This document shows, one piece after another, positions 1-64,000 of a DNA stretch of 64,000 nucleotides (position 1 is its first letter; the number at the start of each line of letters is the position of its first letter). This DNA comes from Macrostomum lignano (Eukaryota), in the NCBI GenBank assembly GCA_002269645.1, contig NIVC01000301.1, positions 160,372 through 224,371 of the forward strand, given 5' to 3'. The notes under the pieces were generated by a model. That model had not been told where the DNA came from, searched no databases, and saw only the letters and a program-made list of their open reading frames with translations. Position numbers and translations under genes: made by a program.

Positions 1-9
1 CGGGACCGA

Positions 10-612
10 ATGCTCAAACTGCTCAGCCGGCGGCGGGTTGGCTGGACTCTCCTGACCGCCCAGCTGGTCCTGACTGCGCTGACCGCCGCGCTGCACGCCG
101 CCCTGGCTCCGGCGCTGGTCTCCGCGGTTCACGGAGGTGCCGTCGGGGTCGCCTTCGCAGCTCTAGCCGGCCTCGCCTGCGCTGTAGCCGTCGTGGAAGC
201 CGCCGCCGCCGCCGTCTTTGGCTGGCGCGCCGGAGCCAGTCGGCCTGTGGCCGAGCAGCTCCTGCTGGACGTCGCAACCCCGACCTGCGCGCTGCTCGAG
301 ACGCCTCTGGTTGCCCTGAAGCTGGCGACGCTGTCGGCTGCGACCGCGGCTTCGGCGATGGCCTCCGCCATGCCGACTTTAAAGGCCTCGGCTGTGGCGG
401 CCGCAGCGCTGGCGGCCGCCCGCCTGTCCGGCCGCCTCCTGCATCTGGCCGGACGGTTTGGCGTCTTCCACGACTGCGTGGACACCGGCCAGGCCGGCCA
501 GCCGGTCTCTGCGCTCAGCGGCCTGCGACTTCTCGGCGACGGGCTGGCGGCCGCTGGACGGCTGTTCCTACCCTGCCTGCTCATTGTGCTCAACCTGGCC
601 CTGCTGGTCTGA
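10..612 (+). CDS. Uncharacterised hydrophobic, probably multi-pass membrane protein (may be only the 3' part of a gene)
   Basis: 200-aa GC-rich ORF with several Ala/Leu/Val-rich stretches, ending in a hydrophobic C-terminus and TGA, followed by an AT-rich 3' region. No family recognised. Confidence 0.45.
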   Translation: MLKLLSRRRVGWTLLTAQLVLTALTAALHAALAPALVSAVHGGAVGVAFAALAGLACAVAVVEAAAAAVFGWRAGASRPVAEQLLLDVATPTCALLETPLVALKLATLSAATAASAMASAMPTLKASAVAAAALAAARLSGRLLHLAGRFGVFHDCVDTGQAGQPVSALSGLRLLGDGLAAAGRLFLPCLLIVLNLALLV

Positions 613-1108
613 TCGTGTCCTTAGCGCCTCAAACTGTACAAAATTTCCCCTCAGAAACCCATATAATACTACTCGTACTGAATACAATGCGTAAGTAGCA
701 TCATTTGCATATTTTCAAGCTGATGCCATTTTAAAAAACCAGAAATTAAATGAAATAAAACTTTGCTATATTAAGTGCTCAGCTTAGTAAGCCTGATAAA
801 TTTGCGCCTTAATTTGTCAGTACAAGCGAATTGACTAAGTGGACAATGCGAAGGGATAAATACATTCGGTCGGTGCAGTCTGCTAATAAATGAGAGAGAC
901 GCAAATTGTGCCATAATTAATGGGCCAGGTTAATCTGAATGCCAACAAGGATGAAAAGTTCAAGCCGATTTTTTATGTCTCTTTTCGTCTTTTTCGTCTA
1001 TGGCACAAGTTGTGGCTGGATTGTAGGCTATGCTATTTTTAGGAATCTGTAGGAGCAGCAGTCCTTCTACTTTAGGTCCTTCTAAATTCCAATTCCAATT
1101 CCAGAGAT

Positions 1109-4100
1109 TCATAAGATGGTGGCCCCGGACCGAGGCCTCAGGCCGCCCTTCCAGGCCGGGTCCTCGTCCTCCGGCCCGCCGCCGCCTCCCCAGCTCCGGC
1201 CGTCTACCAGGCGATCCCGGATAGCCGCCAGCTGCCTGCGAAATCGGCGCACTTTCTCGATGACCTCCTCCTGCATCAGCTTGAAGCACATGGCGAACAC
1301 GGACAGCCCGATGGCCACGTAACAGACCGTGGCGACCAGCTTCTCCTTCGGGTTCTCGCTGTCCACTTTGGTGCCTGGATTGGCAGGGGTGTCAGGGGTG
1401 CTGACGGCACGGCACGGGGCTTTTGCAGGACTGAAGAGTCTGAAGCTTATCTGAGGAGTCTGAAGCTTATCTGAGGAGTCTGAAGCTTATCTGAGGAGTC
1501 TGAAGCTTATCTGAGGAGTCTGAAGCTTATCTGAGGAGTCTGAAGCTTATCTGAGGAGTCTGAAGCTTATCTGAGGAGTCTGAAGCTTATCTGAGCAGTC
1601 TGAAGCTTATCTGAGCAGTCTGAAGCTTATCTGAGCAGTCTGAAGCTTATCTGAGGAGTCTGAAGCTTATCTGAGGAGTCTGAAGCTTATCTGAGGAGTC
1701 TGATGCTTATCTGAGGAGTGTGAAGCTTATCTGAGGAGTCTGAAGCTTATCTGAGGAGTCTGAAGCTTATCTGAGGAGTCTGAAGCTTATCTGAGGAGTC
1801 TGAAGCTTATCTGAGGAGTCTGAAGCTTATCTGAGGAGTCTGAAGCTTATCTGAGGAGTCTGAAGCTTATCTGAGGAGTCTGAAGCTTATCTGAGGAGTC
1901 TGAAGCTTATCTAAGAAGTCTGAAGCTCAAAGTAGAAACCTGGGGCTTTCGAGCGCATCTGAAGTATCTGAAGTTCATACTCGGGAGGAACCTGAGGCAT
2001 GTCTAAAATAAATTACACTTGAAACATTTCTACGAAATTTGCTGCTTAATAAAGAATTCCTTAGCTTTCAGCAAAACCCGAAGCAACTTAGGCTCGGCTC
2101 ACCTGGCACAATATCGCCGAACCCGATCGTACTCAGCGTCACAAAGCAGAAGTAAGACCATTTCACGTAGTCTTTGTCCTCCCAGATCGTGAAGATGAGC
2201 GCCCCGAATATGATGTACAGCACCATCACCGACAGGGACAGGAACAGCGGCACGGTGATCTGCCGCAGCGCCAGGCCCTGCATCGAGTCTTTGTCGTCGT
2301 CGTCTTCATCTGGCCGCGGCGGCGGAGTCGCCAGATAGCTGGAGAGGCCGCCAGAGGTGCTCTCGTGCACGCTGATGTAACTGCAGCGGCGCAGCATGGG
2401 GTTCGAATCCCGCTTGAACTCGTCCGCGGACAGCAGCGACGTGTCCGACTCGCCCGACGATGCTGAGGACGACGACGTCGACCAATCATCGGAGAGTCGG
2501 CGGCGAATTCTGCGACGGCGGCGAGACGGCGGCTGCAGGCTACGCCAGGACGGTGGATCGGAGCGGCGTGGCGATGCGGACTCAGGTGCGGCGTCGGGGG
2601 CGGCGCCGGCAGAGGTTGGCGGCACCTTCAGCCGGGCTGTCGGCAGAGTTGGCTGTTCGGATCGGACTCGCCGGAGCTGCCGTCGCCGGTTTCCCGCGGC
2701 GGCGCTAGCGCAAGCAGCGGTGGTTGCTGAGTTGGCCGGCTGCAGCTCCCGGTCGATGTCCGCCCAGTCAACCACGGGCACCGCGCGCAGCTCCTCGCTA
2801 GTCCACTCTCGAATCGGCCGCTGTGAGATAGGCGTCAGCACTTCGGCGTTCCAGCTTTCTTCGTCGGCTGCCGCTGACGCGGTGGTGGCGGCAGCGGCAG
2901 CAGAAGCTGCCCTCTCGGCAGCGAGCAGGGAATCAACGCCCGGCAGCTGCAGCGGGGCGGGCCGGGCCGGCAGGATGCGAGCCACCACGTAGGCAACACG
3001 GATGGAGGCGCCGCTGCCCGGGGACGGCAGCTGCTGGAGCAAAGGTGGAGGAGGGGGCGGAGACGACTGGGGCGGCAGTGGCTCCTGCAGCGCCGACCAG
3101 CCGAGCAGCGGGCGCATCTCGGGCGAGGTTGTCTCCAAGGTCGGCGACGAAGCAGCCGCCGCTGCTGATGCCGTCAACCCAACTGCCGCTTCGTCGTCTT
3201 CATCGTCTTCCTCATCCTCGACGCTTGCGGTGGATCGACAGACGGTCGTGAGGGCGGCACTGATCGCCGTCCAGGCCAGTCGGAACGGCGCCGTTGCCCA
3301 GCGCCGGCCAGACACGAGGCACGCGTGGACCCGGCGCCGGGTTCGCCGGCGGAAGACGCGGCGCCAGGCGGGGCGCAGCAGGTCCCGGTAGAGCAGCCGG
3401 AAGCCGTCGGCCAGGTAGTCGCCAACGCTGTTGAGGTAAAGGAACACCATGGGGATGCCGAAGAAAGCGTACAGCATGGTGAGCAGGTAGCCGGTTGATG
3501 TCTTCGGCACGACCTGGCCGTAGCCTGCGGGATTGCGAGGATGAGAGAGATGAGCACATGGTGTGTCTTCTAATGTGCTGGAACGAATGTACCAGTATGT
3601 GCCAATTGTGTGATTGGCAAGCAGTCTACACTCTATGCAGTCAAAACCAACCGACGCACCGATAGTGGTGATGACAGTCACCACGTACAGCAGCGCGCCG
3701 GAGAAGCTCCAGTTCCACTCGTCATCCAGGCGGCCGTTCCAGCCATGCACGTTGACGTAGACCACCAGGTCGCGGCTGAACTCCATCAGCCGGGCGGCCA
3801 GCGCTGCCCGCAGGCCGGCCGAGGCCGTCGCGTTCGCCAGCAGACGCCGGCAGGTCTCGTTCAGACAGACCCGATCGGCGATCGCCTCCGCCATCTCGGC
3901 GCTGACGTTGTCGACGGCCTGTTCGAATCGGAGACGGACATCCTGGCGGATGGCCTCCTCCTGCGGCAGCTCCAGCCGGCGGAAGACCATCCCGCCCAGC
4001 ACGGTGTACGCCACGATGGCGCCGAAGAGGCCCAGATTGGAGAAGGCGAATGCCAGGAAGCGTTTGCAGCAACTCAGAGCCTCTCGCGCTCGGCGCTTCC

Positions 4101-4398
4101 TGCGGAGCCGCTGCAGCTGCTGGCGCCGCTGCGACTTGGTCTGGCGGGCCAACCGGTTGGCGCCGCCGACGCCGCCGCCTCCGCGGTACACTGGCAGAAT
4201 GCTCCGTCCACCGTCATGCGGCTGCCATCGCTGCCGGCGGCTCCAGAGCGTCAGACGCCGATGCTGCCGCAGGTAGTGCCGCGCCTGCTGCGGCTGCGGC
4301 TGTGGCGGGGTGCCGTCAGAGTCGATGGACAGCGAGTTGATGACTCCCCGACTGGCCGCCGCTCTGGAGTTGGACGAGTTGGCGGCGGCGGTGTACAT
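1109..4398 (-). CDS. Two-pore-domain (K2P/TWiK-type) potassium channel; exons 4398-3660, 3524-2103, 1374-1109
   Basis: P1 (FSGALLYVVTVITTIG|YG) is split by a GT-AG intron at 3659-3525. P2 (WSYFCFVTLSTIGFGDIVPG) is followed by intron 2102-1375 and an M4 exon (KLVATVCYVAIGLSVFAMCFKLMQEEV). Both junctions are phase 1 and keep the frame. Confidence 0.92.
1436..1927. repeat. 20-bp minisatellite (GAGTCTGAAGCTTATCTGAG)n, ~24 copies, inside K2P intron 2
   Basis: Near-perfect tandem copies read directly. Confidence 0.97.
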
Positions 4399-5221
4399 CA
4401 GGTAGGGACTGTTGCCGGCCTAAACTTCTCTTTTAGTTTCGAATATTTAAAAAGTCCAAGGAATCGTGGAGACTTCGAGACCGGAGGTTAAAATAGGAGT
4501 CAGCGATGGGACGGAGGTGAAGAGCCGCAGGGACAGGGAGAAAGTGAAAGACTTTTTGGGCAAACTGCAACGATAAGGAACTTTGAAGCGAGTCTTCTTC
4601 TAGGAGACCGGGGCCGCCGGCAGAATAGTTTAGGAAAAATGGAAGCAGCGGAGGGAGGGGCGACTTCTAAACGAGCGTCCTGAGCGGTCCGCAGCCGGCA
4701 ATCCATTATCGTCATTGGGGTTGGCCCAGATAAAAACTTGCCGGCGCTCCCGGGGTCGAGTCTGCGAGCGATGCCCGCCCGGTCTCCTCAATTCAATCAG
4801 AGCCGCCCGGCCCCCTCCCCGCACGGCCGGCAATTTTGTCAGGCGCGAGATTTGGCGCATCTAGTTAGGGCTCGGAGACTGGGGAGGTGCCGCCGCCGAG
4901 CCTGATTCCCTGACATTCGGCCCGGCCAGCCATGAGTCAGGCCAGCGATTTGCTAGCAAAGTGGGGGAGCAATACTTCTGCGGGGACACAAATTTCTCGC
5001 AAATTGGTGCAGCAGCGGTGCAATTGGGCATCGATTTTTATTGATCCTCCATATGATCCACCGCTTGCTCTTTTATGAGAAGCTGAATTTCTGATGACGG
5101 AGAGACCTGCAGAGACAGCTGATGGTAAAGGCCTCTGCCCATGGCATGCCATTCATCCGTGTATAATGAATGCCATTTTTATGGGCCAAGGGCAAAAAGA
5201 GCGACGAATTTACGTCGAAGG

Positions 5222-5505
5222 GTTATGAGCGTTGAGGGAGAGGCAAGGAGGAGAGGAGTCAGAGGAGTGGCTGGTAGAGTAACACTCAATGTACATCGCA
5301 GGGTTATGAGCGCCGAGGAGAGGCAAGGGGATGAGAAGTGAGTGACTTGCAGAGTACACTCAATTGTACATCGCGGGGTTATGAGCGCCGCCGAAATAGG
5401 ACCCAGGAGGAGAGGAGTCAGAGGAGTGGCTGGTAGAGTAACACTCAATGTACATCGCAGGGGTATTAGCGCTGAGGGAGGGGCAAGGGGAGGGAAGAGA
5501 GTGAC
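5222..5505. repeat. Degenerate low-copy direct repeats (purine-rich, containing CACTCAATGTACATCGC)
   Basis: GGAGGAGAGGAGTCAGAGGAGTGGCTGGTAGAGTAACACTCAATGTACATCGCAGGG occurs twice (~5247, ~5406), with a third partial core near 5357. Confidence 0.75.
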
Positions 5506-5868
5506 TAGCAAAATGCGCAAGATGTACAGACGATGAAGACTAAGCCGAAACTACTCGTACAATAGTTTTTTCATTCTCTTGACCCAGGGACAGCCGAATA
5601 CTAAATAAAAATATTTACATGCCCCTGTTTCGAGGTTTTGCAAAAAGTTTGGCAGGAGTTGCAGAAGGATGCTCGGAAAGATCGGTTCATTTTCGATTCA
5701 ACTGTCGCCAACGTAGAATGGCAGAATGAAACAACCAATGAGGAGAGTTTGATGAGGACGGTTGCACACGTTGGACGTTTGCAGGTGGGGATATAAAGGA
5801 GATAAGGCTAGAAAGATGTGAGATGTGAGATTATCAGATAAATATCCCAGTCCATTAACTGCATCAGC

Positions 5869-6490
5869 ATGATTTCTTATTGCAAATTGCTTTTAGGAGT
5901 TCAGTTCATCTTGGCAAATCTGCTGAGCATCGAAGCTGCCGCATCATTCGAGTTGTGTGAGCTGTGAGCTGTGTGAGTTGTGTGACCTAATGCAACCTGT
6001 GCGAGTTTTGTAACCGAGTGCAGTGTAGCACCAGCTGCGCTCACCAGTAGCACCCACTCTGCGCGTGGAGTCCTGGAACTGGGCCGACCAGCTATTCACC
6101 ACCGAGTACGAGTCATTCCAGGTAAACGGGCTGGCAACTAACTACTCTATGGACTACAGCATCAGAGTGGCCTCGGGCACGAACTCCAGCAACGCGTCCG
6201 GCTTCGAGCCGTTCTTCGACAGCTCCGGCCGGCCCTTCTCCACCCTGGACGTGGACAACGACCTTGAAGAGACACAGTCGGTGTCCCAGGCCGCTGCCGG
6301 AGGGGCTGGCTGGTGGTTCACTTTTCTCATCAGCGTATACCTGAACCCCAACGGTCTCTACCCGCCTCCTGACAAGCGGATCTGCATCGAAGCAGCCTCC
6401 GACTTTAAGTTTATGCACTGGTACCTGAACAACGGCACCGGCTGCGGCCGGGTCGCCGTGAAGGCCATCCGAATGATGTTGACAGTGTGA
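5869..6490 (+). CDS. Internally deleted FReD paralogue: signal exon 5869-5956 plus the C-terminal half of the fibrinogen domain (6048/6051-6490); possibly a pseudogene
   Basis: Exon 1 matches 17542-17629 (88 bp, GT donor). 6051-6490 matches ~19103-19540 (FSTLDVDND, GWWF). The ~1.4 kb carrying the PAN exon and the N-terminal FBG exon in copy 2 is absent. Confidence 0.7.
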
Positions 6491-7429
6491 ACTTCCAGCT
6501 GATGGCAGCAAACTGGCTGGATAGATACTCAGAGTAGCCATCTTGGTGATTTTTTTGTCATTTTTGCTGAACTTTTCTTAAAAATTTCTTCTGTTCATCT
6601 GCAATCGTCTCTGTTTACTCCGTTTTCTCTCCCTCTGACCAGTTCAGTCTTGTCATTCTTATCTCTTCCTCGCTGTCTTCTGATTGGCTCCTCAACCTCG
6701 CCTCTTTCCCCAGTCCTGCACTCCACCCCTCACCCCTCCTTTTCTTATCTGCACTTAACCTCCTTTAATTTAAGGTCTTAATTCTAATTAAAAATAGTTA
6801 TCTTATTTTTTATTACATTAAACTAGAGGGGGGCTAAGTGCCAGAGAAAAGTAGGATTGAAGTGCGCAACTGAGAAAAGAGGCGAGATTGAAGAGCCAAT
6901 CAGAAGGCAGTGAGGGAGAGAGATAAGAATATAACAAGACTGAACTGGATAGGCACGGAGAGAAAACACAGTAAACAGAGAGACGAGTGAGTGCAGATGA
7001 ACGTTTCTTCTAAAAATAGCATGCCTATCCGCCTTTAACCCACCTCTAGGCTGTTGCGTGTACATTTGCATTATGTACATTTTTCTATTTTTACAGATTC
7101 TATAAAAATTTTACTTCTAGCTCGTAATTCTTTAAGCAACGGTAACGACATATTGAAAAATGCACGCAAAAGCTGGATTTAAAACTACTTTTCTGAAAAT
7201 AAACTATACTTATGAGCTCTTCTTAGCGTGCGACACTAATTAATTTTTTTTGATTTTCACGCACTCTGCTTTGGGTCTGAAGCCCAGAAGTTCCTTAGGC
7301 AAAAAGCGTCGCCTAGCCTCTTTGAAGACACTGATTCAATATTCTTCAAGCCTGCATATTTGTTGAGCCCCGTTGAAGGCATCCATACTCAGACTTGAGA
7401 CTTGGATAGTAAACAAGATTTATTGATTT

Positions 7430-9627
7430 AGTGCCCCAAAGCAAAACACGAACACGCGATGTTGGCGAAAGCGAAAACAGTAACGAGGCCTCCAAAGCCG
7501 AAGCAACAATGGGAAAGCGCGCGAAAGAAATAAAATCAAAGGAAACGGAACATAGAAAAGCTGATGCCAACGTCAAACGAGAGATCCCACACCTCTAGCA
7601 AACACGACGGAAGCTGCCAAGCCCTGCTGCGACTGCGGGAGATATCGCTGCACTGAGTCGCTCTTCCAGTCACCGATCCGCATGATGTCGGGCACCGGCA
7701 CACCCAACACCGAGGCCCAGGTCGCGCCGCCACGGCGGAGGCTGTGGGCTGAGAAGTGCTCACGCCTGAAGCCCGCAGCCCCTAGCTTGTCCGCTAGGAA
7801 GCAATCGAGTTGCCTGCCCGTCAGCAGCCGCTGGTTGCCTCCGGCGTCGCGATAAGTGAACAGAGGCGCATCAGCCGATTGCAGATTATTGAATCTTGCG
7901 TGCTGCTCGATTGCTAACACCGGGCACAGCGACGTCCGCCTCACTAGCCTTCGTAGAAGCACCTGGTGCACCCGCTCTTTGAACTGGAGAGTCTTCCCTT
8001 GCTCCAGGCGCAAGATCAAACCTCGCGGGTGTCGAAAGATGTCAGCGCAGCGCACACGTGCCGGACCTTTTCCCGAAGTCGGCAGCACGCTGGATTTTCG
8101 AAGCATGCCCCACCAACAGCAGATGGTGACTGCCCAGCATGCCAGCTGAAGCCCGTCAGAACGACTGACTCGCTGATGAATCTCCGGCAACATGAGCGGC
8201 GATACTGGTCGTTTTCTCGACACCCGAAGTCCCAGCTCTCGCTTGGCGCCTCGCAGGAGGAGAGTCGTGGCGGCATGCTTTGTCAGATCTGGTGCAGAGT
8301 TGACGCGAAACCATACGGACAGCGAGCTGGCGACAGAAGCAACGCTGCCGTACGCACGCAAACGCGTCCCGACTAGGCTGGCCAGGAAGTCAAGCAGGCT
8401 GTTCAGAGGACAGGATACAGGACTGCAGCGGGTCTGCCTGCAGTAAGCTAGCCACTCACGGATGTGCCTTGCTACCGCCTGCCTCGACCGTGGTGCATAG
8501 GAGACGCCTAGCAGCGACGCGGCCCGGCGGCTGAGAGAGTCTGAGAGAGTCTGAGAGAGGATGAAGAAAGTGGGCAGAGGCAGGGCAGAAAGCATGTCGA
8601 TGCATTGATTGCAAAGCAAACGGGCACAAGTTGCCATAGCAGCGAAATAAAAAATTAATCAACTGACTGCGCTCGTGCAACCGAGACGCTGCATAGGCGA
8701 GAATTTGAAACTCTCCTGGCACATGAAAGGCTCGCACACTCAGACCATGCCGTAAAGACATCAACGCAATCGTTTGCAGTAACCTCTGCACGACAGGACA
8801 CCTCGAAGTGCCATTATTGATAATATGACAGGCCGCCATGTTGCCACAATAAACGCTAACGTTGCAGCCTTTCAGCTCTTCCCTCCAGCGCAGGATTGAC
8901 AGCAGAGACAGGACTCGATCGCCACATGGTTCTTGAGAACAGGCCAGAGCTCCACCCACCGGGCCGACTCCAGCGCCACAATCCACCAGCTCAATTGGTC
9001 ACAGAGCTGTAAGCTGACTTTAATTCTCTCGTCAGGCCGCATAGCGTTGCACACTTCGATCAGATCACGCAAAAAAGTTTTTCCTTTGCGAATCACCTGT
9101 GCTGCCCAGCCAAGCTTGCCGATCAAGCGTTGCAAAGCCCGCTTGCTGATCCTGGTTTTGCTCCTTTCAGTTGCTAACAACTCAGCGAGGTTCCTCGCCT
9201 TCTCCTCGGGCAGCCTCTTGATGCCGGCCACTGTATCGAACTCGACACCAAGGAAGGTCATGCGCTGAGTTGGTGTCTGACACTTTGCCCAGTTTACAGT
9301 GAAGCCCAGCCGCGTCAACAGGCCTGTCAGCTCGTCGTAAAACCGCTGGCATTCGTCCCGCGAGCCCGCGAAGGCAAAATCGTCCAGGTAGGACTCGGTG
9401 CCCACAAAGCCTCTGCGCACCATCATTAAACGCACAGCATTGCTAAGATGGTGAAAACAGGTAACAGAAGCTGCAGCGCCGAACGGCAAACGGGTGTCAT
9501 ACATGTAGGTGGCTGCCTTGGACTCACCGAAGCGGAACTTGATCCCTGTCCGGCTGAAATCATCGGGGTGAACACCACAGGCGCGCTACGCTTCGCTGAG
9601 ATCCACCTTAGTCATAAAGCAGCCTAC
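7430..9627 (-). mobile_element. 5'-truncated tyrosine-recombinase retrotransposon (DIRS/Ngaro group): RT, RNase H, YR
   Basis: RT motifs TKVDLSEA*R, RLPFGAAAS and SYLDDF (9625-8872). DIRS-type RNase H INNGTS...HVPG...AASRL (to 8456). Overlapping YR ORF. No methyltransferase seen. Confidence 0.9.
7573..8637 (-). CDS. Tyrosine recombinase of the DIRS/Ngaro element
   Basis: Open ORF with GMLRKSS (catalytic R), KT.QFK, LCPV, HSLRRGGATWA, GDWKSDSVQRY. Confidence 0.88.
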   Translation of the reverse strand: MATCARLLCNQCIDMLSALPLPTFFILSQTLSDSLSRRAASLLGVSYAPRSRQAVARHIREWLAYCRQTRCSPVSCPLNSLLDFLASLVGTRLRAYGSVASVASSLSVWFRVNSAPDLTKHAATTLLLRGAKRELGLRVSRKRPVSPLMLPEIHQRVSRSDGLQLACWAVTICCWWGMLRKSSVLPTSGKGPARVRCADIFRHPRGLILRLEQGKTLQFKERVHQVLLRRLVRRTSLCPVLAIEQHARFNNLQSADAPLFTYRDAGGNQRLLTGRQLDCFLADKLGAAGFRREHFSAHSLRRGGATWASVLGVPVPDIMRIGDWKSDSVQRYLPQSQQGLAASVVFARGVGSLV

Positions 9628-10114
9628 AGGTCTATTGTTGACTGGTTCTTCGGTTGCATTGTGCTTCTTTGAGTAGCTAGTCAACATTGTCACTGTTTAA
9701 TCTCGGCTTCTTAAATCTCTGTTTTATTCCTGAATATCGGGTTTCCAGCTGCTGCTGCATGCTGGCGGTGGGGTTGTATGCTATTTTACTAGACTTGGTC
9801 AAAATATGCGGCCAAAATATGCAGCTCAGCTGTCACATACTCGTACTACACAGGCTACCATTATTCCACTTCGCCACATACGAAGCAAATTTAAAATGGA
9901 ATTTATAATTAATTGACCGACCCCACCAAACGAGTAGTCTAATAAGTAGTTTGGTTTTCTGCAATTCTGCACGTTGAATCCAAAAGGCATTGCATATCCG
10001 ATTTTCTCGATATTGCAGCTTGCAGAAACGGGCAGGCTGGCAAAGTTGGCAGAAATCCAGGAAATAAAAAAATACAAAAACAATGCAAAGTTAGGTGAAG
10101 ATCAAACAATATAG

Positions 10115-10120
10115 TTTATT
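10115..10120 (-). terminator. Polyadenylation signal AATAAA of Arg-rich gene copy 1
   Basis: TTTATT on the + strand, 70 nt beyond the TAA at 10190; conserved in copy 2 near 22524. Confidence 0.65.
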
Positions 10121-10189
10121 TCAAACACCCATTAAAGAAGGGTCACAAAACCGAATCGTATTGATGTTTTAGAAGGTGAAAAAGTCCAT

Positions 10190-13100
10190 TTAACCACGTC
10201 TGGCGGCACGTCTAAGGTTGCGTCTGGCGCGTCTGGCACGACGACCACCTCTTCTCACATCGCGGCTTCTGCGGGCACGTCTTGCAGCGCGTCTACGGAT
10301 GCTTCTGGAGCGTCTGACACGACGACCACCTCTTCTCACATCGCGGCTTCTGCGGGCACGTCTTGCAGCGCGTCTACGGATGCGTCTGGCGCGTCTGGCA
10401 CGACGACCACCTCTTCTCACATCGCGGCTTCTGCGGGCACGTCTGGCGGCGCGTCTACGGATGCGTCTGGCGCGTCTGGCACGACGACCACCTCTTCTCA
10501 CATCGCGGCTTCTGCGGGCACGTCTTGCAGCGCGTCTACGGATGCGTCTGGCGCGTCTGGAAATGCGTCTACGGATGCGACTGGCGCGTCTGACACGACG
10601 ACCACCTCTTCTCACATCGCGGCTTCTGCGGACACGTCTTGCAGCGCGTCTACGGATGCGTCTGGCGCGTCTGGCACGACGACCACCTCTTCTCACATCG
10701 CGGCTTCTGCGGGCACGTCTTGCAGCGCGTCTACGGATGCGTCTGGCGCGTCTGGCACGACGACCACCTCTTCTCACATCGCGGCTTCTGCGGGCACGTC
10801 TGGCGGCGCGTCTACGGATGCGTCTGGCGCGTCTGGCACGACGACCACCTCTTCTCACATCGCGGCTTCTGCGGGCACGTCTTGCAGCGCGTCTACGGAT
10901 GCGTCTGGCGCGTCTGGAAATGCGTCTACGGATGCGACTGGCGCGTCTGACACGACGACCACCTCTTCTCACATCGCGGCTTCTGCGGGCACGTCTTGCA
11001 GCGCGTCTACGGATGCGTCTGGCGCGTCTGGCAATGCGTCTACGGATGCGTCTGGCGCGTCTGGCACGACGACCACCTCTTCTCACATCGCGGCTTCTGC
11101 GGGCACGTCTGGCGGCGCGTCTACGGATGCGTCTGGCGCGTCTGGCACGACGACCACCTCTTCTCACATCGCGGCTTCTGCGGGCACGTCTTGCGGCGCG
11201 TCTACGGATGCTTCTGGAGCGTCTGACACGACGACCACCTCTTCTCACATCGCGGCTTCTGCGGGCACGTCTTGCAGCGCGTCTACGGATGCTTCTGGAG
11301 CGTCTGACACGACGACCACCTCTTCTCACATCGCGGCTTCTGCGGGCACGTCTTGCAGCGCGTCTACGGATGCTTCTGGAGCGTCTGGCACGACGACCAC
11401 CTCTTCTCACATCGCGGCTTCTGCGGGAACGTCTGGCGGCGCGTCTACGGATGCGTCTGGCGCGTCTGGCACGACGACCACCTCTTCTCACATCGCGGCT
11501 TCTGCGGGCACGTCTTGCAGCGCGTCTACGGATGCGTCTGGCGCGTCTGGAAATGCGTCTACGGATGCGACTGGCGCGTCTGACACGACGACCACCTCTT
11601 CTCACATCGCGGCTTCTGCGGGCACGTCTTGCAGCGCGTCTACGGATGCGTCTGGCGCGTCTGGCAATGCGTCTACGGATGCGTCTGGCGCGTCTGGCAC
11701 GACGACCACCTCTTCTCACATCGCGGCTTCTGCGGGCACGTCTGGCGGCGCGTCTACGGATGCGTCTGGCGCGTCTGACACGACGACCACCTCTTCTCAC
11801 ATCGCGGCTTCTGCGGGCACGTCTTGCAGCGCGTCTACGGATGCTTCTGGAGCGTCTGACACGACGACCACCTCTTCTCACATCGCGGCTTCTGCGGGCA
11901 CGTCTTGCAGCGCGTCTACGGATGCTTCTGGAGCGTCTGACACGACGACCACCTCTTCTCACATCGCGGCTTCTGCGGGCACGTCTTGCAGCGCGTCTAC
12001 GGATGCGTCTGGCGCGTCTGGCACGACGACCACCTCTTCTCACATCGCGGCTTCTGCGGGCACGTCTTGCAGCGCGTCTACGGATGCGTCTGGCGCGTCT
12101 GGCAATGCGTCTACGGATGCGTCTGGCGCGTCTGGCACGACGACCACCTCTTCTCACATCGCGGCTTCTGCGGGCACGTCTGGCGGCGCGTCTACGGATG
12201 CGTCTGGCGCGTCTGGCACGACGACCACCTCTTCTCACATCGCGGCTTCTGCGGGCACGTCTTGCAGCGCGTCTACGGATGCGTCTGGCGCGTCTGGAAA
12301 TGCGTCTACGGATGCGACTGGCGCGTCTGACACGACGACCACCTCTTCTCACATCGCGGCTTCTGCGGGCACGTCTTGCAGCGCGTCTACGGATGCTTCT
12401 GGCGCGTCTGGCACGACGACCACCTCTTCTCACATCGCGGCTTCTGCGGGCACGTCTGGCGGCGCGTCTACGGATGCGTCTGGCGCGTCTGGCACGACGA
12501 CCACCTCTTCTCACATCGCGGCTTCTGCGGGCACGTCTTGCAGCGCGTCTACGGATGCGTCTGGCGCGTCTGGCACGACGACCACCTCTTCTCACATCGC
12601 GGCTTCTGCGGGCACGTCTTGCAGCGCGTCTACGGATGCTTCTGGCGCGTCTGGCACGACGACCACCTCTTCTTACATCGCGGCTTCTGCGGGCACGTCT
12701 GGCGGCGCGTCTACGGATGCGTCTGGCGCGTCTGGCACGACGACCACCTCTTCTCACATCGCGGCTTCTGCGGGCACGTCTTGCAGCGCGTCTACGGATG
12801 CTTCTGGAGCGTCTGACACGACGACCACCTCTTCTCACATCGCGGCTTCTGCGGGCACGTCTTGCAGCGCGTCTACGGATGCGTCTGGCGCGTCTGGCAC
12901 GACGACCACCTCTTCTCACATCGCGGCTTCTGCGGGCACGTCTGGCGGCGCGTCTACGGATGCGTCTGGCGCGTCTGACACGACGACCACCTCTTCTCAC
13001 ATCGCGGCTTCTGCGGGCACGTCTTGCAGCGCGTCTACGGATGCGTCTGGCGCGTCTGGCACGACGACCACCTCTTCTCACATCGCGGCTTCTGCGGGCA

Positions 13101-13948
13101 CGTCTGGCGGCGCGTCTACGGATGCGTCTGGCGCGTCTGGCACGACGACCACCTCTTCTCACATCGCGGCTTCTGCGGGCACGTCTTGCAGCGCGTCTAC
13201 GGATGCGTCTGGCGCGTCTGGCACGACGACCACCTCTTCTCACATCGCGGCTTCTGCGGGCACGTCTGGCGGCGCGTCTAAGGTTGCGTCTGGCGCGTCT
13301 GGCACGACGACCACCTCTTCTCACATCGCGGCTTCTGCGGGCACGTCTTGCAGCGCGTCTAAGGTTGCGTCTGGCGCGTCTAACACGACGACCACCTCTT
13401 CTCACATCGCGGCTTCTGCGGGAACGTCTTGCAGCGCGTCTAAGGTTGCGTCTCGCGCGTCTGACACGACGACCACCTCTTCTCACATCGCGGCTTCTGC
13501 GGGCACGTCTTGCAGCGCGTCTACGGATGCGTCTGGCGCGTCTGGCACGACGACCACCTCTTCTCACATCGCGGCTTCTGCGGGCACGTCTGGCGGCGCG
13601 TCGGTTCTGCCGCCTGGATTGGCGGCGACTCCGCCTCTCGCTTCTTCTGTCCCTTCTTTCCTCTGCGTTCCTCCTTGGCGGTCTTCTGCAAGGCTTCTGA
13701 GCCATAGCGGGCTTCTTAGCGGATCCAGCGATGGCCGCAGCGTTAGCGGCTGCTGGCTTCTTCAGCTTATTCTTCGCATTCGGTGGTGGCGCTGAGAGCT
13801 GAAAATTGCAAATGATTTTCGTAATTATTCAAAATTGAAGCTGCCATTAGTGCTACATACGTACGAGCGTAGTTATGTGCAACTGAATTGAACTTACCAC
13901 TAGCGTGCAAAGCAGCGCGGCGCAAGCTGCCAACAGAATGAGTCTCAT
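10190..13948 (-). CDS. Secreted Arg-rich tandem-repeat protein, copy 1 (1219 aa); exons 13948-13898 and 13798-10190
   Basis: Exon 1 encodes MRLILLAACAALLCTLV with a GTAAGT donor; 99-bp intron ending TTTTCAG; exon 2 joins in phase 0 as LSAPPPNAKNKLKKPAAAN...AMAQKPCRR, in frame with the listed 1171-aa ORF. Repeat variants are often synonymous in this frame (GCT GCA vs GCC GCC). Confidence 0.85.
10195..13600 (-). repeat. Coding 81-bp tandem repeat (ARRSRDVRRGGRRARRARRIRRRAARR), roughly 40 units, with occasional 30-bp inserts
   Basis: Read directly; every length variant is a multiple of 3. Confidence 0.97.
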
Positions 13949-14989
13949 GTTTGAGCTGCTTGGGAGCTGACTGGATTGAATTTCGGAAGCCCCAAAACGG
14001 ACCTACTTTTATGCTGTTGTTGAGTTTGACACCCCCGCGGGTGGCCGTTTCTTCACCTGCCGGATGGCAACTGCTGAGCTGACAGACTGTCGAATTTTTT
14101 ACATTTGTTTGCACGCTGCTTCGCACTGGAAGTTCGGGCGGCTTGAATGCCGTTCATTTTTCGAAAATTTTGTTTGTTTTGTTCGACTCTGCTGACTGGT
14201 GCAAAAGAATTCTCAAGAACGAAATAATTCTCCCTACTCTCAAGACATTACGGCCTTGTCGTTTTGGTGACTTTTGCTGTGCTGAGCAAACACGGGCCTG
14301 AAGTGGCGCTTGTTTGACAGCAGAATCTGCAGGTGCGACTCCTCAAACATGCGAAAAGTTGCTAAGGCGATCGATTTTGACTAAGAGTTTTTTGCGACTC
14401 AAACGTTCATGCTCACACTGAAGAGTAAATTGCAAGAAACCACTTTTGCAATTCGATGATTAAGAATTTTGGTTGACGTCACCACTGCATTCAAAATATC
14501 TTTGTATCCTTGATGCGAGAGCTCTCATAATGCCGTTGCGGGTAGGGATTTTTCAGGCCAGTGACTGACTGATGCCGTGGGTGACGAAAACTGTAAAAGG
14601 TTTATCAAGTAGCTCACACCAGTGTGGCAGATTATTAAATTCCCCAGATTATGATTCCTGATAGTAATGTATGCCTGTGTTCCTTTACCACTGCGGTTCT
14701 TGCCGCCTCTCGACCTCTTCGTCAGGGGTGAGGCGGCTAGAACGATCCGGCGTCTACTAGTGTCCGGCGTCAAATTCCTCTACATGAGGGCACCTGCTAA
14801 GCGAAACCTCGTCACGTCATAGCGACCTGTGCCTCAACATTCTCAATGAGTGCCAGGCCAATTGCGTCTTCACCGATGGCATTGCCTCAACGCTCAATCT
14901 GAGACAACGCAATCAGTAGCTATCAATTAGTAGCTATCGACCCGCACGATACCATCAATTACCACTGAAACCCTGTTGAGCTCCACTGC

Positions 14990-15400
14990 TACCACTGACG
15001 GTTCTAAGCAGTCAGTCAGCACCGGCTTTGGTGTTGGAATCTTCCTGAACGGGCGGGTCATACTGGGGTAAAAATCAATGGGTTTTTCAAAAAAGTTGTC
15101 GCCCTCAGCTCTTGCACTACAGAGCTTCTCGCCACTGGCGTAACTAGTAAGAAAATCGTTTTCCATTCGGACAGCCAAGCTGCCTTGCACGCCATCAGTG
15201 GTTGCAGCGTCAACTCTGTTACAGTCCTCGACTGTATCAACTCCTTAACATGTTGGATTCTACGAGTACCAGCAAAATACCCTTAAGTGGGTTTCGGGGC
15301 ATGATGGGATCCAAGGGAATGAGCTGGCTGACGCCCTTGCAAAAGTTGGCGCCTCCGGCTCCTCTCTCGGGCCCGAATCCATTGTACCGAATACCGATCC
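14990..15400 (+). mobile_element. Degenerate non-LTR retrotransposon RNase H fragment
   Basis: Across frameshifts: TDGSK, IVFHSDSQAALHAI, KWVSGHDGIQGNELADALAK. Confidence 0.8.
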
Positions 15401-15439
15401 CCAGCTGCGTCTATCTCGCGAAGATATATCTGGCCTGCC

Positions 15440-17338
15440 ACTGCCACCATGACTATCTCAGGTCACGGCTGTTTTTTCAGGCACCAGTACACACCAGTAA
15501 TCCAGCACTTCGCGTTCACACTGCACTACCGCAAAGGCGACGACAACCCGGCAGACCCGCTGAGCCGCAATCCGCTGCCAAGCGCATCGTTGCACAAAGA
15601 CGAGGCTGAGGACACCAGACTGTGCAACGCCGTTGTCCAAGCGGCCACCCCGAAGGGCCTGACCATCGACAGGATCCGGGCTGCGACCGAGAGAGACCCA
15701 GCTCTGGTGGTCATGCGCGTCATGCCCGCCTTGGCAACAGAAAACTGGAGCTGCGGCGCGGCGCGGCGAGTCCTGCGCACAGTTTTCGGTCCCTCAAAGC
15801 CGAACTGAGCGTTCACGCAGGCCTTCTGCTCCGGGGAAACAGAATCGTGATCCCGGCGGAACTTCAGCAGCTGACGATCGGTTTAGCGCACCAGGGCCAC
15901 CTCGGACAGAAAAAGACGTGCGACCGACTGCAGCGTAAGGTCTGGTGGCCTGGCATGACCAAGCAGGTCGAGGCGGTCGTCACTAACTTCTCCGGTGCCA
16001 AGCGGCCCGGACTGACGGCGCCGTTAAATAACCGCCGATGCAGCCGACTCCGCTTCCGTCGGGGGCCTGGCAATCGCTCAGCGTCGATGTGTGCGGACCA
16101 TTCCTACGGGCGAGAACGTAGTGGTCTTGGTGGACTACTTCAGCCGCTACCCGGACCTCTACGTGGTGCGAAGCCTCACCAGCGCCAGCGTCATCAACTG
16201 CGTCATGGCCTCATTCAGCCGCTTCGGGGTGCCGCAGCAGATCACTACGGACAACGCCACCTACTTTACGAGCGAGGAATTCAGTGTGTTTCTGGACGGC
16301 CTCGGGGTTCGACAGCGCAGGGTCACCCCGCTCTACCCGGCGGCGAACGGCGAGGTGGAGCGCTTTAACCGCAGCCTCAACAAGGCCATCAACGCGGCCA
16401 CAGCCGACGGCAAGGACTGGCGGCGTGGCGGCGGGCGATTCACGAGTGGCTTCTCGGATACCGTAACTCCGTGCACCGAGGCACCGACCGCACGCCCAAC
16501 GATCTCATGTTTAACCGAGAGACCGGCGGCATCCTGCCATCCGGCCTGACAAAGCAAACCGGCAGCTCCGGACGGCAGCTCCAGCGCCACGAGTGCGGCT
16601 ACAAGCAGGCGATGCGCAAGGCGGCCGACACGCGGCGATCGGCTGCGCCACACGGCATCCTGGCAGGCGCCCGCGTGCTGCTCAGAAACCGCGGCAAGGC
16701 CAAGCTGCGCTGTCCGTTCGACCCGCGGCCTTGGCTTGTCAGGGCAGTCAGCGGCGACGCCCTGACTCTGCAACGCGGCACGGCAGTCATCCGGCGGCAT
16801 GTGACCGAGACGAAGCCGCTGCGTGAGTGCCCCTGGGACCTTGACGAGCTGGACGGCGATCAGCGGCCGGGGGCGCCGGCGACGGAGGTAAATCCGGCCA
16901 ACGACGGCCCGATTGCACAGAGGCCTCATCCCAGAACAGCAAAGCGGCCCGTCTGCTACAAGCAGTGACTTGATTCGAACTGAGCCGCAACGCTGTCTAA
17001 GATCGGCAAGCTTTGATTACTTAAGTATTTAACCGTTCAAAATCAAAAGTTTTGCTACTGCTTTACTAATTAATTTTTTTAATCGTTTCTCGTCAATTTT
17101 CGCAATGAAATTTCAAAACCTCTCGTATTGGACTTTTCTTTTGCTTTGGGGGAGAGATGTGGTGCGCAGCCTATGCGTGTACAATGCCCTTTCTCTTGCT
17201 CTCTAGCCAACATGCTCAGCACCCCAATGTATTACGTAACTCATAGCTGCACGTCGGCAGCTGCGTGAATATATATCGCAAATATACGGCTCTTAGAGGC
17301 CAAGATTCTTACCCGCCAAGCGGACTACGAGCACTACA
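15440..17338 (+). mobile_element. 3' part of a Gypsy-type LTR retrotransposon (RNase H end, integrase, PPT, 3' LTR); frameshifted
   Basis: YRKGDDNPADPLSR; HQGHLG...VWWPGM zinc-binding region; VDYFSRY...TDNATYF...NGEVERFNR rve core; polypurine tract GGGGGAGAGA before TGT. Confidence 0.9.
17158..17338 (+). repeat. 3' LTR (181 bp, TG...CA)
   Basis: Starts TGTGG immediately after the PPT and ends ACTACA exactly where homology to duplication copy 1 begins. Confidence 0.75.
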
Positions 17339-17541
17339 GTTGCAGAAGGATGCTTGGAAAGATCGCTTCATTTTCGATTCAACTGTCGCCAGGGTGGAAT
17401 GGCAGAATGAAACAACCAATGAGGAGAGTTTGATGACGATTTTTGTACACTCAGGTGGGGATATATAGGAGCTAAGGCTAGAAAGATGTGAGGCAAATTT
17501 ATCAGATTAATGCAATGCCCCAGTCCATTAACTGCATCAGC

Positions 17542-19540
17542 ATGATTTCTTATTGCAAATTGCTTTTAGGAGTTCAATTTATCTTGGCAAATCCGCTGAG
17601 CATCGAAGCTGCCACATCATTCGATTTGTGTAAGTTTTTAGAGTTGTGCGAGTTTTGTCACCGAGTGCAGTGTAGCACCAGCTTCCAGAGCAGAACTAGT
17701 GATTCTCTTTGATTTCAGACAGCCGAGCGGCTGCGCCAGGGTCGCCGGCTATTGAGGTGAGCCGAGCGCCGTCGCAGAGCGCCATCGAGTGCTCGGCCCA
17801 ATGCAGCTGCGCTGGGCTGACCTGCAGATCGGCGCTGTTCCTGCCGGCCAACGGAGTCTGCCTGATGTCGGAGCAGCCTGCGACGGATTTTTCCGGCGTT
17901 GTTGGAGGCGCGGCCGGCAGGCCATTCGTGAAGTCCACCACAGGTTCTTCTGCTTCGGGTAAGTGCGAGTGTTTGACCTTGACTGCCAGCTGAGCAGTGC
18001 ATTGAAATGCCAAAGCGGAAAACTCCCCAACGAACTCAACAGTCCCTGGTAACATCACGGTCAGCGTCGGTGGCCGGAAGTTCCGCGTGATTCAACAGCG
18101 AGTTGATGACAGCGTGAGCTTCGCCCGGACCTGGGCCGAGTACGAGGCCGGCTTCGGGGACAGCAACAACTTCTGGATCGGTGAGCGCTCGCCGAACCAT
18201 CTTGTAGGCAAGCGCGAGCTTTACCTACGGACTGATAGCTGAGTGATGGTGTGCAAAGCTGATTGAGGGTATGCAAAGCTGAGTGAGAGAATGCGCAGCG
18301 AAGCGGAAGGCCTAGCTACTGTTGTACCCCCCGGGATGGCCTCGGGAGTTGCAAATCCGGCTAGGGTAGCCGGGGCTGCCTAGCTGGGGGACAACAGGTC
18401 CCGCATACGCCTGTCCCTAACGCTGCGAAAGTTCACAGTAGCCTCCGGCTGGCGAAACTTCACTTGCCGGCCCCTAAACACTGCGAGAGTTCACAGTCGT
18501 CCCGATCCCCACGCGGCACCCCAGAAGAGGAAAACACTCACACCGGTAGTTCGGGCGGACTCCAACAACGCGTCGAGTAAAACGCGTACCGAATGTCACG
18601 TGTTTATTATTACTCTACTGCACTGCCGCCAGCAGGCCAAGGTAGGGGGGGGGTAGAGACGGGAGGGAGGAAAGCAAGGAAAGTAAGGGAGGAGGGTAAA
18701 CCGATAGACAATAATCAAGTACACACCCTGCTGGCCAGCCAATCACAAGCCACCAGCCGGGGAGCGTGGAGCAAACTTGAGCCGGCCTGCGCACGAGACC
18801 AAGGGGCCCGGGCAGGCAGTAGGCCAGACTAGGGTGAGGCTTAGGCCCCCAAACCCCAGCCCGACTGGCCGGCCCAACCCAGCGCAAGGGGGTGGGAGAG
18901 AAAAATAATGGAAAGAAAATGCCCAGTGGGTGGAGCCCTCGCTGACGCAACACGGCACAACACTACATAAGTGTCCGAATACCGTACACCTGGCCGGTTC
19001 CAGAGGAACAGTGTAAATAAATTCAAGGCTCCGATCCTCACTGAACTGCCATCACTGAAATCCTCAGGCCTGGCCGCCATCCACAACCTGACTAAGGCGA
19101 TACCCACCCTGCGCGTGGAGTCCTGGAACTGGGCCGACCAGCTATTCACCACCGAGTACGAGTCGTTCCAGGTGAACGGCCCGGCAACCAACTACTCTAT
19201 GGACTACAGCATCAGAGTGGCCTCGGGCACGAACTCCAGCAACGCGTCCGGCTTCGAGCCGTTCTTCGACAGCTCCGGCCGGCCCTTCTCCACCCTGGAC
19301 GTGGACAACGACCTTGAAGAGACACAGTCGGTATCCCAGGCCGCTGCCGGAGGGGCTGGCTGGTGGTTCACTTTTCTCATCAGCGTATACCTGAACCCCA
19401 ACGGTCTCTACCCGCCTCCTGACAAGCGGATCTGCATCGAAGCCGCCTCCGACTTTAAGTTTATGCACTGGTACCTGAACAACGGCACCGGCTGCGGCCG
19501 GGTCGCCGTGAAGGCCATCCGAATGATGGTGACAGTGTGA
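17542..19540 (+). CDS. Secreted PAN/apple-like plus fibrinogen C-terminal domain protein (FReD); exons 17542-17629, 17719-17958, ~18043-18180, 19068-19540
   Basis: Signal-like N-terminus; SAIECSAQCSCAGLTCRSALF...CLM (PAN-like Cys spacing); VIQQRVDDSVSFARTWAEYEAGFGDSNNFWIG|LAAIHNLT; FSTLDVDND; GWWF. All introns are GT-AG phase 1. The exon 3 acceptor is uncertain. Confidence 0.85.
18301..18960. other. Unclassified GC-rich sequence in FReD intron 3, probably a repeat insertion
   Basis: Composition differs from its flanks; internal direct repeat CTGCGA[A/G]AGTTCACAGT; no recognisable protein. Confidence 0.35.
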
Positions 19541-20254
19541 ACTCCCAGCTGATGGCAGCAAACTGGCTGGATAGATACTCAGAGTAGCCATCTTGGTGAT
19601 TTTTTTGTCATTTTTGCTGAACTTTTCTTAAAAATTTCTTCTGTTCATCTGCAATCGTCTCTGTTTACTCCGTTTTCTCTCCCTCTGACCAGTTCAGTCT
19701 TGTCATTCTTATCTCTTCCTCGCTGTCTTCTGATTGGCTGCTCAACCTCGCCTCTTTCCTCAGTCGTGCACTCCACCCCTCACCCCTCCTTCTCTTATCT
19801 GCACTTAACCTCCTTTAATTTAAGGTCTTAATTCTAATTAAAAATAGTTATCTGATTTTTTATTACATTAAACTAGAGGGGGGCTAAGTGCCAGAGAAAA
19901 GTAGGATTGAAGTGCGCAACTGAGAAAAGAGGCGAGATTGAAGAGCCAATCAGAAGGCAGTGAGGGAGAGAGATAAGAATATAACAAGACTGAACTGGAT
20001 AGGCACGGAGAGAAAACACACAGTAAACAGAGAGACGAGTGAGTGCAGATGAACGTTTGTTCTAAAAATAGCATGCCTATCCGCCTTTAACCCACCTCTA
20101 GGCTGTTGCGTGTACATTTGCATTATGTACATTTTTCTATTTTACAGATTCTATAAAAATTTTACTTCTAGCTCGTAATTCTTTAAGCAACGGTAACGAC
20201 ATATTGAAAAATGCACGCTGGATTTAAAACTACTTTTCTGCAAATTAAACTATG

Positions 20255-21516
20255 CTCAGCAACAGTCAAAAGTTCTACCCCTATCGCGCCTAGTCAGAGA
20301 TAACTTCTCGCTCACAATTCAACCCGCGAGTTTCGCAACTACGCCGCGAGGAGGGTGATTGAATCAATAATAAACGCCAGTCGCACAAAATCACAAGTTT
20401 ATTTTTATGCAATATGCAGTTAGAATCGCAATGCTTAATACCGCGTGTGGGATCCACTCGCACGCAGAAGAGCGGCGACTCTGCGGGGCATCCCCAAGAT
20501 GAGGCGACGCAGAAAGTCCCGGGGAAGTTGCTGCCAAGCGTTTGCAATGGCGTGACGTAGCAGTTGCAGTTGCCAACTCCTCCGAAAGCAGCGTCGGCAA
20601 ACGGTAGGAACCGAGTCTGCAGAAGATCTGCGTAGCTATTAGCGTTCACGTTGGCATCCAGGAAGACGATATTCGTCCTGGCTCTCAGCGCACTGTACAT
20701 TCTGCTGCAGCATCTCCTGCCGCGGTTCTCGCCAAACGCGGGTGCGACCATCTGCTTGGAAAAGTCGGAACCGGCTCTCGTCAGTGAAAACAACGCGTCG
20801 CCACTGCTGCTACCTCCAGTGGACGCGCTGCATCGCCGACTGCTCTCGGCTGGCGATGTGGGCAGGACTGAGTCGAGGCCGCTTGCGCATCTTGCGAGAG
20901 CGGAGGCTACCTCCCGAATTCGAAGTCGAACTGTTTGGGCGCTCAGGATATTTCCTGCTCTGGGAAACCCCACATCAGACGGAGCAGGGTGGCTGGCAGG
21001 GTGGGAGTTCGCCTTAATATTCGCAGCAGACGGCGATTTGCTCTGGCTGTTGAGCCACGGAGATCAAGGCGCTGTTGTGTTCTAATTGACACAGAGAGTT
21101 TCGTTTGATTAAAGCTTTTGAGCTCAGAGATACACATCTCGCTCACAATATTAAATATTTTATATAAATATCTTTATATATTTATAGAGATCAAACTCCT
21201 ACTTGCACGTTGCAATCTCCTACTCATTCATGTCTGAGTACAGTACGAGCGTATACGCCCACGCATTCAATAAGGCCAATAGTTCATTGTCAGTAGTCAA
21301 TTCATTGCGCGAGCATTGTCAATCACAACAGGCGCTGACTGCCTTTCGCAGCGTGCTCCACGCTGCCAGTCTCACGGGACTTTGTCAGCAGTTTTAGAAT
21401 TGCCGCTCGCGATCTTCCAAATCTGCGAGCAACTTCTCTGATGGACACACCGACTTCCAGCATTCCAACAGCACGCCATCGTTCAGCATTAATCATTTGC
21501 CGGACTATTTTTGAAA

Positions 21517-21558
<42 letters not shown>

Positions 21559-21734
21559 ATTAAACTGAACATTTGTCCTTTTAAAGTTACGCAGTCTTGT
21601 ACCATTATACAGACCCAAGCCCCCCCCCCCCCAAGTGACAATAAGCTTCGCTGCGTGCCGCAACTTGAGTCAGTCATAATAGGTGAGAAAAATTCCATCT
21701 CGCTTGGAGGGTGGAACTTTTGACTGTTGCTGAG
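20255..21734 (-). mobile_element. Tc1-family DNA transposon with decayed, internally deleted transposase
   Basis: TIR CTCAGCAACAGTCAAAAGTTC at both ends. Minus-strand WRRVVFTDESRFRLFQADGRTRVWRE and C-terminal LILGMPRRVAALLRASGSHTRY*. Absent from copy 1, whose empty site reads AACTATACTT. Confidence 0.9.
21519..21556. repeat. (GT)19 microsatellite inside the Tc1 element
   Basis: Read directly. Confidence 0.95.
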
Positions 21735-22597
21735 TATTGCTGAGTTGCTGAGTTATAAGCTCTTCTTAGCGTGCGACACTAATTAATTTGTCTGGATCTT
21801 CACGCACTCTGCTTTGGGCCTGAAGCCCAGAAGTTCCTGAGGCAAAAAGCGTCGCCTAGCCTCTTTGAAGACACTGATTCAATATTCTTCAAGCCCGCGT
21901 ATTTGTTGAGCCCCGTTGAAGGAATCCATACTACTCAGACTTGAGACTTCGATAGTAAACAAGCTTTATTGATTCTGCACTAGCCAGTATTTGGCGAGAT
22001 GTTGGGAATTTGCTGACTGCAAACTGAAATGCTTGCTCAGGTCTATTGTTGACTGGTTCTTCGGTTGCATTGTGCTTCTTTGAGTAGCTAGTCAACATTG
22101 TCACTGTTTAATCTCGGCTTCTTAAATCTCTGTTTTATTCCTGAATATCGGGTTTCCAACTGCTGCTGCAGGCTGGCTGTAGAGTTGTATGCTATTTTAC
22201 TAGACTTGGTCAAAATATGCGGCCAAAATATGCAGCTCAGCTGTCATATAATCGTACTACACAGGCTACCATTATTCCACTTCGCCACATACGAAGCAAA
22301 TTTAAATGTAATTTAGAATCAATTGACCGACCGCACCAAACGAGTGGTCTAATAAGTAGTTTGGTTTTCTGCAATTCTGCACGTTGAATCAAAAAGGCAT
22401 TGCATATCCGATTTTCTCGATATTGCAGCTTGCAGAAACGGGCAGGCTGGCAAAGGCGGCAGAAATCCAGGAAATAAAAATACGAAAACAATGCAAATTT
22501 AGGTGAAGATCAAACAATATAGTTTATTTCAAACACCCATTAAAGAAGGGTCACAAAACCGAATCGTATTAATGTTTTAGAAGGTGAAACAATCCAT

Positions 22598-25336
22598 TTA
22601 ACCACGTTTGGCGGCACGTCTAAGGTTGCGTCTGGCGCGTCTGACACGACGACCACCTCTTCTCACATCGCGGCTTCTGCGGGCACGTCTGGCGGCGCGT
22701 CTACGGATGCGTCTGGCGCGTCTGGCAATGCGTCTACGGATGCGTCTGGCGCGTCTGGCACGACGACCACCTCTTCTCACATCGCGGCTTCTGCGGGCAC
22801 GTCTGGCAGCGCGTCTAAGGTTGCGTCTGGCGCGTCTGGCACGACGACCACCTCTTCTCACATCGCGGCTTCTGCGGGAACGTCTTGCAGCGCGTCCAAG
22901 GTTGCGTCTCGCGCGTCTGGCACGACGACCACCTCTTCTCACATCGCGGCTTCTGCGGGCGCGTCTAGCAATGCGTCTACGGATGCGTCTGGCGCGTCTA
23001 ACACGACGACCACCTCTTCTCACATCGCGGCTTCTGCGGGCACGTCTTGCAGCGCGTCTAAGGTTGCGTCTGGCGCGTCTGGCACGACGACCACCTCTTC
23101 TCACATCGCGGCTTCTGCGGGCACGTCTTGCGGCGCGTCTACGGATGCGTCTGGCGCGTCTAGCAATGCGTCTACGGATGCGTCTGGCGCGTCTGGCACG
23201 ACGACCACCTCTTCTCACATCGCGGCTTCTGCGGGCACGTCTTGCAGCGCGTCTACGGATGCGTCTGGCGCGTCTGGCAATGCGTCTACGGATGCGTCTG
23301 GCGCGTCTTGCACGACGACCACCTCTTCTCACATCGCGGCTTCTGCGGGCGCGTCTAGCAATGCGTCTACGGATGCGTCTGGCGCGTCTGGCACGACGAC
23401 CACCTCTTCTCACATCGCGGCTTCTGCGGGCACGTCTTGCAGCGCGTCTAAGGTTGCGTCTCGCGCGTCTGGCACGACGACCACCTCTTCTCACATCGCG
23501 GCTTCTGCGGGCACGTCTTGCGGCGCGTCTACGGATGCGTCTGGCGCGTCTGGCAATGCGTCTACGGATGCGTCTGGCGCGTCTGGCACGACGACCACCT
23601 CTTCTCACATCGCGGCTTCTGCGGGCACGTCTTGCAGCGCGTCTACGGATGCGTCTGGCGCGTCTGGCAATGCGTCTACGGATGCGTCTGGCGCGTCTTG
23701 CACGACGACCACCTCTTCTCACATCGCGGCTTCTGCGGGCACGTCTGGCGGCGCGTCTAAGGTTGCGTCTCGCGCGTCTGGCACGACGACCACCTCTTCT
23801 CACATCGCGGCTTCTGCGGGCACGTCTTGCAGCGCGTCTAAGGTTGCGTCTCGCGCGTCTGGCACGACGACCACCTCTTCTCACATCGCGGCTTCTGCGG
23901 GCGCGTCTGGCAATGCGTCTACGGATGCGTCTGGCGCGTCTAACACGACGACCACCTCTTCTCACATCGCGGCTTCTGCGGGCACGTCTTGCGGCGCGTC
24001 TAAGGTTGCGTCTGGCGCGTCTGGCACGACGACCACCTCTTCTCACATCGCGGCTTCTGCGGGCACGTCTTGCAGCGCGTCTACGGATGCGTCTGGCGCG
24101 TCTGACACGACGACCACCTCTTCTCACATCGCGGCTTCTGCGGGCACGTCTTGCAGCGCGTCTAAGGTTGCGTCTGGCGCGTCTGGCACGACGACCACCT
24201 CTTCTCACATCGCGGCTTCTGCGGGCACGTCTTGCGGCGCGTCTACGGATGCGTCTGGCGCGTCTAGCAATGCGTCTACGGATGCGTCTGGCGCGTCTGG
24301 CACGACGACCACCTCTTCTCACATCGCGGCTTCTGCGGGCACGTCTTGCAGCGCGTCTAAGGTTGCGTCTCGCGCGTCTGGCACGACGACCACCTCTTCT
24401 CACATCGCGGCTTTAGCGGGCACGTCTTGCGGCGCGTCTACGGATGCGTCTGGCGCGTCTAGCAATGCGTCTACGGATGCGTCTGGCGCGTCTGGCACGA
24501 CGACCACCTCTTCTCACATCGCGGCTTCTGCGGGCACGTCTTGCAGCGCGTCTACGGATGCGTCTGGCGCGTCTGGCAATGCGTCTACGGATGCGTCTGG
24601 CGCGTCTTGCACGACGACCACCTCTTCTCACATCGCGGCTTCTGCGGGCACGTCTGGCGGCGCGTCTAAGGTTGCGTCTCGCGCGTCTGGCACGACGACC
24701 ACCTCTTCTCACATCGCGGCTTCTGCGGGCACGTCTTGCAGCGCGTCTAAGGTTGCGTCTCGCGCGTCTGGCACGACGACCACCTCTTCTCACATCGCGG
24801 CTTCTGCGGGCGCGTCTGGCAATGCGTCTACGGATGCGTCTGGCGCGTCTAACACGACGACCACCTCTTCTCACATCGCGGCTTCTGCGGGCACGTCTTG
24901 CAGCGCGTCTACGGATGCGTCTGGCGCGTCTGACACGACGACCACCTCTTCTCACATCGCGGCTTCTGCGGGCACGTCTGGCGGCGCGTCGGTTCTGCCG
25001 CCTGGATTGGCGGCGACTCCGCCTCTCGCTTCTTCTGCCCCTTCTTTTCTCTGCGCTCCTCCTTGGCGGTCTTCTGCAAGGCTTCTGAGCCATAGCGGGC
25101 TTCTTAGCGGATCCAGCGATGGCCGCAGCGTTAGCGGCTGCTGGCTTCTTCAGCTTATTCTTCGCATTCGGTGGTGGCGCTGAGAGCTGAAAATTGCAAA
25201 TGATTTTCGTAATTATTCAAAATTGAAGCTGCCATTAGTGCTACATACGTACGAGCGTAGTTATGTGCAACAGAGTTCAACTTACCACTAGCGTGCAAAG
25301 CAGCGCGGCGCAAGCTGCCAACAGAATGAGTCTCAT
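22598..25336 (-). CDS. Secreted Arg-rich repeat protein, copy 2; exons 25336-25286 and 25186-22598; in-frame TAA at 24415-24413 gives 274 aa instead of 879 aa
   Basis: Identical signal exon and splice sites to copy 1. The listed ORFs 24413-25093 and 22598-24403 are in one frame, separated by AGA>TAA. Confidence 0.8.
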
Positions 25337-26789
25337 GTTTGAGCTGTTTGGGAGCTGACTGGATTGAATTTCGGAAGCCCCAAAACGGACCTACTTTTAT
25401 GCTGTTGTTGAGCTTGACACCCCGCGGGTGGCCGTTTCTTCACCTGCCGGATGGCAACTGCTGAGCTGGCAGACTGTCAGATTTTTTAAATTTGTTTGCA
25501 CGCTGCTTCGCACTGGAAATTCGTGCGGCTTGAATGCCGTTCATTTTTAGACAATTTTGTTTGTTTTGTTCGACTCTGCTGACTGGTGCAAAATAATTCT
25601 CAAGAACGAAATAATTCTCCCTACTCTCAAGACATTACGGCCTTGTCGTTTTGGTGACTTTTGCTGTGCTGAGCAAACGCGGGCCTGAAGTGGCGCTTGT
25701 TTGACAGCAGAATCTGCAGGTGCAACTCCTCAAACATGCGAAAAGTTGCTAAGGCGATCGATTTTGACTAAGAGTTTTTTGCGACTCAAACGTTCATGCT
25801 CACACTGAAGAGTAAATTGCAAGAAACCACTTTTGCAATTCGATGATTAAGAATTTTGGTTGACGTCAGCACTGCATTCAAAATATCTTTGTATCCTTGA
25901 TGCGAGAGCTCTCATAATGCCGTTGCGGGTAGGGATTTTTCAGGCCAGTGACTGACTGATGCCGTGGGTGACGAAAACTGTAAAAGGTTTATCAAGTAGC
26001 TCACACCAGTGTGGCAGATTATTAAATTCCCCAGATTACGATTCCTGATAGTAATGTGTGCCTGTGTTCCTTTAGCACTGCGGTTCTTGCCGCCTCTCAA
26101 CCTCTTCGTCAGGGGTGAGGCGGCTGGAACGATCCGGCGTCTACTAGAACTCTCCTAATCAGAGTGCAACATAGCTGCTGTCGACACCGGGGGACCTCCC
26201 GGGACGGCGCAAACCCTTCGTCCATAGCGACGAATCGGCCGTTCAGGGATTAGCGGAATGGGCTTTCGTGCCTTGCCGCTGTGTCCCCTCCGGGACAGCC
26301 CTGCAGTTAAGTAAGTCAAGATGTATGCGTGGCTTCTTTGAGCACTGAGGATCTTGCCACAAGTAGATGTCCAGCTGAATTGCTGTGCAGGTCTGTTTTC
26401 AGACTGTAAAAAAATGATTTAAAAAGCTTTAATCCGCTAAAAGTTGAGTATCTGGTAGCAGTGAAATCGCTTTTGGGTTCACAAAACATTTTACCAATAT
26501 TCCATCCACCCTGTTACATACTACACAAATTACCATAGCGTTTGCGACGCAGGTTGCAGGAAGGAGCATCTGAGAAACATTGAAAAACTAGGATCAGTTC
26601 GGGTGGAAGAGCATAGTAGGTATTTCTTTGAATTCTGAATCCCGATATCGGTAAATCCTGAATGTAAACTCGGCTGTTCGGGACGAATCGAAACAATTTT
26701 TGTCTGTCAGAAGTTTCCTAATGATGAGTCTCCAGGTAGCCTGCAATCTTCTAAAATTGTCCAGAATGTAGCCGAATCCCGTAACTACT

Positions 26790-27355
26790 GGTACTTGTCT
26801 CAAGATCCCGTTACCTACTTGTCCCGAGATCCCGTACCTACTTGTCCCGAGACCCCGTTACCTACTTGTTCCGAGATCTCGTTACCTACTTGTCCTGAGA
26901 TCTCGTTACCTACTTGTCCTGAGATCCCGTCATATAGTTGTCCTTAGATCCCGTTAAATATCTGTCCTGAGATCCCGTCACATATTTGTCCTGAGATCCC
27001 GTTGAATATCTGTCCTGAGATCCCGTCACATATTTGTCCTGAGATCCTGTTAAATATCTGTCCTGATATCCCGTTCCATCTTTTTTCTGAGATCCCGTTC
27101 CTTGCTTGTCCTGAGATCGCATTCCATATTTGTCCTGAGATCCCATCTCATCTTTTTTCTGAGATCCCGTTCCATACTTGTCCTGAGGTCCCGTTACATA
27201 CTGGTCCTGCGATCCCGTTACATACTTGTCCTGAGGTCCCGTTCCATACTTGTCCTGAGGTCCCGTTACATACTTGTCCTGAGGTCCCGTTCCATACTTG
27301 TCCTGAGGTCCCGTTCCATACTTGTCCTGAGGTCCCGTTACATACTTGTCCCAAG
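26790..27355. repeat. Degenerate 21-22-bp minisatellite (TACTTGTCCTGAG[A/G]TCCCGTT[A/C]CA-like)
   Basis: Read directly; source of the repetitive ORFs at 26910-27458. Confidence 0.9.
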
Positions 27356-27777
27356 ATCCTTTCTCAAAAAATCACATCCAGACCCAAAAAGCTTGTCCCG
27401 TTCTAGAGCAAGTCCTCTCAGTGTAAAATTTGTCATCACCTGTTTCCTAGGCAACTAATTGACTTGTGTCTTGTCAATCACCGGACAGAATGGGTTCGAA
27501 TTATTACAGTTGCTGTGCAGAGTGCTGCTTTCGGAGTGTCCCTACTGCAACAGCTTCTATCATCCATCCAAAGGAAATTAATAGAAAAAACTCAACACGC
27601 GGTGAAAGCCGAACTCGACTAAGCAGCATGGAAATGGAAAAAAACATCACTGGTAAAACCGCATGTCCATTAGCCGATCTTAATGCATTAAGGCCTGACA
27701 GCTTTAGTATAAACGTTTACCAGAAACCTTTCCGAAACACAACCGATTCACTTTGTCACTTCTGCTTCTGGAAGAGA

Positions 27778-30700
27778 ATGATGCCTCAAATTTGTCGATT
27801 TGCTACCGGACTGAGCCTCCTGGCTCTGCTGGCCGCGTCAAACTGCCTTGGCGACTCGGCGACGGCTGAGCTGTGTGAGTTCAACTGGGCAGGGATTAGG
27901 GGTTATTAATTGTGCGAATAGGCTTAGGGGTGCAGCGTAATTAAGGTCTTGGGTTGTGTTAGACATCAAAGGCTAAAACATGCGAAAGCAAACAGTGCAT
28001 AATAATCTTTTCTGCCTTGTGCACTAACTGGAAGCATTCCAACAGTAAGCTGCCGAATCCTTCAGACAGCCGAGCGGCCGCGCCGGGGTCGCCGGCCGGT
28101 GCGGTGAGCCAAGCGCCGTCGCAGAGCGCCATCGAGTGCTCGGCCCAGTGCAGCAGCGCTGGGCTGACCTGCAGGTCGGCGCTGTTTCTGCCAGCCGACG
28201 GAGTCTGCCTGATGTCGGAGCAGCCTGCGGCGAATTTTTCTAGCGTCGTTGGAGGCGCGGTCGGCAGGCCGTTCGTGAAGTCGAGTTCAAAGGATGCGGC
28301 GGTCTTTACCTCCGCGATCCCGCCTGTCCCTGTGACGCATCAAGGTCAGTATTTGACTCCATACTCAATTCGTTTTTAATTCGAGAACGTATTTTCAAAT
28401 AAGAAAGCCGCTAGCATCTGCAAGTTAAGCAGAGTTTGCCGCGGTTAGCACGCAGCTGAATATGCTGTTTGTGTCGTCCCTATGATTTTTTATGAGATGC
28501 AGGGGGCTGTGTGCACCCTGGCGCACTTTAAGCGAAATATATTGTCACACAACCGGAGAGAGGCATTACTGCTCTGAGCTCCTCTGAGCAGGCACACTAG
28601 CGCGGGGATACGTACGCTGTCATGCGCACAGGCACACACTCACACAGGAATGTACAGATCTGATTTTATTTATCGTTAGGCATGTACACTTCACTGTGCC
28701 TTAGGCGTTGACTCTCAAAGGGCGTTACCCCTAAAGACAGCCTTAGTTTTTATGCGCATTAAATATATAAAAGTGCATCCTTAATCGCATCGTCAAGCAA
28801 GCCCTGCGTTGCGCTGAAATTGCAGACACGTCTGCTGCCGGCCCCGCTCCCACCACGGCTGCTCCGATTCCACTTGGCTACAAAACCCAGAGAGGCAGTC
28901 GCGAGTTTCGAGTTGCCCAGCAGCGACTTAACGACAGCATCAGCTTTGCCAGAACGAATACGAAGTACGAATCGAAGGCCGAGTACGAATCGGGATTTGG
29001 CGATCAAAGCAACTTCTTCATCGGTGAGTTAGAAATGACTCAGGGCCGTAAACTACTTTTGATTTACAGATAGTAGCTGATGCGCACATTGCAAGAATAT
29101 TATGACATGTAATTCAAAGAGAATTATTTTTCATGTTTCGCATTTTTCACATTTGTGGAGTTTGGGATTGTGGAGTCTGGGGATTGTGGAGTTTAAGGAT
29201 TGTGGAGTCTGGAGATTTTGAAGTTTGAGGATTGTGGAGTCTGGAGATTTTGAAGTTTGAGGATTGTGGAGTCTGGAGATTGTGGAGTTTGGGGATTGTG
29301 GCGTTTGTGAGGATTGTGGAGTTTGGGATTGTGGAGTTTGGGATTGTGGAGTTTGGAATGTGGAGTTTGGGGGATTGTGGAGTTTGGGGATTGTGGAGTC
29401 TGGAGATTGTGGAGTTTGAGGATTGTGGCGTTTGTGAGGATTGTGGAGTTTGGGGATTGTGGCGTTTGTGAGGATTGTGGAGTTTGGGGATTGTGGAGTT
29501 TGGGGATTGTGGAGTTTGAGGATTGTGGAGTTTGGGGATTGTGGAGTTTGGAATGTGGAGTTTGGGGGATTGTGGAGTTTGGGGATTGTGGAGTTTGAGG
29601 ATTGTGGCGTTTGTGAGGATTGTGGAGTTTGGGGATTGTGGAGTTTGGAATGTGGAGTTTGGGGGATTGTGGAGTTTGGGGATTGTGGAGTTTGAGGATT
29701 GTGGAGTTTGGGGATTGTGGAGACTGGAGATTTTGGAGTTTGAGGATTGTGGAGTCTGGAGATTGTGGAGTTTGGGGATTGTGAAGTCAGGGGATTGCGG
29801 AGTTTGGGGATTGTGGAGTTTGGGGATTGTGGAGTTTGGGGATTGTGGAGTTTGGGGATTGTTGAGTTTGGGGATTGTGGCGTTTGTGAGGATTGTGGAG
29901 TTTGTGAGGATTGTGGAGTTTGGGATTGTGGAGTTTGGGGGGTTGTGGAGTTTGTGAGGATTGTGGCGTTTGTGAGGATTGTGGAGTTTGGGATTGTGGA
30001 GTTTGGGGGATTGTGGAGTTTGGGGGATTGTGGAGTTTAGGGATTGTGGAGTTTAGGGATTGTGGAGTTTGGGATTGCGGAGTTTAGGGATTGTGGAGTT
30101 TGGGATTGCGGAGTTTGGGGATTGTGGAGTTTAGGGATTGTGAAGTCAGGGGATTGCGGAGTTTGGGGATTGTGGAGTTTGGGGATTGTGGAGTTTGGGG
30201 ATTGTTGAGTTTGGGATTGCGGAGTTTAGGGATTGTGGAGTTTGGGATTGCGGAGTTTGGGGATTGTGGAGTTTGGGGATTGTGGAGTTTGGGATTGCGG
30301 TGTTTGGGGATTGTGGAGTATGTGATTGCGGAGTTTGGGGATTGTGGAGTTTGGGATTGTGGAGTTTGGGGATTGTGGCGTTTGTGAGGATTGTGGAGTT
30401 TGGGATTGTGGAGTTTGGGGATTGTGGAGTTTGGGGATTGCGGAGTTTGGGGATTGTGGAGTTTGGGGATTGTGGCGTTTGTGAGGATTGTGGAGTTTGG
30501 GATTGTGTGGAGTTTGGGGGATTGTGGAGTTTGGGGATTGTGGAGTTTGGGGATTGTGGAGTTTGGGGATTGCGGAGTTTGGGGATTGTGGAGTTTGAGC
30601 ATTTTGGAATCAGGTCGCTTAGGGAAAATGAGATTTGTGGGGGTAAAAGCAGCCCAGTTTAAAATGAACTCCCTCCGCAGGCCTGTCAGTGCTGCATGCG

Positions 30701-31141
30701 CACACTGGCTACGCGCCCAGAACGGCCCGAGTGGAAGCCAACCTCTGGAACGGCACCCTGCTGGTAGCTGAGTTCCCCAGCTTTCGACTCAGCAACCGGT
30801 CCACCAACTACGCTTTGAAAGTCGGCAACGCGGTGAGCAGCGGCTGGACGAACTCCTCCTGCTGCACCTTCGCCAGCTCGGGCGCGCAGTTCTCCACCTT
30901 GGACTCGGACAATGACGCAGTTTCGGGGAATTTTTTGTCCAGAGATTTCGCGGGCAGAGCCGGCTGGTGGTTCGATTATAAGAATTTTATCAAGTGCGCC
31001 AACCTGAATGGAGAGTACACCAGTGCTGGGGACACCAGCAGCGCAAGCGAGGCTTCGTTTCACTGGAGTGCCAAGGCAGCGAGCGGCGGGTGCAACGCCG
31101 TCAGCTTGAAGAGCTCCCTGATCATGCTGGAAATTCTCTGA
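27778..31141 (+). CDS. Third secreted PAN-like plus fibrinogen-domain gene; exons 27778-27874, 28066-28344, 28826-29023, 30681-31141
   Basis: Signal peptide MMPQICRFATGLSLLALLAASNCLG; PAN exon very similar to 17719-17958; FRVAQQRLNDSISFAR...GFGDQSNFFIG|LSVLH; FSTLDSDND; GWWF...ANLNGEY. Phase-1 GT-AG introns as in the paralogue. Confidence 0.85.
29152..30598. repeat. ~16-18-bp G/T-rich minisatellite (GGATTGTGGAGTTTGG[G])n filling FReD intron 3
   Basis: Read directly. Confidence 0.95.
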
Positions 31142-31548
31142 ATCGAATCTTAAGCAGCTGATGCTCATGATCAAGTGGAGCATCTTAAGGACCAAACCAA
31201 AATTTGTAATTCTTTCTAATCCTTCGCTAATGCACTTTGACGCAATAGTTCATGTAGCCCTTCTTGTGGAGTGAAGTGAATTGAAAAATACAAAAATATT
31301 TGCAAATTTAATATTGGCAAAGATTTCTGAAACAAGCATGCATCCCACTTTTGTGTTCGACACTTTACAGGTACAAGGGAAACCCGTCCCTCCTGCGCCA
31401 TGCGTCCTGACGCTTAGCTGCAGGTGGCTAAGAGTCACGGCGTTCTGACGCCTCAGATTCCGGGAGCATGGCAAGCAATGCCCGTTTACTAGTACAATAG
31501 CCTGTAAACCCGACCGTACCCCGTGAGCCAGGAATTTAGGGTTACAAC

Positions 31549-31940
31549 CATGGATGAATGAATAGAATGGATTGCTATTCTGGCTCTGGCTATTTTCGTT
31601 TTTGACTCTTTTGCATCCGGTTCCCCCCGTGCCTTTTCATTGGTTGATGATTGCCATAGACAATTTTCGGCCTTCGCCCCTTTCTTTCGATGCACAAGCG
31701 CTTTCGCTCGTGTTTTGAAATAAAGGGGGAAGACCTACGAGCGCTCGATATTCTCTGCAAGTAACTGACATTCTCAGTTCTTTGCGCCTGTGCATCGAAA
31801 GAAAGGGGCGAAGGCCGAAAATTGTCTATGGCAATCATCAACCAATGAAAAGGCACGGGGGGGGGGAACCGGATGCAAAAGAGTCAAAAACGAAAATAGC
31901 CAGAGCCAGAATAGCAATCCATTCTATTCATTCATCCATG
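31549..31940. mobile_element. MITE with long (~150 bp) inverted arms, CATGG termini and an 8-bp TSD GTTACAAC
   Basis: Arms ~31549-31697 and ~31787-31940 are reverse complements; GTTACAAC at 31541-31548 and 31941-31948. Confidence 0.9.
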
Positions 31941-32235
31941 GTTACAACGCCATGCTATCAATCATTTATTTTGGCCATAGACATCCGCAGCATGCCGATG
32001 GGAGCCGAAAGGAAGCTCAGCTCCGGACAAAAACAACTGTCTGCAATCAACTAGAAACACTCCCACCCAGGTGTACTGTGATTAACTAATGCTTTGTGCT
32101 AACTTAAAGGCTAGAAGAGACCCTTTCTGCAAAAGCTAGGTCTTTAACTAATCAATTTGTTTCGAAAAAAGAAGAAAATCAGGCAAAACAGTGACGCTTC
32201 CGGAATTAATTCAATCAGAAAAGTTTCGGCCTTAA

Positions 32236-32747
32236 GTGGTTCCTGATCAGGACTGACTTCAGTTCAAGCTTCTGCTGCAGTGGTTCCTGATCAGGACTGA
32301 CTTCAGTTCAAGCTTCTGCTGCAGTGGTTCCTGATCAGGACTGACTTCAGTTCAAGCTTCTGCTGCAGTGGTTCCTGATCAGGACTGACTTCAGTTCAAG
32401 CTTCTGCTGCAGTGGTTCCTGATCAGGACTGACTTCAGTTCAAGCTTCTGCTGCAGTGGTTCCTGATCAGGACTGACTTCAGTTCAAGCTTCTGCTGCAG
32501 TGGTTCCTGATCAGGACTGACTTCAGTTCAAGCTTCTGCTGCAGTGGTTCCTGATCAGGACTGACTTCAGTTCAAGCTTCTGCTGCAGTGGTTCCTGATC
32601 AGGACTGACTTCAGTTCAAGCTTCTGCTGCAGTGGTTCCTGATCAGGACTGACTTCAGTTCAAGCTTCTGCTGCAGTGGTTCCTGATCAGGACTGACTTC
32701 AGTTCAAGCTTCTGCTGCAGTGGTTCCTGATCAGGACTGACTTCAGT
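32236..32747. repeat. Perfect 44-bp tandem repeat, ~11.6 copies
   Basis: GTGGTTCCTGATCAGGACTGACTTCAGTTCAAGCTTCTGCTGCA; no variation and no spacers seen. Confidence 0.97.
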
Positions 32748-33344
32748 CTTCAGTTCGTATTTTCTTATTATGTATTTCTCCAGCGCGCCAGTCGCGAGTC
32801 ACAACAATAAAAGTCGAATGAAAGACGGACAAAAAGCGATTAAAAGAAGGCAGCTGACACCAGCGGAGTGAACGGGCAGCGGGGTGAAGACCCCTAGGAA
32901 AGGACGAACACACAAGTAGAAAAAATGCAGTCACATAGGGAAAACGGGACATGATACAGCTGATGAGTGGCACAGGAGTTCTACACTGCAGTGACTGACA
33001 AATACGAGCGTAATTCAACTGACATTACTGCAACGCAGACATCGCTTCAGAAACTGTCTTCCGAAGAAATTTTCATTCAATCGGGAAATCCTGATATTGC
33101 TGCAATTAAAACGAAAACAGAAAAACCGTAGCTAATGAACAAAAAAGCAAAACTTGCAATTAGAAGAGGAAATCATTATAAAAGCTATTTAGATAGCGAA
33201 CAACACAGGCAAAACGCACACAATTAATACGACTGTGGCTGCTGAACTCAAATACCGAATCCGGCTGTTTCCGCATGTACACTGAAATTCTCTTTTAAAT
33301 TCTAAGTCCTTTGTCACTAATGGAAAGTTTCCATTGGCACTTAT

Positions 33345-34165
33345 TCCACTGTCACTGATTGATATTGTCACTGATCCCCATAGTCACTGATTCTTAAAAT
33401 CATTCATTCCTATTGTCACTGATTCCCACTGTCATTCATTTCCATTGTCACTGATTCCCATTGTCACTGATTTCCATTGTCACTGATTTTTATAATCATT
33501 GATTACCATTGTCACTGATTCCCACTGTCATTCATTTCCACTGTCACTGATTCCCACTGTCACTGATTCCAATTGTCACTCATTTTCACTGTCACTGATT
33601 CCAATTGTCACTCATTTCCATTGTCACTGACTCTCATTGTCACTGATTCCGATTGTCACCGATTCCCATTGTCACTGATTCCCGTTGTCACTAATTCGCA
33701 TTGTCACCGATTCGCATTGTCACTGATTCCCACTGTCACTGACTCCCATTGTCACTGATTCCGATTGTCACTGACTCCCATTGTCACTGATTCCGATTGT
33801 CACCGATTCTCATTGTCACTGACTCCCTATTGTCACTGATTCTCATTGTTACTGACTCCCATTGTCACTGATTCCCATTGTCACTGACTCCCATTGTCAC
33901 TGATTCCGATTGTCACTGACTCCCATTGTCACTGATTCCCGTTGTCACTAATTCGCATTGTCACCGATTCGCATTGTAACTGATTCCCACTGTCACTGAC
34001 TCCCATTGTCACTGATTCCGATTGTCACTGACTCCCATTGTCACTGATTCCGATTGTCACCGATTCTCATTGTCACTGACTCCCTATTGTCACTGATTCT
34101 CATTGTCACTGACTCCCATTGTCACTGATTCCCATTGTCACTGACTCCCATTGTCACTGATTCTC
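33345..34165. repeat. ~16-17-bp minisatellite (TTGTCACTGATTCCCA)n abutting the 3' end of the CULT gene
   Basis: Read directly. Confidence 0.93.
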
Positions 34166-34690
34166 CACCCAGGCCACGCCGCCACCGAGATCGCCAGAGT
34201 CCAGCAGGCGGTCCAGGATGAGGCCGTAGAAGGCCATCGCCGAGTCACTGACGGATCTGAACAGCCAGCCGAGGTGACCGCCACATTTCGGGCAGCCGCA
34301 CACCTGCCAGGTGAAGCCGGGGAAGAACGTGCCATCCTCCACCTGCTGGCCGCTGGTGACAGTTGAGATGCCTTCAGTTGCCATGGTAACCACTTCAAAC
34401 TCGTAGCCGGACGGATTGACAAATCGCTGTAGGAGGGCGGACCGGCCGGCCACCGACCAGTTGCGGCTGCTGAGCGCCTGCGGGCTGGCCAGGGACAGCG
34501 GCAGGCTGGCGTTGGGGCTCGCCACGGTGGCGCCGCACTGCCGGCACAGCAGCGAGCGGGTCAGACCGGACGGCGAAGGCGAGGGCGACTGGGCGGCGAG
34601 AGAGACAAGACAACCGGCTGACAGGGCGGCCAGGAGGGCGATGAGGCGAGGAATTCTTGGCTGCGCTTGAGACCGACTGAGCCGCGACAT
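34154..34690 (-). CDS. Signal-peptide-bearing CULT (cereblon thalidomide-binding/yippee fold) protein
   Basis: Hydrophobic N-terminus LIALLAALSAGCLVSLAA; LLCRQCG; FVNPSGYEFEV; TFFPGFTW; CPKCGGHLGWLF; FYGLI. No LON domain. The C-terminal end is uncertain. Confidence 0.88.
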   Translation of the reverse strand: MSRLSRSQAQPRIPRLIALLAALSAGCLVSLAAQSPSPSPSGLTRSLLCRQCGATVASPNASLPLSLASPQALSSRNWSVAGRSALLQRFVNPSGYEFEVVTMATEGISTVTSGQQVEDGTFFPGFTWQVCGCPKCGGHLGWLFRSVSDSAMAFYGLILDRLLDSGDLGGGVAWVENQ

Positions 34691-34697
34691 CTGGATG

Positions 34698-35349
34698 GGT
34701 GCAGGTTTGGGTGTGGGAAGAGTGCAGGTTTGGGTGTGGGAAGAGTGCAGGTTTGGGTGCGGGAAGAGTGCAGGTTTGGGTGTGGGAAGAGTGCAGGTTT
34801 GGGTGCGGGAAGAGTGCAGGTTTGGGTGTGGGAAGAGTGCAGGTTTGGGTGTGGGAAGAGTGCAGGTTTGGGTGTGGGAAGAGTGCAGGTTTGGGTGTGG
34901 GAAGAGTGCAGGTTTGGGTGTGGGAAGAGTGCAGGTTTGGGTGTGGGAAGAGTGCAGGTTTGGGTGTGGGAAGAGTGCAGGTTTGGGTGTGGGAAGAGTG
35001 CAGGTTTGGAAGAGGGAAGAGTGCAGGTTTGGGTGTGGGAAGAGTGCAGGTTTGGGTGTGGGAAGAGTGCAGGTTTGGGTGTGGGAAGAGGGAAGAGTGC
35101 AGGTTTGGGTGTGGGAAGAGTGCAGGTTTGGGTGTGGGAAGAGTGCAGGTTTGGGTGTGGGAAGAGTGCAGGTTTGGGTGTGGGAAGAGTGCAGGTTTGG
35201 GTGTGGGAAGAGTGCAGGTTTGGGTGTGGGAAGAGTGCAGGTTTGGGTGCGGGAAGAGTGCAGGTTTGGGTGTGGGAAGAGTGCAGGTTTGGGTGTGGGA
35301 AGAGTGCAGGTTTGGGTGTGGGAAGAGTGCAGGTTTGGGTGTGGGAAGA
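34698..35349. repeat. 23-bp minisatellite (GGGTGTGGGAAGAGTGCAGGTTT)n
   Basis: Read directly; lies immediately upstream of the CULT ATG. Confidence 0.95.
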
Positions 35350-35597
35350 TTTGCTAGTAGGAAAATTAAGACAAAAAGTGACTTCAGAAAAATCGGTCAA
35401 GCTGATATTTCATCAAATTGAAAAGTTTATTTAAAACTAGGATTACAGCTATAAAATTGATTATAACAGGCTGTACAATAATAGTTTAACAACTCGATGT
35501 CAGATTCTACACAAAATTGAAATGCCGAAATTAAAAAGCTGAGAAAATAGGTGGTGTGGGTGCAAACGCAGCGGTTCCTAAACTCGCAAAACCTACA

Positions 35598-36219
35598 TGC
35601 CCAAACTCCACAACCCCCAAACTACACAACCCCCCAAACTCCACAACCCGCAAACTCCACAATCCCCAAACTCCACAACCCCCCAAACTCCACAACCCGC
35701 AAACTCCACAATCCCCAAACTCCACAATCCCCCAAACTCCACAATCCCCAAACTCCACAACCCCCCAAACTCCACAACCCCCAAACTCCACAATCCCCAA
35801 ACTCCACAATCTCATAAACTCAACAATCCCCAAACTCCACAATCCCCAAACTCAACAATCCCCAAACTCCACAATCTCATAAACTCAACAATCCCCAAAC
35901 TCCACAATCTCATAAACTCAACAATCCCTAAACTCCACAATCCCCAAACTCCAAAATCCCCAAACCCCACAATCCCCCAAACTCCACAATCTCCAAACTT
36001 CACAACTCCCCAAACCCCACAACCCCCCAAACTCCACAACCCCCAAACTCCACAACCCCCAAACTCCACAACCCCCAAACACCACAATCCCCCAAACTCC
36101 ACAACCCCTAAACTCCACAACCCCCAAACTCCACAACCCCCAAACACCACAATCCCCCAAACTCCACAACCCCCAAACACCACAATCCCCCAAACTCCAC
36201 AACCCCCAAACTCCACAAT
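35598..36219. repeat. Minisatellite (CCCCAAACTCCACAA[T/C])n, reverse complement of the 29152-30598 array
   Basis: Read directly. Confidence 0.93.
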
Positions 36220-36288
36220 CTGGATATTTATCTGACAGCTGTCAAAACGGTGGCTGAAAAAGCGCGGGAGACACAGCCGCCCGCCGCC

Positions 36289-38143
36289 TCACTTCCGCTT
36301 ACGCAGAGCCACATCATAAACCACGTCCTCGACCTTGGCGAGCTCCCTGGCCAGGCGGGCGTCAGCCGAGCCGCAGAGCTCTCCGCCGTCCCGCGCCAGC
36401 AGCCGGAATCCCCGGCGCAGGTCGGTCAGGCAGTCGAGGGCGCGGCCCGGCAGCCTGGCGGAGGCGCCTTCGGCGATGACAGAGCCGACGCTGAGGCGGG
36501 CGAGCTCAGTGGCCAGGCCGAGGAGGCCCTGCAGGTGGTCGGCCAGCGGCAGCCGGGCGTCCCAGGCGTTGCTGGCGTCGGTCAGGCCGAGCTCCGCCGC
36601 CAGCTGGGCGCGGGTGGGTGGCCGGCCGGCTTCCAGAAAGTGCAGCAGCGAAACGGCAAGGGCCAGGCGCTGGCTGGCGCGGCGCCACTGTGGCTGGTGC
36701 CTGGTGGAGGAGTGACGTGTGGGATCTAGGTGGGGATGGATGTGTGGGATCAGGGTGTGGTGATTGATGTGTGGGATCAGGGTGTGGTGATTGATGTGTG
36801 GGATAAGGATGTGGTGATTGATGTGTGGGATAAGGATGTGGTTATTGATGTGTGGGATCAGGGTGTGGTGATTGATGTGTGGGATAAGGATGTGGTGATT
36901 GATGTGTGGGATCAGGGTGTGGTGATTGATGTGTGGGATCAGGGTGTGGGGATTGATGTGTGGGATCAGGGTGTGGTGATTGATGTGTGGGATCAGGGTG
37001 TGGTAATTGATGTGTGGGATCAGGGTGTGGTGATTGATGTGTGGGATCATTGATGTGTGGGATAAGAGTGTGGTGATTGATGTGTGGGATCAGGGTGTGG
37101 GGATTGATTTGTGGGATCAGGGTGTGGTGATTGATGTGTGGGATCAGGGTGTGGTGATTGATGTGTGGGATCAGGGTGTGGTGATTGATGTGTGGGATCA
37201 TTGATGTGTGGGATAAGAGTGTGGTGATTGATGTGTGGGATCAGGGTGTGGGGATTGATGTGTGGGATCAGGGTGTGGGGATTGATGTGTGGGATCAGGG
37301 TGTGGGGATTGGTGTGTGGGATCAGGGTGTGGTGATTGTGGGATCAGGGTGTGGTGATTGATGTATTGGATCAGGGTGTGGTGATTGATGTGTGGGATCA
37401 GGGTGTGGTGATTGATGTATTGGATCAGGGCGTGGTGATTGATGTGTGGGATCAGGGTGTGGGGATTGATGTGTGGGATCAGGGTGTGGGGATTGATGTG
37501 TGGAATCAGGGTGTGGTGATTGATTGGTGTGTGATCAGGGTGTGGTGATTGATGTATTGGATCAGGGTGTGGTGATTGATGTGTGGGATCAGGGTGTGGT
37601 GATTGATGTATTGGATCAGGGTGTGGTGATTGATGTGTGGGATCAGGGTGTGGTGATTGATGTATTGGATCAGGGTGTACGGATCAGAGTGTGATGGTCA
37701 AATTGTGGAAACTGTTTGGAATTGGGACAAATGCTAGAGTCAGGGTACAGACTGAATCGTTTGGTCTCGGGACTGTGTGCAGGAATCAGAAGTAGGAGAT
37801 TTTGGGAATTGTGACCTAAATGCTGGGATAGAGATTACCTCAGCTGCTGGTTTTGTGTGGGGAGCAGCTCGGCAAGAGCAGACAAAGCCAGCCTGCAGTC
37901 ACTGAGGTGCAGTCGGGCAGCTGCACACGGCCCGTCGCTGCCCTTGTTGGCATCCACGCGACTTGATTGTCGTCGGTGAATGGCGCGAAGTGGCAGGAGG
38001 ACGGCAAGGGAGGCGGCATCCAAATTCGCAGCGGCTACTTTGACAGCCTGGTGCAGCTGGTGGTCAGCGTCGAGGCGTTGAGCGATGGATTCAAACTGGC
38101 TAAGAGTTGCAGCCTCACTGGTGTCTCCAGATGCTGACAGCAT
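36289..38143 (-). CDS. TSN: Divergent translin-family protein (238 aa); exons 38143-37839 and 36700-36289
   Basis: FESIAQRLDADHQ...IH; LR|HQPQW; DHLQGLLGLATELARLSVGSV; LRRGFRLL; KVEDVVYDVALR, all matching translin motifs. GT-AG phase-2 intron. Confidence 0.8.
36735..37678. repeat. 27-bp minisatellite (GGGATCAGGGTGTGGTGATTGATGTGT)n in the translin intron
   Basis: Read directly; produces the spurious LIPHINHHT ORFs. Confidence 0.95.
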
Positions 38144-38204
38144 TGCTTGCGACTGCTTCTAAGTCTGAAAATAGTTCAGTTTTGTTGATATGTTTTTGAA
38201 GGGT

Positions 38205-39215
38205 CTATGAAATTTGCTTGCGGAAATTTGCTTGCTGAAGTCTGCTTGCCGAGCTTTGCTTGCAGAATTTTGCTTGCCGAACTCTGCTTGCGGAGTTTTG
38301 CCTGCCGAACTTTGCTTGCCGAGCTTTGCTTGCAGAATTTTGCTTGCCGAACTTTGCTTGCGGAATTTTGCTTGCCGAACTTTGCTTGCGGAATTTTGCT
38401 TGCCGAGATTTGCCAGCCACAGTTTTCTTGCGGAACCTTAGAGAACCTATTATTGAGCTCTTGTATTTCTTGTATTTCTAATTTTTGTTTTCTAAGATTT
38501 GTGGAAGTCGCCTATAGTGTTATGATTTTGTATGAGGATATGGCGGATTTGAAAAGCCCTAATGCAGAACATCGTAAGATAAGATCGTTCTTAGCTCCCA
38601 TCTCCGTAGTGTAAAAGTTCCGAATACGGTCAAACTTATGCTACGACAGCTTTATATTGCGATCCCTAAATTCTTAGAATGAAACTCTATAAGCCTAGTT
38701 TGAAAGCTCAGTGTCAAGTCAGTTTACGTTGATGCTGATAAGAATCCACTTGCAAAGCATCTATAGTAAGTAATAATTGATGGACCAACTTCACAAGCAA
38801 TCAAAACAAGCAAGCAGACAAGAAAATATTCTAATTTGGCAAGTTAAAACCTTGAAATTGTGATTGCAAATTTCTAGGAAGCAGACATCAAAATTCAGCA
38901 AGCAAAGTTCAGCAAGCAAAGTTCCTGCAAGCAAACTTCGGCAAGCAGAATTCGGCAAGCAAAGTTCGGCAAGCAAAGTTCGGCAAGCAAAATTCGGCAA
39001 GCAAAGTTCGGCAAGCAAAGTTCGGCAAGCAAAGTTTGGCTAGCAAAATTTCGCAAGCAAAGCTTGGCAAGCAAAGTTTGGCTAGAAAAATTCTGCAAGC
39101 AAAGTTTGGCAAGCAAAGTTTGGCTAGCAAAATTCTGCAAGCAAAGCTTGGCAAGCAAAGTTCGGCAAGTAAAATTCCTACAAGCAATCTTTGGCAAGCA
39201 AACTTCTCGCAAGCA
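38205..39215. mobile_element. Foldback-like element: two oppositely oriented arrays of ~15-bp TTGCTTGCCGAACTT units around a ~480-bp core
   Basis: 38205-38410 reads TTTGCTTGCCGAAC; 38895-39215 reads GTTCGGCAAGCAAA. Confidence 0.65.
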
Positions 39216-41001
39216 AATGTTGTACTCCTGTTTTTGAATGCTTAAAAGAAATCTGCAATATTATGCAAAATCACAAAAGCATATCATTTGTCTTTAGGCT
39301 TGCACAAACTATATTTAGATAGTTCATATTAATATATTTCTATTATTTTTTATATCTATTAATATATTAACATACTGATTCAAGACAGTGCAGAAGAAAG
39401 ACAAAGTTAAAATAATTGAAATTAGATAAAAAATTTTGAAACTAGACTCTTTTGAAATTTTGACTTCCAAAATTTTTTTGAAATTGAAATTTACTTTTAA
39501 AAATTCCAAAATTTGGAAAATTGAAATCAAAATTAAAATTTTGGAATATCTCTACCCAAAGTGACCTGTCTTTATTTTGTTTTTGCTTTCATTTATAAAT
39601 GCTATGCCAGCACTGGCACAATTTTAAATTTGCAAAATAATTACCCAAAACAAAGTAAAATACTAGACTTCAGAAGTGAGAAGGTTACATATATGCTGGA
39701 AAATTCTAGCGTACAAATGACCCCTTTCAAAGTTGGCGTACAAATTTTGGCGCACAAATTGATGCCATTTTTTGGCATACCAATTTTGGTAAATAAATTC
39801 ATATCATGCATGAAAAATGTAATGCATTTAACATTTTTATATAAAATAAAGGACAATTTGTATAGTCTAAAAAGTCAATGATAAACTTTTTGCTTCTTTA
39901 AAATTAACAATAAATAAAATTAGTATAAATGATTGCTAAGAATGTAATTTTTGCATTATTGTTTCTGTAGGTTTGATTTAACATTTTAAGTTTGTTTAAA
40001 ATTATAATATTTTTAATATTAAAAAAGACTTTTCATCCTTTCTTAGAAAACTCTATTTGTGAAAACTGAATGAACTTTTTAGGAGGAATTTTTGGCATAA
40101 ATTTTAGGGAAACTTTTTGTTTTGGCATACAGTGGCATACATGTAGCTAAGATAGGATTCTTGTTTCAGTGTACACTACTACACAATCTGGACCCTGGGT
40201 AAAATGTTGCCTTATCTGGAATAAACTCATAAAAATCATAAACCATAAGTGGCATCATAAGTTAAACATTGCAAACTTAAAACTTTTTGATATTTATTAA
40301 TATTTGCTAACTCAACTCTTACCTGGGCGAAAATATGAGATATACACTGAATGAATAATTTGACTAATAATATATATCTTATTCTATAATATTATGAAAT
40401 GAATAATAAATTATTAGGAATTAGCGCCAGGACAAATTCGAACATGATGTTCATCAGCAAAGAATGTAAAGAATGTAAGGCAAAAACAGGGGAAGGAAAA
40501 GATACAATACCTCCAAAATTGATAGTGATATGACATTATACGTGGAGAGTGATTGAATGATTATTAAAGCAATTAAAAGTAAGACTGGATACAGTACGAT
40601 ATCTGTCTTACATTTAATCTTACGCATAAAATATTATGATAGGGGTAGATAGATATGGTTAAAACAGAATCCAGAACAGCTAAAATTACAGTATCGATGG
40701 TTGAGGCAAACACGTTCAAAGAAAAACTCAATGCAAGGCTTCTACGAAAAAATCCACTTTAATTTTTATTGTATTATAACACTGTTACCGTAAAAGATGT
40801 CAAATTAAACTGAAAAAGCTGTTTTTAGACCCTAAGCAGTTTTTTCGGAAAAAACATTTTAAGTTTATTTTTTAATTTGCAAAAATATTTTTGTCAGTTT
40901 TGGTTGCTCATCAAATTTTGCAAAACTTTGAAGTAGATTCTATCGTACCTTTTTATCACAATTAAGATTTTTGTAACTCAGCCCCAAATATATCGGTTGG
41001 A

Positions 41002-41817
41002 ATGCAGTCATCAATTGCTGAGGATGATTCCGTTATTGACGGAATACAAAAGTCACTCTTCCATATTGTGGAAGACAAAAATAAAGCTGCTGGAAAGCGA
41101 GACAGTGTTCATCGGGTCGTGTTTGCGATGAGGCTAAATACTTCATCCCAGCCTTTGCAATCGCTATTTCCAGGACTAAGCGTCGAATACAGCAAGCATA
41201 CTCTCAAATCGCTTCTCGGACTTCATTATGATCCTGATGCAAATGGATTCCTGAAGCATGCCACGGCCGGACCAGAAGAAGTCACTGGGCTACTTCTCAT
41301 GTACCCATCCAGCGCTTTGCACATCATCGAGGGGACAACACACGTAATTCGAAAAGTGGTCGAGGAGCTGAACGACTTCACCACAAGAGAAGTTTCACCG
41401 ATTTTGAGAGCCGTTATCCTCAACATTTCCCACAATATCAACCATCGGCTCTTTTCGTTCTGGTCGCACGCCATCCTAGAAGTGGAGCCAGTGAACATTG
41501 ACCTGTTCGAGACTACCGAAAGCGACGAAAACCTGATATCTTCCATCATGACCCAGCTGATTAAGCTGGGTGTGCATTTGAAGAAGGATCCAACCAAAGG
41601 AAAAATGAGTGAGATCATGAAAAAAGTGCGCGAGGATCGACAGGAGCTGGTCCCCGCCCAGGCTGCCGTCGGCTACTTGGCTCAGAACTGCGACAACTCG
41701 TGCCTAATTCACTGCTCCGAGTTCCTGGAGATCTACAAGCGACCTTTCGACGTCAAGCTTGCATCGGATTACGTTTGGCCGCTATTCAGCAACATGTTCT
41801 CTTATACAGAGTCTTGA
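41002..41817 (+). CDS. TEX47: TEX47 (C7orf62)-like protein, single exon
   Basis: VTGLLLMYPSSALHIIEG, ISHNINHRLFSFW and LASDYVWP match recalled TEX47 motifs. Confidence 0.82.
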   Translation: MQSSIAEDDSVIDGIQKSLFHIVEDKNKAAGKRDSVHRVVFAMRLNTSSQPLQSLFPGLSVEYSKHTLKSLLGLHYDPDANGFLKHATAGPEEVTGLLLMYPSSALHIIEGTTHVIRKVVEELNDFTTREVSPILRAVILNISHNINHRLFSFWSHAILEVEPVNIDLFETTESDENLISSIMTQLIKLGVHLKKDPTKGKMSEIMKKVREDRQELVPAQAAVGYLAQNCDNSCLIHCSEFLEIYKRPFDVKLASDYVWPLFSNMFSYTES

Positions 41818-42363
41818 CTTGCTTGATTTTCTTTTTGCTGCTTAGAGCAAAGCTTAAGAAGTGCTTCAGAAGTTTACTAATCTGAGCAAAATTTAAGATA
41901 AAAATTCAATTAAGGCAGATGAGGTTTTGTGAACTTTTTTTGTAAATAGGGGTATGTATAGTGAGTTATTGATTATTTTACTATACATAAATTATATGGA
42001 TGAAGATGCGAGTAGTTTTGTTTAGGAATAAAGAATTTCTCAATAATCCAACCTAGTAGTTTTGATGTCACAATTTGATTTGACTAAGAAAAGCTAAATG
42101 TACCACTAAACCATTGTAACTGTGCCCACTAACTTTTTATGCTTTTTGATAAATTGGAAAGTGACATTTTTCATTTGATTCTCGTTTTTATTTATTTACA
42201 TTAATTTACATTTATTACATTAATTTACATTAATTTCAATTACATTAGTTTTATAGTCTTTGTGTTCAAATAGTACTTTGTTTATCAGCTAGTCTGAGGC
42301 TGGAAACTTCACACCCCATCACGAACCTTTGAGCATTGATTTTCTGGCTTATTGCATGCACTA

Positions 42364-45300
42364 ATGTCCGACCAGGAGGCTGCGGAGACGCCCAAGCAGG
42401 CGGAGCCGGCTGAAACTTCAACTCCCGTACCGGCCACCCCCGCACCCGTCACGACGCTGCAGACTCCGAAATCCGCCAGAGACGACGCCAAATCCGTGGC
42501 CAGCATCCGCTCGGGCAAGTCGCAGCCCCGCAGCGGCCGCTCGGTCGGCTCCGGCGGCAACAAAAGCCAACGCAGCGACAAATCACCAAAGAAGTCGCCA
42601 TCAAAGAAGAAGGCGGCCGCGGTGCACACGCCAGCTACGCCGGCGTCGCAGGCGGAACCGTCGCCGGAGGGCTGCGTGCCAATCTTCCTGCCGGAGCCGA
42701 CGCAAAAAATTGTCGGCCTGGCCGTGCCAGAGGGCGAGGAGCCGCCACAGTCGCCGATGCATTTTGTGCCAAAGCAGGTGCGTGAATCAAGCCAGAGGTT
42801 TGATGTCCGACAGGAATTTGCGGCTTGTTTTAATTTGCATACAAACGAATTGATTTTTGCCTTCTGAACCCCAGGTGATCATGGACGACATTCAAAACCG
42901 AGCGGCCGTGAGCGAGTTCAAAGAGCACCTGAAGACTCTCAACGAGATCGAGACGGAAGACATCCTGCTGGTTGCCGATCCCGATTGGAAGTACGGCGCA
43001 AACTTTCTAATGGTTGTCACCGAGGAGGCTCGCGCAGAGATGCTTGCTGAGCACACAGGAGAAGAGGAGAAAGAGGAAGAGCATGTGGTTCTCGGTGAGT
43101 CTGTCTCCAATTTGCTGTTGCACTCATTGCCCCATAACTTAACTTGGATGCATTTCACAATGTGATGAATAACCGCATTAATCCAATTCAGGCTACGTGC
43201 CGCCCCAGCCTCGGGACTGGATTCCCCAGGGCAGCGACCGCGAGATTCGCGAGGCCTCGGTCTCCAACAGCCGGCCGCAGTTCCGCCTGACCTACCAGCG
43301 CCGGAGGCGCGACTTCGGCGCCCCTGTCAGCCTCGCCGATCGCAACGTGGTAGATGCGGCGCCCTCCAAGTTGGTGAAGAACCAGTTCATCGATGTCCAG
43401 GCGCTGGAGGATGCCAACAGGTCGACAACGGACATTCCGATCACGGAGAAGGACCAGGATGTTCAAGTGGCCCCATCAAGCGACTCTGCAGCCGTGCAAA
43501 CTTTCTGGGGCAACCCGAAGAACGCCTTTACGCAGTACGAGGCTCGCCAGCTCAGCCAGGCAGAGCGGGAGGCGCAGCTGGAGCTGCCGGAGCTCATCGA
43601 AGCTGGACGAAGAACGGCGCCGCTGTTCGAGCAGTCGCTGCAGCAGAACGAAATCATGAACTGCTTCTATGACGACTACACAAATCTCGGTGGCGACGGC
43701 ATCCTCTTCTCTAAGACCGACAACACATTCAAGGAGTTTCAGACCTTCACCGATCTGGAGCACTCGCGCGAGAAGGCTGTTAGCCACATCGCCTGGCACC
43801 CGACACTCAAAGGCATCGTGGCGGTCAGCACGCGCGAGCGATACGACTTTGACGGCATGGTGGACCACTCGGCTAAAATCGTGCTTAAGACGTCCGTCAT
43901 CGTTGTCTGGAGCTTTGCTGATCCAATTCAACCGCAGCTGTTCCTGGAGGCCCCAGAGGATGTTCTTTGCTTTGAGTTCTGCCCATCGGATCCGAATATT
44001 ATTGTCGGTGAGTGACGCTTTGCAGTTTTGAGACCAACGTTAAAGCTCAAACACTCTCTTAAGTATCCTCTGTATTATTGATACGAATATCTATACAGGT
44101 GGCTGCATCAACGGCCAGATTGTCCTGTGGGATCTGTCCCAGCATATGGACAGATTGAAAAGTACCAAAGCCAAAGGCCGTAGCAAGAAGGCGAGCAACA
44201 TGCTCACCGAGTTCGTGAAGACTGACTCGATTCCGACGATCCGGTACGCAGCGGCCAGCAGCATCGAGCTGGGCCACCAGGCCCCCGTCACCGACATCAT
44301 GTGGGTGCCGGACCACTTCGAGATCCAGAAGGTTACAGGCTACGCTCTGGAAGCCAAGGAGTTAAAAAATGTGCAGATAATCTCCTGCGCCACGGACGAG
44401 ACCATCTACATCTGGGATCTGCGCTCCGCTAAGAGCAACAATCCGGTGTTCAAGCGTGAGGAGGACCGCTGCCCAATGGGAGTGCCCGACACTTTCTGGC
44501 ATCTGCACCTCAAATGGAAGCCCTTCCTCAGCGTCAACCTGTTTAAGTCGGAGCCCGGTGGCAATCACAACCCCGTCAAGGTGTCCATGAAGGAGATGCA
44601 GGGCGACAGGTCGGTGCTGACCAAGGAGGATCCGGAGGGCAAGGACCCAACCAGCACCAACCGCGGCGACTTCACCATGCCGGGAGGCCCGAAGCCGACC
44701 AAGCAGAGGATGTTGCAAAAGGTCAGCACCTTCCTCTATGTCGGCACAGAGGACGGCGAGCTGGTCTACGTGGACTGGATGCCGCAGAAGGATCAGGACA
44801 CGGGCAAGTCGCAGACACCCAAGCCCGTGTTCTATTCGACAATGCACGACAGCTCCATCAAGCACTTGTCAAGGTAATTTAAATGAGAATACTTGTTAAA
44901 CTTCTAAGCCAACTCATTATTGCGTGTAATTAATTGTGTCGTAGATGTAATCCTGGGCTCAAATACTCGAATCACAAAACCACCTGCTAGACAGCCGTTG
45001 GATTAAATATGACCAAAAACCTTAGTACCAAATTTATTAAAAAAACATCGGAACCCTGCAGATCGTCATTCGACCGCAGCCTAGTGCTGTGCGTTGGCGG
45101 TTGGCTGTGGACTCTGTGGAAGGAGGGAGTTAACTCCGGACCCATCCTCTACTCGCAAAAGTCGCCAAAGCCGCTAACAGGCGGCTGCTGGAGTCCCACG
45201 AGGCCATCCGTGTTCTTCATCACTAGGGCAGACGGATCGGTTGAAGTCTGGGACTTGCTGGGTGAGTTACCGCGAATGGCTGTTGCCTGTTTTCGGTAGA

Positions 45301-46179
45301 AGAGTAGGTTGCAGTTAGGCTTTATAGGACAGTCGACTCGCAGTCAGCAAGGAGGCGAGCAGTCATGCCCATTCCGCTCACCCTTGAGAACACACGCACA
45401 CGGATGCGTACGCATTTGCGAATTTTGGTTTTAAATTTTTAAATCCAACTAAATGCATGTTTTTTTAAATACAATCAGCAACCGTTGTTAACTGCTGTCC
45501 AGTTTAAGTTTACTAAAGAAGGTCAATTTTTTAACCTACTGGTCACAGGTTAGTAAGGGCACTCCACTGAAACTGATAGAGCAGTCGAATTTTGCATATA
45601 GAAGCCAATAATAGCTAGAACACACCTATTTTTCCGTTCATTAGGCGGCATATATTACATTTTAGCAAGCTTGTTTAATGTTGCTTTCGCATGATTCATA
45701 GCCTCTTCATGTCGCTCCCGTCTGAAACCTGCTCCGCAGACAAAACCCACGAGCCGGTGCTGGTGCAAAACATCTCCGCTAACGCGCTCACCTACTGTAC
45801 CGTGTGGAACATCAGCCACAAGAGGCAGCTACTCATTGTTGGCGACACGCAGGGCACGGCGCACGCACACAAGGTGCCGTTCACCCTGCACACCCCCATG
45901 GCCGGCGAGGCCCCCAGCATCGAGGCCTACTACAAGCGCGAGATTCAACGACGCGCCTTCGTCATGGGCCGCTGGGACTACCGCGAGCACGAGAAGATCG
46001 AGCTGGAGGCCAAGGCCAAGCGCGAGGCGGGCATCGCCCCGGCGGTCGAGCTGACGCCGGAGGAGCGCCTGCTGAAGATGCAGAAGAAGTACGAGGCCTA
46101 CCTGGCCGAGGAGATGACCTTCTTGCGCGAGCTCGGACTCAAGGATGACGATGACGAGCCTCTGCCGGCGGTTGAGTAG
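42364..46179 (+). CDS. DNAI3: Dynein axonemal intermediate chain 3 (WDR63/IC140), 954 aa; exons 42364-42777, 42875-43094, 43192-44007, 44099-44873, 45062-45261, 45740-46179
   Basis: QLFLEAPEDVLCFEFCPSDPNIIVG|GCINGQIVLWD, GHQAPVTDIMW, RSSFDRSLVLCVGGW, WSPTRPSVFFI. All introns are GT-AG; exon lengths sum to 2865 nt in one frame. Confidence 0.92.
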
Positions 46180-46547
46180 CTGCTTTGGTCCTGTTGACCC
46201 AATTATTGATTTTTCTATGTTTATTAGTGAACACGTTTCGATGAATTTTACAGATTCCGACTGAATTCTTCATGCCCTGTTTGCACCCAAATGTTTTTGA
46301 CTAAGTTAACAAGTTACTGAAGTAAAATACACCAATCTTTGCTAATTGTCTGCACTGTTTATTTTATGCGAGAATGGGTATTTAGCGTGAGACGCCAATT
46401 AATTTATTCTTTTATTTCATTTTTTCTGAATGATTTTATTTCAACTTTGTCTACCCAGTAGGATGCAAAACCCACGTTTTCGACCACAAATAAGAATGCT
46501 TTGCTGAAGCTCATGTGTTGATAACAAAGCGTAGTGAGGGTCCCTCT

Positions 46548-46864
46548 CATGGAGGAAAGAATAGAATGGAGTGCTAATCTGAGCCAGTTATTTTTATCTC
46601 GCTCGATTTTCGCTTTTAACATCCCTTTCCCCCCGTTCCTTCCTATTAACTGAAAGCATATTTTGATGCGAGCTCATACTATGCTGGGACAGACCTTTCA
46701 GAGGGGAACGAAAACGAAAACGAGACGAAAGATACTTTGTCTATGGCAGTCACGAGCCAATAGGAAAGAACGGGGGGGGGGGGAAAGGGATGTTAAAAGT
46801 TAAGATCGAGCGAGATAAAAATAACTGGCTCAGATTAGCAATCCATTCTATTCTTTCCTCCATG
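46548..46864. mobile_element. MITE with CATGGAGGAAAGAATAGAATGG termini and an 8-bp TSD GTCCCTCT
   Basis: Inverted arms of ~90 bp; TSD at 46540-46547 and 46865-46872. Confidence 0.9.
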
Positions 46865-47712
46865 GTCCCTCTTACTTTCCAACTGGAACCAGTGACAACC
46901 ATTTCCAAAAACTTTTTACAATTACCATAGACAGCGACAGTTTAAGTACAGTTTGATTGGTTCAAGAATAAAATAGCCTATGGTCGCAAGTGGGGGCCTC
47001 AATGAATTTCTCAGTGGTAGTGTGCTTCGGTATAAATGTCTATAGTACAATACCAATAAAACAAGCATGCATCCATTAACAAGTCTATGGGCCAGAGCCT
47101 CGAGCTTGGCTCCCGCGTGCAGGCCGGTGGGTCGAGACGCAAGGAAAATAATGCCTGAACTGAAGGAAGCAACGGCCAGAATGCATAGTTTTCGTTTAGC
47201 AAAGCAAAAGGCTAACGGCTGCTTCATTTGCCACTGGTAAGTTTAAAGCAATGTTGCTAGTATTAGCAATGAAATGTGAAATTTTGTAAGCTAAGCTAAG
47301 CTAAACAAGGTGCTTCAACAAGTCAAGTGTAGGTTAGGTTCAAAAGTTAGGTTATTTGAAAAAAATTTTCAAAAATCTTTTCGAAAGATTTCGAGAGTAA
47401 CACGATTTTTCATGCTTTGTTATTCTGTTTTTATGGCGAACCGTAGATAAAAAGTTATGCCATTTTAAATCCTCATTTTTCAATCAATGTTTATTTGCAC
47501 GGAAGGAAAATGAAAACTTTGAACAAAAATGTGGGCCTGGATAAAACTGGTTGATAGTGGCATGGTACGTTGCATTTGTGTATTTTTTATGCACAGGGTC
47601 GAATCAACTGTCATATACTCAGAAGGTTTCGCACAGTTGTCGCCAGACGATTTCCGCGTGCACGTAGCTCGAGGGGAAGGTCACATTTGCGTTTCGGAAC
47701 GTCTCAATATTA

Positions 47713-48222
47713 GGCCGTATGAATAAAGTGAGCATTTGCATAAACTCGACCGAATTCTCGATTCAGTATGAATAAAATGAGCACTTACTCACGAATAAAT
47801 GCTCCAAGGTTTTTTCTATTAAGTTAATGGTCGACTGTTGAGTATCTACCATGGAGGAAAGAATAGGATGGAGTGCTAATCTGAGCCAGTTATTTTCTCG
47901 CTCGATCTTCACTTTTAGCATCCCTTCCCCCCCCCGTTCTTCATGATGTCAGTCTTTGCTTTGAGTTGACCCTTGATACACTCGTATTTTCCAGCTTCTT
48001 AAAGATATTCTTGGCGTAGGACTGCTTCCCTGCCTTGCTTAAATCATCTTGGATTGCCACTACGGCTTTGTTCTTCTCTTCTACTACGCAAAGGGTCTTC
48101 CCCTTATCCAGCAAACAGGGATGCTTTACGACAAAACTTACAAAGCACTTGCTTGGACTCAGAGTAATTGCTCAGCTTTGAGCTGTTACTCCTGAGTTTT
48201 TGCTCATTTTATTCATACGGGC
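47713..48222. mobile_element. Probable MITE with ~22-bp TIR G[G/C]CCGTATGAATAAA[G/A]TGAGCA; contains a solitary CATGG-family arm at 47850
   Basis: 20/22 inverted match between the ends; no clear TSD. Confidence 0.55.
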
Positions 48223-48273
48223 TCATAAGGATAGCCTTCAAAAATGGCAGAATTCATGCCCGGAAGGGCCCAG

Positions 48274-49066
48274 GGGGTGTTTCATAGACCGCTTGTCAGA
48301 GTTACAAGTGCGACAAGTGAGCAGTAAGTAGCGGTTTCCGTTTCATAGAATTACAAGTGACAAGTGACAAGTTCTGACAAGTGACAAGTGAGTAGTGACA
48401 ATTGCTAGTTACAAGCGGTTTGTTTCATAGACATTGCTTCTTAAAGAGTGAGCAGCGTTTGATTTTCGACAAGCTTAAGTAGTCCCGCGAGATTTGTCAA
48501 ACTTGTAGCTATCAGATTTCGCTTCGCATGGCAACATGTTCGATTCTGATTCGGACTCTTTGGACGAAGCTATTGGCCACATTGCATTGGCAAAGAGACC
48601 AGAATGTTTAAACCACGAATAAACTTTCAATTTGAGGATCGAATTGATTCAATTCCTTCGTAATTATAGAGGAAAACTCTCCAAACACGCCTTTCTCTCG
48701 TTAAGCAGACGGAGTATGGCGTTTTTGTTTTCAACCGTGAGAGGCATTCTTACGCTTGCTATAAGTGGGCCAAACGTGTAAGATAGACTCTATGCCAAAG
48801 ATTAAATATAATAAATATTGATAAATATCGTCTTTCCTCTATACAGAACTAGATCATATCCAGGGTCCAACGGGAGTCGGCTGTGGCTGCGCCTGGGACG
48901 GACTTGATGTTTGGCCCATAGATATTTAGTTCACTACTCAGTCAGCTTGTAACTTGTCACTGGATTTACTCATACTCGTACAAATCAGTCTATGACACAA
49001 AAATCTGTAGCACTTGTAATTTTTTAACTTGTCACTTGTGGCTTGTCAAATCAATGAAACACCCCC
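48274..49066 (+). mobile_element. Harbinger deletion derivative A
   Basis: TIR GGGGTGTTTCAT...ATGAAACACCCC with CAG/CTG flanks; (GACAAGT) subterminal repeats; remnant of a transposase N-terminus (MFDSDSDSL...FKPRINF). Confidence 0.8.
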
Positions 49067-49094
49067 CTGGGGAGTGTTTCATATAATTTACAAG

Positions 49095-49380
49095 TTACAA
49101 GCTACAAGCTACAAGTTTAATAGCTACAAGCTACAAGTTTAATAGCTACAAGTTTAATAGCTACAAGTTTAATAGCTACAAGCTACAAGTTTAATAGCTA
49201 CAAGTTTAATAGCTACAAGCTACAAGTTTAATAGCTACAAGTTTAATAGCTACAAGCTACAAGTTTAATAGCTACAAGTTTAATAGCTACAAGCTACAAG
49301 TTTAATAGCTACAAGTTTAATAGCTACAAGCTACAAGTTTAATAGCTACAAGTTTAATAGCTACAAGCTACGAGCTACAA
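49095..49380. repeat. Subterminal array of GCTACAA / GCTACAAGTTTAATA units
   Basis: Read directly. Confidence 0.9.
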
Positions 49381-49717
49381 GCAAAAGTGTTACACAACAC
49401 TGCTTGTAGATTTCAGCCAAGAATCGTACAAGTTTGACAAGCTTGTAACTATTCACTTCATCGTCTATGGTAAAAAACTTACCTCTTTGGGGTGGTAGAG
49501 AGAACGACTCGAAGCTAAAAACAAAACTCATTATCATATAGACTATCGTTTTTTAATGCATTTTTTAATGAAGCTGTTAAGTCACGATAAATTGCCATAG
49601 ATTATGAGCGAGAAATTCACTGTTTTTATTCATGTATGCAACAAGAACTTTAACAGGAAACAGATCGAGGATATAGCAAAGCAAACGAATACCAAAGTAC
49701 GAGCTATATATTCTTTG

Positions 49718-50548
49718 TTAGAAGTTGAACGTGCACCCATCGAAGAGGCAGTTGGCAAACATCGGCTGTTGCACACTTCGCATGTCAACTTGAGCTTGCT
49801 GCATGACTGTTGCACTAGTGGTTGCACTCGTAGTCGCCTCGGTTGGTGGGGCCAAATTGTCACTAACAGCGGTAGCAACCTTCCTGAGGGTTCTGTCACG
49901 CTTGCGTGCGAGATAATGTCGAACAGTGGACTCCGATCGTTGTCCCGTTACCGCCATTATCTCACCCATAGGCATTCCTTTGTCGAAAAGATCCGCAATA
50001 CGCGTGACGCGTATGCAGTGATTCGTGTACTGCTTGGAGGGGTTGCACACACTACTAACGTGCTTCATGAATGCCGCCAACCAATTGACACCGCGCACTT
50101 GCGTAGCAGAGAAGCGAATTTGTCCTCCCGAATTGTTAGTCAGAGGGCGCGGAAAGAACGAGGACGAATTCTGCGGTAACAAACTCTGATAATGCAGGAT
50201 CAACTCCCGCTGAGCGCCGTAGATCCGACTCTGTTTGCGCTGAGTTCCCTTGCATTTTGTTGGATCGCTACTCTGGTTTTTTGTCTTTATCGGCGGCAAA
50301 GCAAGATATGGATTCCCATCAGCGTCGACTTCTTCTTGGAGCGTGCCAACTTGCTTTAGACTTGACAGGTGTTCTTGACCTCTCTCGCCCAGGACATACA
50401 GCAGCGTAAATAGTACTTCATCTTGCAACCGTTCAACCGAACGGTCAAAATAAGCACGCATTTTCTGTAAATCACCTTCTTCTATTGGCTCGTGCTGATT
50501 GACAGTGCCTCCATCAGCATGAAAATGCCGCACCTTTACTCGCAGCAT
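49718..50548 (-). pseudogene. Crypton-type (DUF3504/KCTD1-N-like) tyrosine recombinase, N-terminally broken
   Basis: RLQDEVLFTLLYVLGERGQE, YTNHCIRVT, IMAVTGQRSESTVRHY; an in-frame stop lies just upstream. Confidence 0.75.
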
Positions 50549-50710
50549 CTTACTGCTGTCTTACGCTCAGACCAGTCCACTGACTAACTTCTTCACCAGG
50601 ATCACGATGTCCAAGTTGCTGCAGAAACGCAATCTCATTCATTTCTAAACCGCTAATATCTTTCTCTAGTATTGATTCCCAGTGAAACATGGCTAATTCC
50701 GAACCTTTAA

Positions 50711-53353
50711 CCACGAGAAGACTGATGGTAAGCAGTGCTTACCATGGCCCAACTCAACTTTCTGCCGACCAGAGTAAATTAAATTCTATGGCTAAATTGG
50801 TAGTATCCGTTCTTGCCGGATATGGTAAGCACTGCTTACCATGAGTATTCTAGGTTTTCTTGTTTTCTGACAATTATAGGCTTTGCATTCTACATTCTTA
50901 ATTGTTTCGTCAGTAACGTTCCTTTGTGCATTGGTTCAAAAACACACATTTTGTTCGAAGAGGCTTCAATAAAGTTTGAAATCGAATTAACTAATAACAG
51001 AGTTAAACAACAAAAACGAGAATGAAAAACCTGATAATATTCTGGCTGATCGAACTTACTGCGCATACAGAGCGTACGGCTCGTGCACTACAGAAACTAT
51101 AACTAGTGAAACTAATATAAATTATCAAGAGTTGTGAACTAATTTGAGATAAAGACAAGAGCCAAAAACAGTAAACAGAAAGGATGAAAACTTTAGTTTT
51201 AGCAGAAAGTGAGTCCATTCTGCCGATGCTCGTACTTTAACGCTGCGAATGCCAGCGTTGGAAGCAATCTAACAAACAAAGTCCCGGGCATCCTGGACAT
51301 CGGCTGCAGAAATAAACTGTGCGCCGGGAACTGGCAGAACTGTAGCACATTCTGCACCTTTTCGTAGGTCTGGGCTGGGTAGGACGACCTGGGATTTTCT
51401 CCGGAAAATGCTGCTCAGAGACTGCAACTGTTTGCAGCATGGAAGCCGGTCGCTTCCTGCCATTTCCAGTTCGCTCTATCAAATCACGGAAGCTGGCTTC
51501 GAGATATCTGATAAAAGTATTCTGGCCACCACACTTGCAGTACAGAACCCAAGCGTTGCGCACCATTTGAAGGCACATATGCAAACCCAGCTTGTGGAAC
51601 CATTTTGTTGTCTTTCTGCCGGCATCATAGGGCTGCAGGGTGCCGTCCAGCGTGTCCACTCCACCCATGCAGCGATTGTAAGTTAGCACACTGCGGCTCT
51701 TCTGCACTGCCACATGCTGACCAGCTCGATTGATCTTGACTTTCTCTGCCTTTGACGCAACGTCCTTCGTGTCCAGCAAATACAAGGTCTTGACTCCACT
51801 CTGCTTTCTCTCGACAGCCTTCACAATCAGAACACGTCCCTTCCTCGCGAAAGCTACATTATTCGGAACCACTAAAGCCTGCCGAAGCTGAGCCGGAACT
51901 CCTCGGTCTGGCCTCACGGTGCCCGTCAAGAACGTTGAATGGTCGATAAGGAACTGGGACAACCTGTATGATGTAAACCAGGTGTCGGTAAATATTCTGT
52001 ACCCCTGGTCCAGAATGTCCTTGGCCAGCTCAGCTACGATTCGCTCACTGAGAGAAAGATGTTCCCAGTCGTGTGTGGAGCCAAACTTCCGATTTTCTTC
52101 TGGAGTTGAGTGCACAAGGAAACTGAAGAGATAAGCAGACTTCGACTCACACAGACAGTACATTTTCATGCCGGACTTCGCCCGCTTTGTTGGAATGTAC
52201 TGCTTAAAACGAAGTCGGCCCTTAAACAGTATCAATGACTCATCAATGCTCACTTCACATTCAGGCCGGTAGTTGTTCTTGCAATAAGTTTGGAGCAGAT
52301 TCATGAATGGACGAATCTTGTGTAGTGGGTTGGCGCTTGCTTCTTCCCTGCTGTCGTAGAAGCGCAGAAATGTCAGCAGCTGTTTGAATCTATCGCGAGC
52401 TAACGCCTCGGGCTTCTGAAAGTAAGGTATGCAGTGAAAATCGTCTGTGCTCCAGTAGTCATGTAGCTCGGACTTTTTGTTCAGGCCCATGTACAAGTGC
52501 ATGCCGACTAGCTTTTTCATCTCGCTTGCGGTGCAGTCCCGCCAGCTAGATACAATGGACGGAAGGACGTCCGTCTCAGGATCCAGTTCCATCAGCATGG
52601 TGGCCACCTTGGCGTTTGTCCATTCAGCGAGGCGTTGGAAAAGCTCTTCAGAAAGAAACATTTGTAAAAATAAAGACTTATCCTTCTCAACATCCTCAGG
52701 AATTAAAAAGTTCGGATTGAGGCCAGCAGTTCCGGTAAATTCAAAACATTCTGTCCCTTCATCGGACCCAGGCTCGACAAGTCGCCAAAAATTCTCAACT
52801 TCAGCAGTATCGCCATCTGCAAACTCCTGTTCTTCCTCGCCGTCAGGCCCTTCTATGGTTGGAGGATTGCCATCCAGTGCTTCTTCGCCAACCTCCTCGC
52901 CAGGCTCCTCGTCTATTGTTAAGTAGGAGTCGAGGCTTGCTTCACTGTCAGAGGTCATGTAGTCGATCTCAGAGGCAGAAGCCATGTACTTTAGGATATC
53001 AGTGAGTAAATACTGTGTCAAATTTAGCGAGAAAAGGCTAACAAACAAGATGGTAAGAGTGTTACTGTAAGAAAGCTAGTTTTATAGCAAAGGGGACTTG
53101 CTGTCTGAGCACAGATTTCTATGGTAAGCAGCGCATACCAAGCAGGCAGCAAGTGAAACTGTTTTATTGGCTAAAGCAGTAGTGCTGTTCATTTCCTTCC
53201 CGTCTAGCGTGTCAGTTTGAGCCAAGCTGGATCAGTAAGCCTAGCCAGCAGGAATGGAAGTGACATGCTATGCCAGAAAATATCTATGGTAAGCACTGCT
53301 TACCAAGCAGTCGGGAACAGACAAATTATGGATTCTGGTTAGGCAGGAAGAGG
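50711..53353 (-). mobile_element. piggyBac transposon between TTAA sites (50707-50710, 53354-53357)
   Basis: TTAA|CC...GG|TTAA; palindromic ATGGTAAGCA-N-TGCTTACCA motifs near both ends; contains an intact transposase. Confidence 0.82.
51237..52985 (-). CDS. Intact piggyBac (PGBD4-like) transposase, 582 aa from ATG 52985
   Basis: DDD triad in SIDESL, FTDTWFTS and MGGVDTLD; C-terminal Cys-rich domain CRMC...CSRC...LC..CF..WH; no stops. Confidence 0.93.
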   Translation of the reverse strand: MASASEIDYMTSDSEASLDSYLTIDEEPGEEVGEEALDGNPPTIEGPDGEEEQEFADGDTAEVENFWRLVEPGSDEGTECFEFTGTAGLNPNFLIPEDVEKDKSLFLQMFLSEELFQRLAEWTNAKVATMLMELDPETDVLPSIVSSWRDCTASEMKKLVGMHLYMGLNKKSELHDYWSTDDFHCIPYFQKPEALARDRFKQLLTFLRFYDSREEASANPLHKIRPFMNLLQTYCKNNYRPECEVSIDESLILFKGRLRFKQYIPTKRAKSGMKMYCLCESKSAYLFSFLVHSTPEENRKFGSTHDWEHLSLSERIVAELAKDILDQGYRIFTDTWFTSYRLSQFLIDHSTFLTGTVRPDRGVPAQLRQALVVPNNVAFARKGRVLIVKAVERKQSGVKTLYLLDTKDVASKAEKVKINRAGQHVAVQKSRSVLTYNRCMGGVDTLDGTLQPYDAGRKTTKWFHKLGLHMCLQMVRNAWVLYCKCGGQNTFIRYLEASFRDLIERTGNGRKRPASMLQTVAVSEQHFPEKIPGRPTQPRPTKRCRMCYSSASSRRTVYFCSRCPGCPGLCLLDCFQRWHSQR

Positions 53354-53502
53354 TTAAAGCTGTTTAAATCTTATTTTTCTCTCCCACCCACCAGGGGCCG
53401 ATTTCACGAAACACTGCTAACAGCTATTTAGCCACTGCTAACTGCCAAAAGCAGTGGCTGGGTTACTCAAAGTGACTGCTAAGTAGCAGCGTCTAGCTGT
53501 CT

Positions 53503-54105
53503 ATGACTAGCAGGTCAGATCGGGTGCCGAGGGTGAGAGAGTTGATTTCACGAAGCTCATTGAACGTGATGCTCGTGTCAGGTCCCCAACACCAATTCCT
53601 GGCATGTAACGCGTCCTGGCCGGGAAGTGTGAACGACGTTCGCGTGCTGCGTAATAGCAGCGTGTATGATGCGTTCGAGAACGCAGGATTTCGACCATTT
53701 CACGATGCAGTCTTATTGGGAGACTCAATCTACCCATGCCTTGAATGGCTGGTCCCACCTGTCCACGGTGACAATCTCCCGGTTGCATCTCGGCGGTTCA
53801 ACCGGGCACATCGAGTGACGCGCTCCTCGGTCGAGCGGAGCATTGGCCTACTGAAGCTAAGGTTTCCGTGTCTGCGGATGCTGCGCGTGGCGACCCCCGA
53901 GTTGGCTGGTGAGATTGTGAAGACCTGCGTCACACTACACAATCTCTGCAAAAGCATCGAGGGAGAAGTTGACGACAACATCGTTCAGAAATACAACATC
54001 ACGGAGGAAGAAGACGCTGGAGGACATCATGCCGTGGCAGCTCACGTTGCTCCTCACGGAGCTCGCCGACGGGACAGGCTTGTGGCCGGTTTCGCGGCAC
54101 AATGA
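53503..54105 (+). pseudogene. C-terminal half of a Harbinger DDE_Tnp_4 transposase
   Basis: SLNVMLV...WPGSVNDVRVL, LLGDSIYP, RSSVERSIGLLKLRF; N-terminal half deleted. Confidence 0.85.
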
Positions 54106-54399
54106 GTGGCGCTATTGTGGTCTACACTGTGGTTGTCGTTTGTCAGTGGTAACAAACCATTGCTACTTTACATGCGATAGTTGTGTCCAAATTTGTGTCG
54201 AAAGTTTGTTTTGGGTGTTCATGTTTTTGGAAGGAAGTGGTCACTGTATTACTACATGTACCTTCGGCATATGAAAGCAAAATGGATAAGGCCAAACAGC
54301 CCCCTGTCAATTGTCAACGCTTCAATAAACCCATATTATCCATTGTGTATTTCCAGCACGATACTATGATGTATTTTTCGTGAAAAACGATTGTAACAT

Positions 54400-54767
54400 C
54401 GACATACATGTACTGAAATGTAACAACAGTAGCAGTAACAACAAACACTGGCACTCTTCCTTCCGATGATCTGCAGCACGAGATCGTCCAGTTCGGTGAT
54501 TTTGCGCTCAACGCCCCCATCGCTTCCCGTCTTTCTTCTTTCATCGTTCTTCTTATTTGCTCCCAGCCTCAGATTTTTTCAGAGCGTGTCTCTCAGCTGC
54601 GTCACCGATTTGTCTACACCGTGAGCCACCATGATGCTTTGCACTTCGTTCCATGCTTGCAGCTTTCTCTTCTTACCGTCCGCATAGTCGTCGAATTTTT
54701 CCATAAGGACATCCTTCCGTCGTAGCATCTCAAGCAGAAACAGCTTCTTGTTCTCGTTCGACACCAT
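54400..54767 (-). pseudogene. Harbinger Myb/SANT-like DNA-binding protein with a TGG>TGA nonsense change
   Basis: KRKLQAWNEV...QLRDTL*KNLR...KITELDDLVLQIIG; the paralogue at 55.6 kb has YLRDTVWPNIK. Confidence 0.8.
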
Positions 54768-55443
54768 GGCAGAATAGTCACAGACGGATCCGATCCAGCG
54801 ACAACCAGAGAATGATGTACGCGTCTCCTTTGGTATGTTTATTACAAAAAGAACTTTTTTGTTCTTTTAGAGTTTAGAACTTCTGCTTCAATAAAGAGGG
54901 CGCGAGACACGATAAAGTAAGATGTAGGGCTTTCCTATCGCAGAAAAGGCACAAATCAATAATCGTCTTATTGACGCCTCATGTCTATGGCGGAGACCCA
55001 CGCTAGCATGCTTTTAGCCACGGCTTACTAGCCGTTGCTTTTTAGCATGGTGTTGTGAAACCACTTTTTCAGACGCGTCTAAATAGCACGGCTAAACTAG
55101 CTGCTGCTAACTGCTAACTGCTAGCTGTTTCGTGAAATCGGCCCCAGGAGAAGAATGCTTCACACTCTATTTGGGTTTCAACCATAGACAGTCTCTGTGG
55201 ACTGCGAAACCGCCACTAAGCATATAGCTAAAGCTTTTTTAACCATAGACAGTTTCTGTGGACGTGAAACCGCGTTGTGCGTCCGCGCTTCAGCCTACCC
55301 ATAACACTAATATGGACTGGCTGTTCGGACTGAAATGAACTGAAACGCCTCGGCATTTCAGTCCTCAACAGCCAGTCTATATTAATATATTTCATCCACG
55401 CTAGCTTCTTACATTCGTCTATTCGCTTTCGCTTTCGCTTACG

Positions 55444-56160
55444 ATGCCTCTCTCTGCAAGTGAGAAGACGCTTCTGTTAGAGAAGATACGCGACGTCAAG
55501 GGAACTTTATTTGGCGAGTTCACCTCGGTGCTAACCAGAGAAAAACGAACGAACGCATGCAAGTCGTCCGGACTTGCCGTGAGGAATATGGTTTCGATCC
55601 GTGTCCCAGCAAAGATTTTACCTACTTGCGTGACACCGTTTGGCCAAATATTAAGCGCAGAACAATTGAGAAGGTGGATGCCAATAAGAAGACAGGAGCA
55701 GATGGTGGAAAGGACAAGCAACTAACCGAAGTTTCTAGACATCATCGACAAGAGGTCCGCCATCGTTGTTGGTCTGGATGTCCCGGAGACGTACGAAAGC
55801 ACGGAGAACAACGCTGGGGACCACCACGCCAATGATGATCATCTACTGGAAAGTACAATTCATCATGACGTACAAACGTCCGCTGCTAGCACATCGCCCG
55901 GGGCGAGAACGAGCACATTTTCTGGATCGACGCAATCGACGCCTAAGCGATCTACTTCGACGGCTTCTAGTGGCAAAGCTACTGTGGACGAAGTTGCACT
56001 CAAGAGAAGAAAGATGGAGTTGCAAATCACTGAGCTAGAAATGCGATCAGAAAACTGGAGACTGCGAAACGAAAAGCTACGGATCGAGATTGAAACTCTC
56101 CAAGCACAGCGCAACTGGACAGGTAATTGTGCACCTGCTACGCTTTTTAATCAGCTGTAG
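55444..56160 (+). pseudogene. Harbinger Myb/SANT-like gene, frameshifted
   Basis: EKTLLLEKIRDVKGTLFGEF / YLRDTVWPNIKRR...QLTEV / coiled-coil KRRKMELQITELE, in different frames. Confidence 0.8.
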
Positions 56161-56689
56161 TCGGTGTTCGGAGTAATGAGTTGCTTCACTGTGCTTCCAG
56201 TCTATTTCAGCAGCATTGACATATCGTGACTTTTAGGAACGCGGTTGAACAATTTTGTTAATTAGAAGGGTTGAAGTTTAGTTCAATGATGGACAGGTTA
56301 CTTACAAATACATTAAACGCAACTTGTAACTAGTAGCTACCTTTAAAAACTTTAACACTTGCGATCTCATGCCTGTCACTGAATTGAGTTTACGCTTACT
56401 GTATAGTTTCCCACTCAACCGGTTAATTTAGAAGTTTCTGCTTAACATGCGTTTAGCAATTGCTGTTGCAAAGAAATATCGTTGGAAAATAGAACCGCTA
56501 ACGTTTATCCAAATGTACGTTTGCTAAATACCCTCGTCTCTAATACCGTTCGTCCGCATCTCTGTTGTCGACTAATATCGTTATACATAATAACAATGCG
56601 AGCAATGCGAAGCAGTTTTTTGTTAAGAGCAGGCAATTTTTAATTCAAATACATTGAATTGAGTAAACATTCGTACAATTATCAGTTGT

Positions 56690-57725
56690 TCAATGCATCA
56701 ATTGCACAATTTGTTGTCTTCTTCCCTCCTCGGCGGCATCGTCCACTTCTTCCGTGTAGTCCTCTTCTGCAGCGACGTAGTCTTCTAGTCCATCCACATC
56801 TGTGTTGGGCAACAGCAGGTTATGAAGAGCAACGCAGCAGCGAATAACATTGCATCCAAAAACGGGATCGAATGGTAAACTCGACTGTAGACAGCGAAAA
56901 CGTTGCTTGAGTATCCCGAATGCACACTCGACACGCGAACGCGTCCGTTTGTGCGCCCTATTATATGCGCGCTCCTGAAACGTGACGGCCTGCTGCAATG
57001 GGACTAGAAGATAGTTTCGATTGGGGTAGCCACTATCTCCAAGCAGATAACCATTGGGGTATGGACGCCAACCAGCATCCAGAAGATCTCAGAGCGTACT
57101 TTGACGAAAAACCCGCGCATCGTTAACTGCACCAGGCCACTTAGCGGACACGTATAAAAAGCGATAGCTTGCATCGCATACGAGCATTGCGTTGATTGAC
57201 GGGTAGCCGTGGCGATTGATATACTGTTCAGGAATTGTCGTGTGGCTTTCGAATCCTGACGTGTGTTCCGTCGATGCAGCCAATGACACACGGCAATTGA
57301 GCGATATCCCGAAAATCGTGTAAGAGCCGTTGCATTTCGCCGGGATTATCTGGCCACTTTACTAGACGCGGCAGTAGCGCCTCGTTCACAGCCGTCACTA
57401 CTCGGTGTAGAGCTCTACTTGCAGTTGGCTTAGACACGCCATGAGCATCGGCGATGATGGAAAAGTTTGCTCCTGTAGCCAAATAACGAAGAGCCAAGCG
57501 TATTTGTTGCGAATTGCTCAAAGCGTAGTTGCGGCTCGTCGGGTGGTCCAGTGTCGCTCCGATAGTATTTGACAGTTCTAGCACATGTTCCTCCCATAGC
57601 GGAAACCTTGACATGTGATCGCTGTAGTTGACATCCCAGATAAAATTGACACGCTCTTTAAACGTGCGTCGTCGCTTGGGTTCGACAGAACCGTCGCTCT
57701 CATCGTCTGACGTTTTGAACAGCAT
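56690..57725 (-). pseudogene. HARBI1-like Harbinger transposase, frameshifted
   Basis: LALRYLATG...GCIDGTHV; YINRHGYPSINAMLVCD...WPGAVNDARVF; YNRAHKRTRSRVECAFGILKQRFRCL. Confidence 0.9.
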
Positions 57726-58083
57726 AAATCGAAGTAGCCCGAGCACAATTAAGCACAATAATAATCGATAGTAAAAAATACGCAGTGCGATTAGAGGTTG
57801 CTTAGTGAGGTTAGAAGAAAGCGTTCTTTGAAAACTGTGTGCTTTTAGTTTACAAGTGCGAGTAAAAGAAGGCGACTATTCAACTTGTCAGCAATTACAA
57901 GTGTTTGGGGTTGTAGACATAGACGCTTTATGAAACAAAACGCTTGTAGCACGTACTTGTAGCTACTCTCTTGTAGCTTGTAGGAGCTTGTAGCTTTGTC
58001 AAAGTTTATGAAACGAAATTCACTTGTAACTTGTCACTGATCCCACTTGTAGCTACTACAAGTCATTTATGAAACACCCCCTG

Positions 58084-58196
58084 GGGGCGTTTCATGCGTC
58101 CTTGTTACAAGCTAGAAGCATGAATAGTGACAAGTGACTATCAGTTGCTTACTTGTCACTATTCACTTGTAGCTTGTCAAATCTATGAAACACCCC
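58084..58196. mobile_element. 113-bp Harbinger MITE C
   Basis: GGGGCGTTTCAT...ATGAAACACCCC with CTG on both sides; shares its left ~55 bp with element D. Confidence 0.8.
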
Positions 58197-58199
58197 CTG

Positions 58200-59090
58200 G
58201 GGGCGTTTCATACGTCCTTGTTACAAGCTAGAAGCATGAATAGTGACAAGTGACAAGTGAACTTCGTTTCATAGGCATCCAAAACTTTACAAGCGCCTAA
58301 AAGTGACAAGTAACTTGCTACAAGCTCTTCTACAGGCGTCTTGTTCCATAGACGCTCTGTGTAGACTAGTGCAAATACTTGTAGAATGGACAAGTTTGAA
58401 TAGTGACTTGTAGAGCTTTTGGAAGCAATTAGTTTGTTATTCTATTTGTTCTAAGTTGTTCTATTTTCGATCTTCGCCACAAAAAGATATGCATTTTGTA
58501 GATAGTGATAAGGACGATAGTGACGTTGAAGTCGCCCCGAAACGCCTAATAGTGTCATGTTGTGCCAAATAGTGTCTCTCAGATACGTGAAATCCTTTTT
58601 AGGACACGGATCAAACCCGAAGTCGAAGCGACATAGCTCCAAGATATATTTCCACCCGTTACATCCCTTCTCTTTTGTTAGGATTTCAGTGAATTCACCG
58701 AATAAAGTATCCTTTTTCTATTTTATTTTTTCTAATGCAATCTTCTTCTCCTAGATAGACGTGGCATTCTTGCTCGCGTAGGAAAATGATTTGGCAGAGG
58801 AATGGGCTGCGGGTGCTGAAAATGAGAATGTCTTTTAATAGTCTTGTTTTTAATAGATTTTGACCATAGACATTTGTAGATCGACACTTGTAGCCTGTAG
58901 CTATTCGCTCAACTTACAAATTAAGTGGTGAAACGCATACTCTTGTAACTTGCCACTTGTAGTTTGTAGTGCACACACTACTACACACTTGTGTAGTACA
59001 CACACTACACACTGTACACACACTACACACTACCACACTTGTAGTGTACAAGCTTTTAGCTTTTAATTTGTAACTCGTACGAACCGCCCC
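58200..59090 (-). mobile_element. Harbinger derivative D with a decayed Myb-like fragment (~58750-58480)
   Basis: TIR GGGGCGTTTCATACG / CGTACGAACCGCCCC (2 mismatches), CTG TSD; DTLFGEFTEIL...FDPCPKKDFTYLRDTIWHN. Confidence 0.8.
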
Positions 59091-60066
59091 CTGGTCAAGT
59101 ATTACGAGCTCGTACAACATATACCTAAAAAATATCGCTTGTCCAGTGAATGTATATGGTCAATCGTGCGCACAAGCTTGTAGCTTGTAGACGAAACCTA
59201 AAAGTGCGTGTGTGCAACGAAAATCGCATACACTTGTAGCTTGTCACTATCAGCTTGTTACTTGTCGCATCACACTAATCAATTCTATGCAACACCCCCA
59301 GAATGTCAAAAGTCGAAAACGAGCAAAACAAAAATAACTCAGTCAGATTAGCGCACCATTCTTTTCTTTCCTCCATGGTCCTCATGCTCAGTAGACCACG
59401 TTCTTTGGCTTCTTGGTGACAGAAAATTATGAGGGAGCTGGTAACAGTCATCTCCAATTACTACTGAGTCTTCATCCGTTACGTTGTTTACCATAAAGAA
59501 TTGCTTTATTCGTTCTTCCATAGGCTTCCCATCTTTCCGGTGAACTATGTCGAACTCTGTCATTTTGCACGTTACCATTGCTCTGTCCTTCGCTTCTTCT
59601 CGTAGATCTCAGAAACGAATACGAAAGGCTTCGCATTTAAGCTTTGTGCTCTTCTGGTTCCTTAGCTTGGAGTCTCGTTTATTTACCCCGCATCTGCGAC
59701 TATATTCTTTTGTATGCGTGTGTCGCAGACACCAAAGAAAGAAATTATATTTGATGCCATCGACTTTTCGCACCTCAAACATGAACGTTTTTAATAGATT
59801 GTTTCTTCACCACGAGAAAGCCAATTGTATCACTACAAGCAAAAGGTTCACTGCTCGAACCACAGGCCCAAACATTTTATGGGCGTGTTCACATAAAAAT
59901 GAGTATTTGGGATAGCAGCATCCAAATTCTCTTGTATATCGTCAGTTGAGAGCTTAGCGAATTGATCACTACTAGCAGCAGGATTCGTTGCAGCGGAATC
60001 TTTATTTTCAAAATATCTTAACACTAGATCTAAGCCGTCTTCCATGGTTAAATGCTCCTTTATCTA

Positions 60067-61103
60067 CGAGGGTTTTCCGGTGAAAAATAGAACAGGTGCT
60101 ACGATTAGGAAACAAAGAAACAACCAGTCACTTTTCAACAGTCACTACCTTCTCCATGCAGCGCTGTCATCTCACCAGCCACTTGATGAAGACCTCAGCG
60201 TACAGGTTTGCGGCCATGGGGTTGGTGACCCCTTCCCATGCATTCTTCACCATCCGAAAGGTGTCAAACCAATGGCATGCAATGTTGCTCTCGACATGCA
60301 GGAACAACCAGAAGTCCGCAGGTGCTGAATCAGGCGAATATGGTAGGTGCGGAACCACTTGAATGCCTCTCCTGGCCAGGAACTCCCTGGTTTTGCTCGA
60401 CACTGGAAGGCGCGGCGCGCATTGGAGGACTTCTGGAAGAGGATGATGGTGGAAACACCCAGCCTGTAAACCAGGTTGGGCCTCTTTTGTCAAATTTTCT
60501 CCCTGAATCGTGCTGGGCCGTGTCAGCACAGAGCAGCAATAGTCCCTGTTAACAGTCTGGCCTTGTCGGACGGAATGATGTAAACAAGGCCGTGCGAGTA
60601 AGAAAACACAATAGCCATTGTTGTTTTTCTGTCGAGGGTACCACCTGGCAGACACATACTAGAATGTCATGGACAGTGGTCTTAAGGATGGCTGATTCTT
60701 CTGCCAGCTCCCTGACAGTAAAGCACCTGTCTTTTGTATTAGCGCGGCCAGAATATGTATACATATGGATGTTCGCGGAAGTCTGGGTATACTTGGGTCC
60801 CGGTTCCTGCCTCAGATCAGAAATCCAACCATCGTGACCAGAACGCAGTTGGTCGAAAATATTATCAACTTGGCCTCGCGACAAGGCTTCATGTTGGTAG
60901 ATATCCAGCAGGTGCCGATTGCATTATTTTGCAGGACGTGCTAGCCTTGAAGAAGTTAACAACGATGTTTCGCTGATTCAGCATTCTCTTGGCTATCATA
61001 AATTCCGTAGGGTGGGGGTATTTTTATTCACTGCATGCAAAGTACATGACTACGAGCGTATATTAAAATAGACTCAGTCCTATTTTTCACTGGAAAACCC
61101 TTG
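60067..61103 (-). mobile_element. Decayed mariner element with TA TSD
   Basis: TIR TAC[G/A]AGGGTTTTCC[G/A]GTGAAAAATAG at both ends; VPHLPYSPDSAPADFWLF, GQTVNRDY, FTVRELAEE. Confidence 0.9.
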
Positions 61104-61689
61104 TATTCATATATATATAGCATGATGCAAGTCTTGTAGTGCCCGCAATTTCAAACATTAGGTCTAGTTGTCCCACAATTGTGCGGGCCGCAATGACTTG
61201 TCAACTTGTTTTATCACTTGTCAACAGCGAATTTGAATTTGAAAAGGAAAAATAATCCTTTTTGAATCATTTAGGAATAGGAACATTTTTTGGTAAAAAT
61301 AGAAGCTGAGTCGCACATCATCCTTTTCAAGCACGGCGATTGGTTTCTCCGTGATAGTTAATGGTGTAACAGCTACAGCCGACGGTACAACGGTTACGGC
61401 TTTTTTGATGAGGAATCACCATCCGACAGGAAATATCCATTTAGAGCGATGCAAAGAGATTCGGAAATGTTTTGCTTCCGCTTCTCAGAAATTCTTCTGC
61501 CATAGCGCTTCACAGATGCCCTGTGAAATGGTGATAAATTTGAAAATCTATCTATGTACCTTGAGATGAGATAATTCTAATATATGCATAACAATACGAC
61601 GATTTGATCTCCTGCAGACTGTGTCCGGCTTCCGTTAGGTAGTTACGACTGTTGCGCGAATTGAAACTGCAGACCAGCACGTTTTGAGA

Positions 61690-62192
61690 TGGTCTTCATC
61701 ATGTCAAATATTGTGTTTTTTTCCATGAACCTGCTTGGGTGAATACCAAATAGCACAATCAGGCCTGACCTTAATTGGCTTCGGAAACAAAACATCAATT
61801 CCTGGTGGAAGCTTTAAGAGGTACAGGTCCACCGCTTCCACTGCACAATTCGGGCTTTGGTTGCTGAATATTCTAATCTACTTGCTTGTCGTGCACTTGC
61901 CACGGTCCTCGGCAGTGATAGTCTTCTCTGGACCAGCTTGGATCATATCAATACACCTTGTACCATTGATCACTGAAAACTTTAGTGACAACACCTTCAT
62001 GCCCCTAATCCATTCACGACCTCGAAATCCGAAATGATAGACAATATTAAAGAATACTTCATCCTGAAGCCGCACTGGATCCCGTCGATTGAAGTATTGC
62101 TTATGAAGAGTCATGTTCAACTCCGTGATCGCTTTGAATCCAGGTTGCTCGCCCGAAGTTCGTTCTCTTAGCTGGCAACTGACTCTTAGCAC
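61690..62192 (-). pseudogene. Second Crypton-type tyrosine recombinase fragment
   Basis: RLQDEVFFNIVYHFGFRGREW, then (after a stop) RIFSNQSPNCAVEAVDLYLLKLP...LFPKP...WYSPKQ. Confidence 0.65.
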
Positions 62193-62289
62193 GCAGCAAT
62201 AGGTTTCATCACTCAGCCTGAATTCTTCGTTGCCAATGACATCAATGGCGCGTGTCTCCTTTACAAATCAGTGAATGCTAGCCTGAAAG

Positions 62290-63130
62290 CTACGAATCGT
62301 ATCTGGTGCATGGGCTCCACGCGAAGTCTCTGGACCTTTGGCTGACATCGCGCAGCACCCTGGCAGTCTGGCTGAAGCCTTTGATGAACGGACGGTAAAA
62401 TCCTAGCATCCCGAAAAAACGTTTCACGTCCTCTGCTATCGCTGGACTGGGCATGTTGTGGATAGCATCGATCTTTCCAGGATCAGGCGCGATGCCCTGC
62501 TCGCTAACCAGGTGTCCGAGGTACAGCACTTGGCGGTGTGCGAAGGCGCTTTTCGCTCGATGCAGCTTGAGCCCCGCGTCTCGCAGCCGCTGGAAGACCT
62601 GCGTCAGCTTCATCAGGTGTTCGTCAAACGTCCTGCTGAAGACAATGATGTCGTCGATGTAGGTCAGCACCGCCTCCCAGGACAGACCGGAAATCACCAA
62701 CTCCATGAGCCGCTGGAACGTCGCCGGGGCGTTGCACATCCCAAAGCCCATCTTACAGAACTGCATCAGACTGCGAGTCGAGTAGAATGCTGTCTTGTGC
62801 CGGTCCTCCTCCACAACTTCCACCTGGTGGTAGCCTTGCCGGCAGTCAATAGTGGAGAACCCAAAGCACCCGACGAGCGCGTCCATGGCCTGCTGCTGTT
62901 GCAGGTGCGGCAGCGGGTACGCGTCCTTGACCGTGCAGGCGTTCAGCTGCCGCCAGTCCGTGCAGACCCTGATGTCGCCGTTCTTCTTGCGCACCACCAG
63001 CACAGTAAAGTTGTGCCGCACTCGGATATCCTTGCCGACTGAAACTTCTGCCGCCGTCAGGCCAAGACAGCTCAGCCTGGAGCCGTCCACGGAGATCGGC
63101 AAGGCGAGTTCTGCAGTTCAACCTAGCTAG
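62290..63130 (-). mobile_element. Gypsy reverse transcriptase fragment
   Basis: KKNGDIRVCTDWRQLN, GYHQV, GFGMCNAPATFQR, YIDDIIVFS, YLGHLVS. Confidence 0.9.
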
Positions 63131-63139
63131 GATCCAGTA

Positions 63140-63560
63140 ACGCATTCATGTTGGTGGCTAGCTCTGCCCTGATGGTTGCCTTCCATGCTGAAATTGCGTA
63201 TTCGGCTGGCGTGAGAAACGGGCTGTTGGAGGCAAGCGCCTCATTTCGACGACGCCAGGTAGTTCTTGGTCTTCCCCGTCATTTTGATTGCTCACATTGT
63301 CAAACACTATATAGGCCGGCTCGTTGATATCTTGCTGCATGTTTCCAATTAAAATGTTTAGGAACTCAGCAAACCGTTCTTTCATTATGCCGGTCGGGTA
63401 GCTTTGGAAGTGAATTGCTCCGACGGCCGAAGAAATTGCATTGCAGACTGTCAACCACGATCCCTTCGATCCAGTGACACGTCGATAGGCCCTTGACTTG
63501 CTGAGCTCTGCTAAATAATCTTATCGTTCAGCACTCGAAACCGAACTCATCTACATAGAC
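63140..63560 (-). mobile_element. IS630/Tc1-like DDE_3 transposase remnant
   Basis: VYVDEFGF, TVCNAIS, IVFDNVS, LPP-YSPFLTPAE..SAWK across frameshifts. Confidence 0.7.
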
Positions 63561-64000
63561 CCTAGGGCGATTCATGACCTCAGTGGAACACCACCACTCG
63601 CAGTAGGCTCAATGCTGCGGGAGATTCTCTGATGAGTTCCGCTTCACAGGCAAGTTTCTAACCAACTTTGTTGTGTAGAGTTCAGCCCGTCGAGATGACG
63701 ACTAATGGTTGTAGCAGGGACAGCTAGAAAAGGGAGACGGGAAATGCCTCAATTCATGCAGAAAAAAATTGAATGCTTGATTCATTTCTACGTGCCTATG
63801 ACTTTTTAGTGCTTTTCTTGTGGGCTATAAAATGCCCTCGCGAATGCGAAAGTGTTGTTTAGGAAAATGGAAACACTTGCAGACTGACAAGGGAACGGGC
63901 TATCTTTCTGTAAAGTCTTATTCAAAGGAACCTCTGTATATATTGAACAGGAGATACAATACAAATACCGTATTGTTATTACAACACGTGAAGCAAAATG

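Follow-up and report, generated by a model that had tools for sequence, protein, structure and literature searches.

A 64,000-nt stretch of Macrostomum lignano contig NIVC01000301.1 (the window, to whose first letter positions refer) holds a long array of Arg-codon repeats, and the question it raises is whether this array is the second exon of a gene for a secreted polycation. An earlier note on this DNA had proposed such a gene, and we found its ATG, 51-nt exon, 99-nt intron, phase-0 join to LSAPPP, stop codon and AATAAA all in place as claimed. The features of the locus, here called gene A, are as follows.

10190-13948 (NIVC01000301.1:170561-174319), minus strand: predicted two-exon gene A of Macrostomum lignano
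14006-14013, minus strand: TATA-like box CATAAAAG, ~60 nt 5′ of the ATG, read directly and the same in the paralogue, of presumed function
13898-13948, minus strand: coding sequence of exon 1, MRLILLAACAALLCTLV, 51 nt (17 codons), starting with the ATG at 13948
13799-13897, minus strand: phase-0 intron of exactly 99 nt, GTAAGT…TTTGCAATTTTCAG, ending in TTTTCAG
13604-13798, minus strand: unique 5′ part of exon 2 (residues 18-82), opening with LSAPPP at 13798
13705-13703, minus strand: internal ATG (M49), in the usable context GCTATGG
10193-13603, minus strand: tandem array of 39 SRDV-anchored units, consensus SRDVRRGGRRARRARRIRRRAARRARR, 58% Arg
10192-10190, minus strand: stop codon TAA, five codons past the last repeat unit (…RRNLRRAARRG, then stop)
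10120-10115, minus strand: AATAAA poly(A) signal, 69 nt 3′ of the stop

Retention of the intron leads to a stop after 31 codons, so the long ORF from the ATG at 13948 needs splicing. The unique part of exon 2 contains LS/APPP at the predicted cleavage site, a Lys/Ala/Pro linker, Cys54 and a mixed-charge segment RRNAEERRDRRSERRSRRQSRRQ.

The note had also described the first exon as a hidden signal peptide. Judged by heuristics (hydrophobic core, n-region and -3/-1 residues), a signal-peptide-like sequence is indeed present: the n-region MR is followed by a hydrophobic core of 15 residues (15-16), with a peak hydrophobicity of 2.94 (maximum Kyte–Doolittle 10-residue mean) and small residues at -3/-1 (V-L-S/A). 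A scan of both strands of the 64-kb window (128 kb of strand) for an ATG with 12-35 open codons and GT[AG]AGT gave six matches. Only two of the six have a strongly hydrophobic core, each directly upstream of an Arg-rich ORF, which argues that the mini-exon did not arise by chance. The first exon may encode a cleavable signal peptide, cut probably near VLS/A. The N-terminus is less basic than the flank on the other side of the core, which could therefore act instead as an N-out anchor or support translocation poorly.

The predicted product has 1,219 aa, 1,135 of them in the repeats, and its mature chain would be ~150 kDa with a net charge of ~+638. Arg makes up 55.4% of the precursor (675/1219), 56.2% of the predicted mature chain (674 Arg) and 58.0% of the repeat region; the ~59% given in the earlier note holds only for the canonical 27-aa unit (16/27). 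Its count of roughly 40 units agrees with the 39 SRDV anchors, but the units are of two lengths, 31 of 81 nt (27 aa) and seven of 114 nt (38 aa), all in frame. The 1,219-aa product has no F, W, Y or H and three Cys, with Cys54 the only one past the hydrophobic segment, which bears out the description of a protein with no aromatics and one Cys after the signal peptide; Cys54 could form disulfide-linked dimers. The seven Lys of the protein all lie outside the repeats, Gly accounts for 7%, and the non-Arg remainder of the repeats consists of Ala, Gly, Ser, Val, Ile and Asp, with exactly one acidic residue per unit, the Asp of SRDV. The product has no N-glycosylation sequon, and its mature chain carries 146 overlapping R-x-[KR]-R motifs, which furin-type convertases could cleave if the chain meets them. 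Single-sequence AlphaFold2 gave one long helix across the Arg-rich part with pLDDT >90, which is weak evidence because the input was a single sequence of a low-complexity protein. The non-Arg residues have a 3.4-residue periodicity (p ~0.003 at that frequency, 0.047 corrected), a helical signal that is suggestive only.

Within array A, three of the six frames lack stops, so ORF length is not evidence for coding, and the Arg frame is not the lone open one. The two other open frames are antisense.

10136-13793, plus strand: codon-aligned Ser/Ala/Thr/Gly frame, without Met in 1,219 codons
10299-13697, plus strand: Leu/Arg-rich ORF, open across array A and broken in paralogue B

Pfam searches at E≤10 returned no family for any of the three open frames, and no protamine or H1 model. 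The unique N-terminal 71 aa gave one candidate and no match in the protein collections. No match to the first 126 aa was present among the 8,000 candidates listed, a list filled by Arg-rich words. For the 1,171-aa ORF, a search of 1.84 billion representative proteins yielded no relative and 13 weak matches to unrelated low-complexity proteins, the best being an unrelated repeat protein at 35% identity. A PDB search with the N-terminal 155 aa of the Arg frame gave no match, exact look-ups of the candidate gene models and neighbouring ORFs found none on record, and the M. lignano protein sets that the searches covered do not contain gene A. Gene A is therefore an unannotated orphan, with neither the gene nor its relatives in the searched collections. 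A control with the TEX47 cluster, which matched NCBI and UniRef only, indicated that M. lignano transcriptomes are not represented in these collections; the result thus means unannotated and says nothing on expression. In the literature searched, the peptide string RSRDVRRGG does not occur, and nothing relevant was found on an arginine-rich rhabdite protein.

A second copy of the locus lies in the same window, within a segmental tandem duplication defined by self-BLAST and flank alignments.

5657-14760, unstranded: duplication block A, with its partner block B at 17338-26147
22598-25336, minus strand: paralogue B, with exon 1 at 25336-25286, the intron at 25285-25187 and exon 2 from 25186

The two blocks are 96-98% identical in their shared unique parts, and retroelement fragments interrupt both. 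As the earlier note had stated, exon 1 (51/51 nt) and the donor and acceptor sites are identical in the two copies; the introns differ by three substitutions, none in the splice sites, and the AATAAA of paralogue B is conserved at 22528-22523. What the note omitted is a premature in-frame TAA at 24415-24413 (AGA>TAA), which limits the product of paralogue B to 274 aa and is followed by 601 further open codons up to the TAA at 22600-22598. The paralogue is therefore weaker support than had been claimed. It has 26 SRDV anchors, and the units between successive anchors in copies A and B are 81 or 114 nt in 63 of 63 cases, with no frame-breaking indels. The unique coding sequence differs by 1.0% substitutions over 290 nt with no indel, and the part from the start of exon 2 to the first SRDV anchor by three substitutions in 239 nt (1.3%), compared with 2.9% in the non-coding flanks, where an alignment of 1,470 nt also has three indel events, none a multiple of 3. 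The differences in unique exon 2 (N61S, E64K and D68G) are all non-synonymous, so they do not look constrained. Around the two copies, the window is rich in satellites, a K2P-channel ORF neighbours gene A, and the testis and cilium genes TEX47 and DNAI3 lie elsewhere in the window. In support of M. lignano as the source, the TEX47 ORF occurs on contigs of GCA_002269645.1, and window 31002-51817 matches locus L003 at 100% identity. The homeologous contig NIVC01000406.1 was covered up to the counterpart of position 28666 of the window, which is ~3 kb from copy B.

These data bear on whether the Arg frame is a functional coding sequence at all. It is highly improbable that the plus strand is the coding one, with a mucin-like Ser/Ala/Thr/Gly repeat (10136-13793) or a Leu/Arg repeat (10299-13697) as its product. 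Both frames are open across array A, and the Ser/Thr frame runs through paralogue B without the stop that interrupts the Arg frame; this openness is nevertheless mechanical, because the complements of Arg and Ala codons are never stop codons. A codon-position test of synonymous against non-synonymous variants among 19 distinct repeat variants gave a dN/dS-like ratio of 0.68 for the Arg frame (p = 0.28) and of 0.91 and 0.47 for the two antisense frames. The lowest value, 0.47 (p = 0.08), belongs to the Leu/Arg frame and speaks for the plus strand, although that frame is broken in B and, across these 19 variants, no frame has a significant synonymous excess and the test picks no strand. Gene models on the plus strand were rejected: they had no hydrophobic first exon, no start with a strong donor and no acceptor with a good polypyrimidine tract, and their candidate upstream exons sit in a retroelement missing from copy B. 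Further against the plus strand, its Ser/Thr frame is Met-free, no AATAAA or ATTAAA occurs within ~900 nt past the ends of its ORFs, and its products have neither a Pfam match nor an entry in the searched collection. The minus strand is favoured by its signal-peptide-like mini-exon, splice sites, TATA-like box and poly(A) signal, to which the plus strand offers no comparable structure. A young or decaying gene on the minus strand is a more serious rival, if still a rather unlikely one: an 81-nt minisatellite would have grown in exon 2 of a small secreted-protein gene, leaving the Arg ORF as an unselected by-product and its product absent, unstable or functionless. The uninformative ORF length, the lack of a significant synonymous excess, the stop in copy B with three of three non-synonymous differences, the satellite-filled window and the absence of homologues among the 1.84 billion representative proteins and the M. 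lignano protein sets covered are all consistent with decay. Against it, every unit length is a multiple of 3, whereas the flank indels are not, though in-register unequal crossing-over could yield such units without selection. The ORF also closes cleanly five codons past the array, beside a poly(A) signal; neither copy has lost its promoter, exon 1 or splice sites; and the unique coding part has diverged less (1.0%) than the flanks (2.9%).

If the Arg frame is translated, its composition invites comparison with protamines. Fish-type protamines are ~59% Arg with the rest Ala, Ser, Gly, Val and Ile, contain the motif RRGGRR and have no aromatics; protamines are tens of residues long, nuclear and without signal peptides. 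The repeats of gene A share this Arg content (~58-59%), the same accompanying residues, the lack of aromatics, a unit of 27-38 aa and RRGGRR, and the Lys/Ala/Pro linker resembles histone H1 tails. Gene A could on these grounds encode an intracellular nucleic-acid binder, that is, a protamine-like nuclear basic protein of sperm, of giant size, or a polyprotein made up of protamine-sized 27/38-aa units, translated from M49, whose ATG context is usable, or with a non-functional hydrophobic N-terminus; TEX47 and DNAI3 in the same window point weakly the same way. We consider this unlikely, as the 1,219-aa chain is >10 times the size of any protamine and stands behind a hydrophobic first exon that is in frame, has canonical splice sites and is kept in both copies, and Pfam at E≤10 matched it to neither protamine nor H1. 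We know of no protamine polyprotein, no description of an M. lignano protamine was found in the literature searched, and a literature search for a protamine-like protein with a signal peptide returned HBV work only. Less probable again is a secreted precursor cut into many short cationic antimicrobial or membrane-active peptides, a known design for which apidaecin and Baramicin provide tandem-repeat precedents. The signal-peptide-like exon, the ~39 near-identical units, the 146 R-x-[KR]-R motifs and the single Asp per unit (SRDV), which could mark a unit boundary, would suit such a precursor. The R-x-[KR]-R and dibasic sites are, however, spread throughout the units and not placed at their borders, so that convertase and carboxypeptidase would leave only di- and tripeptides, and the acidic spacer propeptides with which typical precursors neutralise their cargo are lacking. 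In addition, the KR-regions of the secreted Mlig-ap1 are intact enough for immunodetection (PMC6410801). Taken as a whole, the evidence leads us to give a probability of roughly 0.45 to the reading that locus A is a real, unannotated two-exon protein-coding gene, with a 3.6-kb second exon and a tandem paralogue cut by a premature stop, whose product would be a secreted polycation serving as an electrostatic matrix of gland granules.

Such a secreted polycation has counterparts among biological adhesives. The Pc cement proteins of the sandcastle worm Phragmatopoma, like other complex-coacervate adhesives, are secreted, repetitive and strongly basic, and condense with polyanions in secretory granules; they are small, rich in Lys, His, Gly and Tyr and have a polyphosphoserine partner, while the gene A product has no Tyr/DOPA chemistry and no homology to them. 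Closer in design is adhesion protein 3 (Mile-ap3a/b of Minona ileanae and Tmed-ap3 of Theama mediterranea), in which a polycationic low-complexity repeat follows a signal peptide and almost nothing else is present (PMC6745481, PMC9229212). Tmed-ap3, likewise with a signal peptide, counts 1051 K and 880 R in its 3,700 aa, ~52% basic, and has a composition of K 28%, R 24%, G 16% and H 12%; Mile-ap3 is similar (PMC9229212, PMC6745481). Gene A and ap3 have in common a flatworm origin, a stand-alone chain that is mostly a very long polycationic low-complexity repeat without a globular domain, and a share of basic residues slightly above one half (~52% in Tmed-ap3, 55-58% in the gene A product). The signal peptide of ap3 would have its counterpart in the signal-peptide-like first exon of gene A. 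They may also share, by analogy, the electrostatic cohesive role proposed for ap3, which polyanions would reverse. In contrast to the Gly/Arg/Lys(/His/Ser)-rich ap3, in which Lys is the commonest, the repeats of gene A are Lys-free with Arg as the sole base and have a well-defined 27/38-aa unit. No sequence similarity between the two was detected, in a comparison where low-complexity homology is unreliable and ap3 was perhaps not in the library. The term "undescribed" in the earlier note accordingly fits the Arg-only, regular-unit version, which is new, and not the combination of signal peptide and polycationic repeat, known as ap3 (PMC6745481, PMC9229212).

Within the same species, the note had cited Mlig-ap1, a cohesive adhesive protein, correctly as a multidomain protein with Lys/Arg-rich regions (PMC6410801). 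Its KR-regions A-C span >3,600 aa and interact with negatively charged glycans, the protein is present in adhesive footprints and was immunodetected after secretion, and the GRK regions of M. lignano are reported within Mlig-ap1, with no separate gene (PMC6410801). Mlig-ap1 is thus secreted and, like gene A, has extremely basic repeat regions, but it combines C-type lectin, vWD, C8, TIL and EGF domains with Lys/Arg/Gly repeats such as SRKPRRKNRKSRKP, whereas the gene A product is domain-free by Pfam and its unit is distinct and Lys-free. The peptide motifs of gene A are absent from the supplements of the Mlig-ap1 paper (PMC6410801). Gene A could be of the "independent KR-rich protein" type, the proposed ancestor of the ap1 flanks.

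In the mechanism that we propose for the secreted polycation, the predicted chain would enter the ER and be packed into the secretory granules of a gland cell. In the granule or after release, its Arg/Ala-rich repeats would associate with polyanions and condense them; candidate partners are the glycocalyx, sulfated or carboxylated glycans and possibly nucleic acid or polyphosphate. Through this condensation, the product would form an electrostatic cohesive, coacervating or granule-packing matrix, as has been suggested for the Lys/Arg-rich regions of Mlig-ap1 and the stand-alone ap3, and a cohesive or coacervate phase may arise as this guanidinium polycation condenses polyanionic glycans. Adhesive, cement, rhabdite/mucus and prostate glands are all candidate sources, and the sequence picks none. 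That M. lignano secretes a Lys-free, near-polyarginine protein of 150 kDa (net charge ~+640) as a separate gland product, a natural guanidinium polycation, is possible on these sequence features, if doubtful. Alternatively, this giant chain may bind to or penetrate the cells of a partner or of prey, either within seminal fluid or as a defence.

The annotation missed a putative 3.7-kb gene in the genome of a model organism, likely because short RNA-seq reads do not allow its 81-nt repeats to be assembled and because a trypsin digest leaves nothing of the protein for proteomics to detect. As ORFs of Arg-codon repeats are open on both strands, gene signals and not ORF length must settle the strand of such loci. 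We know of no more Arg-dense secreted protein; if it is secreted, the gene A product would be the most Arg-dense known, and bio-inspired adhesives would gain a new building block. If true, the finding would also bear on the electrostatic attach-and-release model of temporary adhesion, and on the question of how a chain that carries >600 positive charges and 146 potential convertase sites can be translocated and stored by a cell. Guanidinium groups form stronger, bidentate contacts with sulfate, phosphate and carboxylate. In summary, if gene A is expressed and its product secreted, flatworm secretions would use a second, chemically distinct polycation, based on Arg guanidinium instead of Lys amines.

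To define gene A, the Arg-rich two-exon gene on the minus strand at 13948-10190, we read the minus strand directly from 14300 to 9900 and translated the two-exon model. The 51-bp exon, the canonical 99-bp intron, the phase-0 join and the downstream AATAAA described in the earlier note were all found in place.

Features of gene A and of the duplication that carries it
From ATG 13948, 51 nt, minus strand: exon 1, encoding MRLILLAACAALLCTLV
Ending at 13799, 99 nt, minus strand: intron, starting with GTAAGT and ending with TTTGCAATTTTCAG
10120-10115, minus strand: poly(A) signal AATAAA, 69 nt past the gene A stop
About 60 nt upstream of the gene A ATG, minus strand: TATA-like box CATAAAAG, by direct reading
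5657-14760 and 17338-26147: the two halves of a tandem segmental duplication, carrying gene A and its paralogue, copy B, respectively

Exon 1 joins exon 2 in phase 0, into LSAPPPNAKNKLKKPAAANAAAIAGSAKKPAMAQKPCRRPPRRNAEERRDRRSERRSRRQSRRQ, and exon 2 carries the tandem array up to the TAA at 10192-10190 (minus). With the intron retained, translation ends after 31 codons, and the long ORF then has the internal ATG at 13705 (M49) as its sole possible start. The product has 1,219 residues, 675 of which are Arg (55.4%), with a share of 58.0% in the repeat region and 16/27 in the canonical 27-aa unit; the earlier figure of ~59% Arg thus fits the canonical unit but not the entire protein. Phe, Trp, Tyr and His are absent, there are 7 Lys in total, and C54 is the only one of three Cys after the hydrophobic segment. 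Length, lack of aromatics, single Cys past the signal-peptide-like segment and 27-aa unit had therefore been described correctly. The mature chain would have a mass of about 150 kDa and a net charge of about +638. The SRDV anchor, a motif marking successive repeat units, occurs 39 times in array A and delimits 31 units of 81 nt and 7 units of 114 nt, in agreement with the TRF period of 81 nt. The Lys/Ala/Pro linker KKPAAANAAAIAGSAKKPA (13604-13798, minus) is similar in composition to histone H1 C-terminal tails, a compositional echo only, with no family match.

Three frames out of six have no stop within the array, and ORF length alone is therefore not evidence for gene A. Besides the Arg frame (the minus-strand reading of gene A), these are two plus-strand frames, the codon-aligned antisense or Ser/Thr frame, which reads ASGASGTTTTSSHIAASAGTS…, and a second antisense or Leu/Arg frame, which reads MRLARLARRPPLLTSRLLR…. 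The Ser/Thr frame is fully open in both arrays (10136-13793 and 22544-25181, plus) and, being rich in Ser, Ala, Thr and Gly, has a mucin-like look; none of its 1,219 codons is Met. The openness of the antisense frames is mechanical, since no Arg or Ala codon has a stop codon as its complement. We classified 19 distinct single-base variants from 63 units of both copies by codon position, and the Arg frame had a dN/dS-like ratio of 0.68 (p = 0.28), compared with 0.91 in the Ser/Thr frame and 0.47 (p = 0.08) in the Leu/Arg frame. With these 19 variants none of the three frames shows a significant synonymous excess, and the strand is not selectable by this test. Gene signals do decide it. A scan of both strands of the whole 64-kb window for mini-exons (ATG, 12-35 open codons and GT[AG]AGT) gave six matches, and only those at 13948 and 25336, each immediately 5′ of one of the two Arg-rich ORFs, have a strongly hydrophobic core. 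A poly(A) signal lies directly past the stop on the minus strand; on the plus strand there is none for about 900 nt beyond the ends of the ORFs. The search for any ATG-started plus-strand exon with a donor able to splice into either open antisense frame yielded few and weak candidates, which lack a hydrophobic N-terminus and lie mostly within a retroelement absent from copy B, and no plus-strand acceptor with a good polypyrimidine tract was found for either frame. The coding strand is very probably the minus strand, and the gene A model is probably real.

Copy B (minus, 25336-22598) starts at ATG 25336, and the A/B alignment bears out the claim that exon 1 and both splice sites are identical between the copies; three substitutions separate the introns. 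The unique coding parts, followed as far as the first SRDV anchor, show three differences, each of them non-synonymous (N61S, E64K and D68G) and each within the mixed-charge segment. Copy B carries an in-frame TAA at 24415-24413 (minus), where every other unit has AGA, through two adjacent base changes, giving a predicted product of 274 aa; the stop is recent, because the frame remains open for 601 codons beyond it. Of the three open frames, this TAA interrupts the Arg and Leu/Arg ones and leaves the Ser/Thr frame unaffected. The premature stop makes the paralogue weaker support for function than the earlier note assumed; copy B may encode a shortened variant or be a duplicate in decay. The arrays have been homogenised differently, A mostly into …RRIRRRAARR… units and B mostly into …RRNLRRAARR… and 38-aa units. 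All units between successive anchors in both copies are 81 or 114 nt. The non-coding A/B alignment (1,470 nt) contains three indel events (1, 2 and 1 nt) and 2.9% substitutions, and the unique coding sequence (290 nt) 1.0% substitutions and no indels. Uniform unit lengths could be explained by in-register unequal crossing-over without selection, and we count frame maintenance toward gene A as supportive, short of decisive. The duplication also holds retroelement fragments at 7573-9504 and 15622-16968, with tyrosine-recombinase-like, reverse transcriptase and integrase zinc-finger ORFs; the element at 7207-9627 was inserted or deleted after the duplication, since copy B is without it.

Further ORFs of the window are metazoan or transposon-derived (K2P channel domain, piggyBac transposase, reverse transcriptase and integrase fragments). 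A 776-aa ORF at 2068-4398 (minus), in a 64% GC region, matches the two-pore K+ channel domain (Ion_trans_2). Since the protein collection contains no exact copy of it and no match at E<=1e-50, this too may be a gene that annotation missed or modelled wrongly. Just before it in coordinate terms lies a 20-bp tandem repeat (1431-1927). At 51237-53048 (minus) there is an intact-looking 603-aa piggyBac-type transposase ORF (DDE_Tnp_1_7, E = 1.7e-67) with a C-terminal zinc finger. The TEX47 ORF (41002-41817) is present on two contigs of GCA_002269645.1, which we take to be the Mlig_3_7 assembly of Macrostomum lignano. One locus, from NIVC01000301.1, is 100% identical to 31002-51817, so that window positions convert to contig positions by adding 160371, which puts gene A at 170561-174319 and copy B at 182969-185707; the other (NIVC01000406.1:597434-618249) is colinear with 28666-51817 over the TEX47/DNAI3/Translin region and about 95% identical, with an identical TEX47 protein. 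The gene models on NIVC01000301.1 and NIVC01000406.1 are unlike (Translin, 337 versus 129 aa; WD40 gene, 588 versus 947 aa). The M. lignano genome is duplicated, and the second copy is consistent with this. The 12-kb stretch 26792-39217 contains eight or more distinct satellites (periods 14, 16, 23, 24, 27 and 44 bp), including a 16-bp array (29153-30608) that recurs inverted at 35600-36218 and a 44-bp array (32235-32747) whose copies are 100% identical; the NCBI gene model for Translin (about 34395-38158) extends across several of these satellites.

The homology search with the unique N-terminus of gene A that the earlier note had proposed matched no described protein, giving one word-sharing candidate and no match in a 5.8-billion-cluster protein collection. 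Ten sequences, candidate gene models and ORFs nearby, were looked up exactly, and none is on record. A full HMMER pass with the 1,171-aa ORF over 1.84 billion representatives returned 13 weak matches (best 35% identity, E = 1e-14), and the four inspected are all unrelated repeat proteins. Pfam gave no family for the three open frames, and the PDB search with the N-terminal 155 aa of the Arg frame found nothing. As a control, the TEX47 cluster consists of the NCBI/UniRef entry only, which implies that M. lignano transcriptome assemblies are absent from the collection; the negative result means that gene A is not annotated and has no known relative, and carries no verdict on expression.

Exon 1 encodes a basic n-region, a hydrophobic core of 15-16 residues and small residues at -3/-1, followed by Ala-Pro-Pro-Pro. 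Signal peptides are often encoded on their own exon, and by its anatomy we infer exon 1 to be a predicted eukaryotic signal peptide, through which the chain would enter the secretory pathway. Secretion is plausible, with the odds leaning somewhat in its favour; that the flank past the core is more basic than the N-terminus is a difficulty for it. The protein, of ~1,200 residues, carries one positive charge per 1.8 residues against a single Asp in each unit, and at that density would bind any polyanion it met. Most likely it would serve in a gland secretion, condensing sulfated or carboxylated glycans or making them cohere electrostatically; this is the best available explanation, and to its whole chain of inference we give a probability of about 0.45. 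As weak hints, single-sequence AlphaFold2 predicts a single long helix for the Arg/Ala-rich part (pLDDT >90), and non-Arg residues recur every 3.4 residues. Protamines resemble the product in composition, but its size, the N-terminal hydrophobic exon and the family models all argue against that identity. A further difficulty is that furin-type convertases would be able to cut at the 146 R-x-[KR]-R motifs. The product hardly resembles a typical polyprotein precursor of peptides, as its dibasic sites also occur away from the unit borders and it lacks acidic spacers.

Polyanion condensation would have its closest parallels in flatworm adhesion. The secreted, Lys/Arg-rich KR-regions of the M. lignano adhesive protein Mlig-ap1 bind sugars that carry negative charge, and attachment is blocked by heparin (PMC6410801). 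Minona ileanae and Theama mediterranea have the polycationic part as a protein of its own, adhesion protein 3 (ap3), in which a signal peptide precedes a Gly/Arg/Lys(/His/Ser) repeat of up to 3,700 aa (PMC6745481, PMC9229212). The gene A product may be alike in its proposed working, but lacks the Lys-rich GRK composition, one of the features that define this group, and no related protein was found among the 1.84 billion representatives searched; we therefore do not class it as an ap3 member. Since secreted polycations with a comparable density of charge have already been described from flatworms, the novelty is below the earlier estimate of an undescribed polycation; what is new is an Arg-only, regular-unit, domain-free version overlooked by annotation. 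For the annotation of Arg-codon repeats, the open Met-less antisense frame is a trap for ORF-based methods, and for M. lignano a polycation gene standing independently is of interest.
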